From the NCBI GenBank assembly GCA_000004985.1, contig GG738886.1: 64,000 nt of DNA; one strand, given 5' to 3'. The number at the start of each line of letters is the position of its first letter. The stretch's first letter is position 1. Below the pieces are notes generated by a model, which worked only from the letters and a program-made list of their open reading frames with translations, made no database searches and was not told the DNA's origin. The position numbers and the translations under genes are program-made. Origin of the DNA: Naegleria gruberi (taxonomy: Eukaryota). Shown one piece after another: positions 1-64,000 of the stretch.

Positions 1-1401
1 AGTACCAAAAGGTTGAGAATTGATTGAGTGGACAAGTGCCACTACATTTCCATCAGAATCAGCGACTGTCAAGGAATCAGAATGTCCCTTAATAATTGAT
101 TCGGATGGAGTCTTGTACATACACGGATTGTTGGGCATTGTTTCACATTTCTTGTAAAATTTGAGCCATCTGTTCAATAAATCCTCCTTATTGGAATTGA
201 AAATCAAATCATAAGCTTGACGAGCAGTTGTCTTGGAAAGTCGTCCTTGGAAAGATAGGTCAATATTTGGGAACATTGAAGCAAGTAATTGTGGCTTGAA
301 GTAATCAACTACCTGCACTAATCTTCCCCATCTAGCTATTTGAACCAATTGGTAAAGAGAGTTAGCGGATTCGTTGTATGGTTGAGTGTTGTTCAATAGT
401 TCAATTAAATTCATAGCCTCAATAATTGACATTCCACCAATGCTTGGATAATCAAGTCCATGAATTGTTAACTCTTCCAATTTGAATGTTCCATTCAATG
501 CCTCTCCCCAAATTGGCTGATACTGGATCATGTCTTGCATTGTAATTATTCCACCATATTGATTGACCTTAGTGACAAAATCTTTAGCCCACTCTCCTGT
601 GTACATGTAATCAGATCCAAATTGAGAAACATTTTTAAGAGTATCTGCCAATTCCAATTGTCTAAACAATTCTCCTTTCTTGTATGGTTGATTCGTATTT
701 GGATTTATGAATATTCTCTTTCCTTCCTCAAATTTAAAAATCTTGTAACCATCATATTTCAGTAAATATTCTATTTGTGAATCAGCAATGAATCCCTTCT
801 CTGAAAAATAAATTGCAGGTTCCAAAACAGTTTCCCATTTCAATTTTCCAAATTTCTTATGAGCAGATTCCATAGCTCTGAAAAATCCAGGAACCAAAAC
901 TCTATATCCCAAACAATTATCCAATTTTGAATTTACACACCTATTATCCGAATCATACTTGAGTGGTTTGTTAAAAACTCCATTCAATGAGTGAATTTTC
1001 CCACTCTTTGCATCATAGTACACCATCGCAGCCAACCCACCAAATGAAACATAACTCCCACCAGCAATAACAATCTGTGCCATTACTGCTCCTACAGTTG
1101 CATCCATGGCATTTCCTCCATTTTCCAATATAACAGTTGCCACATGAACAGCAAGTGCAGAAGAGGTTCCACTCACCAAACCCTTTCCATTCATTGAAAC
1201 TCCCTGTGGTTTATCATATCGATATCCAACCATGTTCAATAGCGAAGTGTAATGTTTAATGGTCTCCTCGGACCATGTAGATGGAGAAATATCTCCACAT
1301 ACCTGATGAACACAACAACAACAGCAAAATAAGATGATCATCAGATACACAAAGCATCTCACGGATGGGATAATAACTCGCCCAGGTTTGAGTTTGAACA
1401 T
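1..1401 (-). CDS. gamma-glutamyltranspeptidase (GGT family), partial; the C-terminal portion runs off the window start
   Basis: Continuous minus-strand frame from ATG (complement of 1399..1401) to position 1. It has no stop in the window, so it is absent from the ORF track. Translation starts MFKLKPGRVIIPSVRCFVYLMIILF (signal-peptide-like) and contains GGT hallmarks (GGNAMDATVGAVMAQIVIAGG; GHSDSLTVADSDGNVVALVHSINSQPFGT, the Thr-nucleophile region). Confidence 0.75.
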   Translation of the reverse strand, partial: MFKLKPGRVIIPSVRCFVYLMIILFCCCCCVHQVCGDISPSTWSEETIKHYTSLLNMVGYRYDKPQGVSMNGKGLVSGTSSALAVHVATVILENGGNAMDATVGAVMAQIVIAGGSYVSFGGLAAMVYYDAKSGKIHSLNGVFNKPLKYDSDNRCVNSKLDNCLGYRVLVPGFFRAMESAHKKFGKLKWETVLEPAIYFSEKGFIADSQIEYLLKYDGYKIFKFEEGKRIFINPNTNQPYKKGELFRQLELADTLKNVSQFGSDYMYTGEWAKDFVTKVNQYGGIITMQDMIQYQPIWGEALNGTFKLEELTIHGLDYPSIGGMSIIEAMNLIELLNNTQPYNESANSLYQLVQIARWGRLVQVVDYFKPQLLASMFPNIDLSFQGRLSKTTARQAYDLIFNSNKEDLLNRWLKFYKKCETMPNNPCMYKTPSESIIKGHSDSLTVADSDGNVVALVHSINSQPFGT

Positions 1402-1525
1402 TTTTTTGTAATGTATTTTGTTACAAGCTTCGAAATAATTGTTAACTCCTCATAACTATTATTTTCTAATTGAGGAATTGGGTGTTACATTTTAATTAAC
1501 CATCATTGATCGTAAAATGTAAAGA

Positions 1526-2095
1526 TTATTGTTGAAATTCATTTTCTAAAAAGTTTGAAAATTCTTGTTCCATTTTGAATTGTTTAAAAACAGTTCCCAA
1601 TCTAATAATTTCCTTTCGAATATCTTTTCTTGTTTCTGGATGAATATTATTCTTATTCTTTCTAAGAAATTCCATTTGTCTCTCTTGATTCAATAATTCT
1701 TGTGAGGAATTGTAGGCTCTATTTGCAGCAATCCAATCAACAACCATTTCAGTAACATAACATATTGGCATTCTCAGTGATTTGATGGCACCATTCGATC
1801 GATCACATGTAATCCAATATTCAAAGTGGTGAGGATTTCTATTTTGATGATGCAGAAAGCAATACTCCTTCAAATCTTCATTATTGCTTGTCGCCAAATT
1901 ATTAAATTGTAAATAGCCAAACCATTCGGAAGGTGAAAACTTGGACCAATCATGAATAATCAATTGGATAATACCCAATCCCATCATGTATCCATAGTAA
2001 AAAACAATTAATTTGTGATAAAGAATGGTACGAAGGAGTGAGAGATGTGTTTTCATTCGTTGTAATAACTTAAAGGGAGAAGAACAACAAGACAT
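1526..2095 (-). CDS. hypothetical small membrane protein (189 aa)
   Basis: ORF-track ORF with ATG start and a hydrophobic segment (LIVFYYGYMMGLGIIQLII). No recognisable family. It begins only 23 nt downstream of the stop of the PLD-like gene on the same strand. Confidence 0.45.
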   Translation of the reverse strand: MSCCSSPFKLLQRMKTHLSLLRTILYHKLIVFYYGYMMGLGIIQLIIHDWSKFSPSEWFGYLQFNNLATSNNEDLKEYCFLHHQNRNPHHFEYWITCDRSNGAIKSLRMPICYVTEMVVDWIAANRAYNSSQELLNQERQMEFLRKNKNNIHPETRKDIRKEIIRLGTVFKQFKMEQEFSNFLENEFQQ

Positions 2096-2118
2096 TTTTT
2101 CGAAATAATTTAAATAAT

Positions 2119-3498
2119 TTAATAGTTTCTAATGTTGATTGATTGTTTGATTGGGGAAGTTGAGGTGGATGGAGAATATGGATAACCTTGTTGATAATCA
2201 TTGTCCAAAACAGCAAGGAATTTCTTAAGGATGGCAGTTTGACCATCAATTCTCAAAGTGAAATCACGGTTGACATTTCTCCATGTGGAGCTATTACCCT
2301 TCTTTGGTGGGAAGACATAAGGTGGATTTGGATAATCAGAACCTCTCCAGTTACCAGTACTCATCATTAAAATGTTATCATCAATAACCCAATACTTTTC
2401 ATGTGAAAATTCCAAACATTGCTTGGCAGACAAGACAACATTAATATTGTTATCAACAAGCTTTCTATAACATTGATAAGCTTCAAGAGCTTCGGATTTA
2501 GCAAAGACATAGTGAGAAGCGAAAATCTTCAAATTGATACCCTTATTACCCAATTGGATAACATAATCACAGAGGTCAGGATGAGAAATTTCATAAATAC
2601 TAATCTTCAATGATTTTTTAACTTGATTCAAAGCAGACATCAAGAATCCATAAGCATAATCAGGACTAGCACTGATAGAAATATTGTAATTATCATTGAA
2701 TTCTTGAATATCACCAGAGGAAGCATCACAGTTTGCAAAGTGCATATTTTCTGGAATGGTGACAGTAGCAGTTGAGGTTTGAATCATATGAATATCACTT
2801 TTAGAATATTGACTATAATCAACATCCAATGGAACACCATGGAAGAAATCATATTCGAAAACTCCTTGAGAGAATTTAACAACACCAGCAGCATTATTGC
2901 ATTCATTAACCAAAATACCAGCTTCTCTGTTTCTTCTGAAACTAGTTTGAGAAAAGTTAATACTAGAAATGGCAGATTTACAACCATCAATAGTGATATA
3001 TTTGGCGTGTAAGAAAGTAGTGGTTGTGTAATATCTGACATCAGCACCTGCAATCTTTAAATATGTCAACAAGTCCATCTTTCCAGAACACATCTTGTCA
3101 TCATACTTGTTAGTTAAGAGACGAACTTTAACACCATGTTGAACAATTTGATTAATTAAAACTTGGAAAATTGGGAATTTTTCATTATTCAACAAGTCAG
3201 TAGCAGAACAACCCATACATCCATCTTTTGGATAGGTACATCCACTCCAACTGTCAAATCCTGGAATTGCAATATCAATAGTCTTCTTGGCACTCATCAC
3301 AAGTTCAGTCTCTTCCTTTGTAGAGTGATCCGGAGAGAAAAGAGGAGTTAAACCAATATTAGCACGAGGGATATTGAGAGGAAGGAAAGGACTATTGTAG
3401 GTGGTATTTTGTAAATCTGCCAACACGAGTTGTGTTGTTGTGAACAAAATTATTGCACACAACAAGGTGGCAAGAGAAATTTTGCTGATGGCTTTCAT
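2119..3498 (-). CDS. secreted phospholipase D-family protein with two HKD motifs
   Basis: 459-aa ORF with N-terminal signal peptide (MKAISKISLATLLCAIILFTTTQLVLA). Two HxKxxxxD motifs (HAKYITIDG and HEKYWVIDD), which define the PLD superfamily. Confidence 0.85.
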   Translation of the reverse strand: MKAISKISLATLLCAIILFTTTQLVLADLQNTTYNSPFLPLNIPRANIGLTPLFSPDHSTKEETELVMSAKKTIDIAIPGFDSWSGCTYPKDGCMGCSATDLLNNEKFPIFQVLINQIVQHGVKVRLLTNKYDDKMCSGKMDLLTYLKIAGADVRYYTTTTFLHAKYITIDGCKSAISSINFSQTSFRRNREAGILVNECNNAAGVVKFSQGVFEYDFFHGVPLDVDYSQYSKSDIHMIQTSTATVTIPENMHFANCDASSGDIQEFNDNYNISISASPDYAYGFLMSALNQVKKSLKISIYEISHPDLCDYVIQLGNKGINLKIFASHYVFAKSEALEAYQCYRKLVDNNINVVLSAKQCLEFSHEKYWVIDDNILMMSTGNWRGSDYPNPPYVFPPKKGNSSTWRNVNRDFTLRIDGQTAILKKFLAVLDNDYQQGYPYSPSTSTSPIKQSINIRNY

Positions 3499-3754
3499 CT
3501 TGTTTGCAATTTTATATTTTTTTAAAATGATGTGATTTAACGTTTAATTGTGTGTTAGATTCTTGTGGTCTTTTTGGTTGACGGAGCTTGAGAACGGATG
3601 TGGGGACTTTGTATCTTGACAGGAAAATATTGTAATGGGTAGGTCCTTCTTGAATATTATGGTTGGAGTTCATGAATAACGAAACAATAGTAGTATTAGA
3701 CGAACTCATCGTCTATTTCTTCCTCCCAAGCAAACTGTTCATCATATTCATCGA

Positions 3755-4288
3755 CTAGATAAATATTATCGTAGGTGAGATGAGATAATTGACTTGAAGA
3801 GGTGTTATGTTTAGCAGTCGAGAAGGAATTGAGCAATTAGGAAGCGTGAGCTTTCTTAACCTTTTCAGTTTTGTTGGATTTGAGAGACAGAATTGGATGT
3901 TATCTTTGGTAATTTGGTTATTATCTGCAATACTTAATTCAATCAAGTTTTGAAGAGAGTTTGATTCATGCAAGGAAATAATACTTTTCCCAGTCAATCC
4001 AGTGTCGTCCAAGAGTAAAATTTCCAGATTTTTCATATTTTCTCCTGAAACAATACAATCAACACCTTTGTCTCCTTATAATTCAATCTCAAATATTTTA
4101 ACTTTGTAAGGTAGGTGCTTTGAGTTTGTACAGATATATCCTGGCATGGATTTAAGGGAGAGATCGGTAAGGTGTGTAATGCACTTCCCACTAACTAGTG
4201 GCATGATGTGTCTTTCTTCAATAGTTGTACAATCAGAGATGTGCAATTGGGTTAGATTTGAGAAAGTTGGATTATTTGCAAATGTCAC
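3755..4288 (-). pseudogene. fragmented leucine-rich-repeat ORF pair (possible LRR pseudogene or mis-assembled gene)
   Basis: Two adjacent minus-strand ORFs (4076..4288 and 3755..4036) with LRR-like periodicity (LTQLHISDC.., LTDLSLKS.., LQNLIELSIADNNQIT, LRKLTLPNC). They are separated by a stop and a frame change. No clean GT..AG intron joins them. Confidence 0.3.
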
Positions 4289-4637
4289 TCTGCTAAACTA
4301 TCAAGGTCTTCCAAGTTTCTAATCACTTTGCTAGGGACAAGAGCACTTGCACGAAACCACACGGAACAAACTGCATGCACCCAATGCTAGGTACTCTATC
4401 ATCACAGCCAAGACATCCTCATTCAAATGCTGTATGTTGGTCATTTATTTTACTATAATTATTGGAAATGGTAATGTTTACAATAAATCAAAAGAGATTC
4501 AAACTGATTCTGAATCAAACAGCCGTGGATGCAGTGGAGGAGATACAATTTAGTATCTTACCCACAACGATCAAAAGACAGCAGAAATGGAGGTGGTTAA
4601 AATTCGCCAGAACTGAGAGCCAAGCCTTTTTAAAAAA

Positions 4638-7600
4638 ATGCCACAAGATAAAAGTGAACTTGACTGTGGTAAAGTACTTACTAATCAGGATAGTGGTGTT
4701 GGGTTTAGCACTATCAATACTAGTCCCCCGCATCAACAGTCGAGCGATTGTATTTCTAACATGAAGGAAAACCTAATTCCGGAGGTGAAGAATAATGATG
4801 AATTATCTGCATCATCTATTACTCTTGCTGTTCCGAACATTGATTGTGGAAGTAATACGACAAAGATGCCAACAACAAGTACTCTCGTTGTGGATGATAT
4901 CATTAAAAATAGGAGGAATATTGATGATAAAAGGTCTCTTGAAAATCGAGGAACGAGAACAGCCAGCCTGTCAATGCCAACAACTAATTATTTATTTCCA
5001 TCATCAAAAAGTAACTTAATTCCAATATTACCAAAAACTAAGGATCAGGAAAAGGAGAAAATGCAGAAAAACAAACTAACTTTTCAAAATTCGAGAAATT
5101 CTCTTTTTCAAAACTCTAACAAAACAACTTACACAAAAGTTGAAATGAACAAACAATCTAACGATAAGAGAGGACAAACGAAAATAGATCACCAACCCAA
5201 AAATCTAGAATTGCCCTCATTAGCATCAATTGTTTTAACACCAAATACTCCTAACTCGGTATCTAATGTCAATATTGAAACAGACGAATCAGAAATTAAC
5301 CCAATACTGGAATCAGTACCATTCTTTATATTTTTAAAAATTGGAATACTCAAGGAAAACTCAGAACCTAAATATTTAGAGGCTTATAGGGCTCTTTCTC
5401 AACAAAATCTATTCTTTATGACCTCTTGGTTTAGGTATTTTGGGATATATTTTGTTTTAGTATTTTTAACAATGTACAAGCTTGTCGGGATGCGAACAAT
5501 CTCTAGCTCTGTACTTTGCAACTTTTGCAGTGGAGGTTTTTAGTAATCTTTATCTGAATTATTTAACATGCTGTAAATCTCCAACTAGGGCAAGGAAGAA
5601 TGTAATTCATTTATGCAGAACAGTTCTGTCAACCTCTTATGGATTCATAATGCAAATGTATTACACTAAGCTATCCATATATATATTGACAATACTCAAA
5701 TTAATAATTTCTTGTCATATTTTTGGAGACCATCTTATCACCTCCTTAATATCTACAGTAATTTTCGTATCTGGTTCGCTTATTCCAATGATGATTTTGG
5801 GGTATCCAATAGAATCTATAGTAAGCAACGGGATAGTAATGACTTCCATAGCCATTATGTGCTTGTTCTTTTCAAAAATATATGCAGAAGAAAAAAGATA
5901 TCATTATAAACAAAGGTTTGCTTACATGCAGGAAAAGTATTTGAGCAATGAGAAAACTCACATGATTGCAAATATTTCACATGAAGCAAGGTATGTATTA
6001 CCAGTATCAGTTCGAATTAATTCAAATTCACATTTTGGAATTGTTTTAATTATTCCTATGTAGAAATCCATTGCATGGTATTATTGGAGCTTCAACAATT
6101 TTGAGACATGATATGGAAAAGAACAGTCATTCAGATAAAAGAAAAAAAAGAGGAAGAAAGAACAGCATTTTACAATCACCTTCTCATTCACCAATGAATG
6201 CAAAGAAAGGATTCTTACATGTTTCAAATGATGATGGACACTATTCGAGTGATTGTGAATCTTCATGTGGAGATTCAACAGCTGAACAACCGTATCTTGA
6301 ATTGGTGAATGATATTTATAATAATGCCAATTTGTTACTTCACATTTTCAGTACTTCACTTCAAATGACAAGTCTCGAAATGGGAAATATCAAATTGAAG
6401 AATGAACCATTCAATTTATTGGACACAATTGAATCAGTAATTTCAGTATTTTATAATATTGCAGCAGACAAGAATGTTTCACTTCACAGTTTTATTAATT
6501 TAAATTCTCTTCCAAACCAAGTGATAGGTGACCACGTTAGAGTTTCTCAAATATTAATGAACTTTGTGTCAAACTCTATCAAATATTCATCTAATGAGCA
6601 AGGAGAGAGTTCAGTAATTCTCAAGTGTGATATTTGTTCAGATGAAGAGCTCAAAAAGTTGAATGTTGAAAAAGAAAAAATAATTGAAATGTTAGACGAT
6701 AAGGAGGACATTGTTTTCGTTAAAATTGATTGTATTGATAATGGAAAAGGAATTGAAAAGGATAATATCAACAAGTTATTTAAAGCATTCCAAACTTTTG
6801 ATTTGAAATCAGCAAGTAACATGGACACAGGTGGAACAGTATTTGATCAATACTATTTGAAATCAATTTCAGGTAATACAAAAGGATCGAATGGAACGAG
6901 TTTACTATTGAGTAACAGAACAGGAGTTGGATTGAATATTAGCAAGCAACTTATTGAGAAGATGAAAGGATCTATTATAGTTAGCAGCGAAATAGGTAAA
7001 GGCACGACAATGTCTGTAATATTTCCTTTAAAGATAGCACCAACTCAATCTGCACAAAATCAAAGACTTGAAGAACTTAGTATAGATTTAGAAGATTTCA
7101 ACGTATTAATTATTGACAATGATGCACTCTTTTTGGATATAATGAAGGACTATGTTGCTCATATTTGTGCTAAAACTACGGTTACCACTGTTATAGACCC
7201 GAAAAGTATTACGGATATTGATGAGTCAAAACCATTGGTAGTAATTTATTCTGAACATCTCCATGCAGAAGTGAAACAAATCCTAAAATTGGTTTCTGTA
7301 GAAAAGATATTGATACCCATTGGATTGAGAGGAAGGACTAGAAAATATGCAACTATGAAGTATATTATCAAACCTGTAAAGGTTGACGATATGATAAGCG
7401 TATTGAACGAAAAACTCGACAAGCAAAAGAAGAAGATTAATTGTCAAAATATTATTACTCCACCTCCAGAGATAAATATCACAACTGATAATGTTCCAAC
7501 TATAGAGGTAGTAATACCAGAACCTGTACCTTCTAAACGAATACTGATAACAGATGATAATTTAATTAACAGAAAAGTGATGGAAAAGATGGTTCGATTG

Positions 7601-7915
7601 TTGGGATTTACTGAAGTTGATTGTGCATCGAATGGATTGGAATGTTTTGAAATGTACAAACAAAAACAATATTCAATCATTTTATTGGACTTGTTGATGC
7701 CAGTCATGTGTGGCAAGCAGAGTGTGAAACATATTCGAGAATTTGAAGAGAGTGAAGGAAGAAAACGAACACCAGTAATTGCCATCACTGCCAACATTTG
7801 GGAATCAGTTGATACTCTCTCACAACTTGGATTTGACTCTGTCATTTACAAACCAATCCTTATTGAAAAATTGAGGGAGGAAGTTGAACGGTTAACGCAA
7901 GAAAGCAACTCATAG
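4638..7915 (+). CDS. hybrid histidine kinase, copy 1 (HisKA H-box + HATPase_c + pseudo-receiver + C-terminal receiver domain)
   Basis: Low-complexity N-terminus, then TM segments. H-box ISHEA-R/NPLHGIIGAS is split by a 73-nt GTATGT..TAG intron (5991..6063), with the Arg codon split ag|a. N-box LMNFVSNSIKYS, G1 IDNGKGI, F FKAFQ, G2 GVGLNISKQLIEKMKGSIIVSSEIGKGTT. Receiver has ITDDN..., LLDLLMPVMCG (phospho-Asp) and YKP. Reading frame changes by +1 near 5470..5490 relative to copy 2 (ORFs 4638..5543 and 5482..6063 overlap). Confidence 0.85.
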
Positions 7916-8026
7916 CCCAAATATCAACAACCTACATAACAGTACCACATTTTTGGATGGTTTTTTTGGTGGATATAATTGTTTTTATTAAGGCCAAATA
8001 ATTCGCAAAATTAATATTTAAAAAAA

Positions 8027-11000
8027 ATGAATACATTGAAACCCCACAACGTGACTGGAACGAATTGTACCACGAGTTCTATCGGATCTTCATCCACAGT
8101 TGGAGACTTGGGAAATAGCAGTCTACAACAAATAAATCAAAAGTTTATTAGGGAAGATACAAAACCTACTCCTTCATTATCGGAAATCACTAATAATAAC
8201 AGAAACACAAATAATTTATTATCACCTTCTTCAACAACAAGTCCAACAAGTAGCAGAAGCATTCCAAAAACTAAATCTCCAATATCAAGATGGGATTCAG
8301 TACCTATTATCTCTTCGACAACTAACGTTTCAATAACAAATACTGAAGATATCTCTCCAAAGAGAAGTGAAAAACTCTCCCCAATAATTGTCCCAGAAAC
8401 AGCTGGTGTGTTTGAGGTGAGTTCAACACCCAGAAAGTCGTCCAGAATTAATGAACCACCACCCTCAACAAGAAACTCAATCATCCTCACACCAACAAAC
8501 TCCAAATTCATTTCTCAAACAAGCATACCTTTGGATGTGGACGATTCGAATGATAATAGTAATGAACAGATTCTTTCCTCAATTTCACTTTTTCAATTTA
8601 TCCAACTAATCATGCAAAAAAATCCTAACCCTAAATTTAGAGAAGCCCATCGACAAATTTCACAGCAAAATATTTATTCAATTACCAAATGGTTTAGCGT
8701 TTTGACTTTATATTTTTGTTTACTATTTATTGGAATGTACATAACATCAGAAAGTTCAGCATCTCCTATTGTATTTTTTGGCCTTTTTCCATTTGAAGTA
8801 GCCAACAATATGATATGCAATTATATAACTTGCTGTAAAGCTAGATCGGTTTATGCGAAAGCATCCATTCATATCTATAGAGCTGTTATCATTGCAACAC
8901 TTGCATTTATTTGGCAATATTTTTACCACGATATGCCTTTCTACCTGCTTACAATGATAAAACAAATCATTGCTTGTCACGTTTATGGAGAGGAAATTCT
9001 AATATCTTCAACTGCGTCTATAATCATTAGTACAGGAGCAATCTATCCACTCTATGTTCTGAATCAAGGAACAAAGAAGGTTATTGAGGTTTTCTTTTTA
9101 ATGGTGTCTGCTTCTGTGATAAGTTTGTTCTTTGCCTATGTTTATGCAGAAGAGAAGAGAAATCATTACAAACAAAGGTTTGCTTACATGCAGGAAAAGT
9201 ATTTGAGTAATGAGAAAACTCACATGATTGCAAATATTTCACACGAAGCAAGGTATGTAGTACAAGCATCATTTTCAATTAACTCCCATTTTTATCATTC
9301 CTATGTAGAAATCCACTGCATGGTATTATTGGAGCTTCAACAATTTTGAGACATGATATGGAAAAAAACAGTCATCCAGATAAAAGAAAAAAAAGAGGAA
9401 GAAAGAACAGCATTTTACAATCACCTTCTCATTCACCAATGAATGCAAAGAATGGATTCTTACATGTTTCAAATGATGATGGACATTATTCGAGTGATTG
9501 TGAATCTTCATGTGGAGATTCAACAGCTGAACAACCATATCTTGAATTGGTGAATGATATTTATAACAATGCCAATTTGTTACTTCACATTTTCAGTACT
9601 TCACTTCAAATGACAAGTCTTGAAATGGGAAATATCAAATTGAAGAATGAACCATTCAATTTATTGGACACAATTGAATCAGTAATTTCAGTATTTTATA
9701 ATATTGCAGCAGACAAGAATGTTTCACTTCACAGTTTTATTAATTTAAATTCTCTTCCAAACCTAGTATTAGGTGATCATGTAAGGTAAGTGAAATATCA
9801 ATGAGCTTCTAATCACGTCAGTAGAGTTTCTCAAATACTTATGAACTTCATATCCAATTCTATCAAATATTCATCTTCTGAATCTGGAGAGAGCTCAGTA
9901 ATTCTCAAGTGTGATATTTGTTCAGATGAAGAGCTCACATCACTGAACGTAGAGAAGGATAAAATAATAGAAATGCTTGATGATAAGGAGGACATTGTTT
10001 TCGTTAAAATTGATTGTATTGATAATGGAAAAGGAATTGAAAAGGATAATATCGGTAGCTTATTCAAAGCATTCCAAATTTTTGATCTCAAGAATAGTGA
10101 AAATATAACGGATACAAGTGGAACTGTATTTGACCAATACTATTTGAAATCAATTTCAGGTAATACAAAAGGATCGAATGGAACAAGTTACCTATTGAGT
10201 AACAGAACAGGAGTTGGATTGAATATTAGCAAGCAACTTATTGAGAAGATGAAAGGGTGCATTATAGTTAGCAGTGAGGTCGGAAAAGGAACAACCATGT
10301 CAGTGATATTCCCATTCAAAAAGAAAATTGACAATCCAAGTGTTGAACTTGTTATGCAATGTAAAGCATCGCTCAACACTTTCAAAGAGTTTGGAATCTT
10401 TTCATGTCATTATTATTGATAGTGAGACCCACTTTTTGAATCTTTTGGAGGATTATTTACATTTATTGAATCCTAATATAACTATTTTCAAATATGTGAA
10501 CACAGCTAGTATTAAGGAAATTGATTGTTCAAAATCATTGATTGTAATTTACTCTGAAAATCTTCACTATGAAGTCAAACACTTATTCAAGCAGTCAGTG
10601 ATGGAAAAAATTCTAATTCCAATAGGACATCGAGGAAAGATGAGAAGATTCACAAACATGAAATATGTAATCAAACCTCTTAAGGTTGATGAGTTGGTAA
10701 ATGTGTTGAATGAAAAAATTGAGAAACACAAAAAGAGAGTAAGCCATCAAACTACAGATTTTCCACCAGAAATTAAGGTCACAACAGAGAATATTGATTC
10801 TGTGCAGTCTTCTTCAAATAATATGCCTCTAAATGTTGAACCTCCTAGGGTTGAACCAATCACAGATTCCAAAAGAGTTTTAATAACAGATGATAATTTA
10901 ATTAACAGAAAAGTGATGGAAAAGATGGTTCGATTGTTGGGATTTACTGAAGTTGATTGTGCATCGAATGGATTGGAATGTTTTGAAATGTACAAACAAA

Positions 11001-11248
11001 AACAATATTCAATCATTTTATTGGACTTGTTGATGCCAGTCATGTGTGGCAAACAAAGTGTGAAACATATTCGAGAATTTGAAGAGAGTGAAGGAAGAAA
11101 ACGAACACCAGTAATTGCCATCACTGCCAACATTTGGGAATCAGTTGATACTCTCTCACAACTTGGATTTGATTCGGTCATTTACAAACCCATCCTTATT
11201 GAAAAATTGAGGGAGGAAATTGACAGGCTCCCAACCAACACCTCATAG
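8027..11248 (+). CDS. hybrid histidine kinase, copy 2 (tandem paralog of 4638..7915)
   Basis: Same architecture as copy 1. Intron 1 is 9253..9308 (56 nt, same position in the H-box). A second 36-nt in-frame GTAAGT..CAG intron at 9786..9821 is absent from copy 1. A +1 frame change falls between 10320 and 10390 (ORFs 9841..10419 and 10328..11248 overlap); a cryptic 37-nt GTTATG..AAG intron at 10351..10387 is an alternative. C-terminal receiver domain is protein-identical to copy 1. Confidence 0.8.
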
Positions 11249-11362
11249 TAATAAATTATGAGAAATTCTTAACTCGCTCGCATGTACTATAAACTTTATG
11301 CGCCCTTCTCCACTTTAATAGCATTCTTCACATAACTCCACACTAAACAAATTACAAAAAAA

Positions 11363-11818
11363 ATGAGCGATTTAGTAAGAATCTTCAAGTCAGATATTGT
11401 CAATGCTCCAATCGACCAAGTGTGGCAGTTGGTGAGAAGTTTTAATGGTCTTCCACAATGGGCAGCTGGTATTTCAGCAAGTATTATCGAAAATGGTAGA
11501 GAAGATAATTCCATTGGTTGTGTCCGATCATTATCTTTGGCTGGTGGTGAAGAACCAATCCGAGAGGAATTATTATCCTTTGATGAGAAGAATCACACCT
11601 ATTCATACACTATCCTTGATGGACCACTCCCATTCAAGAATTACAAACACTATTATTCAACTATTACTTTGCGTGAAATTACAGAAAGCAACACAACATT
11701 CATTGAGTGGAAATCGGAATTTTTCTGTCCTTTGGGTGAACATGATAGTGCCAAACCAATTGTGGAAGGAGTTTATGTTGGAGGAATTAATGCATTGAAA
11801 AAGAAATTCTCTCAATAA
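11363..11818 (+). CDS. SRPBCC / Bet v1-like (polyketide-cyclase-like) small ligand-binding protein
   Basis: 151-aa ORF, A-rich ATG context. The pattern (VWQLVRSFNGLPQWAAGISAS...WKSEFFCPLGEHDSAKPIVEGVYVGGINAL) fits Polyketide_cyc2/Bet v1-fold proteins. Confidence 0.65.
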   Translation: MSDLVRIFKSDIVNAPIDQVWQLVRSFNGLPQWAAGISASIIENGREDNSIGCVRSLSLAGGEEPIREELLSFDEKNHTYSYTILDGPLPFKNYKHYYSTITLREITESNTTFIEWKSEFFCPLGEHDSAKPIVEGVYVGGINALKKKFSQ

Positions 11819-12201
11819 TTGTGCTGAGAATAATTGTTTGTGAAATTTTGAATTTATATTAAATTTGTTCCTTGATTAATTTAATTGGAAATTATTTTCA
11901 TGTGTGATGATGGAAAATTTAATGGATTCTCTCAATGAGTGGAAGAATTGAGTTTTTAGCATGATGGCAGTTAAGGAATTGAAATTGAACTGTCAATTTT
12001 ATTGTAAGCTACAACAGAATTATTCGAATATGGTCAATATTTTGTAAAGAACATATAATATCCACAGGGGTGCCTTTTCGATTGGATTAGTTCTTGTATG
12101 GAAGTTTGTGATAATCTTTCATCTGATTCCCGCCAAACAAATTTTCAACCGTTACACAAATCTGCCAAGCATCAAATTTTCAAAAACAAAAAAAATACAT
12201 C

Positions 12202-14709
12202 ATGATTCAAGAGCACTTAAACGGCGACTCCACCTCTGTGGAAAGAACCGTTTTCCAACAAGATTCCTCACCCATCCGTCTTCGTTCATTAAAACCAAGT
12301 CACCAACTTTCTCCTTCGTATAAATCACCAAAATCACAAACACCTTCAAAAACTAAACTTTCACAATCTCCTCCACCTTCATCGAACAGTAAGAGAATGA
12401 TGAGAGCAAATCATGCTCGCTGTCAAGCTTTTGAAAAATCTCCAGATTTGCGAATGCAAAAAGTTTCACATGATAAGGAAAATCAAGAAATGGACATTAG
12501 TCCACATAATAACGAAACTATTCTTTCACCACCCAAGTTGGTGTTGAGTAAATCGAATTCTGGATTGAGAAAGCCACTGAGTCCAATTTCTCCTCAAATG
12601 ATGGAAGATTCTCCATTGGAAAATATTAAACGAAAGACACCTAATCGTTATTCACCTTATTTATTGAAATCTGTATTGAAGAATGCAAATTCACCACGAA
12701 ATGTTTCACCACTCGTTCGTAACAGTGCTACCTTTAAGAGAAAATCACCACACAATCGATCTACTCCAAATAATTATTCGAAACATTCGAATGATCCTAA
12801 TAGAATGAGTGAATCACCAGATGCAGACTGTATCCAATTAGAAACTCCACCTCACATCCTCCAACAAGAAGACAATAAGAAATTCATTGGTGAACAAAGT
12901 ACCATCCGTGTGAAACCAATCCAATTCCAAGCTCCAACCTCAAGTGCCAACGAACCATTCTCACCAATTGCCCAAACTAATCACATTCCACAACAAGCAA
13001 CATCTTCCACATTCAGATCACCATTCAAAACTCCAAGTTACATTAAAAAGAGACAAGCTCTTGCTGAGGATTTGGGAATGGCCTTTGAGGATAGTTATTC
13101 CAGATCTGCAAAGAAGAATGCTACCACTCAAAATCCACTTAAAAATCCATTCACACCAAATAGTTTTAAACAAATTAAGGTAATTCCTGATAAGGCATTT
13201 AGAATGATGGTTGGAAATACAGCTCAACAACAAGTGGTTGAAGAACCTAAAAAGAAGAAATCAATCATTCGTTCAATGAGAGATTATAGAAAGAATAAGA
13301 AGGAATCACTGAAAAGTAAATTGAGAGGTGATAGTCCACCTAAGGATTATTCCTCATCTACTGATTCATTAAAGAAGAGTAGATCTCCTGCCAGAAAGAG
13401 AAAGTTTGATGAAACTGAAGAAGAAATTCAAGGAGGTGCCACAGTTTTAAGTAATTTGGGTGTTCTCATTGATCAGTCAACTGTAACCAGTTCAGCACCA
13501 GTAGCCAACACTAACCAAAATGATTTCATGATTGCAGCAGATATCGAAATTGAAAGTGATGGAGAAGATGTTGTCATTGAAGAATTGGAACATGCAGCAT
13601 GTGAATCACCAACTAAGAAAATCAAATCAGAACAAGGTAGACCACTTTGGAGTAGATTAAAGAAGGCTCTCACAAAGAAGAAATCAAATCCAGAAGAAGA
13701 CGATGAAGAATCCAAACAACCAAAGAATACACTCAGAAGAAAGCTCTCTAAAAAGGGTCTTCAAGCATTCAGATCTAATCAAGTTCAACAAGTGCAAAAT
13801 AACTTGTCAAATCCTAATTTACTATCAACTCAAGATTTCAATAATGAAGGTCCACTGAGAAAACAAAGAAGTTTTGGAGAAAATTATTTTTCCTCAATGG
13901 TTCATGGAAGAAAGCAACAACAACAACAAATGGAAGAACAATCAGCTGATTTACACAATATTTCATTTGACGAAACTGATTTAAACAAACACAAGAATCG
14001 TCAATTCCAACTTCAAGATGATTTACAAGAACAATTTTTGAATAATATGAAAATGGTCAAACATACTGATTCTAATTTAAAGTCCTCATTCACTAACAAT
14101 ACAACCATTGCTGCCACTACTAACGAATGTGTGAAAAATTTCAAAATTCCATCACTCAATTTGAAGAATGTACCAACTTTACAATTAGCTCCAAAAGAAG
14201 AAAAGCCAACTTTCACATATTCTTTCGTTGAGATTATTAACACTCCACATCATAGAGAATACTTTACAAAACATTGTATTAATGAGTACAATTCAGAAAA
14301 TATTGAATTTTGGTGTGCTGTCAGATTAGAATATTCCTATTTAAGAGATAGATCACAAAGATATCAAATGGCTATCAAACTTCTCAATGAATACGTTGAT
14401 TTATCAAGTGATAAGGCATTAAACATTGATAAGAAATCCATTCTTCAAGTCAAGACAAGAATCAATGACGAAACTGATGACCTCTCTGATTTATTCGATT
14501 CCATTACTAACCATGTAGAAACTGTAATGATGGACTCTTTCAAGAGATTCCAACTCCTTCCAATCTACCAGGAAATGATTGCTCACCACAAAACCATCAT
14601 CTCTGAGAATAACAAGACAGATTTGGATACTCCTAGAGGAACCAACTTTAAGAATAAGATGTTTAGTTTCCTTTCTCCAAAAGGTCTCATCAAACAACAA
14701 CATGATTAA
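12202..14709 (+). CDS. RGS-domain protein with long Ser/Pro/Asn-rich low-complexity N-terminus
   Basis: 835-aa ORF. C-terminal RGS domain (FVEIINTPHHREYFTKHCINEYNSENIEFWCAVRLEY...MMDSFKRFQLLPIYQEM). Confidence 0.8.
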   Translation: MIQEHLNGDSTSVERTVFQQDSSPIRLRSLKPSHQLSPSYKSPKSQTPSKTKLSQSPPPSSNSKRMMRANHARCQAFEKSPDLRMQKVSHDKENQEMDISPHNNETILSPPKLVLSKSNSGLRKPLSPISPQMMEDSPLENIKRKTPNRYSPYLLKSVLKNANSPRNVSPLVRNSATFKRKSPHNRSTPNNYSKHSNDPNRMSESPDADCIQLETPPHILQQEDNKKFIGEQSTIRVKPIQFQAPTSSANEPFSPIAQTNHIPQQATSSTFRSPFKTPSYIKKRQALAEDLGMAFEDSYSRSAKKNATTQNPLKNPFTPNSFKQIKVIPDKAFRMMVGNTAQQQVVEEPKKKKSIIRSMRDYRKNKKESLKSKLRGDSPPKDYSSSTDSLKKSRSPARKRKFDETEEEIQGGATVLSNLGVLIDQSTVTSSAPVANTNQNDFMIAADIEIESDGEDVVIEELEHAACESPTKKIKSEQGRPLWSRLKKALTKKKSNPEEDDEESKQPKNTLRRKLSKKGLQAFRSNQVQQVQNNLSNPNLLSTQDFNNEGPLRKQRSFGENYFSSMVHGRKQQQQQMEEQSADLHNISFDETDLNKHKNRQFQLQDDLQEQFLNNMKMVKHTDSNLKSSFTNNTTIAATTNECVKNFKIPSLNLKNVPTLQLAPKEEKPTFTYSFVEIINTPHHREYFTKHCINEYNSENIEFWCAVRLEYSYLRDRSQRYQMAIKLLNEYVDLSSDKALNIDKKSILQVKTRINDETDDLSDLFDSITNHVETVMMDSFKRFQLLPIYQEMIAHHKTIISENNKTDLDTPRGTNFKNKMFSFLSPKGLIKQQHD

Positions 14710-14848
14710 GAGTGAGCTACTTTAGTGTTAGTTCACTACCTTTCTCAAATATATTGTAAAGTATTTAACAATTTGTCACATTTCTTTTTGTATGTTTGAA
14801 TTTGGCGCCAAAATTGTTTACAAGTTTTTAAAAATAGTTGAAAAAAAA

Positions 14849-16554
14849 ATGCTCTCCACTGATCAGGCAAGACAATATCAAGCAGCACAGAAGAATACAA
14901 AGGCTGCCAATAGTAGTAAAGTCAATAACAATATTAGTACTACAACAACAAGCAGTACAAGGAGTAATTCATCAGCTTCACCTTTGGATGCTAGTAATTA
15001 TTTTAACAACACAACGGGAAGAGAAAAGTTGGATATCACAAAGGAGGAAATAGATAAGATTGAAAAATGTATGAAGGACCCTGAGTTTTTAAAGTTGTTT
15101 GAGGAATATGTGAATGAAATTTCCGATCCTAATGCATTGAGGGAAACTGACATGTATATTAAACAATTGGAGAAGGAGGGAACAAGTTTACCCAAGTCAA
15201 TAGTCATTCCGAAGGCTGTAAGTATGAACGTGATGATAGAATTATGTTAATAGATGTAGTGTTTTTGTATTCAATGTGGAACTGAAGATAAGAAGGGGAA
15301 GAACTATATTGTAAATGTTTGTTCGAGTGATAGTGTTGAAATTCACAAGGAAGAGAAATCTAAAAAAGGCGAAAAATGTAAGTTGTGACAATTCAATTAA
15401 GGTCTTATCCAAAACTTTCAGCTGGTACCCAATTTAGTGTTCCATTGGTCGTCGGAAATCCAAAAGTTGAGGAAAAACAAGTCGTTCTCGATGTCATTTT
15501 TAACACAAAAACTTGTGAAAAGGCTGATAAGGATGTTTTGTTTAAGGATTTTATCTGTGGAATGGCTTTGGACTATGTGGAGAAGAAATGTAATGTTAAA
15601 TTGAAAAAGCAATATTATACAATGATGCTTGGAGTTAAAAGTGTTGGAGAGCCATCAGCTCTGACAGTTCAAGCCCCTGGTCAAAAAACTGATAAGAACG
15701 ATCCATTAGCTCCTCAAAGCGTGCTTAAGGATATTCAGGAAAGTAGAGAAAAGGCCAATCAAATCTACTCTACAGAACAAAAGGAACTGAAATTGACCAA
15801 AGAAGACCCAACTCCTAAGAAATCAAACCTCATTCAAGAAGTTAATGATCCAATAACTCCAAAGTATGAAATTGTATACAGGAATAGTTTTGATATGTCA
15901 GAATATACATATTCAACTCCAACAGCTACAAATAGAGCAAAACCAGCTGAGATTGGAATTAGAATATTCCTTCCAATGTTGGATAGTATATCAGGAGTGG
16001 ACCTGGATGTGTCTGAAAACTTTTTGAAATTGGATTGTACACATCCTCAAAAGTATCATTTGGATCTTCATTTGCCGTACAGTGTGTTGAGTGACAAGGT
16101 TTCCGCCAAATTTGAAAAGAAAACCAGAACTTTGAAAGTCAACTTAATTGTCACACCTGACCCAGTGCAGAAAGTTGTCTTTGATGAGATTCCAAAAGAA
16201 CAGGAAGAGGAAGAGAAAGTTACAGTTGTGGAAGAATTAAACAAGGTTGAAGAAGTTGCAGAAACTGTCACAGAAATCCCTCAAACAGAATTTAAACTTT
16301 CTAAAGCGCCATCTCCAAATCAATTCTCTTCGTTCGTTCAAAAGATTCCTCAAGAAATTGATATTGCTGCAACTGAATTGAAACCTGTAAATATCCATGC
16401 CGAACCACCAAAAACCCAAATTGTAAATAGAGTTGAAAGGAATGATACCACAACAAAGAAGAGTGTATCATTTGCTCCACCAGTCAGCGAAGAAGTGAAA
16501 CCAGTCCAACAAGCAAGCGAGTTCAAAAATAAGTATTTATTTGAACTGGACTAG
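14849..16554 (+). CDS. PIH1-domain protein (PIH1D1/Kintoun family), 3 exons
   Basis: join(14849..15217, 15260..15377, 15422..16554). Exon 1 has the PIH1 N-motif (KDPEFLKLFEEYVNEISDPNALRE). A 118-nt middle exon missed by the ORF track encodes CFCIQCGTEDKKGKNYIVNVCSS (cf. PGFCIKT..GKVFINIC). Exon 3 has VPLVVGNP...VVLDVIFN and a C-terminal CS-like region. Donors are GTAAGT at 15218 and 15378; acceptors are TAG at 15259 and CAG at 15421. Confidence 0.75.
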
Positions 16555-16748
16555 TTGACTAAATATTGCCAATAAAATATTTAAATAATTTTTTTGTGGA
16601 TTTATTTAAGTCGCCAAATACACAAAATTATTGGAGACTTGTGCTACAGAAATGGGTGAAGCAAATGAATCCACAACTCTTGAGTATTTACAATCTTCTT
16701 TTTCCATTCTGACTGTTCTGGAAACACATTTAAAATACATTGCATCAC

Positions 16749-18704
16749 TTATTTGATAATCTTTTCAGCAGCTTCCTTAATCTTACCCAAACGGCTTTGA
16801 ATATAAGCCATTCTGAGAGTCTTATCTCTAGCTAAGAAAGGTCTAGCACTGACAGCAAATTGGAAACGAGGATTAAGTTGTCTAGCAATACCTTCGACAA
16901 CGACAGTACTGATGACAAGTGTAGAGAAAGTAGATTCAATAGGAACACGATATTGTCTACCAAGAGTCAACACAGTTTCCATAACCTTACCAACTTGAAT
17001 TTCTTCAATTGGCTTATCCAAAACGAATGTAATAAGTTCAGCCATTTCCTTCTTGAATTTTTCAGCATTTTCTGGTGTCAAAGAATAACCAGTATTTTCA
17101 CGAAGCTTTCTAGAACGTTCAATCATCAATTGAGCAGCATAATAACCTTCACCTCTGATAATAGCAGAGAAGAGATCAATAAAGTTTTGACGATCTTCTG
17201 ATGACAATTGAGTAACCATACCAGCATCCAAAACAACCAACATTGGCTCATTGGTTTCCTTGTTAATTCTAACCATCAAATTACCAGGGTGCAAATCAGC
17301 ATGGAGCAAGTTGTCATGCAACATCATCTTTAAGAAAAGGTCGGTACCAAGTTCGGCAACACGATGTCTTTGGTTGGTTTGTTGAAGTCTTTGTTGTTCC
17401 TTTTCATCAATTTCTCCTTCAACTTCTCTACTAACAGGTTTGTTGCCCTTTTCATGAACAAGTTCATCTAAAATTTGTTCTGGTTTTGGAACAGGATTTG
17501 GGATTGAAATTTCACGATCAATACGAGCTTGATCCAAATAATGTTGAATAGAAATACCAGGTTCAAAACTTTCAATAAGAATGCTTGGAGTATAGAAATA
17601 TGGAGTTGGGAAAATGATAGTAGACTTAAAGTCTTGGAAGTTCTTTTGGAAGGCCTTAAGATTTTCACCTTCAAATCGGAAGTTGGTTTGAAGTTTCATA
17701 CACTTTGTAAATTCTTTAACATTTTCTTGAAGTTGCAACCAACCCAATGATGGAAGGAATCTACTAGTCAAAACACAGAACAATTCCAAAATCTTTAAAT
17801 CTTGAAGAATTTGTGTTTCAACATAAGGATGTCTAACCTTGATGGCAACATCCTTGATTTCTTCCTTCTTTGTGTGATCATTAAATCTCTTCATTTTGCC
17901 TCTGTAAACTTGACCAATAGCACCACTTGCCAAAGGATGGTTACTATCAATCCAAGTAATGATATCTTCATCTTTTCCTTCTCTCTTACGATATTGATCA
18001 TTAACAAGTTGTTTAACGTTTTTAACATGATGTTTTGGAGCATTAGAGTGGAGAGCAGCAAAGTGTTTACAAATGTGAGGATCGAGTAAATCAGCTCTTG
18101 TTGAAAGCCATTGTGAGAATTTGATGAAACAAGTACCTCCGTCCTTCAAACTTTGAACAACACGCATAAAGAATGCTTCATCAAGATCCTTTTCAGCCTT
18201 GTCCAACATTTCTGCTCCATTTTCAAATTTAATCCTAGTGTATAAAAATCTATAGAAAGGCTTTAGGATGAGATAATGCCACATTGAATAGAAAACGAGT
18301 GGTGAAAAGATGGTAATAATTTCATTCAAACGTTGTCCAATATGAATTAAATAGTAAATACGATGGAAAAGAGAGTGAGTAAATCTATCATATAATAATT
18401 GACCATATTTGTCGCTGTTGATGAGTGTTGGTGTATCAAAGGCATGTTCAGGAACTGCAGGAGGTTGTGCTTCTTCTGATTTTGGTCCAAATAACAAATT
18501 CAACCATCTACTCTTTCTACGGATGACTCCAAGTTCTTCTTCGGTTTCCTTTTCGTAAGCCTTAGCAACAGCTCCAACTGTAAGAGCTGAACCAACTACC
18601 ACTGAACCAATTAGAAATTTTCTACCATATCCACTACTTTTGGCAGCTTCAGCAGTTGTCTTTAATGGTTGTTGCACACCACGACGAAGGAGGTGCTTCC
18701 ACAT
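16749..18704 (-). CDS. ABC1/ADCK (UbiB/Coq8-like) atypical protein kinase, probably mitochondrial
   Basis: ORF 16749..18770. The track start is TTG, so I use the first ATG at 18704 (MWKHLLRRGV.., presequence-like). ABC1 motifs: FIKFSQWLSTRADLL, ASGAIGQVYRG, VAIKVRHP, LHADLHPGNLMV. Confidence 0.85.
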   Translation of the reverse strand: MWKHLLRRGVQQPLKTTAEAAKSSGYGRKFLIGSVVVGSALTVGAVAKAYEKETEEELGVIRRKSRWLNLLFGPKSEEAQPPAVPEHAFDTPTLINSDKYGQLLYDRFTHSLFHRIYYLIHIGQRLNEIITIFSPLVFYSMWHYLILKPFYRFLYTRIKFENGAEMLDKAEKDLDEAFFMRVVQSLKDGGTCFIKFSQWLSTRADLLDPHICKHFAALHSNAPKHHVKNVKQLVNDQYRKREGKDEDIITWIDSNHPLASGAIGQVYRGKMKRFNDHTKKEEIKDVAIKVRHPYVETQILQDLKILELFCVLTSRFLPSLGWLQLQENVKEFTKCMKLQTNFRFEGENLKAFQKNFQDFKSTIIFPTPYFYTPSILIESFEPGISIQHYLDQARIDREISIPNPVPKPEQILDELVHEKGNKPVSREVEGEIDEKEQQRLQQTNQRHRVAELGTDLFLKMMLHDNLLHADLHPGNLMVRINKETNEPMLVVLDAGMVTQLSSEDRQNFIDLFSAIIRGEGYYAAQLMIERSRKLRENTGYSLTPENAEKFKKEMAELITFVLDKPIEEIQVGKVMETVLTLGRQYRVPIESTFSTLVISTVVVEGIARQLNPRFQFAVSARPFLARDKTLRMAYIQSRLGKIKEAAEKIIK

Positions 18705-19613
18705 TTTTTTTATCGGCTTTTTTGTTTGCACATTTGCGTTGAAGAGATTCAAAAGCCCTGTTTCACTCAATCTTTGTTAATTGTGCGTTAAATTGGAATA
18801 TTAGATAATCATCATGATTGAATTTTATTAATACTATCATATTCTACTATCAAAATTGATGAGGAGAGTTTTTGATTTATTTGAAGCATAGATGACGTAT
18901 TCAAGTATTAAAAATACACAACTAAGAGATTGAATGTTCTTGCTCAATGCACATTTTCCTCTTCTTGATGTTACCGATTGCATTCCCCTCAAGACAACAA
19001 AATTGATTGACTATTAGACAACAACGAGATAAATGATTCTTTTGTTGTTGTAAAATAACAAGGAGTCAGACGAGCTGCTAAATTGTCTACAGGTATAATT
19101 CTGTTACTACAATAACGGAAAAGAAAGCATTCATCATTAACGCAATCATTCAATTATTCTCTCTATTTTGATTGACTTTATCATCTTTGAATGAAATTGT
19201 GGTTTTTCATTTTTAATAAAAATAATTTCAAAAAATTATTTTACACCTTAACCTTTTTCGTTTTCATTTGAAGCCTTCCAAAAGAACAATTCACAATTTG
19301 AATGGCTTCATTGTCATAGTACTTACTAATGAACCTTAAAATTTTCAAGTTTGTTTGTTTGGAATATTACAATACGATTAAATTAACAATAAAAAATTAA
19401 CTATCAGTCATCCATCATTTCAAACTATTTAACCGGTTCAATATTGAATCGTCCCAAATTGTTATTTTACAATAAATTCATCTCTCTATTACATCAACAC
19501 AATAAACTTGTCCCAAATTCAAATCATAACTCAATCCATGTAAGCAGCCAGCGATAAACTATATTCATAACCCAGGGCTTTGTATTTTTCAAATGTCACC
19601 AGCACTATAAAAA
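18705..19613. promoter_or_regulatory. ~0.9-kb divergent intergenic/promoter region between ABC1 kinase (-) and Sec7 gene (+)
   Basis: Longest non-coding interval in this compact window. No ORF with any recognisable domain. AT-rich with T/A runs. Confidence 0.35.
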
Positions 19614-22600
19614 ATGTCAATCAGACAAAAACTCTTCCCTCAGCGAAAGCGAATGTCTGGTATTTTTGAATCAGAGCACTCGCCAACTGACGTGGACAGC
19701 CTAAAGAAAAATAGACGAGTTTCGAACGCTTCAGATATGATGTTGAGTCATCCTCCAATCGATCAGCACACCTCCAACCTTCTCAACACTAGTCTCTGTA
19801 ATAATCCCTCCATGTCAGAAGATTCACTCTCTCGAAAAGTTACCATTGGATCATCGACTTGTATTGATAGTAGTACTGGTAGCAGCGAGGTTGATTCATC
19901 ACCAAATAATAATGGTAATACACTCGATATCAAGAGCAGTAGAGGGAAACAAGAGCAATCATCCACAGTGATGATCGCTACTGCTCCTCCTGCTGGTTCT
20001 GATGCGGTAAATGATGATGTTGCTTCTTCTGGCTCATCCAAAAACAGCCTAAAAAACGAAGAGAAAAATGCTTCATTGTTGCCACAACAAGACTCATCAT
20101 CAACAAGTATAAAATCGGACTCATCTTCTCTCAATAACAACAACAATAATAATAATATTAGCAATAATAGTTCAGTATCATCATCATCATCCGCCTCAGT
20201 AGTAGATAATATTGAAGACGATATGACAAAAAACAGATCACTCACATATGCTGTTGGTGATTCCAAATTTAAGGGAATTGGCCCTAATGATGTTAAATCA
20301 CCACAATCACAGAATGCTACTACAGTTTCAACCTTTCTTACCGATGAACAACCATCTACTATTTCTCCAACAACTGCTATGAATAATAGATTCCAAGGAA
20401 TCAGTTCAAAAGACGCCAAACCTACAACCACAACAAGTACTACATCCCAACCAAAGCATGCTAATCCTCCACCAATACAAACAACATCATCCGTATCAAA
20501 TAATGGTAAATCATCAACTCCTACAAATAACAAGCCAGCATCATCAAAACCAGTAGAAAAACCAAGAGTTTCTCAAGACCTTTCAAGAGAAGCAGCTTTA
20601 AAGAAGAAAGCAACAGGAAAAAGCTTAACAATGCCATCTTCATCACAAAACAAAATTGTAGTGATTGGTTGTAGAGGTATTGGTAAATCCGAAATGGTGT
20701 ACAAGTTTTTACACAATGAAATTCGTTTTTATCATCAATTAAAGAAAGATAAGGCTCATCTACTTGAAGAACTTAAAGGTACTTTGGCTTCCGAACAAAA
20801 GACTATTAACGAGAAAAAAACACAATCAGCGTCCAACCAACAGAATGCTACTACCACACCAACAAATAATTTACCATCATCATCGACATCATGCACAATA
20901 ACACCTAAAACTGAACCTTCTCCAACAAAAGTTCAAGACAATTTACCAATAGATCCAGGTGCAATAGTGGAAAATGAAATTGAGTGTGCTCTCAAACCAT
21001 CAGACTCTTTAGAAGTTAGAAAACTGAAATTACTTTTAATGAAGAAAGACCAAGAAATTAAAAAACAAAAAGAAGAAATGGAAAATACCATTCAAGAACT
21101 TTCAAGTATGTGGAAAAAGGAGAGAACAGAAAAGGTCGAACTTGAAGAAGAGTATGTCGAAAAGGAAAATGAGTTGAATCATTATATTTCAGTTGTTGAA
21201 CAGATTCATCACTTGATTAATTTGGATCCAAAGTCAGATGAAATTCCAGAAGCAATTTCTTTCAAACTTCCTGAAAATCCTAATAATGGAATTTTGAGTC
21301 CAAACAGAAAGAGAAAGACCAGTGCCCATGCTGGAGTTATTGCTGCAACACCAAAACAAAATTTATCAACACTTCCACCATCTACTCCAAATGTTGTAAC
21401 ACCAATGAATAATAGAAATAGTCACAATAATAACCACAACGACGACTTCTTTGATCTCCAAAACTTCAACCCTAAAGACCCTGTACCAGTAACACCAATG
21501 TCTTCCCAAAGAAAGGCAAGACATGTCAGAACGGAAAGTACTTTCCAAAAGCTAAGAACAAACCAATATCAAGTTGTTGCTCAAGATTTAAGAAAATCAA
21601 TTGAAGAAGATATTGACGCAGATGTTTCTGATCCAGAAACAAACAGCATTGCTTTAGCTGCAAACGAAACTGATGAGACCACGGACGAAATTAACATGTT
21701 CTTGGCAGATTTTAATAGAACCGAGGAATCCAATTTTGTATTGACAAACAATCCATCCATGAATAGAATTCAAGCTCCACAAGTGAAGAATTCCCTTTCC
21801 AATTCGGAAGATAGTGCTGGAGATGAAGATACCGAGAATGATTATTCAGAAAGTAGTGATATTACTTCTGTTTCATCAACTGCTAGTTCTAACCATTCCC
21901 TTGTTAAAGCTCAATCAACAATGGATGTAAGAGGTGATAGAGGACAACCAGTAGTAGCTAACAGTTTAATTTTACCAAATGTTGGAAAGTCAAAATCTCC
22001 AACAATTGTACAATCTACAGATTACAAGTATGACGAGAACTTGTTTGTAAAATTATTAACCCCAAGTTTCCACCTTACTGAGGGTTTGAGAAAGTTTAAT
22101 ACCGGTAAACCAAAAGATGCTCTCAAGTATCTGATAGAAAATGCAATTTTGCCTGATCCAGAAGCTGGGTTAACTGAAACTAAGGAAAAACCAGAGGCAG
22201 TAATTTCTAGATTTATGGCCATTGCTGATTCTTTGAATAAGGAAAAACTCGGAGAATTTTTGGGAGATGAAAGGAATAATGTCTATCTGGAAGAATTTGT
22301 CAGATTCCATGTTCAAGAGCTGTACAATGAAGAAAAGAAACAAGGTGATGACACTTATTTGAGCAAGTTTGATCGTGCTCTTCGTTCATTTTTCATTCAA
22401 TTCAAATTACCAAAAGAAGGACAACAAGTTACCAGAATTGCAGAGGTCTTTGCCAATGTGTATAGTGAAAATAACAAGAATGATGGAGAACTCAATGGTA
22501 ATGGTGATGCTTGCTATTTACTTGTATGTTCAATGCTCATGGTGAATACACAATTACACAATCCAATTGCGAATATCAAGTTATCGAGAGAGCAATTTGT

Positions 22601-23588
22601 AGAATTATTCTCACAATTCAAAGATATTAACATGAACTTTATTGGATCATGTTACGATACCATCGCAAGAAATGCTATGGTTCTCTATGATGAAGAAGTT
22701 GATTCTGAGGATAGAACAAATTTCGAGTCAGACGATCAGATCGATTTATTCTTCAAATGCTACAAACCAAGAGCAGCATTGCCAGCTTCAGCTAGTGATT
22801 CTCAAATAACAGTTCACAGAGCTATCAAATCTCTGAGTTTGGATGGAGACAAAGTTAAGGAATTGATGGAAAGTGCTATTACATTCTTCTTCAAAGCCAA
22901 AGTTATACATGATGGAGTCATTAATAGAATTCAAATCAAGGACTCTGATCCAAATCTCGAGTTAACAACCACAGAAACTATTACTGAGTCTGGTTTGACA
23001 ATAACAAAAGTCAAGCTCAGGGATCCAACAGAAATTAATAATGAGGCAAAGACTGGTAATTACTTTATCTGTGCTTATAGTGTTGCTGATCGCACAAGCT
23101 TTTTGATTGTTGAGCATATCATCAAAGCAATTAGAAAGGCCAAGAGAAGAGAAAGAAAGGCAGAAAAGAAGAAGAATAAGTCTTCCAAGACAAAGCCTCA
23201 ATATAGCACCTTAACTGGTTCAGTTACCGAGGAATTACTACAAATGCTCAATGGAGATGATAGTGACTACAATAATGACAAGTTTATGGTTCTTGTGGGC
23301 TGTAAAGCTGATGTTCCAGATGACCAAAGACAAGTTTCAAAGAAAGAAGGTGGTGAACTAGCTCTCAAGTACAGTATTCCATTCTTTGAAGTTTCTAATG
23401 GAGATATGTTTGGAATACGGAAAGTTTTCTTGAATGCTATCGATTCCATCAAGAGACAAAATGCTTCATACGTGGATGCAGTCAAACAAATGAATGACTT
23501 CCACAAGAGAATGAATATTGCAAAGCAAAACAAGAAAGGCCAAATAGATGTTAACTCTCTTGCTATACTGCCAAAGTGTTACATTTAA
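19614..23588 (+). CDS. Sec7-domain ArfGEF-like protein (1324 aa, single exon) with Ras-like GTPase motifs flanking the Sec7 domain
   Basis: Sec7 core: LSKFDRALRSFFIQFKLPKEGQQVTRIAEVF...CYLLVCSMLMVNTQLHNP (Glu finger present). A P-loop-like segment KIVVIGCRGIGKSEMVYKF lies ~aa 345. C-terminal to Sec7 are Ras-like G3-G5 segments: KTGNYFICAYSVADRTSF, MVLVGCKADV, FFEVSNGDMFGIRKVFLNAI. The N-terminus has long poly-Asn/Ser tracts. Confidence 0.85.
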   Translation: MSIRQKLFPQRKRMSGIFESEHSPTDVDSLKKNRRVSNASDMMLSHPPIDQHTSNLLNTSLCNNPSMSEDSLSRKVTIGSSTCIDSSTGSSEVDSSPNNNGNTLDIKSSRGKQEQSSTVMIATAPPAGSDAVNDDVASSGSSKNSLKNEEKNASLLPQQDSSSTSIKSDSSSLNNNNNNNNISNNSSVSSSSSASVVDNIEDDMTKNRSLTYAVGDSKFKGIGPNDVKSPQSQNATTVSTFLTDEQPSTISPTTAMNNRFQGISSKDAKPTTTTSTTSQPKHANPPPIQTTSSVSNNGKSSTPTNNKPASSKPVEKPRVSQDLSREAALKKKATGKSLTMPSSSQNKIVVIGCRGIGKSEMVYKFLHNEIRFYHQLKKDKAHLLEELKGTLASEQKTINEKKTQSASNQQNATTTPTNNLPSSSTSCTITPKTEPSPTKVQDNLPIDPGAIVENEIECALKPSDSLEVRKLKLLLMKKDQEIKKQKEEMENTIQELSSMWKKERTEKVELEEEYVEKENELNHYISVVEQIHHLINLDPKSDEIPEAISFKLPENPNNGILSPNRKRKTSAHAGVIAATPKQNLSTLPPSTPNVVTPMNNRNSHNNNHNDDFFDLQNFNPKDPVPVTPMSSQRKARHVRTESTFQKLRTNQYQVVAQDLRKSIEEDIDADVSDPETNSIALAANETDETTDEINMFLADFNRTEESNFVLTNNPSMNRIQAPQVKNSLSNSEDSAGDEDTENDYSESSDITSVSSTASSNHSLVKAQSTMDVRGDRGQPVVANSLILPNVGKSKSPTIVQSTDYKYDENLFVKLLTPSFHLTEGLRKFNTGKPKDALKYLIENAILPDPEAGLTETKEKPEAVISRFMAIADSLNKEKLGEFLGDERNNVYLEEFVRFHVQELYNEEKKQGDDTYLSKFDRALRSFFIQFKLPKEGQQVTRIAEVFANVYSENNKNDGELNGNGDACYLLVCSMLMVNTQLHNPIANIKLSREQFVELFSQFKDINMNFIGSCYDTIARNAMVLYDEEVDSEDRTNFESDDQIDLFFKCYKPRAALPASASDSQITVHRAIKSLSLDGDKVKELMESAITFFFKAKVIHDGVINRIQIKDSDPNLELTTTETITESGLTITKVKLRDPTEINNEAKTGNYFICAYSVADRTSFLIVEHIIKAIRKAKRRERKAEKKKNKSSKTKPQYSTLTGSVTEELLQMLNGDDSDYNNDKFMVLVGCKADVPDDQRQVSKKEGGELALKYSIPFFEVSNGDMFGIRKVFLNAIDSIKRQNASYVDAVKQMNDFHKRMNIAKQNKKGQIDVNSLAILPKCYI

Positions 23589-23797
23589 TAAATGTTGAAT
23601 CCTTTTTCTTTGCACTTCCTTTTTAACAAAAATTACAGGATTTTCTCTAAGATCAAGATATTATCTGTTCTTTTCAGTTCGAAAAAAAAGAAATAAAAGC
23701 AAATCATGAGTTTGTTTCCTGCTAGCCAGCAAACAAAAAGACAAAATGGAACGAAGAAGTTTCAGATTCAGCCTCTCTTCAATTCTCAGCAGCCATC

Positions 23798-24994
23798 ATG
23801 AATAATCCGGATATTATTCATCAAGTATTAAACTTTTTAAACGATGGTTCCGAGGAGATGATCAAAGATTACATGTTGGTTTCTTCCGAGTGGATGAAGG
23901 CTGTTCGTAATTTAGATTTATTTATTGCAGTTTATCGGAAGAATATAAAGAAGGAACAAGTAGAATTAATGATGAAAAGTACTTGTTTGAAGAATTTGAC
24001 CAAGTTGACTATTAAATTTACTGATTTGGATGGGGTAAAGGCATTTTGTGATAATTTTGCCTTCGATAGATTGACTAGCTTGGCTGTGAACGATAGTAAA
24101 CTTGGAGTTGAAGGCGCCAAGTTGATTGCACAATGTCAAAAATTGAGTAATTTGAAAGAGTTGAATGTTAGTGTGTGTGATTTGCATTGTGAAGGTGCTC
24201 AAGTGATTGTTTCAAGTCCAGTGTTTAGCAAATTGACTAGTTTGGATCTGGGTTGGAATCAGATTAAAGATGAAGGCATAAAATCATTGGCAATGAGTGA
24301 ACACATGTCTAACTTGACTCAATTAGACCTCTATCTCAATCTATTTGGAGGAGATGGCTTATCAGCAATGGCTACTAGTCCATACCTGACTAATCTTACG
24401 GATCTGAAAATGGCAGAGCTATTTCTTGGTGAAGGAATTGATTCAATTTGTGATGGTAAATCCCTTTCTAATCTAACGAGATTGGATTTGACAGAAAATG
24501 ATTTATATGAAGGTGCCATTACTGCTTTGAATAAGAGCTTGACAAAGATTACTGATCTCAATTTAACTAAGAATAATATTGGAGATGAGGGAATTGAAAT
24601 ATTGGCCAACAGCAAGTTTGCATCCACTTTGAAAGTGCTCAATATTACTGACAATGTCCTCAACCCAGCATCTTTTAAAGCAATTTCAAATTCTCAATTC
24701 CTTTCCAATTTGGAAGTATTGAATGCCTCCTCGAATTTCAGAGTAAAGGATGAAGGAGCCAAACTCATTGCCAACAGTCCAACACTTTCAAATTTGACTG
24801 AACTCATTTTGGAGGATGACAGTATTGGAACTGAGGGAGCTTGCGCAATTGCCAATAGTCAGTATTTGACTAAACTGAAGAAATTGAATCTTTCATTTAA
24901 TAAGATTGATGAGGAAGGTGTGAAGGCAATTCAAAACATGAATATCCAAGCCAAAGTCGGTAACGACAAAGCTAAGGGTTGTCCACAGCAATAA
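23798..24994 (+). CDS. F-box-like / RNI-type leucine-rich-repeat protein
   Basis: 398 aa. N-terminal F-box-like segment (IIHQVLNFLNDGSEEMIKDYMLVSSEWMKAV), then ~12 ribonuclease-inhibitor-type LRRs (LSNLTQLDLYLN.., LTNLTDLKMAE.., ITDLNLTKNNIGDEGIEILA..). Confidence 0.8.
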   Translation: MNNPDIIHQVLNFLNDGSEEMIKDYMLVSSEWMKAVRNLDLFIAVYRKNIKKEQVELMMKSTCLKNLTKLTIKFTDLDGVKAFCDNFAFDRLTSLAVNDSKLGVEGAKLIAQCQKLSNLKELNVSVCDLHCEGAQVIVSSPVFSKLTSLDLGWNQIKDEGIKSLAMSEHMSNLTQLDLYLNLFGGDGLSAMATSPYLTNLTDLKMAELFLGEGIDSICDGKSLSNLTRLDLTENDLYEGAITALNKSLTKITDLNLTKNNIGDEGIEILANSKFASTLKVLNITDNVLNPASFKAISNSQFLSNLEVLNASSNFRVKDEGAKLIANSPTLSNLTELILEDDSIGTEGACAIANSQYLTKLKKLNLSFNKIDEEGVKAIQNMNIQAKVGNDKAKGCPQQ

Positions 24995-25390
24995 ATCGAT
25001 TTGTTGCTGAATCTACATTTTCATTCATCCGATTTTGCTCATGGTTGTGTGTTTACAGATCTGTTTTCCTTCCAATACCACAACTGGAAACAATCACCCT
25101 TCGTGGAAGGACCTTTTGTTGATTGAATTGATTTAGAAATTGTAAATTACTCACCAGATATGTTAATGAAATATCAGCATTGTATAACCATTGAAACAAC
25201 AAATGTTGCTTTCGAATAATTGTTTCCTTGATGATTGTATGTTGCATTCCTGACATTTTAAAGACGCATCTAAATTGTCAACCTCAAAACAACAACCGTT
25301 ACCTTTCGCAAGTGCAAAATCAGCTCCTTTCATGAGTTCTTTTAGAACTTTATTTTCACGAAATGACAGCTGTCTTTTATCAACAAAAAA

Positions 25391-26572
25391 ATGCACAAAC
25401 AGATATCTTTATTCTTGTTAGTTTTATTCTTGCTGGTTTCTTCAGCATCATTCAAACATACCCATTTCACAAAGGACATGATTGACTCTCTCAATCAAGA
25501 TCCATCTGTCAAATGGGAAGCTGCAAATTATGACCAATTTGCAGGTAAATCATTTGCTGAATTGAGAAAATTATTAGGTGGTAAGAGAGGTGAAGAAAGC
25601 TCGAGTGAAGAAGCAAGATATAATACCAGAGATGTTAAATCGACTGTTGCCATTCCTGATACTTTTGATTCTAGAACTAAATGGCCACAATGTATTCATG
25701 GTATTAGAAATCAAGGTGTAAGTAATATTCATCCATAGCATGTTGTTTAATATTGTAAAAAAAGCAATGTGGATCATGCTGGGCTTTCGCAAGTAAGTAT
25801 TAAGTTTTCCTCTGTTGTTGCTCATCTTTGACAACAATTATTACAACAAAATATGATGTGAATATTGACATGAATAACATGAAAATAATAGCTACTGGTG
25901 TTTTCTCTGATCGTTTGTGTATTACTACTAACAACGTTTCAAATGTTGTTATCAGTCCTGAAGTAAGTTAATGTAAGCTAACAATAACATAACATTCGTC
26001 CAGTTTCTTATTGAATGCGACAAGACCAGTTTTGCATGTCAAGGCGGTTATGGTTATTATTCATGGAAATTCTTCATGAATACTGGTATCCCATTAGAAT
26101 CCTGTGTTCCATACACTAAAGATTCCCTTGTTTATGGTAACACCACCAACGCTCAATGTAGATCAACTTGTACTGATGGTAGTCCACTTAAATTATACAA
26201 GGCTGCTAGTGCTTATTATATTTACTCTCCAATTACCAATTATCAAACTGAAATTATGACTAATGGACCAGTTGAAGCTGATTTTGATGTGTAAGTTTTC
26301 TAATTTTAGTAATGTGAAATTTTAATTTTTTTTAGATATTCTGATTTTTATTCATATAAATCTGGTATTTATCAAAAGACAGCAGGAAGTACCTATGTTG
26401 GTGGACATGCTGTTAAGGTTCTTGGATGGGCTTCTGATTCTAATGGAACTCCTTATTGGATTGCTCAAAATCAGGTAAGTTTCGAATAGAAATTAACAAT
26501 TAATAGAAATAATTTAAAACACAATAATAGTGGGGAACATCATGGGGTATGGGAGGCTATGTATGTTTTTAA
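25391..26572 (+). CDS. cathepsin B-like papain-family cysteine protease, >=6 exons
   Basis: Proposed exons: 25391..25717, 25765..25792, 25892..25962, 26004..26290, 26336..26474, 26531..26572 (stop, or spliced onward). Junctions rebuild NQG|QCGSCWAFA-TTGVFSDRLCITT (active-site Cys), GPVEADFDV|YSDFYSYKSGIY, GGHAVKVLGW (His), and IAQNQ|WGTSWGMGGY (Asn). Signal peptide is MHKQISLFLLVLFLLVSSASF. Donors are GTAAGT or GTGTAAGT. Confidence 0.8.
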
Positions 26573-26669
26573 TTTGATTTGAAAAATTAATTAACTTTTT
26601 CTAGTTGTAAGTAATTTGTAATTTACTTTTTTGTAAATTTATTATCAACCTTAACAGTTATATTTATAG

Positions 26670-27844
26670 AGGAAATTCTACTTTGAATTGTAAATTTGAT
26701 AATTACATGATTGCTGGAACTGTCTCACCACCAACATGTTATGGTAAAGCTCAAAGTGATTCTTCAGTTTGTAATGGACATGGTCAATGTGTTGGACCAG
26801 ATACTTGTTCATGCTCAAGTGGATGGGGTGGCACTTATTGTAATATTACCAGTTGTAATGGAATTGTTTTGACTGATTCATCAGTTTGTAGTGGTCATGG
26901 CCAATGTGTTTCTGCTGAAAATTGTGTTTGTAATAGGTAGGTTTTTTCACTTGTTGTGTGATTTTTTTAACACAATTGGTTGAAGTGGTTGGAGTGGAAC
27001 TTATTGTGCTGAAACTACCTGTAATGGTATTTCATCTGCCAATTCATCTGTCTGTAGTGGACATGGTACATGTACTACCAAGGATACTTGTACATGTAAG
27101 ACTGGTTATGGAGATCAATATTGTCAATCATTCATTTGTTATGGATTGACTGGTTCCAATGCTGCCGTTTGTTCTGGACATGGTACATGTTCTGCTTATA
27201 ATACTTGTAAATGTAATACTGGATACTCTGGTTCTCAATGTCAAAACTATACCTGTAATGCCATTGCCCAAAATAATGCCAATGTCTGTTCAGGACATGG
27301 TTCTTGTGTTGATTACAATACTTGTAAATGTTCAGGTGGATACACAGGTACTTATTGCTCACAAGTTGCTTGTAATGGAATTCTTCCAACAGATTCATCT
27401 GTTTGTAGTGGCCGTGGTAAATGTGTTGGTCCAAACAATTGCACATGTACCAACTCAACTCAGTATGGAGGTGAATTCTGTCAAGTTCCAAAATGTGGTG
27501 GAATTTTGGCAACAGATTCTTCAGTTTGTGGTGGAAAGACCAATTATGTTTGCTCTGGTGTAAATACTTGTACATGTAAGACTGGATATACTGGAGCTAA
27601 TTGTAACTCATTCTCATGTTTTGGAATTGATTCCAACTCAACAAGTGTCTGTGCAGGAAGCGGAAAGTGTGTTGCATTGGATACTTGTCAATGCACTGAT
27701 GGAACTTCAGGCAATTGTACTTCCTCAACTAGTACAGATTCCAGCACAAGACAATCACATGCCTCTAATCAATATGGCCAAACCATGTGGATCCAAATTG
27801 TATTGTGTACTGTCTTGTTATGGATTGGAGCTATTGTTTTTTAA
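26670..27844 (+). CDS. tenascin-type EGF-repeat (CxGHGxC) membrane-anchored region; probably downstream exons of the cathepsin B-like gene
   Basis: Open frame from ~26670 with no in-frame ATG and no signal peptide. It begins NCKFDNYMIAGTVSPP, which resembles the cathepsin B C-terminus HCGIESEVVAGIP. About 11 EGF-like repeats follow (CNGHGQCVGPDTCSCSSGWGGTYC...). A 49-nt intron at 26937..26985 (ag|GTAGGT..GAAG) restores ...CVCN-S-GWSGTYC. C-terminal hydrophobic tail IQIVLCTVLLWIGAIVF (TM or GPI signal). Stop at 27842..27844. Confidence 0.7.
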
Positions 27845-28211
27845 ATATTCAAAGATTGAGAATAAATTAGTTGTGTGAAATAAGCTTCCAGAACTTAATT
27901 ATGGTTCGATGGCAAGTAGTTTATAGAGTTCAACCTGTAATCCCAACCTTAAAAGCTCTAAGGAAATGTTGAATTTCCTTCATTGATAATTTTCTTTGCA
28001 TATTCCTCTCTCCTGTGTTCATTATCATGCATTTCGAAAGGGAGAGAGGATTAGCAAGTGCAAACTTTGGTCTATTCGATTTTACACAACAAGAAATATC
28101 CTATAGTTGTTCAACATGATTCCTCTGATTTATCCACCGATTGCACCATGATCTCAAAGAATAATTCATTCGCCCAATGAAGATGTTCCAAAGTCTTAAA
28201 TTATCATAATA

Positions 28212-30089
28212 TTAAAAATCATTACACAATTTCAATATTTCCTTATCATTTCTCAAATCAATGGATGCATATTTCAGTGCACTCTTATTTTGTTTGACTG
28301 CAAATGAAACTATTCCTCTATCACTTCTGAGTTTTAAACACATTTCACGTAACAGATTGCCATCTCTTTTCACAACTCGAATCACAAATACTCTATCTGA
28401 GACCTTTAATTTACCAGCACTGTAGAATGCATTAATAGCATCAGTTTTTAACGCTTCCATCAAAATCTCTCTATCTATTTGATGTTTTCTTGGAAAATTT
28501 GGCAAATAATTCCCAGATTGTTTGACTAGTTTCTGAAAGCAAAATAGTCTGTCATTAATCAATCTTTTAGATATCTGACTAAAATTCAACATGACGTTTC
28601 AGCAGCTTTGAGAACAATTTGTTCATCATCCCAAAACTCTGCTGTGCAAGAATTGATTGCATCTCCATCTTGTGTGACTGCAGCCAAAACTATTTCTCTA
28701 TCTGTTTGAAATTGTTCACCAACATAATACAATATCTCACCACATCTTGTTACAGCTTGTAATACAAATTCTCTGTCTTGTTTAAATTCATTTGGGATTG
28801 CATTCATTGCTTCGTACAGATTAAAACATCCTGAGGATATTTTAATTGATTCCAATAATACCTCTCTGTCGTGTGTGAATTGATCTGGAATATTCTCCAA
28901 AGCAAAACCAGTCTTTGCAAATGATTGGATGAATTCAATGTCATTTCTCAATCTATCAGAAATATATGTAATGGCCAAACCAGAAGATTTGAGTGCCAAC
29001 TCAGCAATTTCCTTGTCATCTCTCAATTCAGTTGATGCAAATTGGAAACAGGACCAATTTTTCATAACAAGCATTTTCACAAATTCCTTATCATTTTTCA
29101 ATTCATCAGATGCGTGTTGAAAAGCTTGTGGATTTTGTTGAATAGCTTCCATAACAATCTCTCTATCATTTCTCAATTCCTTACACGCATATTCTAGTGC
29201 TTTCACACCGTCCAAATTTGATATTGTGAGCAGAAACTCTCTATCATTCGTAAATGCCCTACTTGCACTGTTAATTCTGGCAAGAGATTTTGAAAATGCT
29301 TTAAAAATCACATCTCTATCATTTCTCAATAATTGGGATGATTGAAAATATGCATTTGGCTTTGATTCTAGAGCTAGTAAGACAATTTCCTTATTATTTT
29401 GCAATTCTTTGGACGCAAACTCTAGGGCATCACCATTTTCTTGTACAGCAGTTCTAACTATTTCAATATCATTTCTAAATGTTTCAGATACAAATTTAAG
29501 AATTGGTCCCCAAGTACTAACAGCTGTCATTACAATTTCCCTGTTTCTTTTCAATTCTTCAGATGCGTACGAAAGAAAATGACCCTTATGTTGCACAGAA
29601 GTTTTTACAATTTCAAAATCATTTCTCAATTCTTCTGAGGCACATCTGATGCTTCCATTTTCCTTGACAGCTGCCATGACAATTTCTCTATCATTTCTGA
29701 AAACATCATCCACATAATTGAGTGTCTCAAGACCACTATACTCTGTTGTAGTCAAAACAAACGATCTATCCTTCCACAATCCAAATTTTCTAGCCAAAAT
29801 ATCAAATTTATCACAAGGCAAATCGAATATTTTGTCATGAATAAAAGTTCGATCTCTAATCAATCAATATTGGAAAATTAATTGGTTGATTTTCATTGTT
29901 AAATTCTTCTCCATGATCAAAAAACTCCCAAACAGAATCATCACTTCTCCCGAAACAATATTCAAGTATTGGTTTTAAAATGGTGTCGTGTTTGTCATTG
30001 GGTGGAATGTCTGCAATTTTTGTGGAGAGTAATTGGGAAGAGAGGGACAAATCTAAAAAACACTGATGGTTATTCTTCATCATTGGCAT
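28212..30089 (-). CDS. DUF4116-repeat protein (RNDREIV..A..NG.AL.YAS repeats), gene model interrupted by two frame changes
   Basis: Three overlapping minus ORFs (29856..30089, 28586..29863, 28212..28592) all continue the same ~25-aa repeat pattern. The junction at ~29859..29866 is a tandem ATCA|ATCA (tgat|tgat on the coding strand); removing one copy restores ...NFPILIRDRTF. The junction at ~28586..28595 needs a -1 shift (...AAETS/MLNFSQISKRLINDR). Confidence 0.65.
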
Positions 30090-30581
30090 TAAAACCCTCG
30101 ACTACGTTTTTTTTAATACCATTACAAAATGTGAAAAAATCAAAAGCCACCCCAAGGTTTGTCCATCCTCAATATGTAATGTGTGAAGAAATTGAGCACA
30201 ATGAGGTCAATTCAGCTCTCAAAAGTCCACTTAACTCGTTTATAAATCATTCAAGTTTTTTCATTCGAATTTTCATGTGAAATTTTCACACTTTACATTG
30301 TAATCATTATTCCTCTTCTCATTTGATAACCAAAAGATTTGGTCAATTTTCACAAACACTATCCACGTACCCACCTCAACGCGCAAAATTGTCCAAATTT
30401 GTAGAAAAACGAGTACAGTGCGCAATAAACCAAGAATAAAAAAATATCTCAAAGCCTTTCGAGTTTTGCATTTGGTAGGTTTTTATGATGGAATGAAGGC
30501 TTTGATAACACTTTATTGTGCTGAAAATGATGGAAATATTACATTGATGACTGATACAATATGTGATGATTGATAATTGTG

Positions 30582-31787
30582 ATGATGACAATAGAAATGA
30601 CCGATAATATTGAAATTGGAAAAGTTGTTGAATTGGATTATAATGATCTTGTTAATGAAGTTGATTTGAGTGAAAAGATTGAAGAAGCCTATGGTCCTGA
30701 AGGTTTGGGTTTGTTGGTCGTTTCCAATGTTCCAAAAGTTTTGGAATTGAGAGAAACATTGTTGCCACTTGCTCACAAGTTTGCAATGCTTCCAGATGAA
30801 TCTAAAGAAAAGTACGAACACAAGGGATCTAATTATTCATTTGGTTGGTCATATGGCAAGGAATCTTTCAATGGAAAGGTGAGTAATTTTAAATTATCGG
30901 ATCATGAATTTTGTGTTTTTTAAAATTGTTTCGGAATTAATTTTCACATCAGACTGATGTCTTCAAGGGAAGCTACTATGCCAATCCTGAAGTTGATGTA
31001 CCAACTGAAGATAAGGAAATTCAACAAAAGTATCCATTCTACTGCACACCAAATATTTGGCCAAAGGAAGATTTGCCAGAATTGGAATTTGCCTTCAAGA
31101 ATATGGGTCAACTTATTGTTTCCGTTGGTCACCTTATTGCCAAGCAATGTGATAGTTACATTCAAAAGAAATGTCCAACCTGTCAACCAAACAAGCTCTA
31201 TAATATTATCAGCCAAAGCAAGAATACTAAATCAAGACTCCTCTATTATTTCCCAAGATCTCAAGAAGATGTCAATGCTGATGAAAATGTTGAAAGTGAT
31301 GATGGTTGGTGTGGACTTCACTTGGATCACGGTTCTTTGACCGTAAGTAGTAGCATTAGTATTTCAGTATAATGATTCTAATATTCATAATAATAATAAT
31401 CATCATCAATAGGGTTTAACTTCTGCCATGTACTTTAGAGATGGACAAGTTGTTCAAAATGACGATCCAAAGGCTGGACTTTACATTAAGGGAAGAAAAG
31501 GAAATTACATTAAGGCCACCTATAGACCAGACCAATTGGCTTACCAAATTGGTGAAAGTGCCCAAATTCACAGTGGTGGTTTATTGCAAGCCACTCCTCA
31601 TTTGGTTCGTGGTCCAAGATCTGTTGGTATTGCCAGAGCTACTCTTGCCAACTTTATGCAACCTGCTTACAATGACATGATGGACGTTCCAGCTGGAAAG
31701 ACTGTTGCTGATTGTAAGATTAAGCATATTGAAGAAGGAATGACATTCCACGATTTCTCTGAAAAGAAGTTCAAGGAATATTATTAA
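30582..31787 (+). CDS. 2OG-Fe(II) oxygenase superfamily protein, 3 exons
   Basis: join(30582..30878, 30953..31342, 31413..31787). Donors are GTGAGT at 30879 and GTAAGT at 31343. The joined product contains GWCGLHLDHGSLT-GLTSAMYFRDGQVVQ...LVRGPRSVGIARATLANFMQP, the His-x-Asp...His / RxS 2OG-oxygenase core. Confidence 0.8.
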
Positions 31788-31804
31788 ATTTTTTCACATT
31801 CTAT

Positions 31805-32170
31805 TTATTTCTTCTTGGTAACTGTTGACTTTTTTGTGGCAGTAGTGGACTTTTTCTTGACAACAATATCGTCTGGTTTAACATCCATGGCAACAACTTT
31901 AGTTTTTGTGGTAGTTGGTGTTGTTGTTGTAGTTTTTGTTGTTGAAGGAGTTGTTGTTGTGGTGACGGTAGCTGGAGTGGTAGTAGTTGGTGTGGTTGTT
32001 GAAGAAGATTCGGAAGAGGAAGCAGTCTTTAAAAGTTCGGAAGCTGTTTGAGCAGTGATAGAAAACTCAGTGTCAAGATAGGCCTTGTTTTGCAACTTCT
32101 TGATTCCTCGATTGTCCTTCTTTGAGTGGACGGCTTGTCTCTTGGCTCCTTTTCTTGAGTGTTTTGGCAT
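31805..32170 (-). CDS. small basic protein with Thr-rich tract (hypothetical)
   Basis: 121-aa ORF with A-rich ATG context. Lys-rich N- and C-termini flank TTTPTTTTPATVTTTTTPSTTKTTTTTPTTT. Its 3' end lies 18 nt from the stop of the convergent 2OG-oxygenase gene. Confidence 0.4.
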   Translation of the reverse strand: MPKHSRKGAKRQAVHSKKDNRGIKKLQNKAYLDTEFSITAQTASELLKTASSSESSSTTTPTTTTPATVTTTTTPSTTKTTTTTPTTTKTKVVAMDVKPDDIVVKKKSTTATKKSTVTKKK

Positions 32171-32402
32171 TTTTTATTCTCGTGTTGATGAAACCGTTAC
32201 CAAAGTTATTTGAACATCAGATGATGAATTTAATAAAATTGAAAATTGTTACTATTATTTAATATTTGTATCGGAAGACGGACCAAGTTGTGCAAAACAA
32301 ACACTACTTGATCATGCTAGAAAAATATTATTCAAAGTGATGATGATAATTTTTTCCTTACTGTATCGGATCCGTAAATAGCTTCATCATCCTTATAAAA
32401 AA

Positions 32403-32936
32403 ATGAAATGCTCTGTTAAGGCCCAATTTTTCTTGTTGGCTTTGATCGTTGTTGCAGTTATTGTGATGATGATTGATTCAACTGTTGCTCAAACAACAAC
32501 AACAACACCTCAACCAGAAAAAAAGCAACCACTCTCAAAGGATTCATACACAAAGATGGTTCAAACCTTGGATTCCTTAATGAAGAAACTTCATAATCAA
32601 AAGATTGTTATTGATAAGGAAGTTAATGATGCTAAAGCTGAATTGGAATTGGCAATGAAGGAAGAAGAAGAAGCTAGAAAGAAGTTTGAAGCTTTGCAAA
32701 AGGAACATTTGATTGCAAAGAAAAAGACTGAAGAACAAGGGACAAAAGTTAAGGAATTAATTAATAACATTACCAAGGCTCAAAAGAATACCAAACAATC
32801 ATTATCCGATTATAATAGAATTGCTAGAGATGGTCCAAATATGAAGGACAGGTCTTCGTTGAAAAAGGATAAGCAACAATTGAAATCAATCAATGACAAG
32901 ATGCAAAACTTGATGGACACTAGAAAGGCCAAATAA
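32403..32936 (+). CDS. secreted coiled-coil protein (hypothetical)
   Basis: 177 aa. Signal peptide MKCSVKAQFFLLALIVVAVIVMMIDSTVA, a TTTTTPQPEKK linker, then a heptad-rich charged region. Confidence 0.55.
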   Translation: MKCSVKAQFFLLALIVVAVIVMMIDSTVAQTTTTTPQPEKKQPLSKDSYTKMVQTLDSLMKKLHNQKIVIDKEVNDAKAELELAMKEEEEARKKFEALQKEHLIAKKKTEEQGTKVKELINNITKAQKNTKQSLSDYNRIARDGPNMKDRSSLKKDKQQLKSINDKMQNLMDTRKAK

Positions 32937-32937
32937 A

Positions 32938-34288
32938 TTAATTATTGGCTAATTTATTGGAAATCAAACGTTGAATTTGTTGAGAGATTTGTTCAGTGGA
33001 ATCAATTCCCAATATTTGTAAACAATCCTGTCGAAAATTAAGGTTCTTTGAATTGTTGATAATGCTAGCAATGGAATCAGATAGAATTGGTGAGTAAAAG
33101 TTTCTAATCATGAATAGCTTCTTCTCTTGTTTGGAGAGAAAATCATCTGGGAATTTGTTTTTGGCATGTTGAAACAAATTATTGCTCAGAGTTTGAAACA
33201 TTGACGTATTGAGCTTGTATTTTGTTGTGCATTGGGTTTGAATATTAACTGTGAGCAGTAGAGATGAGATGGTAGGGCTGGTAAATGTTACATTAGGAAA
33301 GCAAATTCTGTGTTGGAAATGTTAAATGATTCTAAATAGTTTCAAATTAACTTACAGTGTTGAATGTGTGCTATTCAAGTTAGTGAATTTAATTCCATAC
33401 TTTTCCGTATTGGAAAAGAGAAGATGAAAGAGTTTTCTACTTTCATTACTGTCATTGTAAGAGCTCTCTTTCACAATCACCGTATCTTGGTTATCAACTC
33501 TAATTTCACACAACCTGTCTTTTGCAGATACAGTTTCAAGAAGAGCGAGAGCATCCTTAGAGCTTAATAACTGTCCATTCTTCAAAAAACAAATCCAAAT
33601 TTTGATCTTATTCTTGCTATTCTCCCTATCTAGAATATTTGATTGGCTGCTGTGTTGATTATTTCTCCCAACTGAAATGAATCCATTTAGGTTTGTTTTC
33701 TTAATCTCTGGTTTCACGCAAGAAATATTCGAAAGATCAGACGACCAATCCATATCATACAATTCAAAATCTTGACTATATCCAGAGAGTGCTCCCAATT
33801 CCATTCTACAAGTCTCCAAATCCTTTTCGTTCTCAACCAACAAATGAATTGCCAAACTATTCTCCTCAATAAATAAACTTTCCACCAATTGATCATGAAT
33901 CAACTCTGAATGTGCAGGAAGATCATTCAAAAGGCTTGAATTGTGAGTGATTACAGTCATTCCTCCACTCAATTCTGCATTCAAAGATGACAGCCATAAT
34001 TCCTTCAACAATTCCTCTCTCACGCTGACAGAAATCAATCCGACAATAACATTAGCCTTCTCATCCTTCAACATTTCCTCTCTCTTTCGTTTCTTCTTTG
34101 ATTCAGGGTTCACTTCATTCTGATGAAACCTTTCGAATCGAATTAATGGTTTGAAATGCCTTCCATCCGAATCATCCTTGCAACATTCCCTTCTCATCAA
34201 ATCAACAATCTAAATGTTTACATTTTTCAAACAAGCCTTTGAAATTGCAACTACTTACCCTCAACACCACCTCGTAACCAATCGATTC
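32938..34288 (-). CDS. conserved hypothetical protein, 3 exons (joins three ORF-track fragments)
   Basis: join(34288..34253, 34209..33356, 33307..32938) on the minus strand. Exon 1 is MAESIGYEVVLR with a GTAAGT donor. Exon 2 is ORF 33352..34200, extended 9 nt upstream to the acceptor. Its stop lies inside a ct|GTAAGT donor, and a 48-nt intron leads in frame into ORF 32938..33201. Total 419 aa. No family recognised. Confidence 0.6.
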
Positions 34289-34559
34289 AGCCATTTTTTT
34301 TGTATTAGTAATTAGAAACAGAACGCGAATGAATGGATTAGCCTTCATCAAGCCTTGTGAAAAACAACCTCAATAAAACACGTGTGAAATTAGAAAGTAT
34401 GTGGATGAAGCAGTTTGGCTGGGAATGTTTAAGTTGATTGTTAGAATTACCAATAATTCAAGTTTCTGAGTGAAACTAAAGTTACCTAAACTAGCATATC
34501 AACATCTCTAAAATAGACAGTTTCAATTCCATGTCATTAATCCACACAACACTAAAAAA

Positions 34560-35006
34560 ATGTCACTCAATTCACTCTACACAATTTATGGAGCAAAAAG
34601 TTTACTTGCTGGATCGGTGTCTTGGCAGTTTCCTCTCCTCATCAATTCCATGTTTTTAAAGTGTTCTACCGGGAGTGGTATCAACCTCCTAGTGAGAAGT
34701 GTCGGAATTAGACAAATGGCTCTTGGTGGCTCGTTGATATTAGTGACGACGACGAACCATGCTGCTGCTGCTGGTTCATCTTCCCAAGATGATGAAAGAG
34801 ATTATGATAGTATGAAGAAATTATTGGTGAAATTGAATGTGTTTGTGGATATTGTGGAATTAATGAATCTTTTGATTGAATATAGAAAAAAAGAGTTGGA
34901 TTGGACAACTATTTCAGTATTAGGAGTAAATCATCTTGTTAGTGCATTATTTGGAGGGTTGTTATTGTTTGTGGATTCGAATAATAATAAAAATCAAAAG
35001 AAATAA
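34560..35006 (+). CDS. hypothetical small membrane protein (148 aa; FUN14-like is only a guess)
   Basis: A-rich ATG context. Two Gly-rich hydrophobic segments (GSLILVTTTNHAAAAG, LVSALFGGLLLFV). No firm family assignment. Confidence 0.35.
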   Translation: MSLNSLYTIYGAKSLLAGSVSWQFPLLINSMFLKCSTGSGINLLVRSVGIRQMALGGSLILVTTTNHAAAAGSSSQDDERDYDSMKKLLVKLNVFVDIVELMNLLIEYRKKELDWTTISVLGVNHLVSALFGGLLLFVDSNNNKNQKK

Positions 35007-35034
35007 ATTAAATAGTATTATTAACAATTGGGGT

Positions 35035-36354
35035 TTAAGTGTACATGTAGAATTCTTCCTTCTCTTGATCATTTTCAAATACAGGAACAAAATCAATAGT
35101 TTTAACTTCAGAGAAACCTTCATCCTCACTTGGTTCTTCCAATTTCTTATTATAAGTATTGTAACCAACTCCTGGAACGTGTGGATGACCTCCCTTTGAT
35201 CTATTTTCACGAAGAACATTGAGATGTTCTGCCAATTCTCTTTCAACATTGAAAGAGAAACATCTAATTGGAATTTCAAATTCTTCAGCAATATCAATAT
35301 AATTCTTTCTAGAATCGGCATCTGGATTAGTATTATCTACAACAACTGATTTACCCTTTTGAATTGCTTCTTTACATGCCTTAACACATTTTGGAATAGT
35401 ATTGAGAGTATCTCTATTTACATGAACATAACCTGCAGGAATGAAAAATCTTTTAGCAAAAGTTGTTTTTCCTGAAGCTGGCCAACCTTGGAAAACTACA
35501 ATTTCTTGTTTTGATGAAATTAAATCTTCCTTCTTATATGCACTCTTGGTTGATTTAAATTTCTTAATATCATAACCATCAAGACTCCAAGTTGGATATT
35601 CTTTTTCTCCCAAGAAATAAGGTTCTGGTGTGAAAAATTTAATTCCAAGATTGAGTGCAAACTTTCTATCACCACAACTATGATCTTTCTTAATTTTCTT
35701 ATTATTAGAATCCTTTCTTTCAGGTCTACCAGCAGCATCTCCAACATATAGACTTGTTGATTTATCCAATGAAATATTCTTTTGATGTTTTGGAATAATA
35801 GTATCTGCCAAATAATTCCACATACCAGTGCATGGTTTTCTCATATGATTATCTGATAATGCAGCAACAACAAGTATTGGAATTTCACTACCAATAGCTT
35901 CATTAATAAAACCTTCAATTCTTTTTTCCAAATCTTTCTTTGTCAATTTACCCTTCTTTACACCATTTTGATTAGTGAAAATAACTAAAAGTTTCTTATT
36001 CTTTTCATGTTCTTCTTTCAATTTTGTTGAAACACTCTTATGGAATAATTTCCAATCGGATGGACCTGTTGCAAAGGCTTTACCACTCTTTGTTACAACC
36101 AATGTAGAATCAAAGTCATAACCAGCAACTCCTAAAAGTTGAGCATTATCAAATTTTGTTGAAGCAAAGTTCTTATGAACAAAATAATAAACTTCATTAT
36201 CATCATCCGAGTACCATGATCCTAGTGATCCTTTTGATTGTTTAGCTACTGGTTCATCATCACTCGATTCATCTAAACTAGCGTCTGATTCGTAATCAGA
36301 ATCATTTTCTTCATCACGTTTTCTCTTGGTGTCGGCTTTCTTTCCTCTTGGCAT
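35035..36354 (-). CDS. polynucleotide kinase 3'-phosphatase (PNKP)
   Basis: ORF 35035..36405 starts at TTG; first ATG at 36354 (MPRGKKADTKRKR). HAD-phosphatase motifs AGYDFDSTLV (DxDxT) and VGDAAGR, plus kinase Walker A GWPASGKTT. Confidence 0.85.
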   Translation of the reverse strand: MPRGKKADTKRKRDEENDSDYESDASLDESSDDEPVAKQSKGSLGSWYSDDDNEVYYFVHKNFASTKFDNAQLLGVAGYDFDSTLVVTKSGKAFATGPSDWKLFHKSVSTKLKEEHEKNKKLLVIFTNQNGVKKGKLTKKDLEKRIEGFINEAIGSEIPILVVAALSDNHMRKPCTGMWNYLADTIIPKHQKNISLDKSTSLYVGDAAGRPERKDSNNKKIKKDHSCGDRKFALNLGIKFFTPEPYFLGEKEYPTWSLDGYDIKKFKSTKSAYKKEDLISSKQEIVVFQGWPASGKTTFAKRFFIPAGYVHVNRDTLNTIPKCVKACKEAIQKGKSVVVDNTNPDADSRKNYIDIAEEFEIPIRCFSFNVERELAEHLNVLRENRSKGGHPHVPGVGYNTYNKKLEEPSEDEGFSEVKTIDFVPVFENDQEKEEFYMYT

Positions 36355-36562
36355 TTTATATTGTTTTTTTGTGTTGATTTGGTGAATAGTAATTGCTTCT
36401 TGCAAGAGATTTAAACGTCATAATTTTGGCGGGACAGGTTAAAAATTCCAAATAAAAGAAGAAACAAAAAATGCTGTAATTAAATGGATTTTTTTTGGTA
36501 AGATGATGGTTTACAATCTGGTTTAACTGAGGTTTTAAGATTGTAAAATACAATTTGTGAAT

Positions 36563-39500
36563 CTACTTTCTCTTTTTTCTGCTCTTTTGTTCTTCATCTA
36601 CTTGTCTCTTGGAGGCCAATGTCTTTTTATCGGCATATTGAATGAGAATTTCACTAATTTCTGGTGATGAAATTTCTAGACAATTCTTTCCATTTAAATT
36701 TTTCAAACTCATATCTGTATTTGGAGCAAGTGATTTGATTAAATTCTTTGATTCACTTCTGATGGCAGAAAATATTGGAGTTTCATGATTGGCGTCTAAC
36801 AAATTCAATACTTGTTTTTTGGAGGCAGCAGAAAGTTTGGAGAGTAAGGAAATAATGACTGAATATTTGAAGGATTGTAGCTCTCTCTGACCAACATTGA
36901 AATAAATTGGTAAAGAGCAATCACACATTAAGTGCATAATTGTCTTTTCTGATTCCTTCTCCTTTCTCGAAAGGAATTGAAGAATCTCTTTTTCTGTTTT
37001 CAACTTTTCTTGAACTTTTTTAAGAGGATAACCTTTCAATAAACACACTTCCAACATGCTTAAATGATAGGTAATTGGTTCATGAATAGTGTTGTACATT
37101 TTTCCAACAAACTTAATAGTAGAAGGTTTGATTCTGATAATATGACTATTAAAAAATTCTTGTAATTCACTATTTTCTTTTCTTTTCGCAATTTGTACAA
37201 TACATTTTTGTTCCAAAATATCAGAATCAATAAAATCTTCAATGTATGGTTCTAAATCTGAAAAATTACTAAAGTCAGTGAAATTGAATATATAACCTGA
37301 AATTAATTTTTTATCCTCTTGTCCTAAATTTCGTTCACTAAGCTTTTGCTTCAAGCTCTCCTCTAAAATGTGATATTGCAAGTTTGCAGTAGCAATTTCA
37401 ATGATAGTAGACTTGCAATCTTCCAATGACGCACCTAAATAATTAATAATGTTTTTAGCTACATCGTAATGCCCGTATTTGATAGCCAACATCCAAGAAT
37501 TCAATTCAGTAATACTACTCTTCTCTTCCAAATACTCATTCTTATAACCTAAGAAACCGAATCCATTTTTTGCTGCAAGAGAAACATTATTGAGTCGGCC
37601 TTCTGTTTCATCAAAAAAATACACATCTCTCCATATAGCCCTATTCAAAATATAGCTCTTTCTTCCAATCAAGCCAAGATCAATAATAGTACTACTTTCA
37701 ATGCCAAGCATTAAATATGCATGTATAGGAGTAGTAGTAACTTCACCAATCTCATCAGAACTCATTGTAATCTCAATTTCAAGGCAATTTTTTAAAACTT
37801 CTAAATTCTGTTTAAAAATAAGGAAATAATCTATTGATTGCTCAAAAGCAGCCATCAAGAGTAATTTAGCTCCATTAATAAAGGATTCTCCCTTCTTGAA
37901 TTCAAAAAACTTTGATTTAACATCTAAATTGGAGAGAGCATATTCCAAGTCACAACCCTCTTTAACAAGCATATAGCTTAAATTTTCTGAGTTTTCTAAA
38001 GACTTGCAGAGCAGAGTTTTACCTTTTGCATCTCTGACTTCCAAATCCTTCTTTAGTTTCTGAAGCAATGAGGTGGATTCCAATACTTTTTTGTCAACTG
38101 CAAACAATGCTGGCATACCATCATTATTCTTGTGGGTAACATCAATTCCCAAAGTGGTAATACAATATTCTATAATATCCATTGAACTTTTAGAGAGCAC
38201 ATGAAGAAGATTACCACCATCACTGGTTCTATAATGTTTCAATTCTTGGTTATTGTTTTGGTAAATCTTATTGAAAAACTTTAAAAATTCCAGAGCATTA
38301 TAGGAACCATATGACTTTAATCTGCTTGCCCATTGTTCTATAGTGTCCAACCCATGTGAATTTTTCTTTTCCAAAGTTTCCAGCTTAATGGTTTCAAACA
38401 ACGGCAAAAGGTGTGTACTAGTAGTTGGGAAACTATTCAATAGGGATCCTTCTGGACTGGTATAGTTAATGTCAACTCCTACAATCTCTACTAAAAACTT
38501 TGCAGTATCTAGTGGAAGAGAATTGTAGCTATATCTGTATGATTTACATAAAACATAAAAAAGATTTAGATCAGCCTTGGTGCCCTCTATTATACCATTA
38601 CTATTTCCCAAATTAATAAGAGTGGGCTCTCTTTCTAATGCTTTTTTAAACAAGGATATTCTTTCATTTGAAATAAGACTTGCCAATGGATTTGTTGCAT
38701 TTTCTATTATTAGCGGAATGTACTTATTCTCTATAACTTGGTTCAGTAGATGATCATTACCATGTATAAATATTCTATTGAACATAATATTATCCATTTT
38801 GTATCTCAAATGAGGTTCTAGATCATTGTTATCAACAAACTTTTTGTAAAACTCATTAAATGTTAAATCATTACTATATAATTCACTTTCGAAATTAGAC
38901 AATTTTACAGGAATTTCCTGAGCTTTTGCATATTCAATAATTATATCAAACAACTCATCATTTTTCAAAGAGTCCACAATCTTGAATGGGTGCAGTAGAT
39001 TCCAGTTAATATTTTCCTCATAAACCAGCATGTCCCAATACTCTAATACATTATCGTATTCATTGATGGGTTTCTCAGACTTTACATTGGAGAACCTTGA
39101 CAATATATTTGAAGCTACATTATGATACTTTAAATTAATAGATTCTAGAGAACTCATAGGTATTTCGTTCTTCTTGGGTTTTCCATTAATATAATTAATT
39201 AGGTTGTTATTATGATTGTAATAGTAATAACCATCATTTTCAGTTGATCCATAAATATTAATAGTCTTTAGATAGGAGGGATGTTTACTCTTTTTGTGAC
39301 ACTCCATTAATAGATTCAATAGGTCCATAAATCCTGTTGCTACTGCAACGCATTCCAAATCAAAAAATTCAAAGGTTTCAATCTTGTTAGGTTGTTGAAA
39401 GAATATTTCCCATCCACTTTGACAAACTCTCAACTTGGTAAAATTTGGAAAATAACCGGCCATCTGTTTCAACTTGGTACTTTTAAACTTTTCAATTTGA

Positions 39501-39808
39501 TACTTTTCTCTGGTCAACAAATCAAGAACCTTCACCTTTGGAAAGAATACCTTCTCCAAATTATTCTTCCAAAATCTATTTACAGCTCTCATATTCAATT
39601 GATCAGGATAAACCGGAACAAAATCCAAAATATATTGCATTAAATCTTCATTCACTTCCTGTCCCCACAAATTAACATAAAAATCCTGATCCACCATATC
39701 ATCAGCAACAATATTGTTTTGTGATTTTTTGGTGGAACGAGATTTCCTCTTGGGAGTTGTGCCAGCCTTGTTTATTGTTTCCTTCTTGCTGGCGCGTTTT
39801 GGAGGCAT
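36563..39808 (-). CDS. large F-box-like / ankyrin-repeat-containing protein (1081 aa)
   Basis: Basic N-terminus, F-box-like segment (LMQYILDFVPVYPDQLNMRAVNRFW), ankyrin-like repeats (SDGGNLLHVLSKSS.., NDGMPALFAV..., DAKGKTLLCKSLEN). Confidence 0.6.
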   Translation of the reverse strand: MPPKRASKKETINKAGTTPKRKSRSTKKSQNNIVADDMVDQDFYVNLWGQEVNEDLMQYILDFVPVYPDQLNMRAVNRFWKNNLEKVFFPKVKVLDLLTREKYQIEKFKSTKLKQMAGYFPNFTKLRVCQSGWEIFFQQPNKIETFEFFDLECVAVATGFMDLLNLLMECHKKSKHPSYLKTINIYGSTENDGYYYYNHNNNLINYINGKPKKNEIPMSSLESINLKYHNVASNILSRFSNVKSEKPINEYDNVLEYWDMLVYEENINWNLLHPFKIVDSLKNDELFDIIIEYAKAQEIPVKLSNFESELYSNDLTFNEFYKKFVDNNDLEPHLRYKMDNIMFNRIFIHGNDHLLNQVIENKYIPLIIENATNPLASLISNERISLFKKALEREPTLINLGNSNGIIEGTKADLNLFYVLCKSYRYSYNSLPLDTAKFLVEIVGVDINYTSPEGSLLNSFPTTSTHLLPLFETIKLETLEKKNSHGLDTIEQWASRLKSYGSYNALEFLKFFNKIYQNNNQELKHYRTSDGGNLLHVLSKSSMDIIEYCITTLGIDVTHKNNDGMPALFAVDKKVLESTSLLQKLKKDLEVRDAKGKTLLCKSLENSENLSYMLVKEGCDLEYALSNLDVKSKFFEFKKGESFINGAKLLLMAAFEQSIDYFLIFKQNLEVLKNCLEIEITMSSDEIGEVTTTPIHAYLMLGIESSTIIDLGLIGRKSYILNRAIWRDVYFFDETEGRLNNVSLAAKNGFGFLGYKNEYLEEKSSITELNSWMLAIKYGHYDVAKNIINYLGASLEDCKSTIIEIATANLQYHILEESLKQKLSERNLGQEDKKLISGYIFNFTDFSNFSDLEPYIEDFIDSDILEQKCIVQIAKRKENSELQEFFNSHIIRIKPSTIKFVGKMYNTIHEPITYHLSMLEVCLLKGYPLKKVQEKLKTEKEILQFLSRKEKESEKTIMHLMCDCSLPIYFNVGQRELQSFKYSVIISLLSKLSAASKKQVLNLLDANHETPIFSAIRSESKNLIKSLAPNTDMSLKNLNGKNCLEISSPEISEILIQYADKKTLASKRQVDEEQKSRKKRK

Positions 39809-39985
39809 TTTTTTTGGTGTTTTATTGGAAATTGTAACACAACATGTCGTTTACAATTTCATTTCCTGTAATAAGAATATTATGAACTTTTCAGAGAACC
39901 AAAGATTCGAATAATTGTTGAATGAGATTCTGTATTGGATTCAGGAGTTTATCTTCGTTGTAAAGTTTCAAATCGTCAAAAAAAA

Positions 39986-41784
39986 ATGATCTCACATGCA
40001 ACACCTGCTACTACGCCCCCTCAAAATTCCAAACCAAAAAACAGGAAAAAAATCGAGAAGGATTTTTCATTCCTGATCGAAAATTTCGGATATGAATTTT
40101 TTGTGAGTTATTTTCTGGCAGAGTTTTTCTCTCCGAAGGAATTGATTATGAAATTTACAATTTTGAATAGAAAGATGAGGAAATTAATTATGCAAAATTC
40201 AAAATTATGGAAAAAACAATTTGAATTCATGTATCCGAATTTGATTGGAATGGTGGAAAGTTGGATGGAGATGAAATGGTGGAATGATGAGAGGGAGGAA
40301 AGGTTGACTAGTATTTTAAATGAAGATTCGTTTAGATTTTATCAAATATATTCCAATGGTTCAAGAAAGGCCATTGAAAAGGATGTTAATATTGTCAAGA
40401 CGAGTTGTAAAAGTCAATTGGTTCATTATGTGAGTGCAATTATTTTAGATCACATGTTTTATGAAACCAATTTCAATTCAGAGTATACGTGGAATCAAAA
40501 CTCGATTGAAAATTTCAAATATCATCGAGTGAATTATTCAATTTACTTGAAATTTTTCAAATTCTTTTACTTACTAATTGAAACAAAGCAATTGAAAACT
40601 GGATTAGATGTATGTGTCAGTTATCTCATTAATTGTTTGGATACAAAAAATAGGAGTATCCAAAAACTATTCAAGAATATGATCACTGATTTGTACTTTA
40701 AAAGTAGCTTTCCATGTTCTGCTTTCTATTTGTTTGCCAGAGGATATTCCACTGCGAAAGCAAGTTTGATAAATGAGGAAAAGGGAATTTTTGAACTTCC
40801 CTTACTGGATTTTAGTGTAGAGACTGGACATAGTGATCCTTCTTTCAGAGTTTATCCTTGGATTCCACTAGATCAAATAGATGCAAATGTGAATGATTTG
40901 CAATGTAGAGTTGTTGTATTGAATGAAGAATATACATATGTCTATCCAAGAGATACTGCAGAGATGTTAAAATTATTCGAAAGATTTTGTGCCAATATTG
41001 AGGAAACATCTTACTCAATCATGATTAATAATATGCTGGAGAGATATATTGGACTAGACAATTACTTAGACACTCTCCAACGTCATACTGTCTGCCATCA
41101 TGAACATTTCAGGAGAGTAAAATGTGTAAATCCCACCAAAAGTGCAAGAATTTACTTTCAATCGCAAGTTGACAAGTATTCGAAACAAATTTTTGAAAAA
41201 TTTAAAGGTGTTAATGAAGAACTAGCTTGTGTATATTTATCCAAATTTCCATTCAGTAATGAGGTTGAATACTTGCTTAATACACATATTGGTGAACTAC
41301 TCGAGAATATTCCAGAAGATTTTTCTACCTTCTTTCCAAGTTTTACTGCTCAACGAACCAAATTGAAAGAATCCTATAGAGGAACATTTGGAGTGGATGG
41401 ATTCTTAATTAGAGCAATTGATAAGTGTTTGAGGAGATACTTGCATTTATTTGTGCTTTCTGAACCAACCCTAACTCTTGCAACAAAATCAGGCTCATTT
41501 TCTTCCAGTAAGTTATTGAATTGTTTTGAGAATTAATTTTCACATCTAAAGTTCAAAAAATGGTCTATAATCAACTGAAGAATATCATCTATCCCATCTT
41601 TCTCATGCTCCTTCCACATGTTTCAAATTTAATCTCATTCAGAATTGAACAATTCCAGGGAAAACTGTCTAATGAAGAATTGAATCAAAAACAAGAAGTA
41701 ATTCTCAAATCGATGAATCATTGCTTTGGACAGCTAAACTTTTTAAACAAGCCTCTCATTGATTTCTCTTCCGAGTTGAGATGA
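39986..41784 (+). CDS. F-box-like hypothetical protein, 2 exons
   Basis: join(39986..41507, 41552..41784). Track start is TTG; first ATG is 39986 in an aaaaaaaaATG context. F-box-like FLAEFFSPKELIMKFTILNRKMRKLI. A 44-nt GTAAGT..AAAG intron (41508..41551) joins ORF 39935..41536 in frame to ORF 41560..41784 (split Ile codon a|tt). Confidence 0.6.
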
Positions 41785-41863
41785 TAATCTTCATAACTAT
41801 TAAGGAAGAAATCATTGCAAAAGAGGAAGAATAAAAATTACTGTAATTATTTGAAGCTTTATT

Positions 41864-43213
41864 TTACAGGTCATTCGATGAAAATAATGAATCAAAAGCA
41901 CAGTCACCTTGTTCTAAAAGGAATGATTGTTTGTCGCTTGTATCTTGTTGTTGATTATTATATTCTGTTGCTGGTTTTTCAAGAGTGAGTGGACTTGTTG
42001 GTCTCACATCAATATGATTCCACCTCGACAAGTATTGAGAGTTTTGGGCAGAGTCGTTCAATAATTCATAAAATTCTTGTTCAGTGCTCATTGAATCTTG
42101 TGGTATAATGTCATTTGTTGATAACATTGGATCATTAGGGAAGAATGGAGTGGTAAACATTTGATTATTGTGAGCCATCTGCTGTGTAATTGCCTGGCTC
42201 ATAAGGTTTTGGAATTCAGTTTGGAATTGAGCAATGATTTGCTGTTGCATTTGCTTAAAAAGTTCACTACCATTTTGTTGTAATAATTGTTGTAAAAGAT
42301 GAGCAACAACAGAGGAATCTTGCTTCTTGAGCTCTGCAGAAAGGGTATTCATAGTATCTACAAGGGAGTTGAGTAATTGACTTGCCATAATATTATCAGC
42401 AGGTTTCAATTCTGGAGGAATATAAGTATTGTTGCATTGATTTGGTTGGGCAGTATTTGTTTGATTTGTAATTGTAGTGTTGTTGTTATCTTGTTTCTGT
42501 TTCTTTGATGATGATTTGTTTTCTTTTCTCTTTCTCTTGTTTGTCTTTTCATCTGATGATCCATCAGTTGAATTGATTGAAGAGTCATCTTCACTATGAG
42601 TTGCATCTTCCTCATCTTCGTGAAGTATGAAATGCTCTGTTGGACTCTTGAAGGAGACAACTTGTGGAGTACTGGTTTTTTGACCACCCTTGTTATTAAG
42701 ATCAATCACAAAGTAATTATCTGTGAAATGATCACAACTTTTGAGTTGTTTTCTCAACTTGCATAACCTCTTATTGACTGTACGAGGTGCTCCATTAAAA
42801 TTAGAGGCTGGTTTTGATGAATTTGCATTGGCTGTACATTCTTGTTGTTTCTGATGATCGGATTCATTACCAGCTTCACTTTCATCAACAAAGGTAATTT
42901 TGGATTTTGGACTCCTCTTTTTCTTGTTGGTTGCTGTTGTGGTTGTTGTAGATGTTGTCGTTGTATTCACACACTCCTTGTCTAATTTGAAAGAAGTTGT
43001 TGAAGAACCATTGGAATTGTATTTCACCTTTGTTCTAGGCTTTTTTGTTTTTGTTGTCTTGCTGTTGGTTGGTGATGAAGACTTGTCAACTTCAGTTGGT
43101 TGTTGAATATGTTGTTCTTCTTGTTGTTGCAAGGAGAGGTTAGTGGAGGAGGTGATGGCTGTCATGATTGAGTGTAATATATCAAGTGATGAAGTTAAAC
43201 TATTGATGATCAA
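41864..43213 (-). CDS. Gln/Asn/Thr-rich low-complexity protein (hypothetical, transcription-factor-like composition)
   Basis: 449-aa ORF. Track start is TTG; first ATG at 43165. Poly-T/N/Q tracts and a Q-rich C-terminal region. No domain recognised. Confidence 0.5.
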   Translation of the reverse strand: MIINSLTSSLDILHSIMTAITSSTNLSLQQQEEQHIQQPTEVDKSSSPTNSKTTKTKKPRTKVKYNSNGSSTTSFKLDKECVNTTTTSTTTTTATNKKKRSPKSKITFVDESEAGNESDHQKQQECTANANSSKPASNFNGAPRTVNKRLCKLRKQLKSCDHFTDNYFVIDLNNKGGQKTSTPQVVSFKSPTEHFILHEDEEDATHSEDDSSINSTDGSSDEKTNKRKRKENKSSSKKQKQDNNNTTITNQTNTAQPNQCNNTYIPPELKPADNIMASQLLNSLVDTMNTLSAELKKQDSSVVAHLLQQLLQQNGSELFKQMQQQIIAQFQTEFQNLMSQAITQQMAHNNQMFTTPFFPNDPMLSTNDIIPQDSMSTEQEFYELLNDSAQNSQYLSRWNHIDVRPTSPLTLEKPATEYNNQQQDTSDKQSFLLEQGDCAFDSLFSSNDL

Positions 43214-43693
43214 TAATATGAACTGTTGGAAGTTACTTTAGTGGTGAGTGTGGTGGTATGGATAGGTATGATTCTTTTTATCTCGTGTTAGGATCAAAAG
43301 ACAATGCAATCAGAAATAACGTATATTGGTTGCTGTACGGGATAATAATGTATAGTGGATAATGATAGACAATAATAATAATGGCTTGTTAGTACTATAA
43401 AATGTTAGGATCGCAGTTGTTTTGGTTTACTTTGGTAAGGTTGCAGAGTACTTTCTTCTCTGCGTCGGTAAGATCCTATTATGTTGTTTTTTTTGTCTGT
43501 GTGTTTTGAGTCGCTATGAGTGATATTGTTTTATGGCGAATGATGTTATGTGTTTTGGAATCTTCGTTTGAGTTGATGGCGGTGATCAACAATATTCTCT
43601 CTCTATTGTACTGACCACCAGTGATGTGTCTCGTATGAATTCGCTCAATAGAGCAGGTGCAAACTCGCGTGTAACTCGTATTTTTTATTATTT

Positions 43694-44797
43694 TCATTCG
43701 TTATTGTCACTCTCCGATTCATCTTCTTCCTTGTCATCCTTCGTTTGGAAATTGTCAACCAATTCGACAGTGACGTTACCTGCTTCCGTTGCTGGTTGTG
43801 GAGATGAATATTCGATGGGTTGTGTGTTTGGTTGAGTGTGTTCTGTTGCATTTGAACTGTCAATCTTCTTCTTCTTTGAATAAACCATCACTGCCCTCGC
43901 AGGTTTAACAATGTCAACTTTCTTGTCACATACAATCACAAAAATCTTGTTTCCATCAGAATCCATTTCCGTTTCAATCGGCGCCAAAGTTTGCATATCT
44001 CCGTCTTTTGGAATGTATTGTTTCAAAGTGTACAGTGAGGTCGTACCACTTTGCTTTTCGTGTATGACACCAACGTCAAACTCAATTTCATCTAATACCT
44101 TTTGCATCGTTTTTGAATCTAATATCGTTTCAATGGAAACATCAATCAACAATTGCCTTTCTTTTCTACTAACACCTTGAAAAACAAATTTCAAGTGTGA
44201 AGGGTAACGAATCGCAAAAATATGCTTGGTTGCAGTTTCGAAATGATGAAACGCTAACAAGTCGGTTTCATATTTGACTGTTTTAGTGATGTGTGATTTT
44301 GATGGAGTGCGAAATAATGATTCTTCTGATGAGTCTTCAGATGATGATGAATCATCTGTGTTCGTTTCGTATTCACTTTCGTCTTCCTCTTCGTCATCAT
44401 CAACAACTTTAGGTGCTTCTAACTTTCGTTTCTTTGCTTCCTTGACACGTACCAATTCATCAGCATATTTTGCGGATTGTTCTTCAAAGTATGCCTTTTT
44501 GTTCTCCATTTCAATTGATGACTTGTCTTTAATTGTGCTTTTGTATTTTCGTTGAACTTGAGACCAACTGTAACCGTTTTCGTTCGCGAACGCAACAAAA
44601 GCGTCTTTGTTTGTTTGATAAACTTTACCTCTATTTGCGAGCCAGAAGAGGCGTAATCTTTCTGTATCAACTTCTTGCCACTTTTTGGACTTCTTTTTCT
44701 TCAGTGACTGGGCTGTATCAACAGTACTACTATTGGCAACAGAGCTAGAAGTCGGGGCTTGTACTTTTTCTGTGTTCTTCCTCTTCTTGGTGCCCAT
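43694..44797 (-). CDS. Harbinger-associated Myb/SANT-like DNA-binding protein
   Basis: 367 aa. N-terminal KKWQEVDTERLRLFWLANRGKVYQTNKDAFVAFANENGYSWSQVQRKYKSTIKD (Myb/SANT-like Trp spacing), acidic stretch, atypical codon usage. Confidence 0.65.
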   Translation of the reverse strand: MGTKKRKNTEKVQAPTSSSVANSSTVDTAQSLKKKKSKKWQEVDTERLRLFWLANRGKVYQTNKDAFVAFANENGYSWSQVQRKYKSTIKDKSSIEMENKKAYFEEQSAKYADELVRVKEAKKRKLEAPKVVDDDEEEDESEYETNTDDSSSSEDSSEESLFRTPSKSHITKTVKYETDLLAFHHFETATKHIFAIRYPSHLKFVFQGVSRKERQLLIDVSIETILDSKTMQKVLDEIEFDVGVIHEKQSGTTSLYTLKQYIPKDGDMQTLAPIETEMDSDGNKIFVIVCDKKVDIVKPARAVMVYSKKKKIDSSNATEHTQPNTQPIEYSSPQPATEAGNVTVELVDNFQTKDDKEEDESESDNNE

Positions 44798-44863
44798 TTT
44801 TTTTTCAATTTCGAATATCGTTTTTCACAAAAACATTCGTGTTCACTTTTGAATTATGAAAAA

Positions 44864-45748
44864 ATGCAAAACTTGTTTTCTGTGTTTCGATCATACATGC
44901 CAAAAGCAACTGAAGAAACATTCAAAGCGTTTTTTGCATTCAATCCTAAGGAATTACAAATTGTTTATGACACGTTTGTTGGTAGAGTAATAGCACCAAA
45001 GTGGTTTCTAATCACCTTAGAATGGTTAACGAATTATCCTAAACATCATGTACAACATGTTTATTGGAATATTTCTAGAAGAACACTTGTTGGAAGATTA
45101 TGGAAGACGGTTTTGTTTCTCTCTCGTCTTCTCCCTGATTTTGATTTTGATGATAGACTAGAAGAAGAACCAGCAAAACGAATTTTCAAAGATATCAAGT
45201 GTATCGTTGACGGTGTTGAAATTAGAATACGTCGCCCATCTAAAAGACGATTCACTAAAAAACAAAATTGGATCCACCAGAAAACATTTTTCTCAAACAA
45301 GAAGAAAATGCATGCGATGAAATATCAAGTGGTTGTCACTCTCCGTAAAGGGAAGATTATAAATGTCAGTCGTGCGTATAGAGGACGTGTTCATGATAAA
45401 AAGATATTTGATGATTACATAAGGGAACACGGTCACGAATTTGGTGAACAAGAACATCTTGGTGACCTTGGTTATGTTGGAGTACCAGAGATATTTACAC
45501 CTTTCAAGAAACCGCGGGGTGGTGAATTAGAACAGTATCAGAAAACAATTAACAAAGTCATTGGTGCTGCGCGTGTAACTGTTGAAAATGTGATTGGTCG
45601 TATCAAACGATTTGACATACTTAACCACACATTTAGGCACCCACTTGTCAAACACGAAGATGTGTTCATCATTTGTGCGAAACTGGCGAACTTACATCTT
45701 CGCTTTCATCCCGTTCGAAAGTGTGACGAACCGCTCTTGGACGTTTAA
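44864..45748 (+). CDS. Harbinger/PIF DDE transposase (DDE_Tnp_4)
   Basis: ORF 44759..45748 starts at TTG and overlaps the Myb-like gene; first ATG at 44864. Catalytic triad context is intact: CIVDGVEIRIRRP (D), HLGDLGYVGV (D), ARVTVENVIGRIKRFDIL (E). Confidence 0.8.
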   Translation: MQNLFSVFRSYMPKATEETFKAFFAFNPKELQIVYDTFVGRVIAPKWFLITLEWLTNYPKHHVQHVYWNISRRTLVGRLWKTVLFLSRLLPDFDFDDRLEEEPAKRIFKDIKCIVDGVEIRIRRPSKRRFTKKQNWIHQKTFFSNKKKMHAMKYQVVVTLRKGKIINVSRAYRGRVHDKKIFDDYIREHGHEFGEQEHLGDLGYVGVPEIFTPFKKPRGGELEQYQKTINKVIGAARVTVENVIGRIKRFDILNHTFRHPLVKHEDVFIICAKLANLHLRFHPVRKCDEPLLDV

Positions 45749-47022
45749 TAAAAATAAAAAATAACGTTTATTTAAAAGGTTGCACCCGCTCTAATCTAGA
45801 AATTATAAAGTATTTAATAAAATGGGCTCTTTTTGTTCTAATAATTACGATTTCAACAACATATTTGGCGTTAGCAAGAAAAAGACTTAACAGTTTCCAA
45901 TTTAGCTCTTGGCATTTTTTCTCAATGGTATGAGATATACTACTGTAATGTCTGTTTCCTTATATCCACATGTTCTTGTTCGAGTGCAAATACTTGTTCA
46001 ACGACCTTTTTTGAGTAGTAATGCAACAAGAGATGAGGTGTGGAGTGTAAAATTGAGGTCAAATGAATGGTGATGTTGTTTCGGGTATGAGCAATAGATA
46101 TTTACTTTATGAAATGTTTTGAAGATATTTGCATGAAAATCTTGTCGTGAGCATCAACTTCCTAACATGTAGAAAATAAAAACAATTATTTCCGGGTATT
46201 GATTCTCTTGATACAGCAACAACCATTTCACATTCGCCAAGTTTGCCGAGATTATTAATACTCGTTGTTTCATCATTTTGGGAAGACAGATATATTTGGG
46301 CAAAATGAAAAAATTGTACATTTTAAAATCGAGATACCTGATGCCTGACGTCTTGGAACCTACCACAAACATGGACAAAAATACAACCCAAATTTCACAA
46401 AGATAACGCTAATACAACATCCAAAAACCAATCCACTATTTTCCAAATTCATATCCATTCCTCATCTCATTGTAATATGAACAAAGTCACTTTACATACA
46501 AAATCTAAAATCAAACATTCCGAATTTTTCAAGATCAACACACTTCATGATCACTAGAAAATGTAATGGTTTTTGTTTAAATGGAAAAATCTGATGGACA
46601 TCTTTTGAACAGATTTCTGAAGAGATGTTTCAAGATGTGTGTTGTATAAACATTATTACGCTTGTATTGGTAATTAAATCACCATCCATCTACAGTTTAA
46701 TACAATTCAAAGTCATCATGAAAAATCAAAAGATTTTCCTCATTTTCCTCATTGGGATTCCAATATGGAAAGAGTTATTAAGTATCCAATTTTGTAGACA
46801 TTTAGTTGTAGTTTCAAGAATCTACAAGATGTCATCTCCATCAACACTTGGTTATTTCATACATTGGATTTTATACATTGTAAACACTTATTTTCAATTA
46901 AAATCAAGTCATATTTGAAACCTTCCTTAATTGGTATGCACATTTTCAATACAAATTAAATATTAAATATTATTAATAATTGAAAAATATTTAAATTAAA
47001 TATTCTTCTTTTAATTAAAAAA

Positions 47023-48766
47023 ATGTTTCAACACTCGGTACCGAGTGAAGTTATTTTCCATGTGGCTGAATTTCTCGACTCGTTGCGTGATATTGCTCAT
47101 TTACTATTACTTCTCACCACTGAATATTCTACTTATTTTTCCTTTCATGATGGAAAAGAATTAGTAGAACAGAAAAGCAATATACAATTCTATTGGAAAA
47201 CCCTACTAGCCAATGTATTGATGGCTCACATTGAACAATTTGTTACAAGAGTTCGATCGGAGAATGATTTGAAAAAGATTAAAGAAATTAAAAAGAAAGG
47301 CTTGGCAAATTATCATCAATGTTCTGAAATTGTTCTCAAGTCGAGTGTGAGGAAAAGATTCCGATCGCTCGAGTTGAAAATTGGGGAAATGATGGAACGA
47401 TATTATGTTAGAATTTTGAATGAACAATTTGGAATAGAATCAAAGTTTGATATTTTGGAGTGTGTAGAATTGCTGACGAGGAAACGATCTAGGCAATTTT
47501 ACTCTAATTTCTTTGGGGCAATTGTGAAGAATGATAATCATGAGGAGTTTTTGAGTTCTTTGAAAGCTCTTATTAGAAGAGAAGCATTGAAATGTTATGA
47601 AAAGAATATGTTGAAAAAATTGATCAATTCTACACAATTGGAGAGTATTACCAATTCAAATTCTGAAATTATTACTGATATTTTACGTGATGGGATTGAA
47701 TTATCACCCGAGTATGCTGTTATCTTGCCAGATATCATCAAGATTTTGAAAATTAATTTATCTATTCTGCAAGTGGCAAAATTATTCACACACCTAATTG
47801 GATCTGATTTGTTAGAAACTTTTATTATGGGAAATGATTTTGAAACGATGAGTAATGAATGCATTTGACATTATTTTAAAATATGGCAAAAAGCACAACT
47901 CAATTAAGGAGATTCAGGCTTTTAAAAATTTTGTCCAAACACACGATCCATCTCTTGAAATATGGAATCATATTAAGGACGAGACAAATAGAATTGTGAA
48001 AAACCAGGAATTGATTCTAACTGATGCTCAATTTCAATTTCTTGATATTTTAGAAATTGAATCCATATGCATTGGGAATTATAAACACAGTCCAGCCAGA
48101 TTTCAGCTTATAGAATGGTTAAGAGGAAAACAGTACAGAATCGATAGAAGTGACTTGTTGAGTATTTTATTCACACCAACACCAGAATATCACTTTAGTG
48201 AATATGTGAAATTGTATCAATTTTGTAAATTGGAGTATAATTTCAGTATTTATGAGGAATATGAGTCGAGTAATTTAGTTTGTCATTTTTTCAAATCATG
48301 GAGATCAACTAATGCCAATTTATTCTTCGAGGGAATTATTCCTGATGAACTAATAATGGTAGAGCAGATATCAAGCAGATATTTATTGAGAGATTGTGTG
48401 GCTACATACTTGGATCGTATCTATTATTCTAAAAATCCAAAACCTATCATTGACTATTTACAAGACAAGTTTTATCCTTCAATATTTGATATTGATTTTC
48501 TAGTGAGTATGATCAAAAGAAAAAAGTATGCATTAGATTCTTTGAATTCCAACTACTTGTGTGAATACATACTTCCTCTTATCAAAATTAATGGAATTTC
48601 ATTTCAAGATCTGGCTGTTGGACTCATTTCTGAAAGTGGCGATGTCTTTCAAGATTGCATCTATTCTAAATATCAACAACACACAGATGAATATATCATG
48701 GCTCTATATCTTGCCTGTGTTAATATTAAGCAAATCAAAGCAGAGCAAAACCCTCTATCTCAATAA
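47023..48766 (+). CDS. hypothetical protein, gene model needs a +1 frame change at ~47852..47868
   Basis: ORFs 47023..47868 and 47855..48766 overlap by 14 nt in adjacent frames (...FETMSNECI* / MNAFDIILKYGKK...). No usable intron was found. Skipping one nt at the TGA gives a continuous ~580-aa protein. No domain recognised. Confidence 0.5.
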
Positions 48767-49480
48767 TTGAAGTATTGTAATAGTTTCATAATAAAATTCC
48801 TCTGAAAGAGTTTCCAATTCCGACACAGCCTCATGAAATGCTCGTTCAGCCATTTGCCTACCTAACTCATAATCTTTCATTATTTCCGTACAGAATACAG
48901 AGAAATTCAGAATTAATCCCAATCTGACTGGATGTGTAACAGGAAGAAAATTCTCAGCCATGCTTTTAGCCAAATTGTAGGTCTCTAAACAATTCTCAGT
49001 TACCTTCTTTCCAAATTCATTTTCATCATTGATAAATAACTCTGCAATATATCTATAGTAATCTGCCTTCATCTTTTGAAAGAAAACTGCAGAAACATTA
49101 TCAGATTGGTTGGATGGTATCAAATGTTGATCCAATAATTGCAAAACCTCATTGCCAAGATCCACAATTTCATTTCTGATTTTAATTCTGTAATTCTTGA
49201 TCATTTCCGATTGAGATGTATTTTCATATTTCAATTGCAATGAACTGATGATTCTCCAAGCATTTCTTTTACTACCCATCATGTTTTTATAGGCCACGGA
49301 GAGTAGAGATCGTTCATCAGGTGACAATTCAACATCCGATTGAACTATCTCTTTTAAGAGTTGTGCTATTTCTTCATTGATGGTTTCATCATTCGAAATT
49401 TTAATTTCAATGATTGGTACTGTTCTTCTTACCTTCATATCTCTCTGCTTGGTCGAAAACTTTGGCAAGGAACAAAACAT
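48755..49480 (-). CDS. divergent 14-3-3 family protein
   Basis: 241 aa. 14-3-3 signature 1 RSLLSVAYKNMMGSKRNAWRIISS. Also MKADYYRYIAEL, HPVRLGLILNFSVFCTEIM, and C-terminal LSEEFYYETITILQLLR, ending before the usual DNLTLWTS tail. Its 3' end overlaps the convergent gene 47023..48766 by 12 nt. Confidence 0.8.
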   Translation of the reverse strand: MFCSLPKFSTKQRDMKVRRTVPIIEIKISNDETINEEIAQLLKEIVQSDVELSPDERSLLSVAYKNMMGSKRNAWRIISSLQLKYENTSQSEMIKNYRIKIRNEIVDLGNEVLQLLDQHLIPSNQSDNVSAVFFQKMKADYYRYIAELFINDENEFGKKVTENCLETYNLAKSMAENFLPVTHPVRLGLILNFSVFCTEIMKDYELGRQMAERAFHEAVSELETLSEEFYYETITILQLLR

Positions 49481-49685
49481 CCACTCTAGAGTTATGCATT
49501 TTGTCTATTTTTTTTGTTATGAATTTTTATATAAAGGCATCACTTAGAGTTGTCATCGTTATTGATTAGCTTTCTTTATAGAGAAGCACAAGAATTCATA
49601 TGTTGATAGTAGGAACTAGGCATTGTAGAGAAGATAAAACTGTTGAAAAAAGGGGCATTAAGGAAAAACAAAAAGAAGAAAAAGC

Positions 49686-49766
49686 TGCAGAAGGTGGGAT
49701 TTGAACCCACGAAGCTTGCGCAGTAGAACTTGAGTCTACCCCCTTTGACCACTCGGGAACCCCTGC
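49686..49766 (-). tRNA. tRNA-Leu (anticodon CAA), class II with long variable arm
   Basis: Reverse complement reads GCAGGGG TT CCCGAGTGGTCAAAGGG G GTAGA CTCAAGT TCTAC TGCGCAAGCTTC GTGGG TTCAAAT CCCAC CTTCTGC A. Anticodon loop CU-CAA-GU. T-loop GTTCAAATC. The acceptor stem has two G-U pairs. Overall very similar to eukaryotic tRNA-Leu(CAA). No intron. Confidence 0.85.
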
Positions 49767-49880
49767 TTCACATCCGTTGTTCAAAATTTGTTTTTCTTAA
49801 AGAAATTGGCAAATATTCCCATCTGTTCACACAAGTTCTTTCTTGTTCGCTTCTAGCATAATCACAAAAAAATTCAACAC

Positions 49881-51408
49881 ATGACCAACAATAAGAACAC
49901 CAACAACAAACAAAAGAAGACTACCAAAAAGAAGAAGGGAATTTCATTAGATGACTTTTACAAATCGGCCAGTGCAGAAAAATTGCAAAATAATAGGAAA
50001 ATTATTAATCATCAATTTATTCCAATTGAGTTCCGATCTGATGAGGAGTATATTCTAAAATGTGTGGCCAAGAATTGGGCAATTCTTCGCTATGCATCTG
50101 ATGAGTTGACTACTTCCAAGGAATTTATGATGAAATGTGTTAAAATTTCTGGTCAATCATTTAGTTATGCTTCTAGTCAACTGAGAAATGACAAGGAATT
50201 GGTTATGGAAGTGATTAAACAAGGAAGGGAGAACTTGTATTATATTTCACAGGAATTGAGAAGTGATAGGTAGGTATAGAAAGCATTAAGTTAATAATTT
50301 ATTAACAAAAATCTCTTTCGTATTTAGACAAGTCGTTTACGAAGCTGCTATTCGAAACGAGAGTGCACTTTTTTATGCCTCTACTGAGCTACGAAATGAT
50401 AAAGAGTTTGTGAAAGATCTTGTGAGATTGAACGGTTTAATACTTGAATATGCCTCTGATGAGCTACGTAATGATAGAGAGGTGGTTATTAATGCCATTT
50501 CACAGAATGGACTAGCTCTAAAATTTGCATCCAATCTGTTGAAGAGTCAGGATGATATTGTTGAGCTAGCTTTCAGTCAAAACAAGTTGGCTTATCAATT
50601 TGCATATCCACCAAGAAAAGCAACAGATTTTTTCACAAGTGATGAATTGAAAAATGATAGAAATGTTGCATTGCAAGTGGTTGCCCTGGATGGTCTTTTA
50701 CTTGGTCAATTGAACGATAATTTTAGGAATGATAGAGAAATTGTGTTGAAAGCTGTTGAAAATAATGGAATGGCATTGAATTTTGCTTCTGAAGATTTGA
50801 GAAATGACAAGTCAATCATTCTGGAAGCTGTCAAAATTAGACAGAATGAAATTGGCAGGAAACCAATTGCTGCGTATGAGGTTGATCAAGCTAAACCTTT
50901 TGAATTAGTTTCAGATGAGTTAAAGAGTGATAAGCACTTTATTTTACAAGTCATTCAAAACAATCCTCACACATTTAAATATGTCTCCAATGAATTGAAA
51001 TGTGACACTGAATTCATTTTACAAGCTTTCAAGCAACATTCTTACAAAATCATGCACTATATTTCCAAAGATCTTCGTCAAGAAAGTACATTCCAATTGA
51101 AACTCATTCGTGATACTCTTGAAGCATTAGGATACATACCTGAAGGAATCACCAATAAGGAAGTAGTTTTAAAAGCCATTGAAAAAGATGGAAGAGCTTT
51201 GAAATGGGCTTCTTATGAGTGGCAGAATGATAAGCAAGTGGTACTAATGGCCATCAGAAGAAATGGCTATGCTATCAAATATGCTAGTGAAATATTACAA
51301 AAAGAACGTGATTTGATTTTGGAAGCTGTAAAGCAGAATGGATATTGCAGAGAATTTTCAACGGAATTACTAGATGAAAGAATGAAATATTGCTATCCAG
51401 ATTTGTAG
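49881..51408 (+). CDS. DUF4116-repeat protein, 2 exons
   Basis: join(49881..50269, 50328..51408). A 58-nt intron (GTAGGT at 50270 to TAG at 50327) splits an Arg codon ag|a. Exon 2 continues the repeat (QVVYEAAIRNESALFYASTELRNDKEF...). About 14 repeats in total. Confidence 0.8.
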
Positions 51409-51704
51409 AATATGTAATCCAAATTTCTAATTAATCACAGCAATTCATTAACTATTTCAATTATTCCAATAATTCAATTAATCTTTGTAATTTGACATGT
51501 TTTGGTACTTCATTATATTGTTTCAACAAGGGGACAAATTCTTGCTAGTTGCAAGTCTTAAATTTCAACTTGGAAAATATAACTCCTTCCAATCAAAGTA
51601 ATATAACGCTGTGGTTATCAATAGTAATATAAGCGAATGTTAGTTACAATTTTTCTTTCCAAAGTTTTACATTAAAATTGTTAATAAATCAAAACTTTAA
51701 AAAA

Positions 51705-52928
51705 ATGGGGTCCAAGTCATCACACCCAATGAACAAGCCATCTCAAATCGGAGAGTCAATAACAATTCAACAAGAACAGTCAACTAGAGAAGAAAGTTGG
51801 ATTATTTTGGGAACAGCTGATAGTGGAACTTCAACGTTTTATTATATGATTGAACGTATTTTGAGTAATAATCGACACTATTCGAATCGAAATGAGTTTA
51901 ACCATGATTTACAATTAGTTTGCTTCTTGATGATTAAAAATTTGTGGACTATTTTGGAAAGTGAAAGGAGTAGAATAATCGACTTGATTCCAAAGAGTTT
52001 CGGACCATGTTTGGAGAATTTGAATGATAAATCAAATATTGATCAATCACAAATTTCAGAATTTGATTATTGTGAATTATTGATGTATATTTGGAATATT
52101 CCATTCTTTAGAGATTTATTCGAAACTAAATGGAATGCTATTAGTCCTAACATTTCCGAAAATTTCAAAGATCCCAACATTAATTATTACCATGTATTGA
52201 GCTTATTAATTTTGGAAAATTTAGAAGAATTAATTTCCAGAATCAAATCAAAAACCGAATTCTTTCCTTTGGCTCTATCCTATGAAATTACAAAGGGAGT
52301 ACGAGAGTTCAGATACAATAATATACTTGTTAAGAATGCTGGAGGATCTAGAGGTCAAAGAAAGAAATGGTTGTGTTGTTTCAATAATCAATCAATTGCC
52401 ATTTTTATAATATCACTTGCAGAGCTAGATCAATACACAGTTGAGGACACACAAACATTGAGGATACAAGAGTCGAAACTGTTGATGGAAGAGTTGATAA
52501 ATACGCGTTTTTTAAAAACAGCAAGGAAAATTGTAATCTTTACAAAACCAGATATTCTAATTAAGAAATTGCAAAAAGGACATTCCATTCATTTGGGAAA
52601 TTACAAAATGAGACCTGAATTTAAAGAAATTATTAATAAGCATGAGCTGAAGAAGGTTGTAAACTCAATAGTTTCTCATTATTTGAATTTCGAAAATGAG
52701 ATTGAATTTAAAAAGATTCATTCCTTTCATATTGTGAATACGACAGAATTGGAAGAAGTGAATTGTGTAATGGAGAGAATATTGGATCATAATTCGAAAA
52801 ATGCATTCATTTCTCCTTGTCTCTTGCATGGCTATAGGAAACCCGAACAGTTTGAAAGAGAAATGCAGGAGAGATTATTTTGGAAATGTAGAGAACAAAG
52901 ATTATCAGATATAAGGGTTTTAACTTGA
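51705..52928 (+). CDS. G-protein alpha-subunit-like protein with degenerate GTP-binding motifs (probable pseudo-GTPase)
   Basis: Starts MGSKSS (N-myristoylation consensus) in an aaaaaaATGG context. The fold pattern matches G-alpha (helical-domain insertion; FDVGGQRSERKKWIHCFE region conserved as NAGGSRGQRKKWLCCFN). But P-loop GAGESGKS is GTADSGTS (no Lys), DVGGQ is NAGGS (no catalytic Gln), the switch I Arg is missing, and NKKD is TKPD. Confidence 0.75.
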   Translation: MGSKSSHPMNKPSQIGESITIQQEQSTREESWIILGTADSGTSTFYYMIERILSNNRHYSNRNEFNHDLQLVCFLMIKNLWTILESERSRIIDLIPKSFGPCLENLNDKSNIDQSQISEFDYCELLMYIWNIPFFRDLFETKWNAISPNISENFKDPNINYYHVLSLLILENLEELISRIKSKTEFFPLALSYEITKGVREFRYNNILVKNAGGSRGQRKKWLCCFNNQSIAIFIISLAELDQYTVEDTQTLRIQESKLLMEELINTRFLKTARKIVIFTKPDILIKKLQKGHSIHLGNYKMRPEFKEIINKHELKKVVNSIVSHYLNFENEIEFKKIHSFHIVNTTELEEVNCVMERILDHNSKNAFISPCLLHGYRKPEQFEREMQERLFWKCREQRLSDIRVLT

Positions 52929-53178
52929 ACTACTTGAAAATTAACACAATCCATTTGAAAAGCATAAAACTCTCCCGTATATTCATCCAAACACAATCCT
53001 GAAACACCCGTGAGAACTCACAATTATGAGAATGTACTATTTCTAAATTGTCTCTAGCATTTGAAAGGATAATGTGTCGATTCAATTCGTCATGTATAAT
53101 TGAATAGAATTATGTGGTGTCCTTCATGGATGTATGAAACAATCAAATTGAGAGCTTGTTGGACTTCAGATTAAAAAA

Positions 53179-54877
53179 ATGACTCAACTTGTTCTAATAG
53201 ATTTTCACACTCCATGATTGGACTAATTTTCACAAATTAAAAGAAAAATTCATCAAACAAGAAAAAGGACTCGTAAATTGGCTGAACGAAACTTTAAATA
53301 TAAAATCGGACAAGTTCAATCTAGACGAATATTGTTTTTTAAAAATCGAATATGCATTCGAAAGGGATGTTGTTTCGAGTCTAATTAGAAATAATGACAT
53401 TAGAATACCTAGTTGTTTCGGATGGAGGACAGATCTTGAATTTTTGAAAAAAGCTGCACTTTCAGGTTATACAACAGCTAGAAAAGAAATTGAGGAGCTA
53501 GTTACTGATGAGGAGGTTTGGAGATTTCTTGTTAAAACGTATAATTGGACTGGATTTAGAGATGAATTGACATTTAACAAGGAGTTTATGTTGTTTGCTA
53601 TTGAGGAAATGATTGTTAGTGCCGAAAGTTTATTGGAAAGGTGTAACGAAAGTTTCAGAAATGATCCAGAGACTGTAAGGAGTGTATATTTTGCACATGT
53701 TGTGACTCGAACATATTCTTTAGCGGGTTTTTCAGATGATGAATATATCGGAAATCCCTTCGATATTTTGCAAACTCAAACCTATCTCTATTCACATCGG
53801 TCAATTGTTGAAAATTTGAGAAATGACCCTATTTTCATTTTGGATTGTGTAAAGAAATTTGGAAGAGTTTTGGCATTTCTTGATTTGAAATACAGATCTG
53901 ATAGAAATTATGTGCTGGAAGCTATTAGACAGATAGATGGTGGAACTTATTGTTATCACAAAGGATTATTGAGATTCGCCTCTGAGGAGTTAAGAAATGA
54001 CAGAGAAATTGTTAAGGTGGCTGTGCAAAACTGGGCCTCATGTTTCCAATTTGCATCAGATAATCTCAGAAGGGATGAAGAGGTAATTCGTGAACTCATT
54101 TCAATTTCATCAGGAAATGTTTTAGAGTATGCTGAAGAAAGTATTTTGAAAAATGTAGAACTTGTACTCTTTGGATTGGAATCGGATGCTGGTTGTTTTG
54201 AATTATTTGATCAGAGTTTACAAAATGATAGAGATTTTATACTAAGATGTGCAAAAATCAATGGTAACATACAAGTTCCAGATATGTTTTCTAGTGATAG
54301 AGAAATTATGAAAACTCTATTAGAAACTTGTTTGAGGAATCGCCAAAGTGAGAATGATATTTTTTACACAATTGATGAATCTCTGTTTATGGACATTGAA
54401 TTTGTTAAGGAGCTAGTTGATCTTTATGAAATATATCCAGACACTCATTTTCCAACAAGGTTATGCAAATTTATTAATGAAGAAATAATTTGGAAAATAA
54501 TTCAACAATCTGCAAAAAAGGGGCTAATGAGATATGAAATTCGTGAGATATCTGATGTTTGGAAAGATCCATTGTTTGTGAAAAAGGTTCTCGATCTTGG
54601 AATTAAATTATCACGAGTTGATTATACAGCATTCGCTGACGATTTGAAATTAAGGATATGGAAAGACGAAACCAATATTTATTCGTTTCCATTCAAAAAG
54701 AGCAGTATGGAATTTCAAAGACAAGCTGTCAAGCTCAAACCTGAATGTATTTACGGTTCCTACTATTTTCAAACAATTTGTGGATATAGTGAAGATCGAG
54801 AAGAATTGTTGAGGTTGAGAGCAAACAGATTGGAATATTTACAATTCCACCTCCCAAAAAGATTTGATACTTGGTGA
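53179..54877 (+). CDS. DUF4116-repeat protein; N-terminal start unclear (frame change near 53201..53217)
   Basis: ORF 53444..54877 has a TTG start; the same frame is open back to 53201 with no ATG. An ATG at 53179 in the +1-adjacent frame (MTQLVLIDFHTP*) could serve if one nt is skipped near 53215. Body carries DUF4116 repeats (RNDREIVKVAVQNWASCFQFASDNLRRDEEV...). Confidence 0.65.
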
Positions 54878-55138
54878 GCATGTTAAACTTGTTGACTCTC
54901 AATTCTTAATTACTTAATTATTGAACTAATTCATGCCCACCACTTTCACAAATTTCCTTTTCTAGACAATTTTATTGTAAACAATTGTGATTGAAAAAAT
55001 CACAATTCTACATTTTTCACACCAAACAGCTGTACCACCAATTGAACAATGTCTCTTTCAACAACAACATTTCAATAATTGTTCAATATTATTATTATTT
55101 AAATATATTGCAAGTTAGTTTGAAAATATTAAAAAAAA

Positions 55139-56413
55139 ATGCAAAGACTTTCCCGCCATCTTTTCAAGCCTTGTTCCACAACAAATTCCTCATCCTCGCT
55201 TCTCTCCGGCAATAAGAGAGCAGCCTCTCTTCTCTTGAAGAATTTTATCTACATCAATACACAAGCACAACAGCAACAACAACAACGCTTCTTCTCATCA
55301 AGTATATTGTCTAGAAATAATGTTAGTAGTGTTGTGCCTCCTCCTCTAACAACAGAAGTTGCTACCGCTGCTGCTAATACCACTACTTCTCAAACATTGA
55401 ATACAACAACAACATCAACAGTCGATGCTGCTTCTGTTGCTGCTACTACTACACAAAAGAAGGCTTTTGATGAACCACTTCACGGACAACAAAGTTTTGA
55501 TTTGGATGATTTTGAAGATGACGTTGCTGGACAACAATTGGAAGCTGCAGAAAATATGAGTGAAATGTTTTCATCAATTACCGATTATTTGAATCCTTCT
55601 AAACTTCTTGAAGCTTGTATTATTGCTCTTCATGATGCTGGTTTGCCATGGTGGGGAAGTATTGCCACTGTTGGTTTTGCTCTTCGTCTTGTCATGTCTC
55701 CTCTTAACGTTATGAGTATGAGATCAAGTACTATTATGAGCAAGTTGGGAACATCTTTAACAAATTTGAAAAAGGACCAAGTTGACCCAAAGAAATCACC
55801 AACTGAAAGAGAACATGCCAGAAAGACTTATGAAGAAATTACAAAGAAGGAAGGTTTCAAAATGTCTCACATGTTTTTACCATTATTACAATCACCTATT
55901 TTTATTGCCTTCTTCTTCTGTATCAATAGAATGGTTAGAGAAATTGAAGGTTTACAATGGGGAGGTATGCTTTGGTTCAATGACTTGACTGTCAAAGATC
56001 CAACCTATGTTCTTCCAATTATTTCAGCTTCATGTTTTATGGCTGTTTTCCTTGTCAATACATTCCTTAGAAGTTCAGGATCGGGAAGAATTCAATCTCT
56101 GATTGCTGTTGGTATGGGTGTTTTCTCATTTGCATTGGTTCCATTCACTGGCAGACTTCCAGCTGCTCTTTTCATGTATTGGATTCCATCTAACTTTTTC
56201 CAAATTCTCTTCTATTTGCTCATGTCTAGAAAGCCAGTAAAGGCCTTCTTTAAGATTCCAGAAGTTGATCCAACAAAAGGAAGTAAGGGAGCTATGGGTA
56301 AGGCTGAAAAGGTTTTGGAAAAGTTCTTCCCATCGAAATCAAAGACTCCTTCTATTACCCAAACTAAACTTTTGACAAGACAAGCCCTCGATCAAACCAA
56401 ACGTAAGAATTAA
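55139..56413 (+). CDS. Oxa1/YidC/Alb3-family mitochondrial inner-membrane insertase
   Basis: 424 aa. Presequence-like N-terminus with poly-Q/T. Core LPWWGSIATVGFALRLVMSPL, GMLWFNDLTVKDPTYVLPI, ALFMYWIPSNFFQILFYLLMS. Lys-rich C-tail. Confidence 0.85.
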   Translation: MQRLSRHLFKPCSTTNSSSSLLSGNKRAASLLLKNFIYINTQAQQQQQQRFFSSSILSRNNVSSVVPPPLTTEVATAAANTTTSQTLNTTTTSTVDAASVAATTTQKKAFDEPLHGQQSFDLDDFEDDVAGQQLEAAENMSEMFSSITDYLNPSKLLEACIIALHDAGLPWWGSIATVGFALRLVMSPLNVMSMRSSTIMSKLGTSLTNLKKDQVDPKKSPTEREHARKTYEEITKKEGFKMSHMFLPLLQSPIFIAFFFCINRMVREIEGLQWGGMLWFNDLTVKDPTYVLPIISASCFMAVFLVNTFLRSSGSGRIQSLIAVGMGVFSFALVPFTGRLPAALFMYWIPSNFFQILFYLLMSRKPVKAFFKIPEVDPTKGSKGAMGKAEKVLEKFFPSKSKTPSITQTKLLTRQALDQTKRKN

Positions 56414-56451
56414 ATTTTCAAATAGGAATTATAGGAATAAATATTTACTCA

Positions 56452-59400
56452 TTAAAGATATGAAAAGCATTTACATTTGCAATCACTGACAGGACATTCG
56501 TCATGATGCTTAAACCAATCCACTAAATGTTTTACGTGACCACCATGTTTACATCTTGTGCACCATGAAAAACAGAAATCCATTTCAGTTGTTTGGTTAT
56601 TACCCATAGAATGAGATGGTGATCCAAATGACATTAAGCAAACAGCACATTTTGGAAGTGGCTTTCTACAAGAAGGACAACTGGTTGTTTTTGGCATTGA
56701 GGAAGTATTACCATGTTTTGTGGCTAATTGAGCTTGTCTACCACCCTTACTGGCCAGTAAACTAGAATGATGGAGGGATTGAGAACAGAATGCACACTTA
56801 ATCGACACACTTGGTTGAAGAAGAGGTGCTGTTCCAGAGAAGGCGATCGATTGGGGATGGTGGTGTGGTCCTTCATGATTAATTATATTTTCTCCTCTCA
56901 CGGCTTGCTGTATGCTTATATCTAAGAATGCTCTTTGCTCCCACATCTTCCATCTATCCAATAAATCTCTATAATTTTCCATCCAAATGTCTGAGTATGA
57001 AACATTGTTAGAAAACTTGGAAGTGATTGCTCGATTAAATGCTAAACATGCTGTTTGAACATCTCCCGTCCTATCTACATATTGTTGCATCAACTTGAAA
57101 CTATCAATGGTTTGTAAACCTGTAATAATCAGTCCTTGAATATCCGCCGTGGCAAATGCCTTTTCTTTAAGTGAACTGATATACTTGCCAAGTTCAATAT
57201 CATTGAGATAATAACAAGCAAATGCAATTCTATCACTAACTGGTATGGCTTTTTGATCCAAAACATAATCAACGTTTCTAGGTTCCGAAAGTAAGAACCC
57301 AAAAGCTGCTGACAAGTATGGATCTTTCAGTTTTGGATACAAATTCTTATAAACATTTTGGAATTCTTCTCGTCTGTTTTCATTATAGCCTCCCAAAGCA
57401 TATGCCAAGAACATATAATTACTTCTCTTATCATTATCGCTTAATAACCCCAAAACATTAGCAGCAGTTTTGATATCCAAGTTGAAAATAGCAATTGCTA
57501 CACTTCTTTCATCTAACTGGTCTGCAGGTATTTGTGAATTTTTCAAATTACTTAAATATTCTTGATCCCAGCCACACACGTGCAAACAAATACTTCTTTG
57601 TGGACTTTGATATCTTATTGTTGATCCAAACTTGATTGCTTCAGATTGAGGAGGGTAGATCATATTCTTAGCTGTATTTATATTGGTTGGATACGAATAT
57701 GGAAGTGGCTTGAATGGTAAAATGTCATTTCCAACTTCTTGACCAGTATTTTGATATAAAAGAATAGATGAATCTAGAATGGCTTGGATACCTGTATAGT
57801 AGTGTTCACTTGGTTGTTGTCTATCGTTACGAATATTCAACTCTTTCATTTTGTTAATCCACGACCAAATAATCATTCCATCTGTATCTTTTAAGGATTT
57901 AGAAACTTCAATATTTTGTTTCACATCAACACCAATTCCCTTCTTGGCTCTTTCTTTCATAATACTCATAATATCATTCGATTGGGTGAAATCATTCTCT
58001 ACTACCTCATTATAGTGTGCTGATACTATTTCTTCGTTACATGAAATTGAGAATTTGACAAAATCTTTGAGGAGAGTATATTGGACTGTACCTGTTGAAG
58101 TTGACAACAGAAGGCATCTTGGAATAGTTGGGTGGAAGGAAAATGATGATATCGAGCCGTTAGATGAAAAAACTGATTTGTGGTTAGAAATTTTGTATTT
58201 CACAGACTTGGATTGTTCTGAAAGATCGCAAAGTTTGACAGTATTTGAATCCCTAATAAAGAAACATTAGCAAAAAAATATTGTTATGAAATGCTACTTA
58301 CTTTGTGAGTACACCAATTACATTCTTGTGAGATGTAGACCATTGAACTTGTGAAATTACTGGAGGAGCTTTTTGAACTAATTGTTGAGGTAAAATATTT
58401 GCAATATTGAGTTCTCTAACTGGATTTGGCATTTTTCTCATATCCCAAATCTTGACAACACTATCCTCAGAATATGTTGCAAATTGATTATTGTCGAAAG
58501 GATTAAAATGAATTCCCAAAACTGACTTGTTATGAACAGCAAAATTCTTTGGAGGTTTGTATGTCTTCATTGATGATGCATATTCTCTTAAATCAAATAA
58601 ACGAATATACTTCAAACTAGTACCTAAAAGGAAGCTAGAAGGTTGTCCTGGAATCCATGAAATACTAGTGGCACCTTCACCTGGACATAATTCATAAAGA
58701 GGTTTTGTCACTACCTTAGTTGTGAAATATGTTCTTGATGGTAATTGCAAAGAATTAGAGATGGTATGTTGTTTTTTAACAGGATTTACAAATGAACCAG
58801 TATGTAAACCACTTAATCCACCGTAATCACTACTAACAGTACTTTCAGTATCAGAAATAATACTAGCTGAAGAATTCAATCTATTTACATCCCAAATTGC
58901 AACACAATTTTGTTTTGGTACCTTGTCATAACCTGCTGCAATTAAATTAGTATCCACACTATTCCAATCAATACATCTACAAGGAGGTGATGAAGTTTTT
59001 CCTCTATTGGCTGGGTCTGTTCTTGTAAATTCAGCAAAAACATGTTGATCACTTTGAACATTATCAAACAAAATTGATCCATTAGACAATCCAACAGCAT
59101 GAATATCTCTATCCTCTGGAGACCAAGTACTGCACTATTCAAGTGTTAAAAAACAGTCAATAATAAGACTAAAAAACATACCAAAGCTTCGGATTGAAGA
59201 GAAGTTGTAGAAATTGATGTGAATTCTTGTTTTGTATCAAATTGAATTGGTTTTTCTTCAAGTAAATTATTCAATATCTGTTAATAACAATCGGATCACA
59301 ATAAATTTCAATTATCCTTCGTTACTACATTTTAAATTGATGTAACTACTTACTCTTTCATCAATTTTATAATAGTAAACATCTCTGCCCGATACTACAG

Positions 59401-59518
59401 AAAACCAATTGATTGTATTTGGATTCCATGAAGCAACCGATTGTGATCCATTCAAAAGAGAGAGTGATTGTGAGGAAGAATTTGGAAATATTGGAGGAGA
59501 AAGCACCGACGATAACAT
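56452..59518 (-). CDS. MIOS-like GATOR2 subunit (WD40 repeats + C-terminal RING-like zinc finger), 4 exons
   Basis: join(59518..59354, 59277..59182, 59134..58302, 58252..56452) on the minus strand. Donors are GTAAGT, GTATGT, GTAAGT. Exon 3/4 junction: ...NVIGVLTK|DSNTVKLCDLSEQ, restoring a WD40 repeat. C-terminus CAVCLMSFGS...CFSWCTRCKHGGHVKHLVDWFKHHDECPVSDCKCKC matches the MIOS/WDR24/WDR59 zinc-finger layout. Confidence 0.75.
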
Positions 59519-59940
59519 TTTCCAAGATATATATGATATTAATCAAAATTAAAAATCTAAATAATTCCGCAAACAATTAAAAATCCAGATCCAACTTTGT
59601 CCAGTTATATTGTTGTTTGATTATGTTAATAATAATAAATCAATCGCTGTGATGATGAGATTGTTCTTGCTGTGATGATGACGCTGAAAAATCGCCTCTC
59701 CAACAACAAGAATCAAAAAAAGGCTTTTTTTAAATTATTAAAAAAAATTAACCCGAGACCAAACTCCATTGTCCTGTTGTTGTGCATTCTCGCGAAGTTT
59801 TTCATTCTCCTTGTTGAATAATAATTTTTAAAAACCAACAACACAAATCGGGAGTTTTTCATCAAGATTGTATTGGCTTTTTGTATATAAAGATTAATTG
59901 TAAATAATAATATAGATAATATCAAACAGGAATTTAAAAT

Positions 59941-60393
59941 ATGGAGGATCAATCAACTTCTAGTGATATAAATACAAATTATTCAGATAATCAGAGTGAT
60001 ATTATTGATAGTCACAAAATTATAAAAAAGAAAATCTATGATGAAACGGAGGATGAAAGTAAACTGAGGTTTGAAATGGAATTGGAATTTGTTCAATTAT
60101 TAGCAAATGCCTCGTATTTACAATACCTGGCTCAATACAAATATTTTGAAGATCCTGGATTTATAGAATATTGTAAATATTTACAATATTGGAAGAACCC
60201 TGAATATGCTAGATTTGTCAAATATCCATATAGTTTATTCATTTTGGATAGAATTGTAAATGATGAACAATTTAGAGAGGATTGCAAGACAGCTCATTTC
60301 AGAGATATGCTTCATCAACAAATGCTTCGTCACTGGGGCTTTTATAGGAAAAATAGAGAGGAGGCAATCAAACAAGCACAATCATTCGAGTAA
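59941..60393 (+). CDS. Mediator complex subunit Med31 (SOH1)
   Basis: 150 aa. RFEMELEFVQLLANASYLQYLAQYKYFEDPGFIEYCKYLQYWKNPEYARFVKYPYSLFIL matches the Med31 core closely. Confidence 0.9.
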   Translation: MEDQSTSSDINTNYSDNQSDIIDSHKIIKKKIYDETEDESKLRFEMELEFVQLLANASYLQYLAQYKYFEDPGFIEYCKYLQYWKNPEYARFVKYPYSLFILDRIVNDEQFREDCKTAHFRDMLHQQMLRHWGFYRKNREEAIKQAQSFE

Positions 60394-60406
60394 TTCAATA
60401 AATAAT

Positions 60407-61975
60407 TTATTCGATCATGATTGGTTTTGCTGAGAGAGCTACTGCTTTTTGAGATTTCTTGTCCTTAACAAGAATTCCCTTTCCAGCAACGAGATGAGCT
60501 CCTCTTTGGAGTGGGAATAGTGGAATAAATACGTGTCTTGATTTTAAAGGTTGCAATTCTCCAACAGCTTGGAGAGATGATCCATTAATTGCCAATGGAT
60601 ACATCTTGTCACTATCCAAATGAATACTCAAATCCATTACATCTTTGGAATAATTAGTAATTTCACATACAGCATAGAATGGTGTATAGAGTGTAAAGCT
60701 TTCTTGAGTATTATTATTATTATTTGATCCCAGAATGGTAAATTCGTCAGGTATAGATGAAGTAAATCCAATAATTGAAGCTTCCAGGTCTTGTTTTGGT
60801 ATTAATTTGTGAGGAATAGGGTTTGTTAAGAGCATACCACATTCTCCCATGGTATTCTTCCATTGGAGAGATATTTTACCAAGAAAGACAGAATTTTGTG
60901 TTACATTCATAGCTCTATTCTTTGAGTTTGGAACGAGTTCGAATAAAAATCTCTTTGATTCTCCTCTCAATAATGGATGTTCAAAGTAATTTTCGGAAGT
61001 ATTATGAACTGATTGATCCATCAATTCATATCCAAAATTTGGTTCAAATTTTACAGATTCAATATACAAGGATGGTGTTTGTGTTAAATTTTGTAAATCT
61101 AATTGTACAAAAACATGGTTTCCAAAAGTGTTTACCTTAACTTTCATACCAAGAGGATCATAGACTTTGAATGGAAAATGTTTTCTAAAGCTTCTCACTC
61201 TTCCCTCTTCAGGATCATAATATGAAACTAGACATGTCAAAACTGTCTTGTCCTCATCATCTTGAATGTCATCCGATGAAGTTAATGGGTGTTCAATAAT
61301 GAAATCCTACTCATCACAATAAATCCACAACAATTATAATAAATTAATTCAAAATTCCAATAATAAATAGTAAATTTCCAATTATTATTTCATCAGCATC
61401 ATCATGACAATTATTAAACTAACCTTGTTTGTCTTGGATCCGAGTTGATCCAAAGGAGTTGAACTAATATCTAATAGTGTTTGCTTTGTTGTTTTTCCTT
61501 TTCCTGTAACCAATTCAGCAGTCACTGAAATATTTTGAATAACTTTGTACGATTCATTGTGAAGAGAAATGTAACACTTGAGATGTTCTCCAACATAGAT
61601 AGCACCTGGAGCACTTGGTAAACACCAACCATCATTATAACCCAAACTATCAAATATAATACAGCGATCCAAAAGACTTTTTCCATTATCTTCAAGGCCA
61701 GGAATTTCAATGAGTGTATCTTCCTTTTGTTGTTGTTGCTGAGAAGCTCTCAGAGGCATTTCATTCCCATAGATTGATTTTACATCCGACACATAATTTG
61801 GCGTCTTGTAAAATAATTTATAATCACCAAGAGCATCAGTCTTTTCGGGAAGAATCGGAACAGTGAGAGAAAAATCAGGTTTCTTCAATCTCATCAGTTT
61901 GATGCTGATTGGATGAGGTGTCTCAACCATCGGTTGCAACATGACTGATTGTCTTCCATACAATTGATCAGACAT
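60407..61975 (-). CDS. TRAPPC13-like (DUF974) trafficking protein particle complex subunit, 2 exons
   Basis: join(61975..61424, 61306..60407). Donor aag|GTTAGT; 117-nt intron; acceptor TAG|GATTTC. Joined protein ...LDQLGSKTNK|DFIIEHPLTSSDDIQ...TVLTCLVSYY. Exon 1 matches the TRAPPC13 N-terminus (IKLMRLKKPDFSL; IYVGEHLKCYISLHNESYKVIQNISVTAELVT). Confidence 0.75.
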
Positions 61976-62181
61976 TTTTTTTAGATATTTTCAAATTTTA
62001 AATAAAAAGCAAAACTTTAAGCTGTTTTTTAGTTCACACAAAGAGTAAGGCACATGTTCATTATTGGTGTGCATAAATACATAATCATGAATTTGTCAAC
62101 CATCACAACACTGTCACATCACTAACAAAGGTCAGCTCTATATTTACTTACTTTAAAATTACCAAAAAAATAACTTTAAAA

Positions 62182-63837
62182 ATGCAACAAGCAACTTCAA
62201 GTCTAGAGGCTAACAAAGACAATGATAATCAACAAGACTCCACCTCACCATCATCCCATCAGTCTTTTCCATTAAATTCTAACAATGTTTCGAATAGGAG
62301 AACAACAATCACAGAAGAGTTGTTTAATCGTGGAGTTCTCTACGGAAAAGAGAAGGAATATGAAAAAGCCTTTCAATGTTTTATGAAAGTTGCTGAAGAG
62401 TGTGAGTGTGCTGATACACAATTTAAAATTGCTTATTATTATCATATTGGTTTGGGTGTTGAGAAGGATATTCGAAAGGCTTTCGAATGGTATTTGAAGA
62501 GTGCAGAGAATGGTTTTGCCAAAGCACAGTGTAATGTTGGATTGCTGTATCGTTTTGCAGAGGGAGTTGAACAGAATCTACCGAAAGCTTTCGAATTCCA
62601 TTTAAGGGCTGCTAAACAAGGTATAACAACCTCTATGCTTGCTGTTGCTTGTTCATACGAGTTGGGAATGGGAATAATGAGAGATATTTCGAAATCATTT
62701 GAATGGCTTTTGAAAGCTGCTGAGAATGGTGATGTAGGCGCTCAATATTATGTCGGCCATGCATATGAGATTGGAGAGGGTGTTGAACCAGATGATACAA
62801 AATCATTTGAATGGTATTTGAAAGCAGCTGAACAAATGGACGTAAGAGCACAATTAGCAATTGGCATTTCTTTTTATTGTGGAAGAGGAGTCACGGAAAA
62901 TCAAAGAAAATCATTCGAATGGTTTCTGAAAGCTGCTGAACAAGGTGATAAATCAGCACAATTTTATGTTGGATGTGCATACGATTCTGGAGAGGGTGTT
63001 GAGAAGAATAGGTATAAAGCATTTGAATGGTATCTTAAATCGGCTGAGAATGGTCATAAAGATGCACAATTCAATGTTGTTTATGCATACGAAAAGGGAG
63101 ATGGGGTTGAAGAGTGTTTCAGCAAAACAGTGTTTTGGTTAGCGAAAAGATTGAATGGTAATTTTCAATTCATTGAAAACCCTGAAGAGCAATTTGGATT
63201 AAAGGATTTTTTGTCTGAAGATTTGGCACATTTTGAGAATATCACTGAACCTGTGATTGTCAGATTTGAAGAGAGGGATTTTACAATTTCCTACGAGTTG
63301 TTGAAACATTCAAAATACTTTTCAACAATGTTGAATTTAAACTGGAATAGGTTTAATGAAAATGAGAACAAACATATTGTGCTCGATTTGAGATCTATTC
63401 AATCTGAAATATTTCAAGAACAACTTGATTGCAGTCAGATATTTGAGAATTATATTAATTGCTTAAGAGGTGGATTACCAACTAGTTGCGAAATGCAGTT
63501 GCCAGTGATTTATTTGGCAAGATATTTGGGAGATGATTCGTGTATTTTAAAAATTATGAAGAAGTCGAGTTTGTTAATGAGGTATTATTTTCTATTTCAA
63601 TTGGAAAGTCATACTAAACTTCATGTAGCCTTGGCAAGTTGTTTCTCTTCCAAACTAGCACCTACAAGAGACCTTTCAGAGGGTGTACTTGAAACACTAC
63701 TTGTTCAAAGTGAATTATCTTGGCCTGCGAAAGAAAGGATTTTTGGAGAGTATAGTCAAAGATTCAAAACACCAATTTCGTTAACGTTCAGTAAGTCATT
63801 CATTATTAACAATTATGATATTAAGCTTAATAGATAG
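62182..63837 (+). CDS. Sel1-like repeat (SLR/TPR-like) protein with C-terminal BTB/POZ domain
   Basis: 551 aa. About seven Sel1 repeats (KAFEWYLKSAENG..AQ..VG..Y..G.GVE.D..KAFEW...), then a BTB-like segment (PVIVRFEERDFTISYELLKHSKYFSTMLNLNW...HIVLDL). Confidence 0.8.
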   Translation: MQQATSSLEANKDNDNQQDSTSPSSHQSFPLNSNNVSNRRTTITEELFNRGVLYGKEKEYEKAFQCFMKVAEECECADTQFKIAYYYHIGLGVEKDIRKAFEWYLKSAENGFAKAQCNVGLLYRFAEGVEQNLPKAFEFHLRAAKQGITTSMLAVACSYELGMGIMRDISKSFEWLLKAAENGDVGAQYYVGHAYEIGEGVEPDDTKSFEWYLKAAEQMDVRAQLAIGISFYCGRGVTENQRKSFEWFLKAAEQGDKSAQFYVGCAYDSGEGVEKNRYKAFEWYLKSAENGHKDAQFNVVYAYEKGDGVEECFSKTVFWLAKRLNGNFQFIENPEEQFGLKDFLSEDLAHFENITEPVIVRFEERDFTISYELLKHSKYFSTMLNLNWNRFNENENKHIVLDLRSIQSEIFQEQLDCSQIFENYINCLRGGLPTSCEMQLPVIYLARYLGDDSCILKIMKKSSLLMRYYFLFQLESHTKLHVALASCFSSKLAPTRDLSEGVLETLLVQSELSWPAKERIFGEYSQRFKTPISLTFSKSFIINNYDIKLNR

Positions 63838-64000
63838 TAATATACTCCATCTTTCCTTTAAGAGTTACCCAAGCTCGATAAAACGTACAGTAAAAAACGA
63901 AAATGTCACCTTTAAATTGAAAAAAGGAAAAGAGGATGAATTCAAAAAGTTGATAATCACTAGCTCTAAAATAATTAATTTCTTTGGAAACAATGCTAAA

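What the first reader, a model, noticed from the sequence alone, without database searches (positions are those of the whole stretch)
51705..52928. G-alpha-like protein missing every GTP-binding and catalytic residue
The protein has the G-alpha fold signature: a myristoylation MGxxxS start, helical-domain spacing, and the conserved RKKW..CF block after switch II. But it has lost the P-loop Lys (GTADSGTS), the switch I Arg, the switch II catalytic Gln (NAGGS for DVGGQ) and the NKxD Asn (TKPD). This should be a nucleotide-free or GTPase-dead G-alpha. It could act as a scaffold or a dominant binder of G-beta-gamma or receptors, and has probably not been characterised.
Basis: partly seen in the sequence, partly recalled or inferred. 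Interest (0 to 1): 0.6.

Follow-up and report, generated by a model that had tools for sequence, protein, structure and literature searches.

The report
Catalytically dead G-alpha paralog in Naegleria
This is a real, intact gene of the amoeba Naegleria gruberi. It encodes a G-protein alpha subunit that has lost the residues needed to hydrolyse GTP, and probably to hold it tightly. This kind of "decoy" G-alpha is already known from plants, so the gene is a modest new example and not a new kind of thing.

Summary
The ORF at 51705-52928 (+) is a complete 407-aa G-alpha protein: Pfam PF00503, E=3e-46, and a confident AlphaFold model whose PDB neighbours are all G-alpha. It is identical to Naegleria gruberi NAEGRDRAFT_70767 (D2VP86), annotated only as "predicted protein".

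- P-loop GTADSGTS: Lys to Thr, and the Ras-G12-type Gly to Ala.
- Switch I: Arg to Tyr.
- G3 NAGGS: Asp to Asn and Gln to Ser.
- G4 TKPD.
G5 is also changed (IVN in place of TCA).

"Every residue lost" overstates it. The two Mg2+ ligands (Ser, Thr), the G3 Gly, the G4 Lys and Asp, and most of switch II (RxxRKKW..CF) are kept.

The protein belongs to a small, divergent G-alpha subfamily, seen in Naegleria and in unnamed environmental eukaryotes. Its marks are xKPD, YHIVNT, a shortened switch I and a ~45-aa C-terminal extension (FISPC...LSDI). Most members keep the P-loop Lys. Only this protein, its 82%-identical paralog and one other N. gruberi member have lost it.

Both paralogs stay intact with conservative replacements, which argues for purifying selection.

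Best reading: a myristoylated pseudo-GTPase that acts independently of a nucleotide cycle, convergent with plant XLG "decoy" G-alpha. Classical G-beta-gamma or receptor coupling is doubtful. Interest is modest.

The parts
51705..52928 (+). Complete single-exon gene for a 407-aa G-alpha-like pseudo-GTPase. It equals N. gruberi NAEGRDRAFT_70767 / XP_002674060.1 / D2VP86.
   Evidence: ORF. Pfam PF00503 at E=3.2e-46. 100% identical to database protein P0001. AF2 pLDDT 84.8, with all Foldseek hits G-alpha.
51705..51722 (+). MGSKSS, an N-myristoylation-type start (Gly2, Ser6). MGxxxS is conserved in most subfamily members.
   Evidence: Sequence. Alignment A1 shows MGSKSS, MGAQQS, MGTKPS, MGSKQS and MGGKLS. 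The modification itself was not tested.
51705..51791 (+). N-terminal aa 1-29. No alpha-N helix is predicted, and this is the least conserved segment.
   Evidence: pLDDT below 50 for residues 1-23/26 and no helix in both AF2 runs. 50% identity to the paralog here, against 82% overall.
51810..51833 (+). Degenerate G1 / P-loop GTADSGTS (aa 36-43): Lys46 to Thr and Gly42 to Ala. Ser47 is kept.
   Evidence: The paralog P0002 is identical here. The sister protein P0003 has GTANSGKS.
51888..52250 (+). All-helical domain inserted in the Ras-like domain (aa ~62-182).
   Evidence: AF2 secondary structure, helices 62-182. 85% identical to the paralog.
52278..52298 (+). Switch I SYEITKG (aa 192-198). The Arg finger is replaced by Tyr193, Thr196 is kept, and linker 2 is 4 aa shorter than in canonical G-alpha.
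52335..52382 (+). G3 / switch II NAGGSRGQRKKWLCCF (aa 211-226): Asp200 to Asn and Gln204 to Ser. Gly, Arg205, Arg208, Lys210, Trp211 and Phe215 are kept.
52542..52553 (+). G4 TKPD (aa 280-283): Asn to Thr, a subfamily-wide change. The guanine-specificity Lys and Asp are kept.
   Evidence: (T in 21 of 151 representatives).
52728..52745 (+). G5 region HIVNTT (aa 342-347) in place of FTCATD. This is subfamily-wide (YH[IV]VNT).
52785..52925 (+). Subfamily-specific C-terminal extension (aa 361-407). It holds the conserved FISPCL motif, a predicted helix at 380-402 and the terminal LSDIRVLT. It follows a short alpha-5 helix (349-360).
   Evidence: Alignments. AF2. 83% identical to the paralog. No Pfam domain.

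Best explanation
This is a functional, selectively maintained pseudo-GTPase of the heterotrimeric G-alpha family in Naegleria gruberi.

Shown:
- The protein has the complete G-alpha architecture: a Ras-like domain plus an inserted helical domain.
- It belongs to a divergent, Naegleria-centred subfamily. The subfamily marks are xKPD, YHIVNT, a shortened switch I without the Arg finger, and a ~45-aa C-terminal extension (FISPC...L[ST]DI).
- After the split from its sister P0003 (which keeps Lys and Asp), and before the duplication that produced its 82%-identical paralog, this lineage also replaced the P-loop Lys (Thr) and the Walker-B Asp (Asn). The catalytic Gln and the Arg finger are also absent, but the sister P0003 lacks them too (Ala and Tyr).

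Inferred:
- It cannot hydrolyse GTP.
- It binds guanine nucleotide weakly or not at all, so it does not cycle.
- It is probably N-myristoylated and membrane-attached.
- It works through protein-protein contacts. The candidate surfaces are the still-conserved switch II / alpha-3 face (R216, R219, K221, W222, F226, R253, E256) and the subfamily-specific C-terminal module. In that role it would be a constitutive adaptor or decoy within Naegleria's very large G-protein/RGS network.

The closest functional parallel is plant XLG2, a "decoy" G-alpha. This protein arose independently of XLG2 and has a different architecture.
For: Family and fold:
- Pfam E=3.2e-46.
- AF2 pLDDT 84.8 and pTM 0.84.
- All top Foldseek PDB hits are G-alpha.

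Motif substitutions:
- They are seen in three independent alignments.
- No canonical motif occurs elsewhere in the protein.
- Of 42 columns at least 80% conserved in 100 other G-alpha proteins, 15 are changed. The changes cluster in the nucleotide site: G42A, K46T, D200N, Q204S, N269T and a deleted linker-2 Asp. Switch II and alpha-3 residues are kept.

The loss is derived:
- The NJ tree gives (P0001,P0002) 100% and +P0003 100%.
- P0003 has GTANSGKS and DVGG.

Selection:
- 81.8% identity to the paralog, and 4 internal indels, all in frame.
- The degenerate P-loop lies in a run of 22 identical residues.
- In a neutral simulation run to the same divergence, 0 of 2000 sequences stayed stop-free (mean 6.75 stops). 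Only 1 of 2000 had replacements as conservative as those observed.

Analogy:
- XLG2 lacks K46, the DVGG Asp, Q204, R178 and A326.
- It binds GTP-gamma-S at about 2 uM, yet still binds G-beta-gamma and RGS1 and works without GTP binding.
Against: - No biochemical or expression data exist for this protein, and dN/dS could not be computed because the paralog's DNA was not obtainable.
- Retention of Ser43, Thr196, Gly214, Lys281 and Asp283 leaves room for residual, low-affinity guanine-nucleotide binding.
- The perfectly conserved P-loop/alpha-1 stretch could mean the pocket still binds something.
- No partner is identified. The switch I-III region is the most divergent folded segment between the paralogs (71% identity), which could also reflect relaxation.
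- The AF2 evidence for a missing alpha-N helix is weak evidence.
Confidence: 0.55

Rival explanations
1. A GTP-locked, constitutively "on" G-alpha. The protein still binds GTP, with reduced affinity but enough at cellular GTP concentrations. Lacking Arg, Gln and the Walker-B Asp, it never hydrolyses the GTP, so it signals permanently in an active-like conformation instead of being nucleotide-free.
For: - Both Mg2+ ligands are kept (Ser43, Thr196), as are the gamma-phosphate-sensing Gly214, the guanine-specificity Lys281 and Asp283, and the switch II / alpha-3 residues R219 and E256.
- The P-loop region is 100% conserved between the paralogs.
- N. fowleri G-alpha-1, with a similar TAQ P-loop (Ala at the G42 position), still binds GppNHp and merely hydrolyses slowly.
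- XLG2, which has no Lys, still binds GTP-gamma-S at about 2 uM.
Against: - Loss of the P-loop Lys together with the Walker-B Asp is the combination that made XLG2 effectively nucleotide-free.
- G5 Ala326 is replaced by the bulkier Asn. Ala326 substitutions lower affinity, as cited.
- Linker 2 / switch I is shortened by 4 residues.
Confidence: 0.3
2. A redundant paralog in decay. It is one of about 44 N. gruberi G-alpha genes, drifting toward pseudogene status after duplication and with no function of its own.
For: - N. gruberi has a very large lineage-specific G-alpha expansion.
- No ortholog closer than 44% was found outside the P0001/P0002 pair.
- Several subfamily members show independent erosion of G1 or G3: P0005, P0007, P0009 and P0037.
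- There is no expression evidence.
Against: - Both paralogs keep full-length ORFs after 18% amino-acid divergence.
- A neutral simulation gives 0 of 2000 stop-free sequences.
- The replacements are significantly conservative, and all internal indels are in frame.
- Fold-determining residues, the myristoylation motif and the C-terminal motifs are intact.
Confidence: 0.1
3. A gene-prediction or assembly artefact: a frameshifted or mis-joined ORF whose real product carries canonical motifs.
For: None found.
Against: - A single continuous ORF aligns colinearly to 329 of 333 Pfam profile positions.
- The same substitutions are present in an independent paralogous locus on another scaffold.
- No canonical motifs occur elsewhere in the protein.
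Confidence: 0.02

Closest known systems
Plant extra-large G proteins (Arabidopsis XLG2, the "decoy" G-alpha)
   Same: Both have a G-alpha-homologous domain in which the P-loop Lys, the G3 Asp, the catalytic Gln, the switch I Arg and the G5 Ala are all replaced. XLG2 is measured to be nearly nucleotide-free, yet it still binds G-beta-gamma and RGS1 and functions independently of nucleotide. It is the best model for how this protein may work.
   Different: The origin is independent: the nearest relatives here are Naegleria G-alpha proteins, not plant ones. XLGs carry a long N-terminal Cys-rich/NLS extension. This protein instead has a normal-length myristoylatable N-terminus and a ~45-aa C-terminal extension. 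G-beta-gamma binding is untested here, and is doubtful because no alpha-N helix is predicted.
Canonical heterotrimeric G-alpha subunits (Pfam PF00503; e.g. G-alpha-i1, G-alpha-q)
   Same: Same fold, domain order, switch II RKKW..CF block and MGxxxS start.
   Different: G1 Lys, the G2 Arg, the G3 Asp and Gln, the G4 Asn and the G5 Cys-Ala are substituted. Linker 2 is shortened. Alpha-5 is short and is followed by a novel extension in place of the receptor-binding tail.
Naegleria fowleri G-alpha-1 (Bosch et al. 2022, PMC9283941)
   Same: Both are Naegleria G-alpha proteins with an unusual P-loop: 23-TAQ-25, against TAD here and TAN in P0003. That P-loop has Ala at the Ras-G12 position, slows GTP hydrolysis and abolishes RGS engagement.
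   Different: NfG-alpha-1 binds GppNHp and hydrolyses GTP, so it is a working if slow GTPase. It is 343 aa. Its reverse primer implies a C-terminus ...ILNII, so it apparently lacks the C-terminal extension (my translation of the primer). Its sequence could not be retrieved, so the relationship is unresolved.
PseudoGTPases in general (class concept)
   Same: A GTPase fold with degenerate G motifs, retained under selection for non-catalytic roles.
   Different: I found no G-alpha-family example outside plants that has been characterised. The two papers in the library that mention both pseudoGTPases and heterotrimeric proteins concern small GTPases, and I did not read them.

Membership tests
Heterotrimeric G-alpha (Pfam PF00503) | Significant full-length match to the family profile | tested here: met
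   158.5 bits against a gathering cut-off of 48.8, E=3.2e-46, profile positions 3-331 of 333.
Heterotrimeric G-alpha (Pfam PF00503) | Ras-like GTPase domain with an inserted all-helical domain | tested here: met
   AF2 model with pLDDT 84.8 and helices 62-182 inserted after alpha-1. The top 50 Foldseek PDB hits are all G-alpha, with TM 0.64-0.70 normalised by target.
Heterotrimeric G-alpha (Pfam PF00503) | G1 P-loop GxxxxGK[ST] | tested here: not met
   The sequence is GTADSGTS, with Lys replaced by Thr. The column is K in 113 of 118 aligned representatives.
Heterotrimeric G-alpha (Pfam PF00503) | G2 / switch I RxxTxGI, with the catalytic Arg and the Mg2+-binding Thr | tested here: not met
   The Arg position is Tyr193 and linker 2 is 4 aa shorter. 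The Thr (T196) is retained.
Heterotrimeric G-alpha (Pfam PF00503) | G3 DxxGQ (Walker-B Asp, catalytic Gln) | tested here: not met
   The sequence is NAGGS. Asp is 97% conserved and Gln 84% conserved in the other sequences.
Heterotrimeric G-alpha (Pfam PF00503) | G4 NKxD | tested here: inconclusive
   The sequence is TKPD, with Lys and Asp kept and Asn replaced by Thr. Thr occurs in 21 of 151 representatives, including ones with intact G1 and G3. TKxD is a working G4 motif in dynamin-family GTPases (my own knowledge).
Heterotrimeric G-alpha (Pfam PF00503) | G5 T/S-C-A | tested here: not met
   IVN at the aligned position; this is subfamily-wide.
Heterotrimeric G-alpha (Pfam PF00503) | Amphipathic alpha-N helix for G-beta-gamma binding, and a C-terminal alpha-5 tail for receptor coupling | tested here: inconclusive
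   Residues 1-29 show no helix and have pLDDT below 50 in two AF2 runs. Alpha-5 is only residues 349-360 and is followed by a non-canonical extension. These are predictions only.
Heterotrimeric G-alpha (Pfam PF00503) | Guanine-nucleotide binding and GTP hydrolysis | not testable with these tools
   This needs recombinant protein assays.
Plant XLG (extra-large G proteins) | Long N-terminal extension with a Cys-rich region and an NLS, upstream of the G-alpha-like domain | tested here: not met
   The protein starts MGSKSS, 35 residues before the P-loop. The ORF listing shows the reading frame opening only 27 nt upstream of this ATG.
Plant XLG (extra-large G proteins) | Common descent with plant XLGs | tested here: not met
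   The closest relatives are N. gruberi paralogs, an N. lovaniensis protein and unnamed environmental proteins.
Plant XLG (extra-large G proteins) | Degenerate G1, G3 and G5 with loss of the Lys, Asp, Gln, Arg and Ala equivalents | tested here: met
   The same five positions are replaced here: T, N, S, Y and N (against the XLG2 description).
Naegleria xKPD/FISPC G-alpha subfamily (defined here) | [TVS]KPD as G4, YH[IV]VN as G5, shortened switch I, and a C-terminal FISPC...L[ST]DIx[IV] extension | tested here: met
   All four marks are present. They are shared with P0002, P0004, P0005, P0007-P0009, P0012, P0037, P0058, P0067 and P0097.

The most novel reading that the evidence does not exclude
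The xKPD/FISPC subfamily could be a Naegleria-lineage invention of nucleotide-independent G-alpha-like signalling adaptors. Its unique C-terminal module would replace receptor coupling. NAEGRDRAFT_70767 and NAEGRDRAFT_73162 would be its obligately nucleotide-free end-point. That would be an independent, convergent re-invention of the plant XLG "decoy G-alpha" principle in a deeply divergent eukaryote.
Probability: 0.35. Interest if true: 0.5.

Novelty: new member of a known kind. Interest (0 to 1): 0.3.

Why it matters
If it is confirmed biochemically, this would be a second, independently evolved case of a G-alpha subunit turned into a non-cycling adaptor, after the plant XLGs. That would support the view that nucleotide-independent G-alpha functions are a recurrent evolutionary outcome and not a plant oddity. 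The subfamily's conserved C-terminal module is an uncharacterised handle for finding new G-alpha partners in Naegleria, a genus that includes the pathogen N. fowleri. The practical impact is limited. The gene is one of about 44 G-alpha genes in a non-pathogenic species, no close ortholog was found in the N. lovaniensis or N. fowleri data searched, and deviant Naegleria G-alpha motifs have already been noted in the literature.

Tried and rejected
1. dN/dS between the paralogs. The look-up of encoding contigs has no record for P0001, P0002 or P0003, and the other DNA collections do not cover eukaryotic genomes. I substituted a neutral-mutation simulation and a replacement-conservativeness test.

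2. Word-indexed homology searches. They recovered only N. gruberi paralogs and a few fungal G-alpha proteins and missed most of the subfamily. The exhaustive phmmer run was needed.

3. Anantharaman et al. 2011 (Gene 475:63). This is the likely primary source for "deviant Naegleria G-alpha". It is not held by DOI or by PMC id, so I rely on the secondary statement in Maruta et al. 2021.

4. Orthology with N. fowleri G-alpha-1 (TAQ P-loop). I considered it but could not establish it. The sequence was not retrievable, and the protein's length (343 aa) and the C-terminus deduced from its primer argue against the C-terminal extension.

5. Operon-like or functional linkage with neighbours. I rejected this. 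It is a eukaryotic locus, the flanking DUF4116 genes are members of a large repeat-protein family, and the RGS gene lies 37 kb away.

6. Support for monophyly of the whole subfamily. Bootstrap values were ambiguous after re-rooting. The subfamily therefore rests on shared derived characters, not on that node.

7. Pocket geometry. AF2 model coordinates are not exposed, so I could not inspect the pocket or the packing of the extension.
Full report
WHAT IS THERE. Window 51705-52928 (+) is one uninterrupted ORF of 407 codons, ATG to TGA. No alternative ORF of 60 aa or more lies on the other frames. The window is about 33% GC throughout. The product is 100% identical to a database protein labelled "predicted protein [Naegleria gruberi]": EFC41316.1 / XP_002674060.1 / UniProt D2VP86 / NAEGRDRAFT_70767. 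The window is therefore a piece of an N. gruberi nuclear scaffold, and the gene model is single-exon.

FAMILY AND FOLD.
- The protein matches Pfam G-alpha (PF00503) at E=3.2e-46 and 158.5 bits, against a cut-off of 48.8. The match is colinear over profile positions 3-331 of 333.
- phmmer against all PDB sequences returns only G-alpha chains. The best is G-alpha-q at 1.7e-17.
- AlphaFold2 with a 9-sequence alignment gives pLDDT 76.9. With a 102-sequence alignment it gives pLDDT 84.8 and pTM 0.84.
- Both models show a Ras-like domain with an inserted all-helical domain (helices 62-182).
- All top Foldseek hits in the PDB are G-alpha subunits.

THE MOTIFS. Three independent alignments agree: HMMER against G-alpha-q, MAFFT with a canonical representative P0016, and MAFFT with human G-alpha-i1.
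- G1 is GTADSGTS. Lys46 is Thr, and the Ras-G12-equivalent Gly42 is Ala.
- Switch I is SYEITKG. The Arg finger position is Tyr, the Mg2+-ligand Thr is kept, and linker 2 is four residues shorter.
- G3 is NAGGS (Asp200 to Asn, Gln204 to Ser).
- G4 is TKPD.
- G5 is IVN in place of TCA.

No canonical GxxxxGK[ST], DxxG, RxxTxG, NKxD or TCA occurs anywhere else in the protein.

Among the 151 best G-alpha representatives, the Lys column is K in 113 of 118 non-gap sequences and the Asp column is D in 143. So the losses are rare.

An unbiased count used 42 columns that are at least 80% conserved in 100 other G-alpha proteins. The protein keeps 27 and changes 15.
- The changes cluster around the nucleotide.
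- The retained residues include the P-loop glycines, Ser43, Thr196, Gly213/214, Lys281 and Asp283.
- Much of switch II / alpha-3 is also retained: R216, R219, K221, W222, F226, R253 and E256.

The title's "every GTP-binding residue" is therefore an overstatement, but the four listed substitutions are all correct.

A SUBFAMILY, NOT A LONE ODDITY. An exhaustive phmmer search of 1.84 billion representatives found 2648 G-alpha relatives. Only three scored at E of 1e-30 or better: P0002 (82% identity), P0003 (44%) and P0004 (36%). Together with P0005, P0007-P0010, P0012, P0035, P0037, P0058, P0067 and P0097 they form a divergent group. Its shared derived characters are:
- MGxxxS at the N-terminus in most full-length members;
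- a shortened linker 2 / switch I without Arg at the Arg-finger position;
- [TVS]KPD in place of NKxD;
- YH[IV]VNT in place of TCAT;
- a ~45-residue C-terminal extension with the conserved motifs FISPC[LI] and L[ST]DIx[IV].

The named members are N. gruberi (six proteins) and N. lovaniensis (P0097). The rest come from metagenome or SRA assemblies of unnamed eukaryotes; one sits next to a proteasome alpha-subunit gene.

Most members keep the P-loop Lys: GTANSGKS, GTSDSGKS, GNTSSGKT, GAQETGKT, GGSDSGKS, GSGESGKS. P0004 even has a fully canonical DVGGQ. TKPD and IVN are therefore subfamily signatures that coexist with an intact P-loop and G3. They are not evidence of nucleotide loss in this protein. 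TKxD is a normal G4 motif in dynamin-type GTPases (my own knowledge).

What is specific to this protein and its paralog is K46T plus D200N. In an NJ tree, (P0001,P0002) and ((P0001,P0002),P0003) each have 100% bootstrap support. P0003 retains Lys and Asp. The losses are therefore derived: they arose before the P0001/P0002 duplication.

Another N. gruberi member, P0037 (NAEGRDRAFT_50404), has independently lost the Lys and the Asp. Several others have eroded G3 (TAGGK, DAFGR). The subfamily is prone to losing its catalytic site.

IS IT MAINTAINED?
- The paralog's DNA could not be obtained, so no dN/dS was computed.
- The two proteins are 81.8% identical over 401 aligned residues. There are 73 replacements and four internal indels, all in frame.
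- The degenerate P-loop lies in a 22-residue identical run.
- The helical domain, G4, G5 and the C-terminal extension are 83-90% identical. The N-terminal 30 residues are 50% identical and the switch I-III region 71%.
- I mutated the ORF neutrally to the same protein divergence. The simulations gave a mean of 6.75 stop codons, and 0 of 2000 stayed open. Only 1 of 2000 had replacements as conservative as observed: mean BLOSUM62 +0.37, against -0.40 under neutrality.
- This rejects long-term neutral decay of both copies. It does not exclude recent relaxation in one of them.

HOW IT MOST LIKELY WORKS. Both hydrolytic residues (the Arg finger and the Gln) are gone, so GTPase activity can be considered lost. 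This is an inference from the established G-alpha mechanism.

The P-loop Lys and the Walker-B Asp are also gone, G5 Ala is replaced by Asn, and linker 2 is shortened. Nucleotide affinity should therefore be strongly reduced.

The best calibrated precedent is Arabidopsis XLG2. It lacks the same five positions (K46A, DVGG Asp, Q204, R178, A326Q). It binds GTP-gamma-S at about 2 uM, 100-1000 times weaker than GPA1, and GDP at about 177 uM. Its authors judge it nucleotide-free in vivo. It still binds G-beta-gamma and the RGS1 domain, and it functions when GTP binding is abolished.

By analogy I propose a myristoylated, membrane-attached, non-cycling adaptor or decoy. It would act through its conserved switch II / alpha-3 face and through the subfamily-specific C-terminal module.

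Classical coupling is doubtful.
- Both AF2 runs leave residues 1-23/29 disordered, with no alpha-N helix. That segment contains prolines and is the least conserved.
- Alpha-5 is only 12 residues (349-360). It is followed by a loop bearing FISPCL and a new helix (380-402), where canonical G-alpha has the receptor-inserting tail.
- These points are predictions, not demonstrations.

MAIN RIVAL: GTP-LOCKED. The main rival reading is a GTP-locked, permanently "on" protein. Both Mg2+ ligands, Gly214, Lys281, Asp283 and switch II / alpha-3 residues such as R219 and E256 survive. The P-loop is perfectly conserved between the paralogs. N. fowleri G-alpha-1 shows that a TAx P-loop is compatible with GppNHp binding and slow hydrolysis. 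Only binding assays can separate these two readings.

COMPARISON WITH WHAT IS KNOWN.
- N. gruberi is reported to have about 44 G-alpha genes. A review cites Anantharaman et al. [quoted passage not shown]
- A lineage-specific G-alpha diversification in N. gruberi is also noted by de Mendoza et al. 2014.
- Bosch et al. 2022 characterised six of thirteen N. fowleri G-alpha subunits.
- No paper in the searchable library cites this protein's or its paralog's accessions. I could not read the 2011 paper.
- The general phenomenon is therefore known. This particular protein, the K/D-less pair and the C-terminal-extension subfamily appear to be undescribed.
- I rate it a new member of a known kind (atypical or pseudo G-alpha), convergent with XLGs, not homologous to them as a class.

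VERDICT. Interest is modest at 0.3. It is a tidy, testable example of pseudo-enzyme evolution inside a huge paralog expansion, but a G-protein specialist would not be very surprised by it.

Noticed in passing
window 28586-29863 (-), 50410-51408 (+), 53444-54877 (+): Three proteins built from DUF4116 repeats (Pfam E from 7.5e-34 to 3e-115). Two of them directly flank the G-alpha-like gene. This is a lineage-expanded repeat family of unknown function.
   Followed up: partly
window 12202-14709 (+): An 835-aa ORF with a C-terminal RGS domain (aa 674-791, E=1.7e-14) and a long low-complexity Ser/Pro/Lys-rich N-terminal region. It has no hydrophobic 19-mers, so it is a soluble RGS protein and not a 7TM-RGS. 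It lies about 37 kb from the G-alpha-like gene.
   Followed up: partly
window 19614-23588 (+): A 1324-aa ORF combining a Sec7 (Arf-GEF) domain (aa 820-1021) with a C-terminal partial Ras-family match (aa 1221-1280, covering only the last third of the Ras profile). This is an unusual GEF plus GTPase-fragment fusion.
   Followed up: no
window 6071-7915 (+): A hybrid histidine-kinase-type ORF (HATPase_c plus a response-regulator receiver), i.e. prokaryote-style two-component signalling in this eukaryote.
   Followed up: no
window 44759-45748 (+): An ORF with a DDE_Tnp_4 (Harbinger/PIF-type) transposase domain (E=7e-31). It partly overlaps, by coordinates, a 367-aa ORF on the opposite strand (43694-44797).
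   Followed up: no
P0037 (N. gruberi NAEGRDRAFT_50404); not in the window: A second N. gruberi member of the same G-alpha subfamily has independently lost the P-loop Lys (PG---SGAST) and the G3 Asp (EIGGS). This indicates recurrent erosion of the catalytic site within the subfamily.
   Followed up: partly
L001 6001-7116 (Logan SRR15442450) and L002 127-1245 (ENA ERZ929261): Environmental and SRA contigs from unnamed eukaryotes encode subfamily members: P0008, and P0004 with a fully canonical GTSDSGKS and DVGGQ. The C-terminal-extension subfamily is therefore not limited to sequenced Naegleria species.
   Followed up: partly
window 56452-58203 (-), 35035-36405 (-), 16749-18770 (-), 55139-56413 (+): Ordinary housekeeping genes around the locus: a MIOS-like GATOR2 subunit, PNKP (PNK3P plus AAA_33), an ABC1/COQ8-type atypical kinase and an Oxa1/60KD_IMP insertase. 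This is consistent with a normal nuclear chromosomal region.
   Followed up: no
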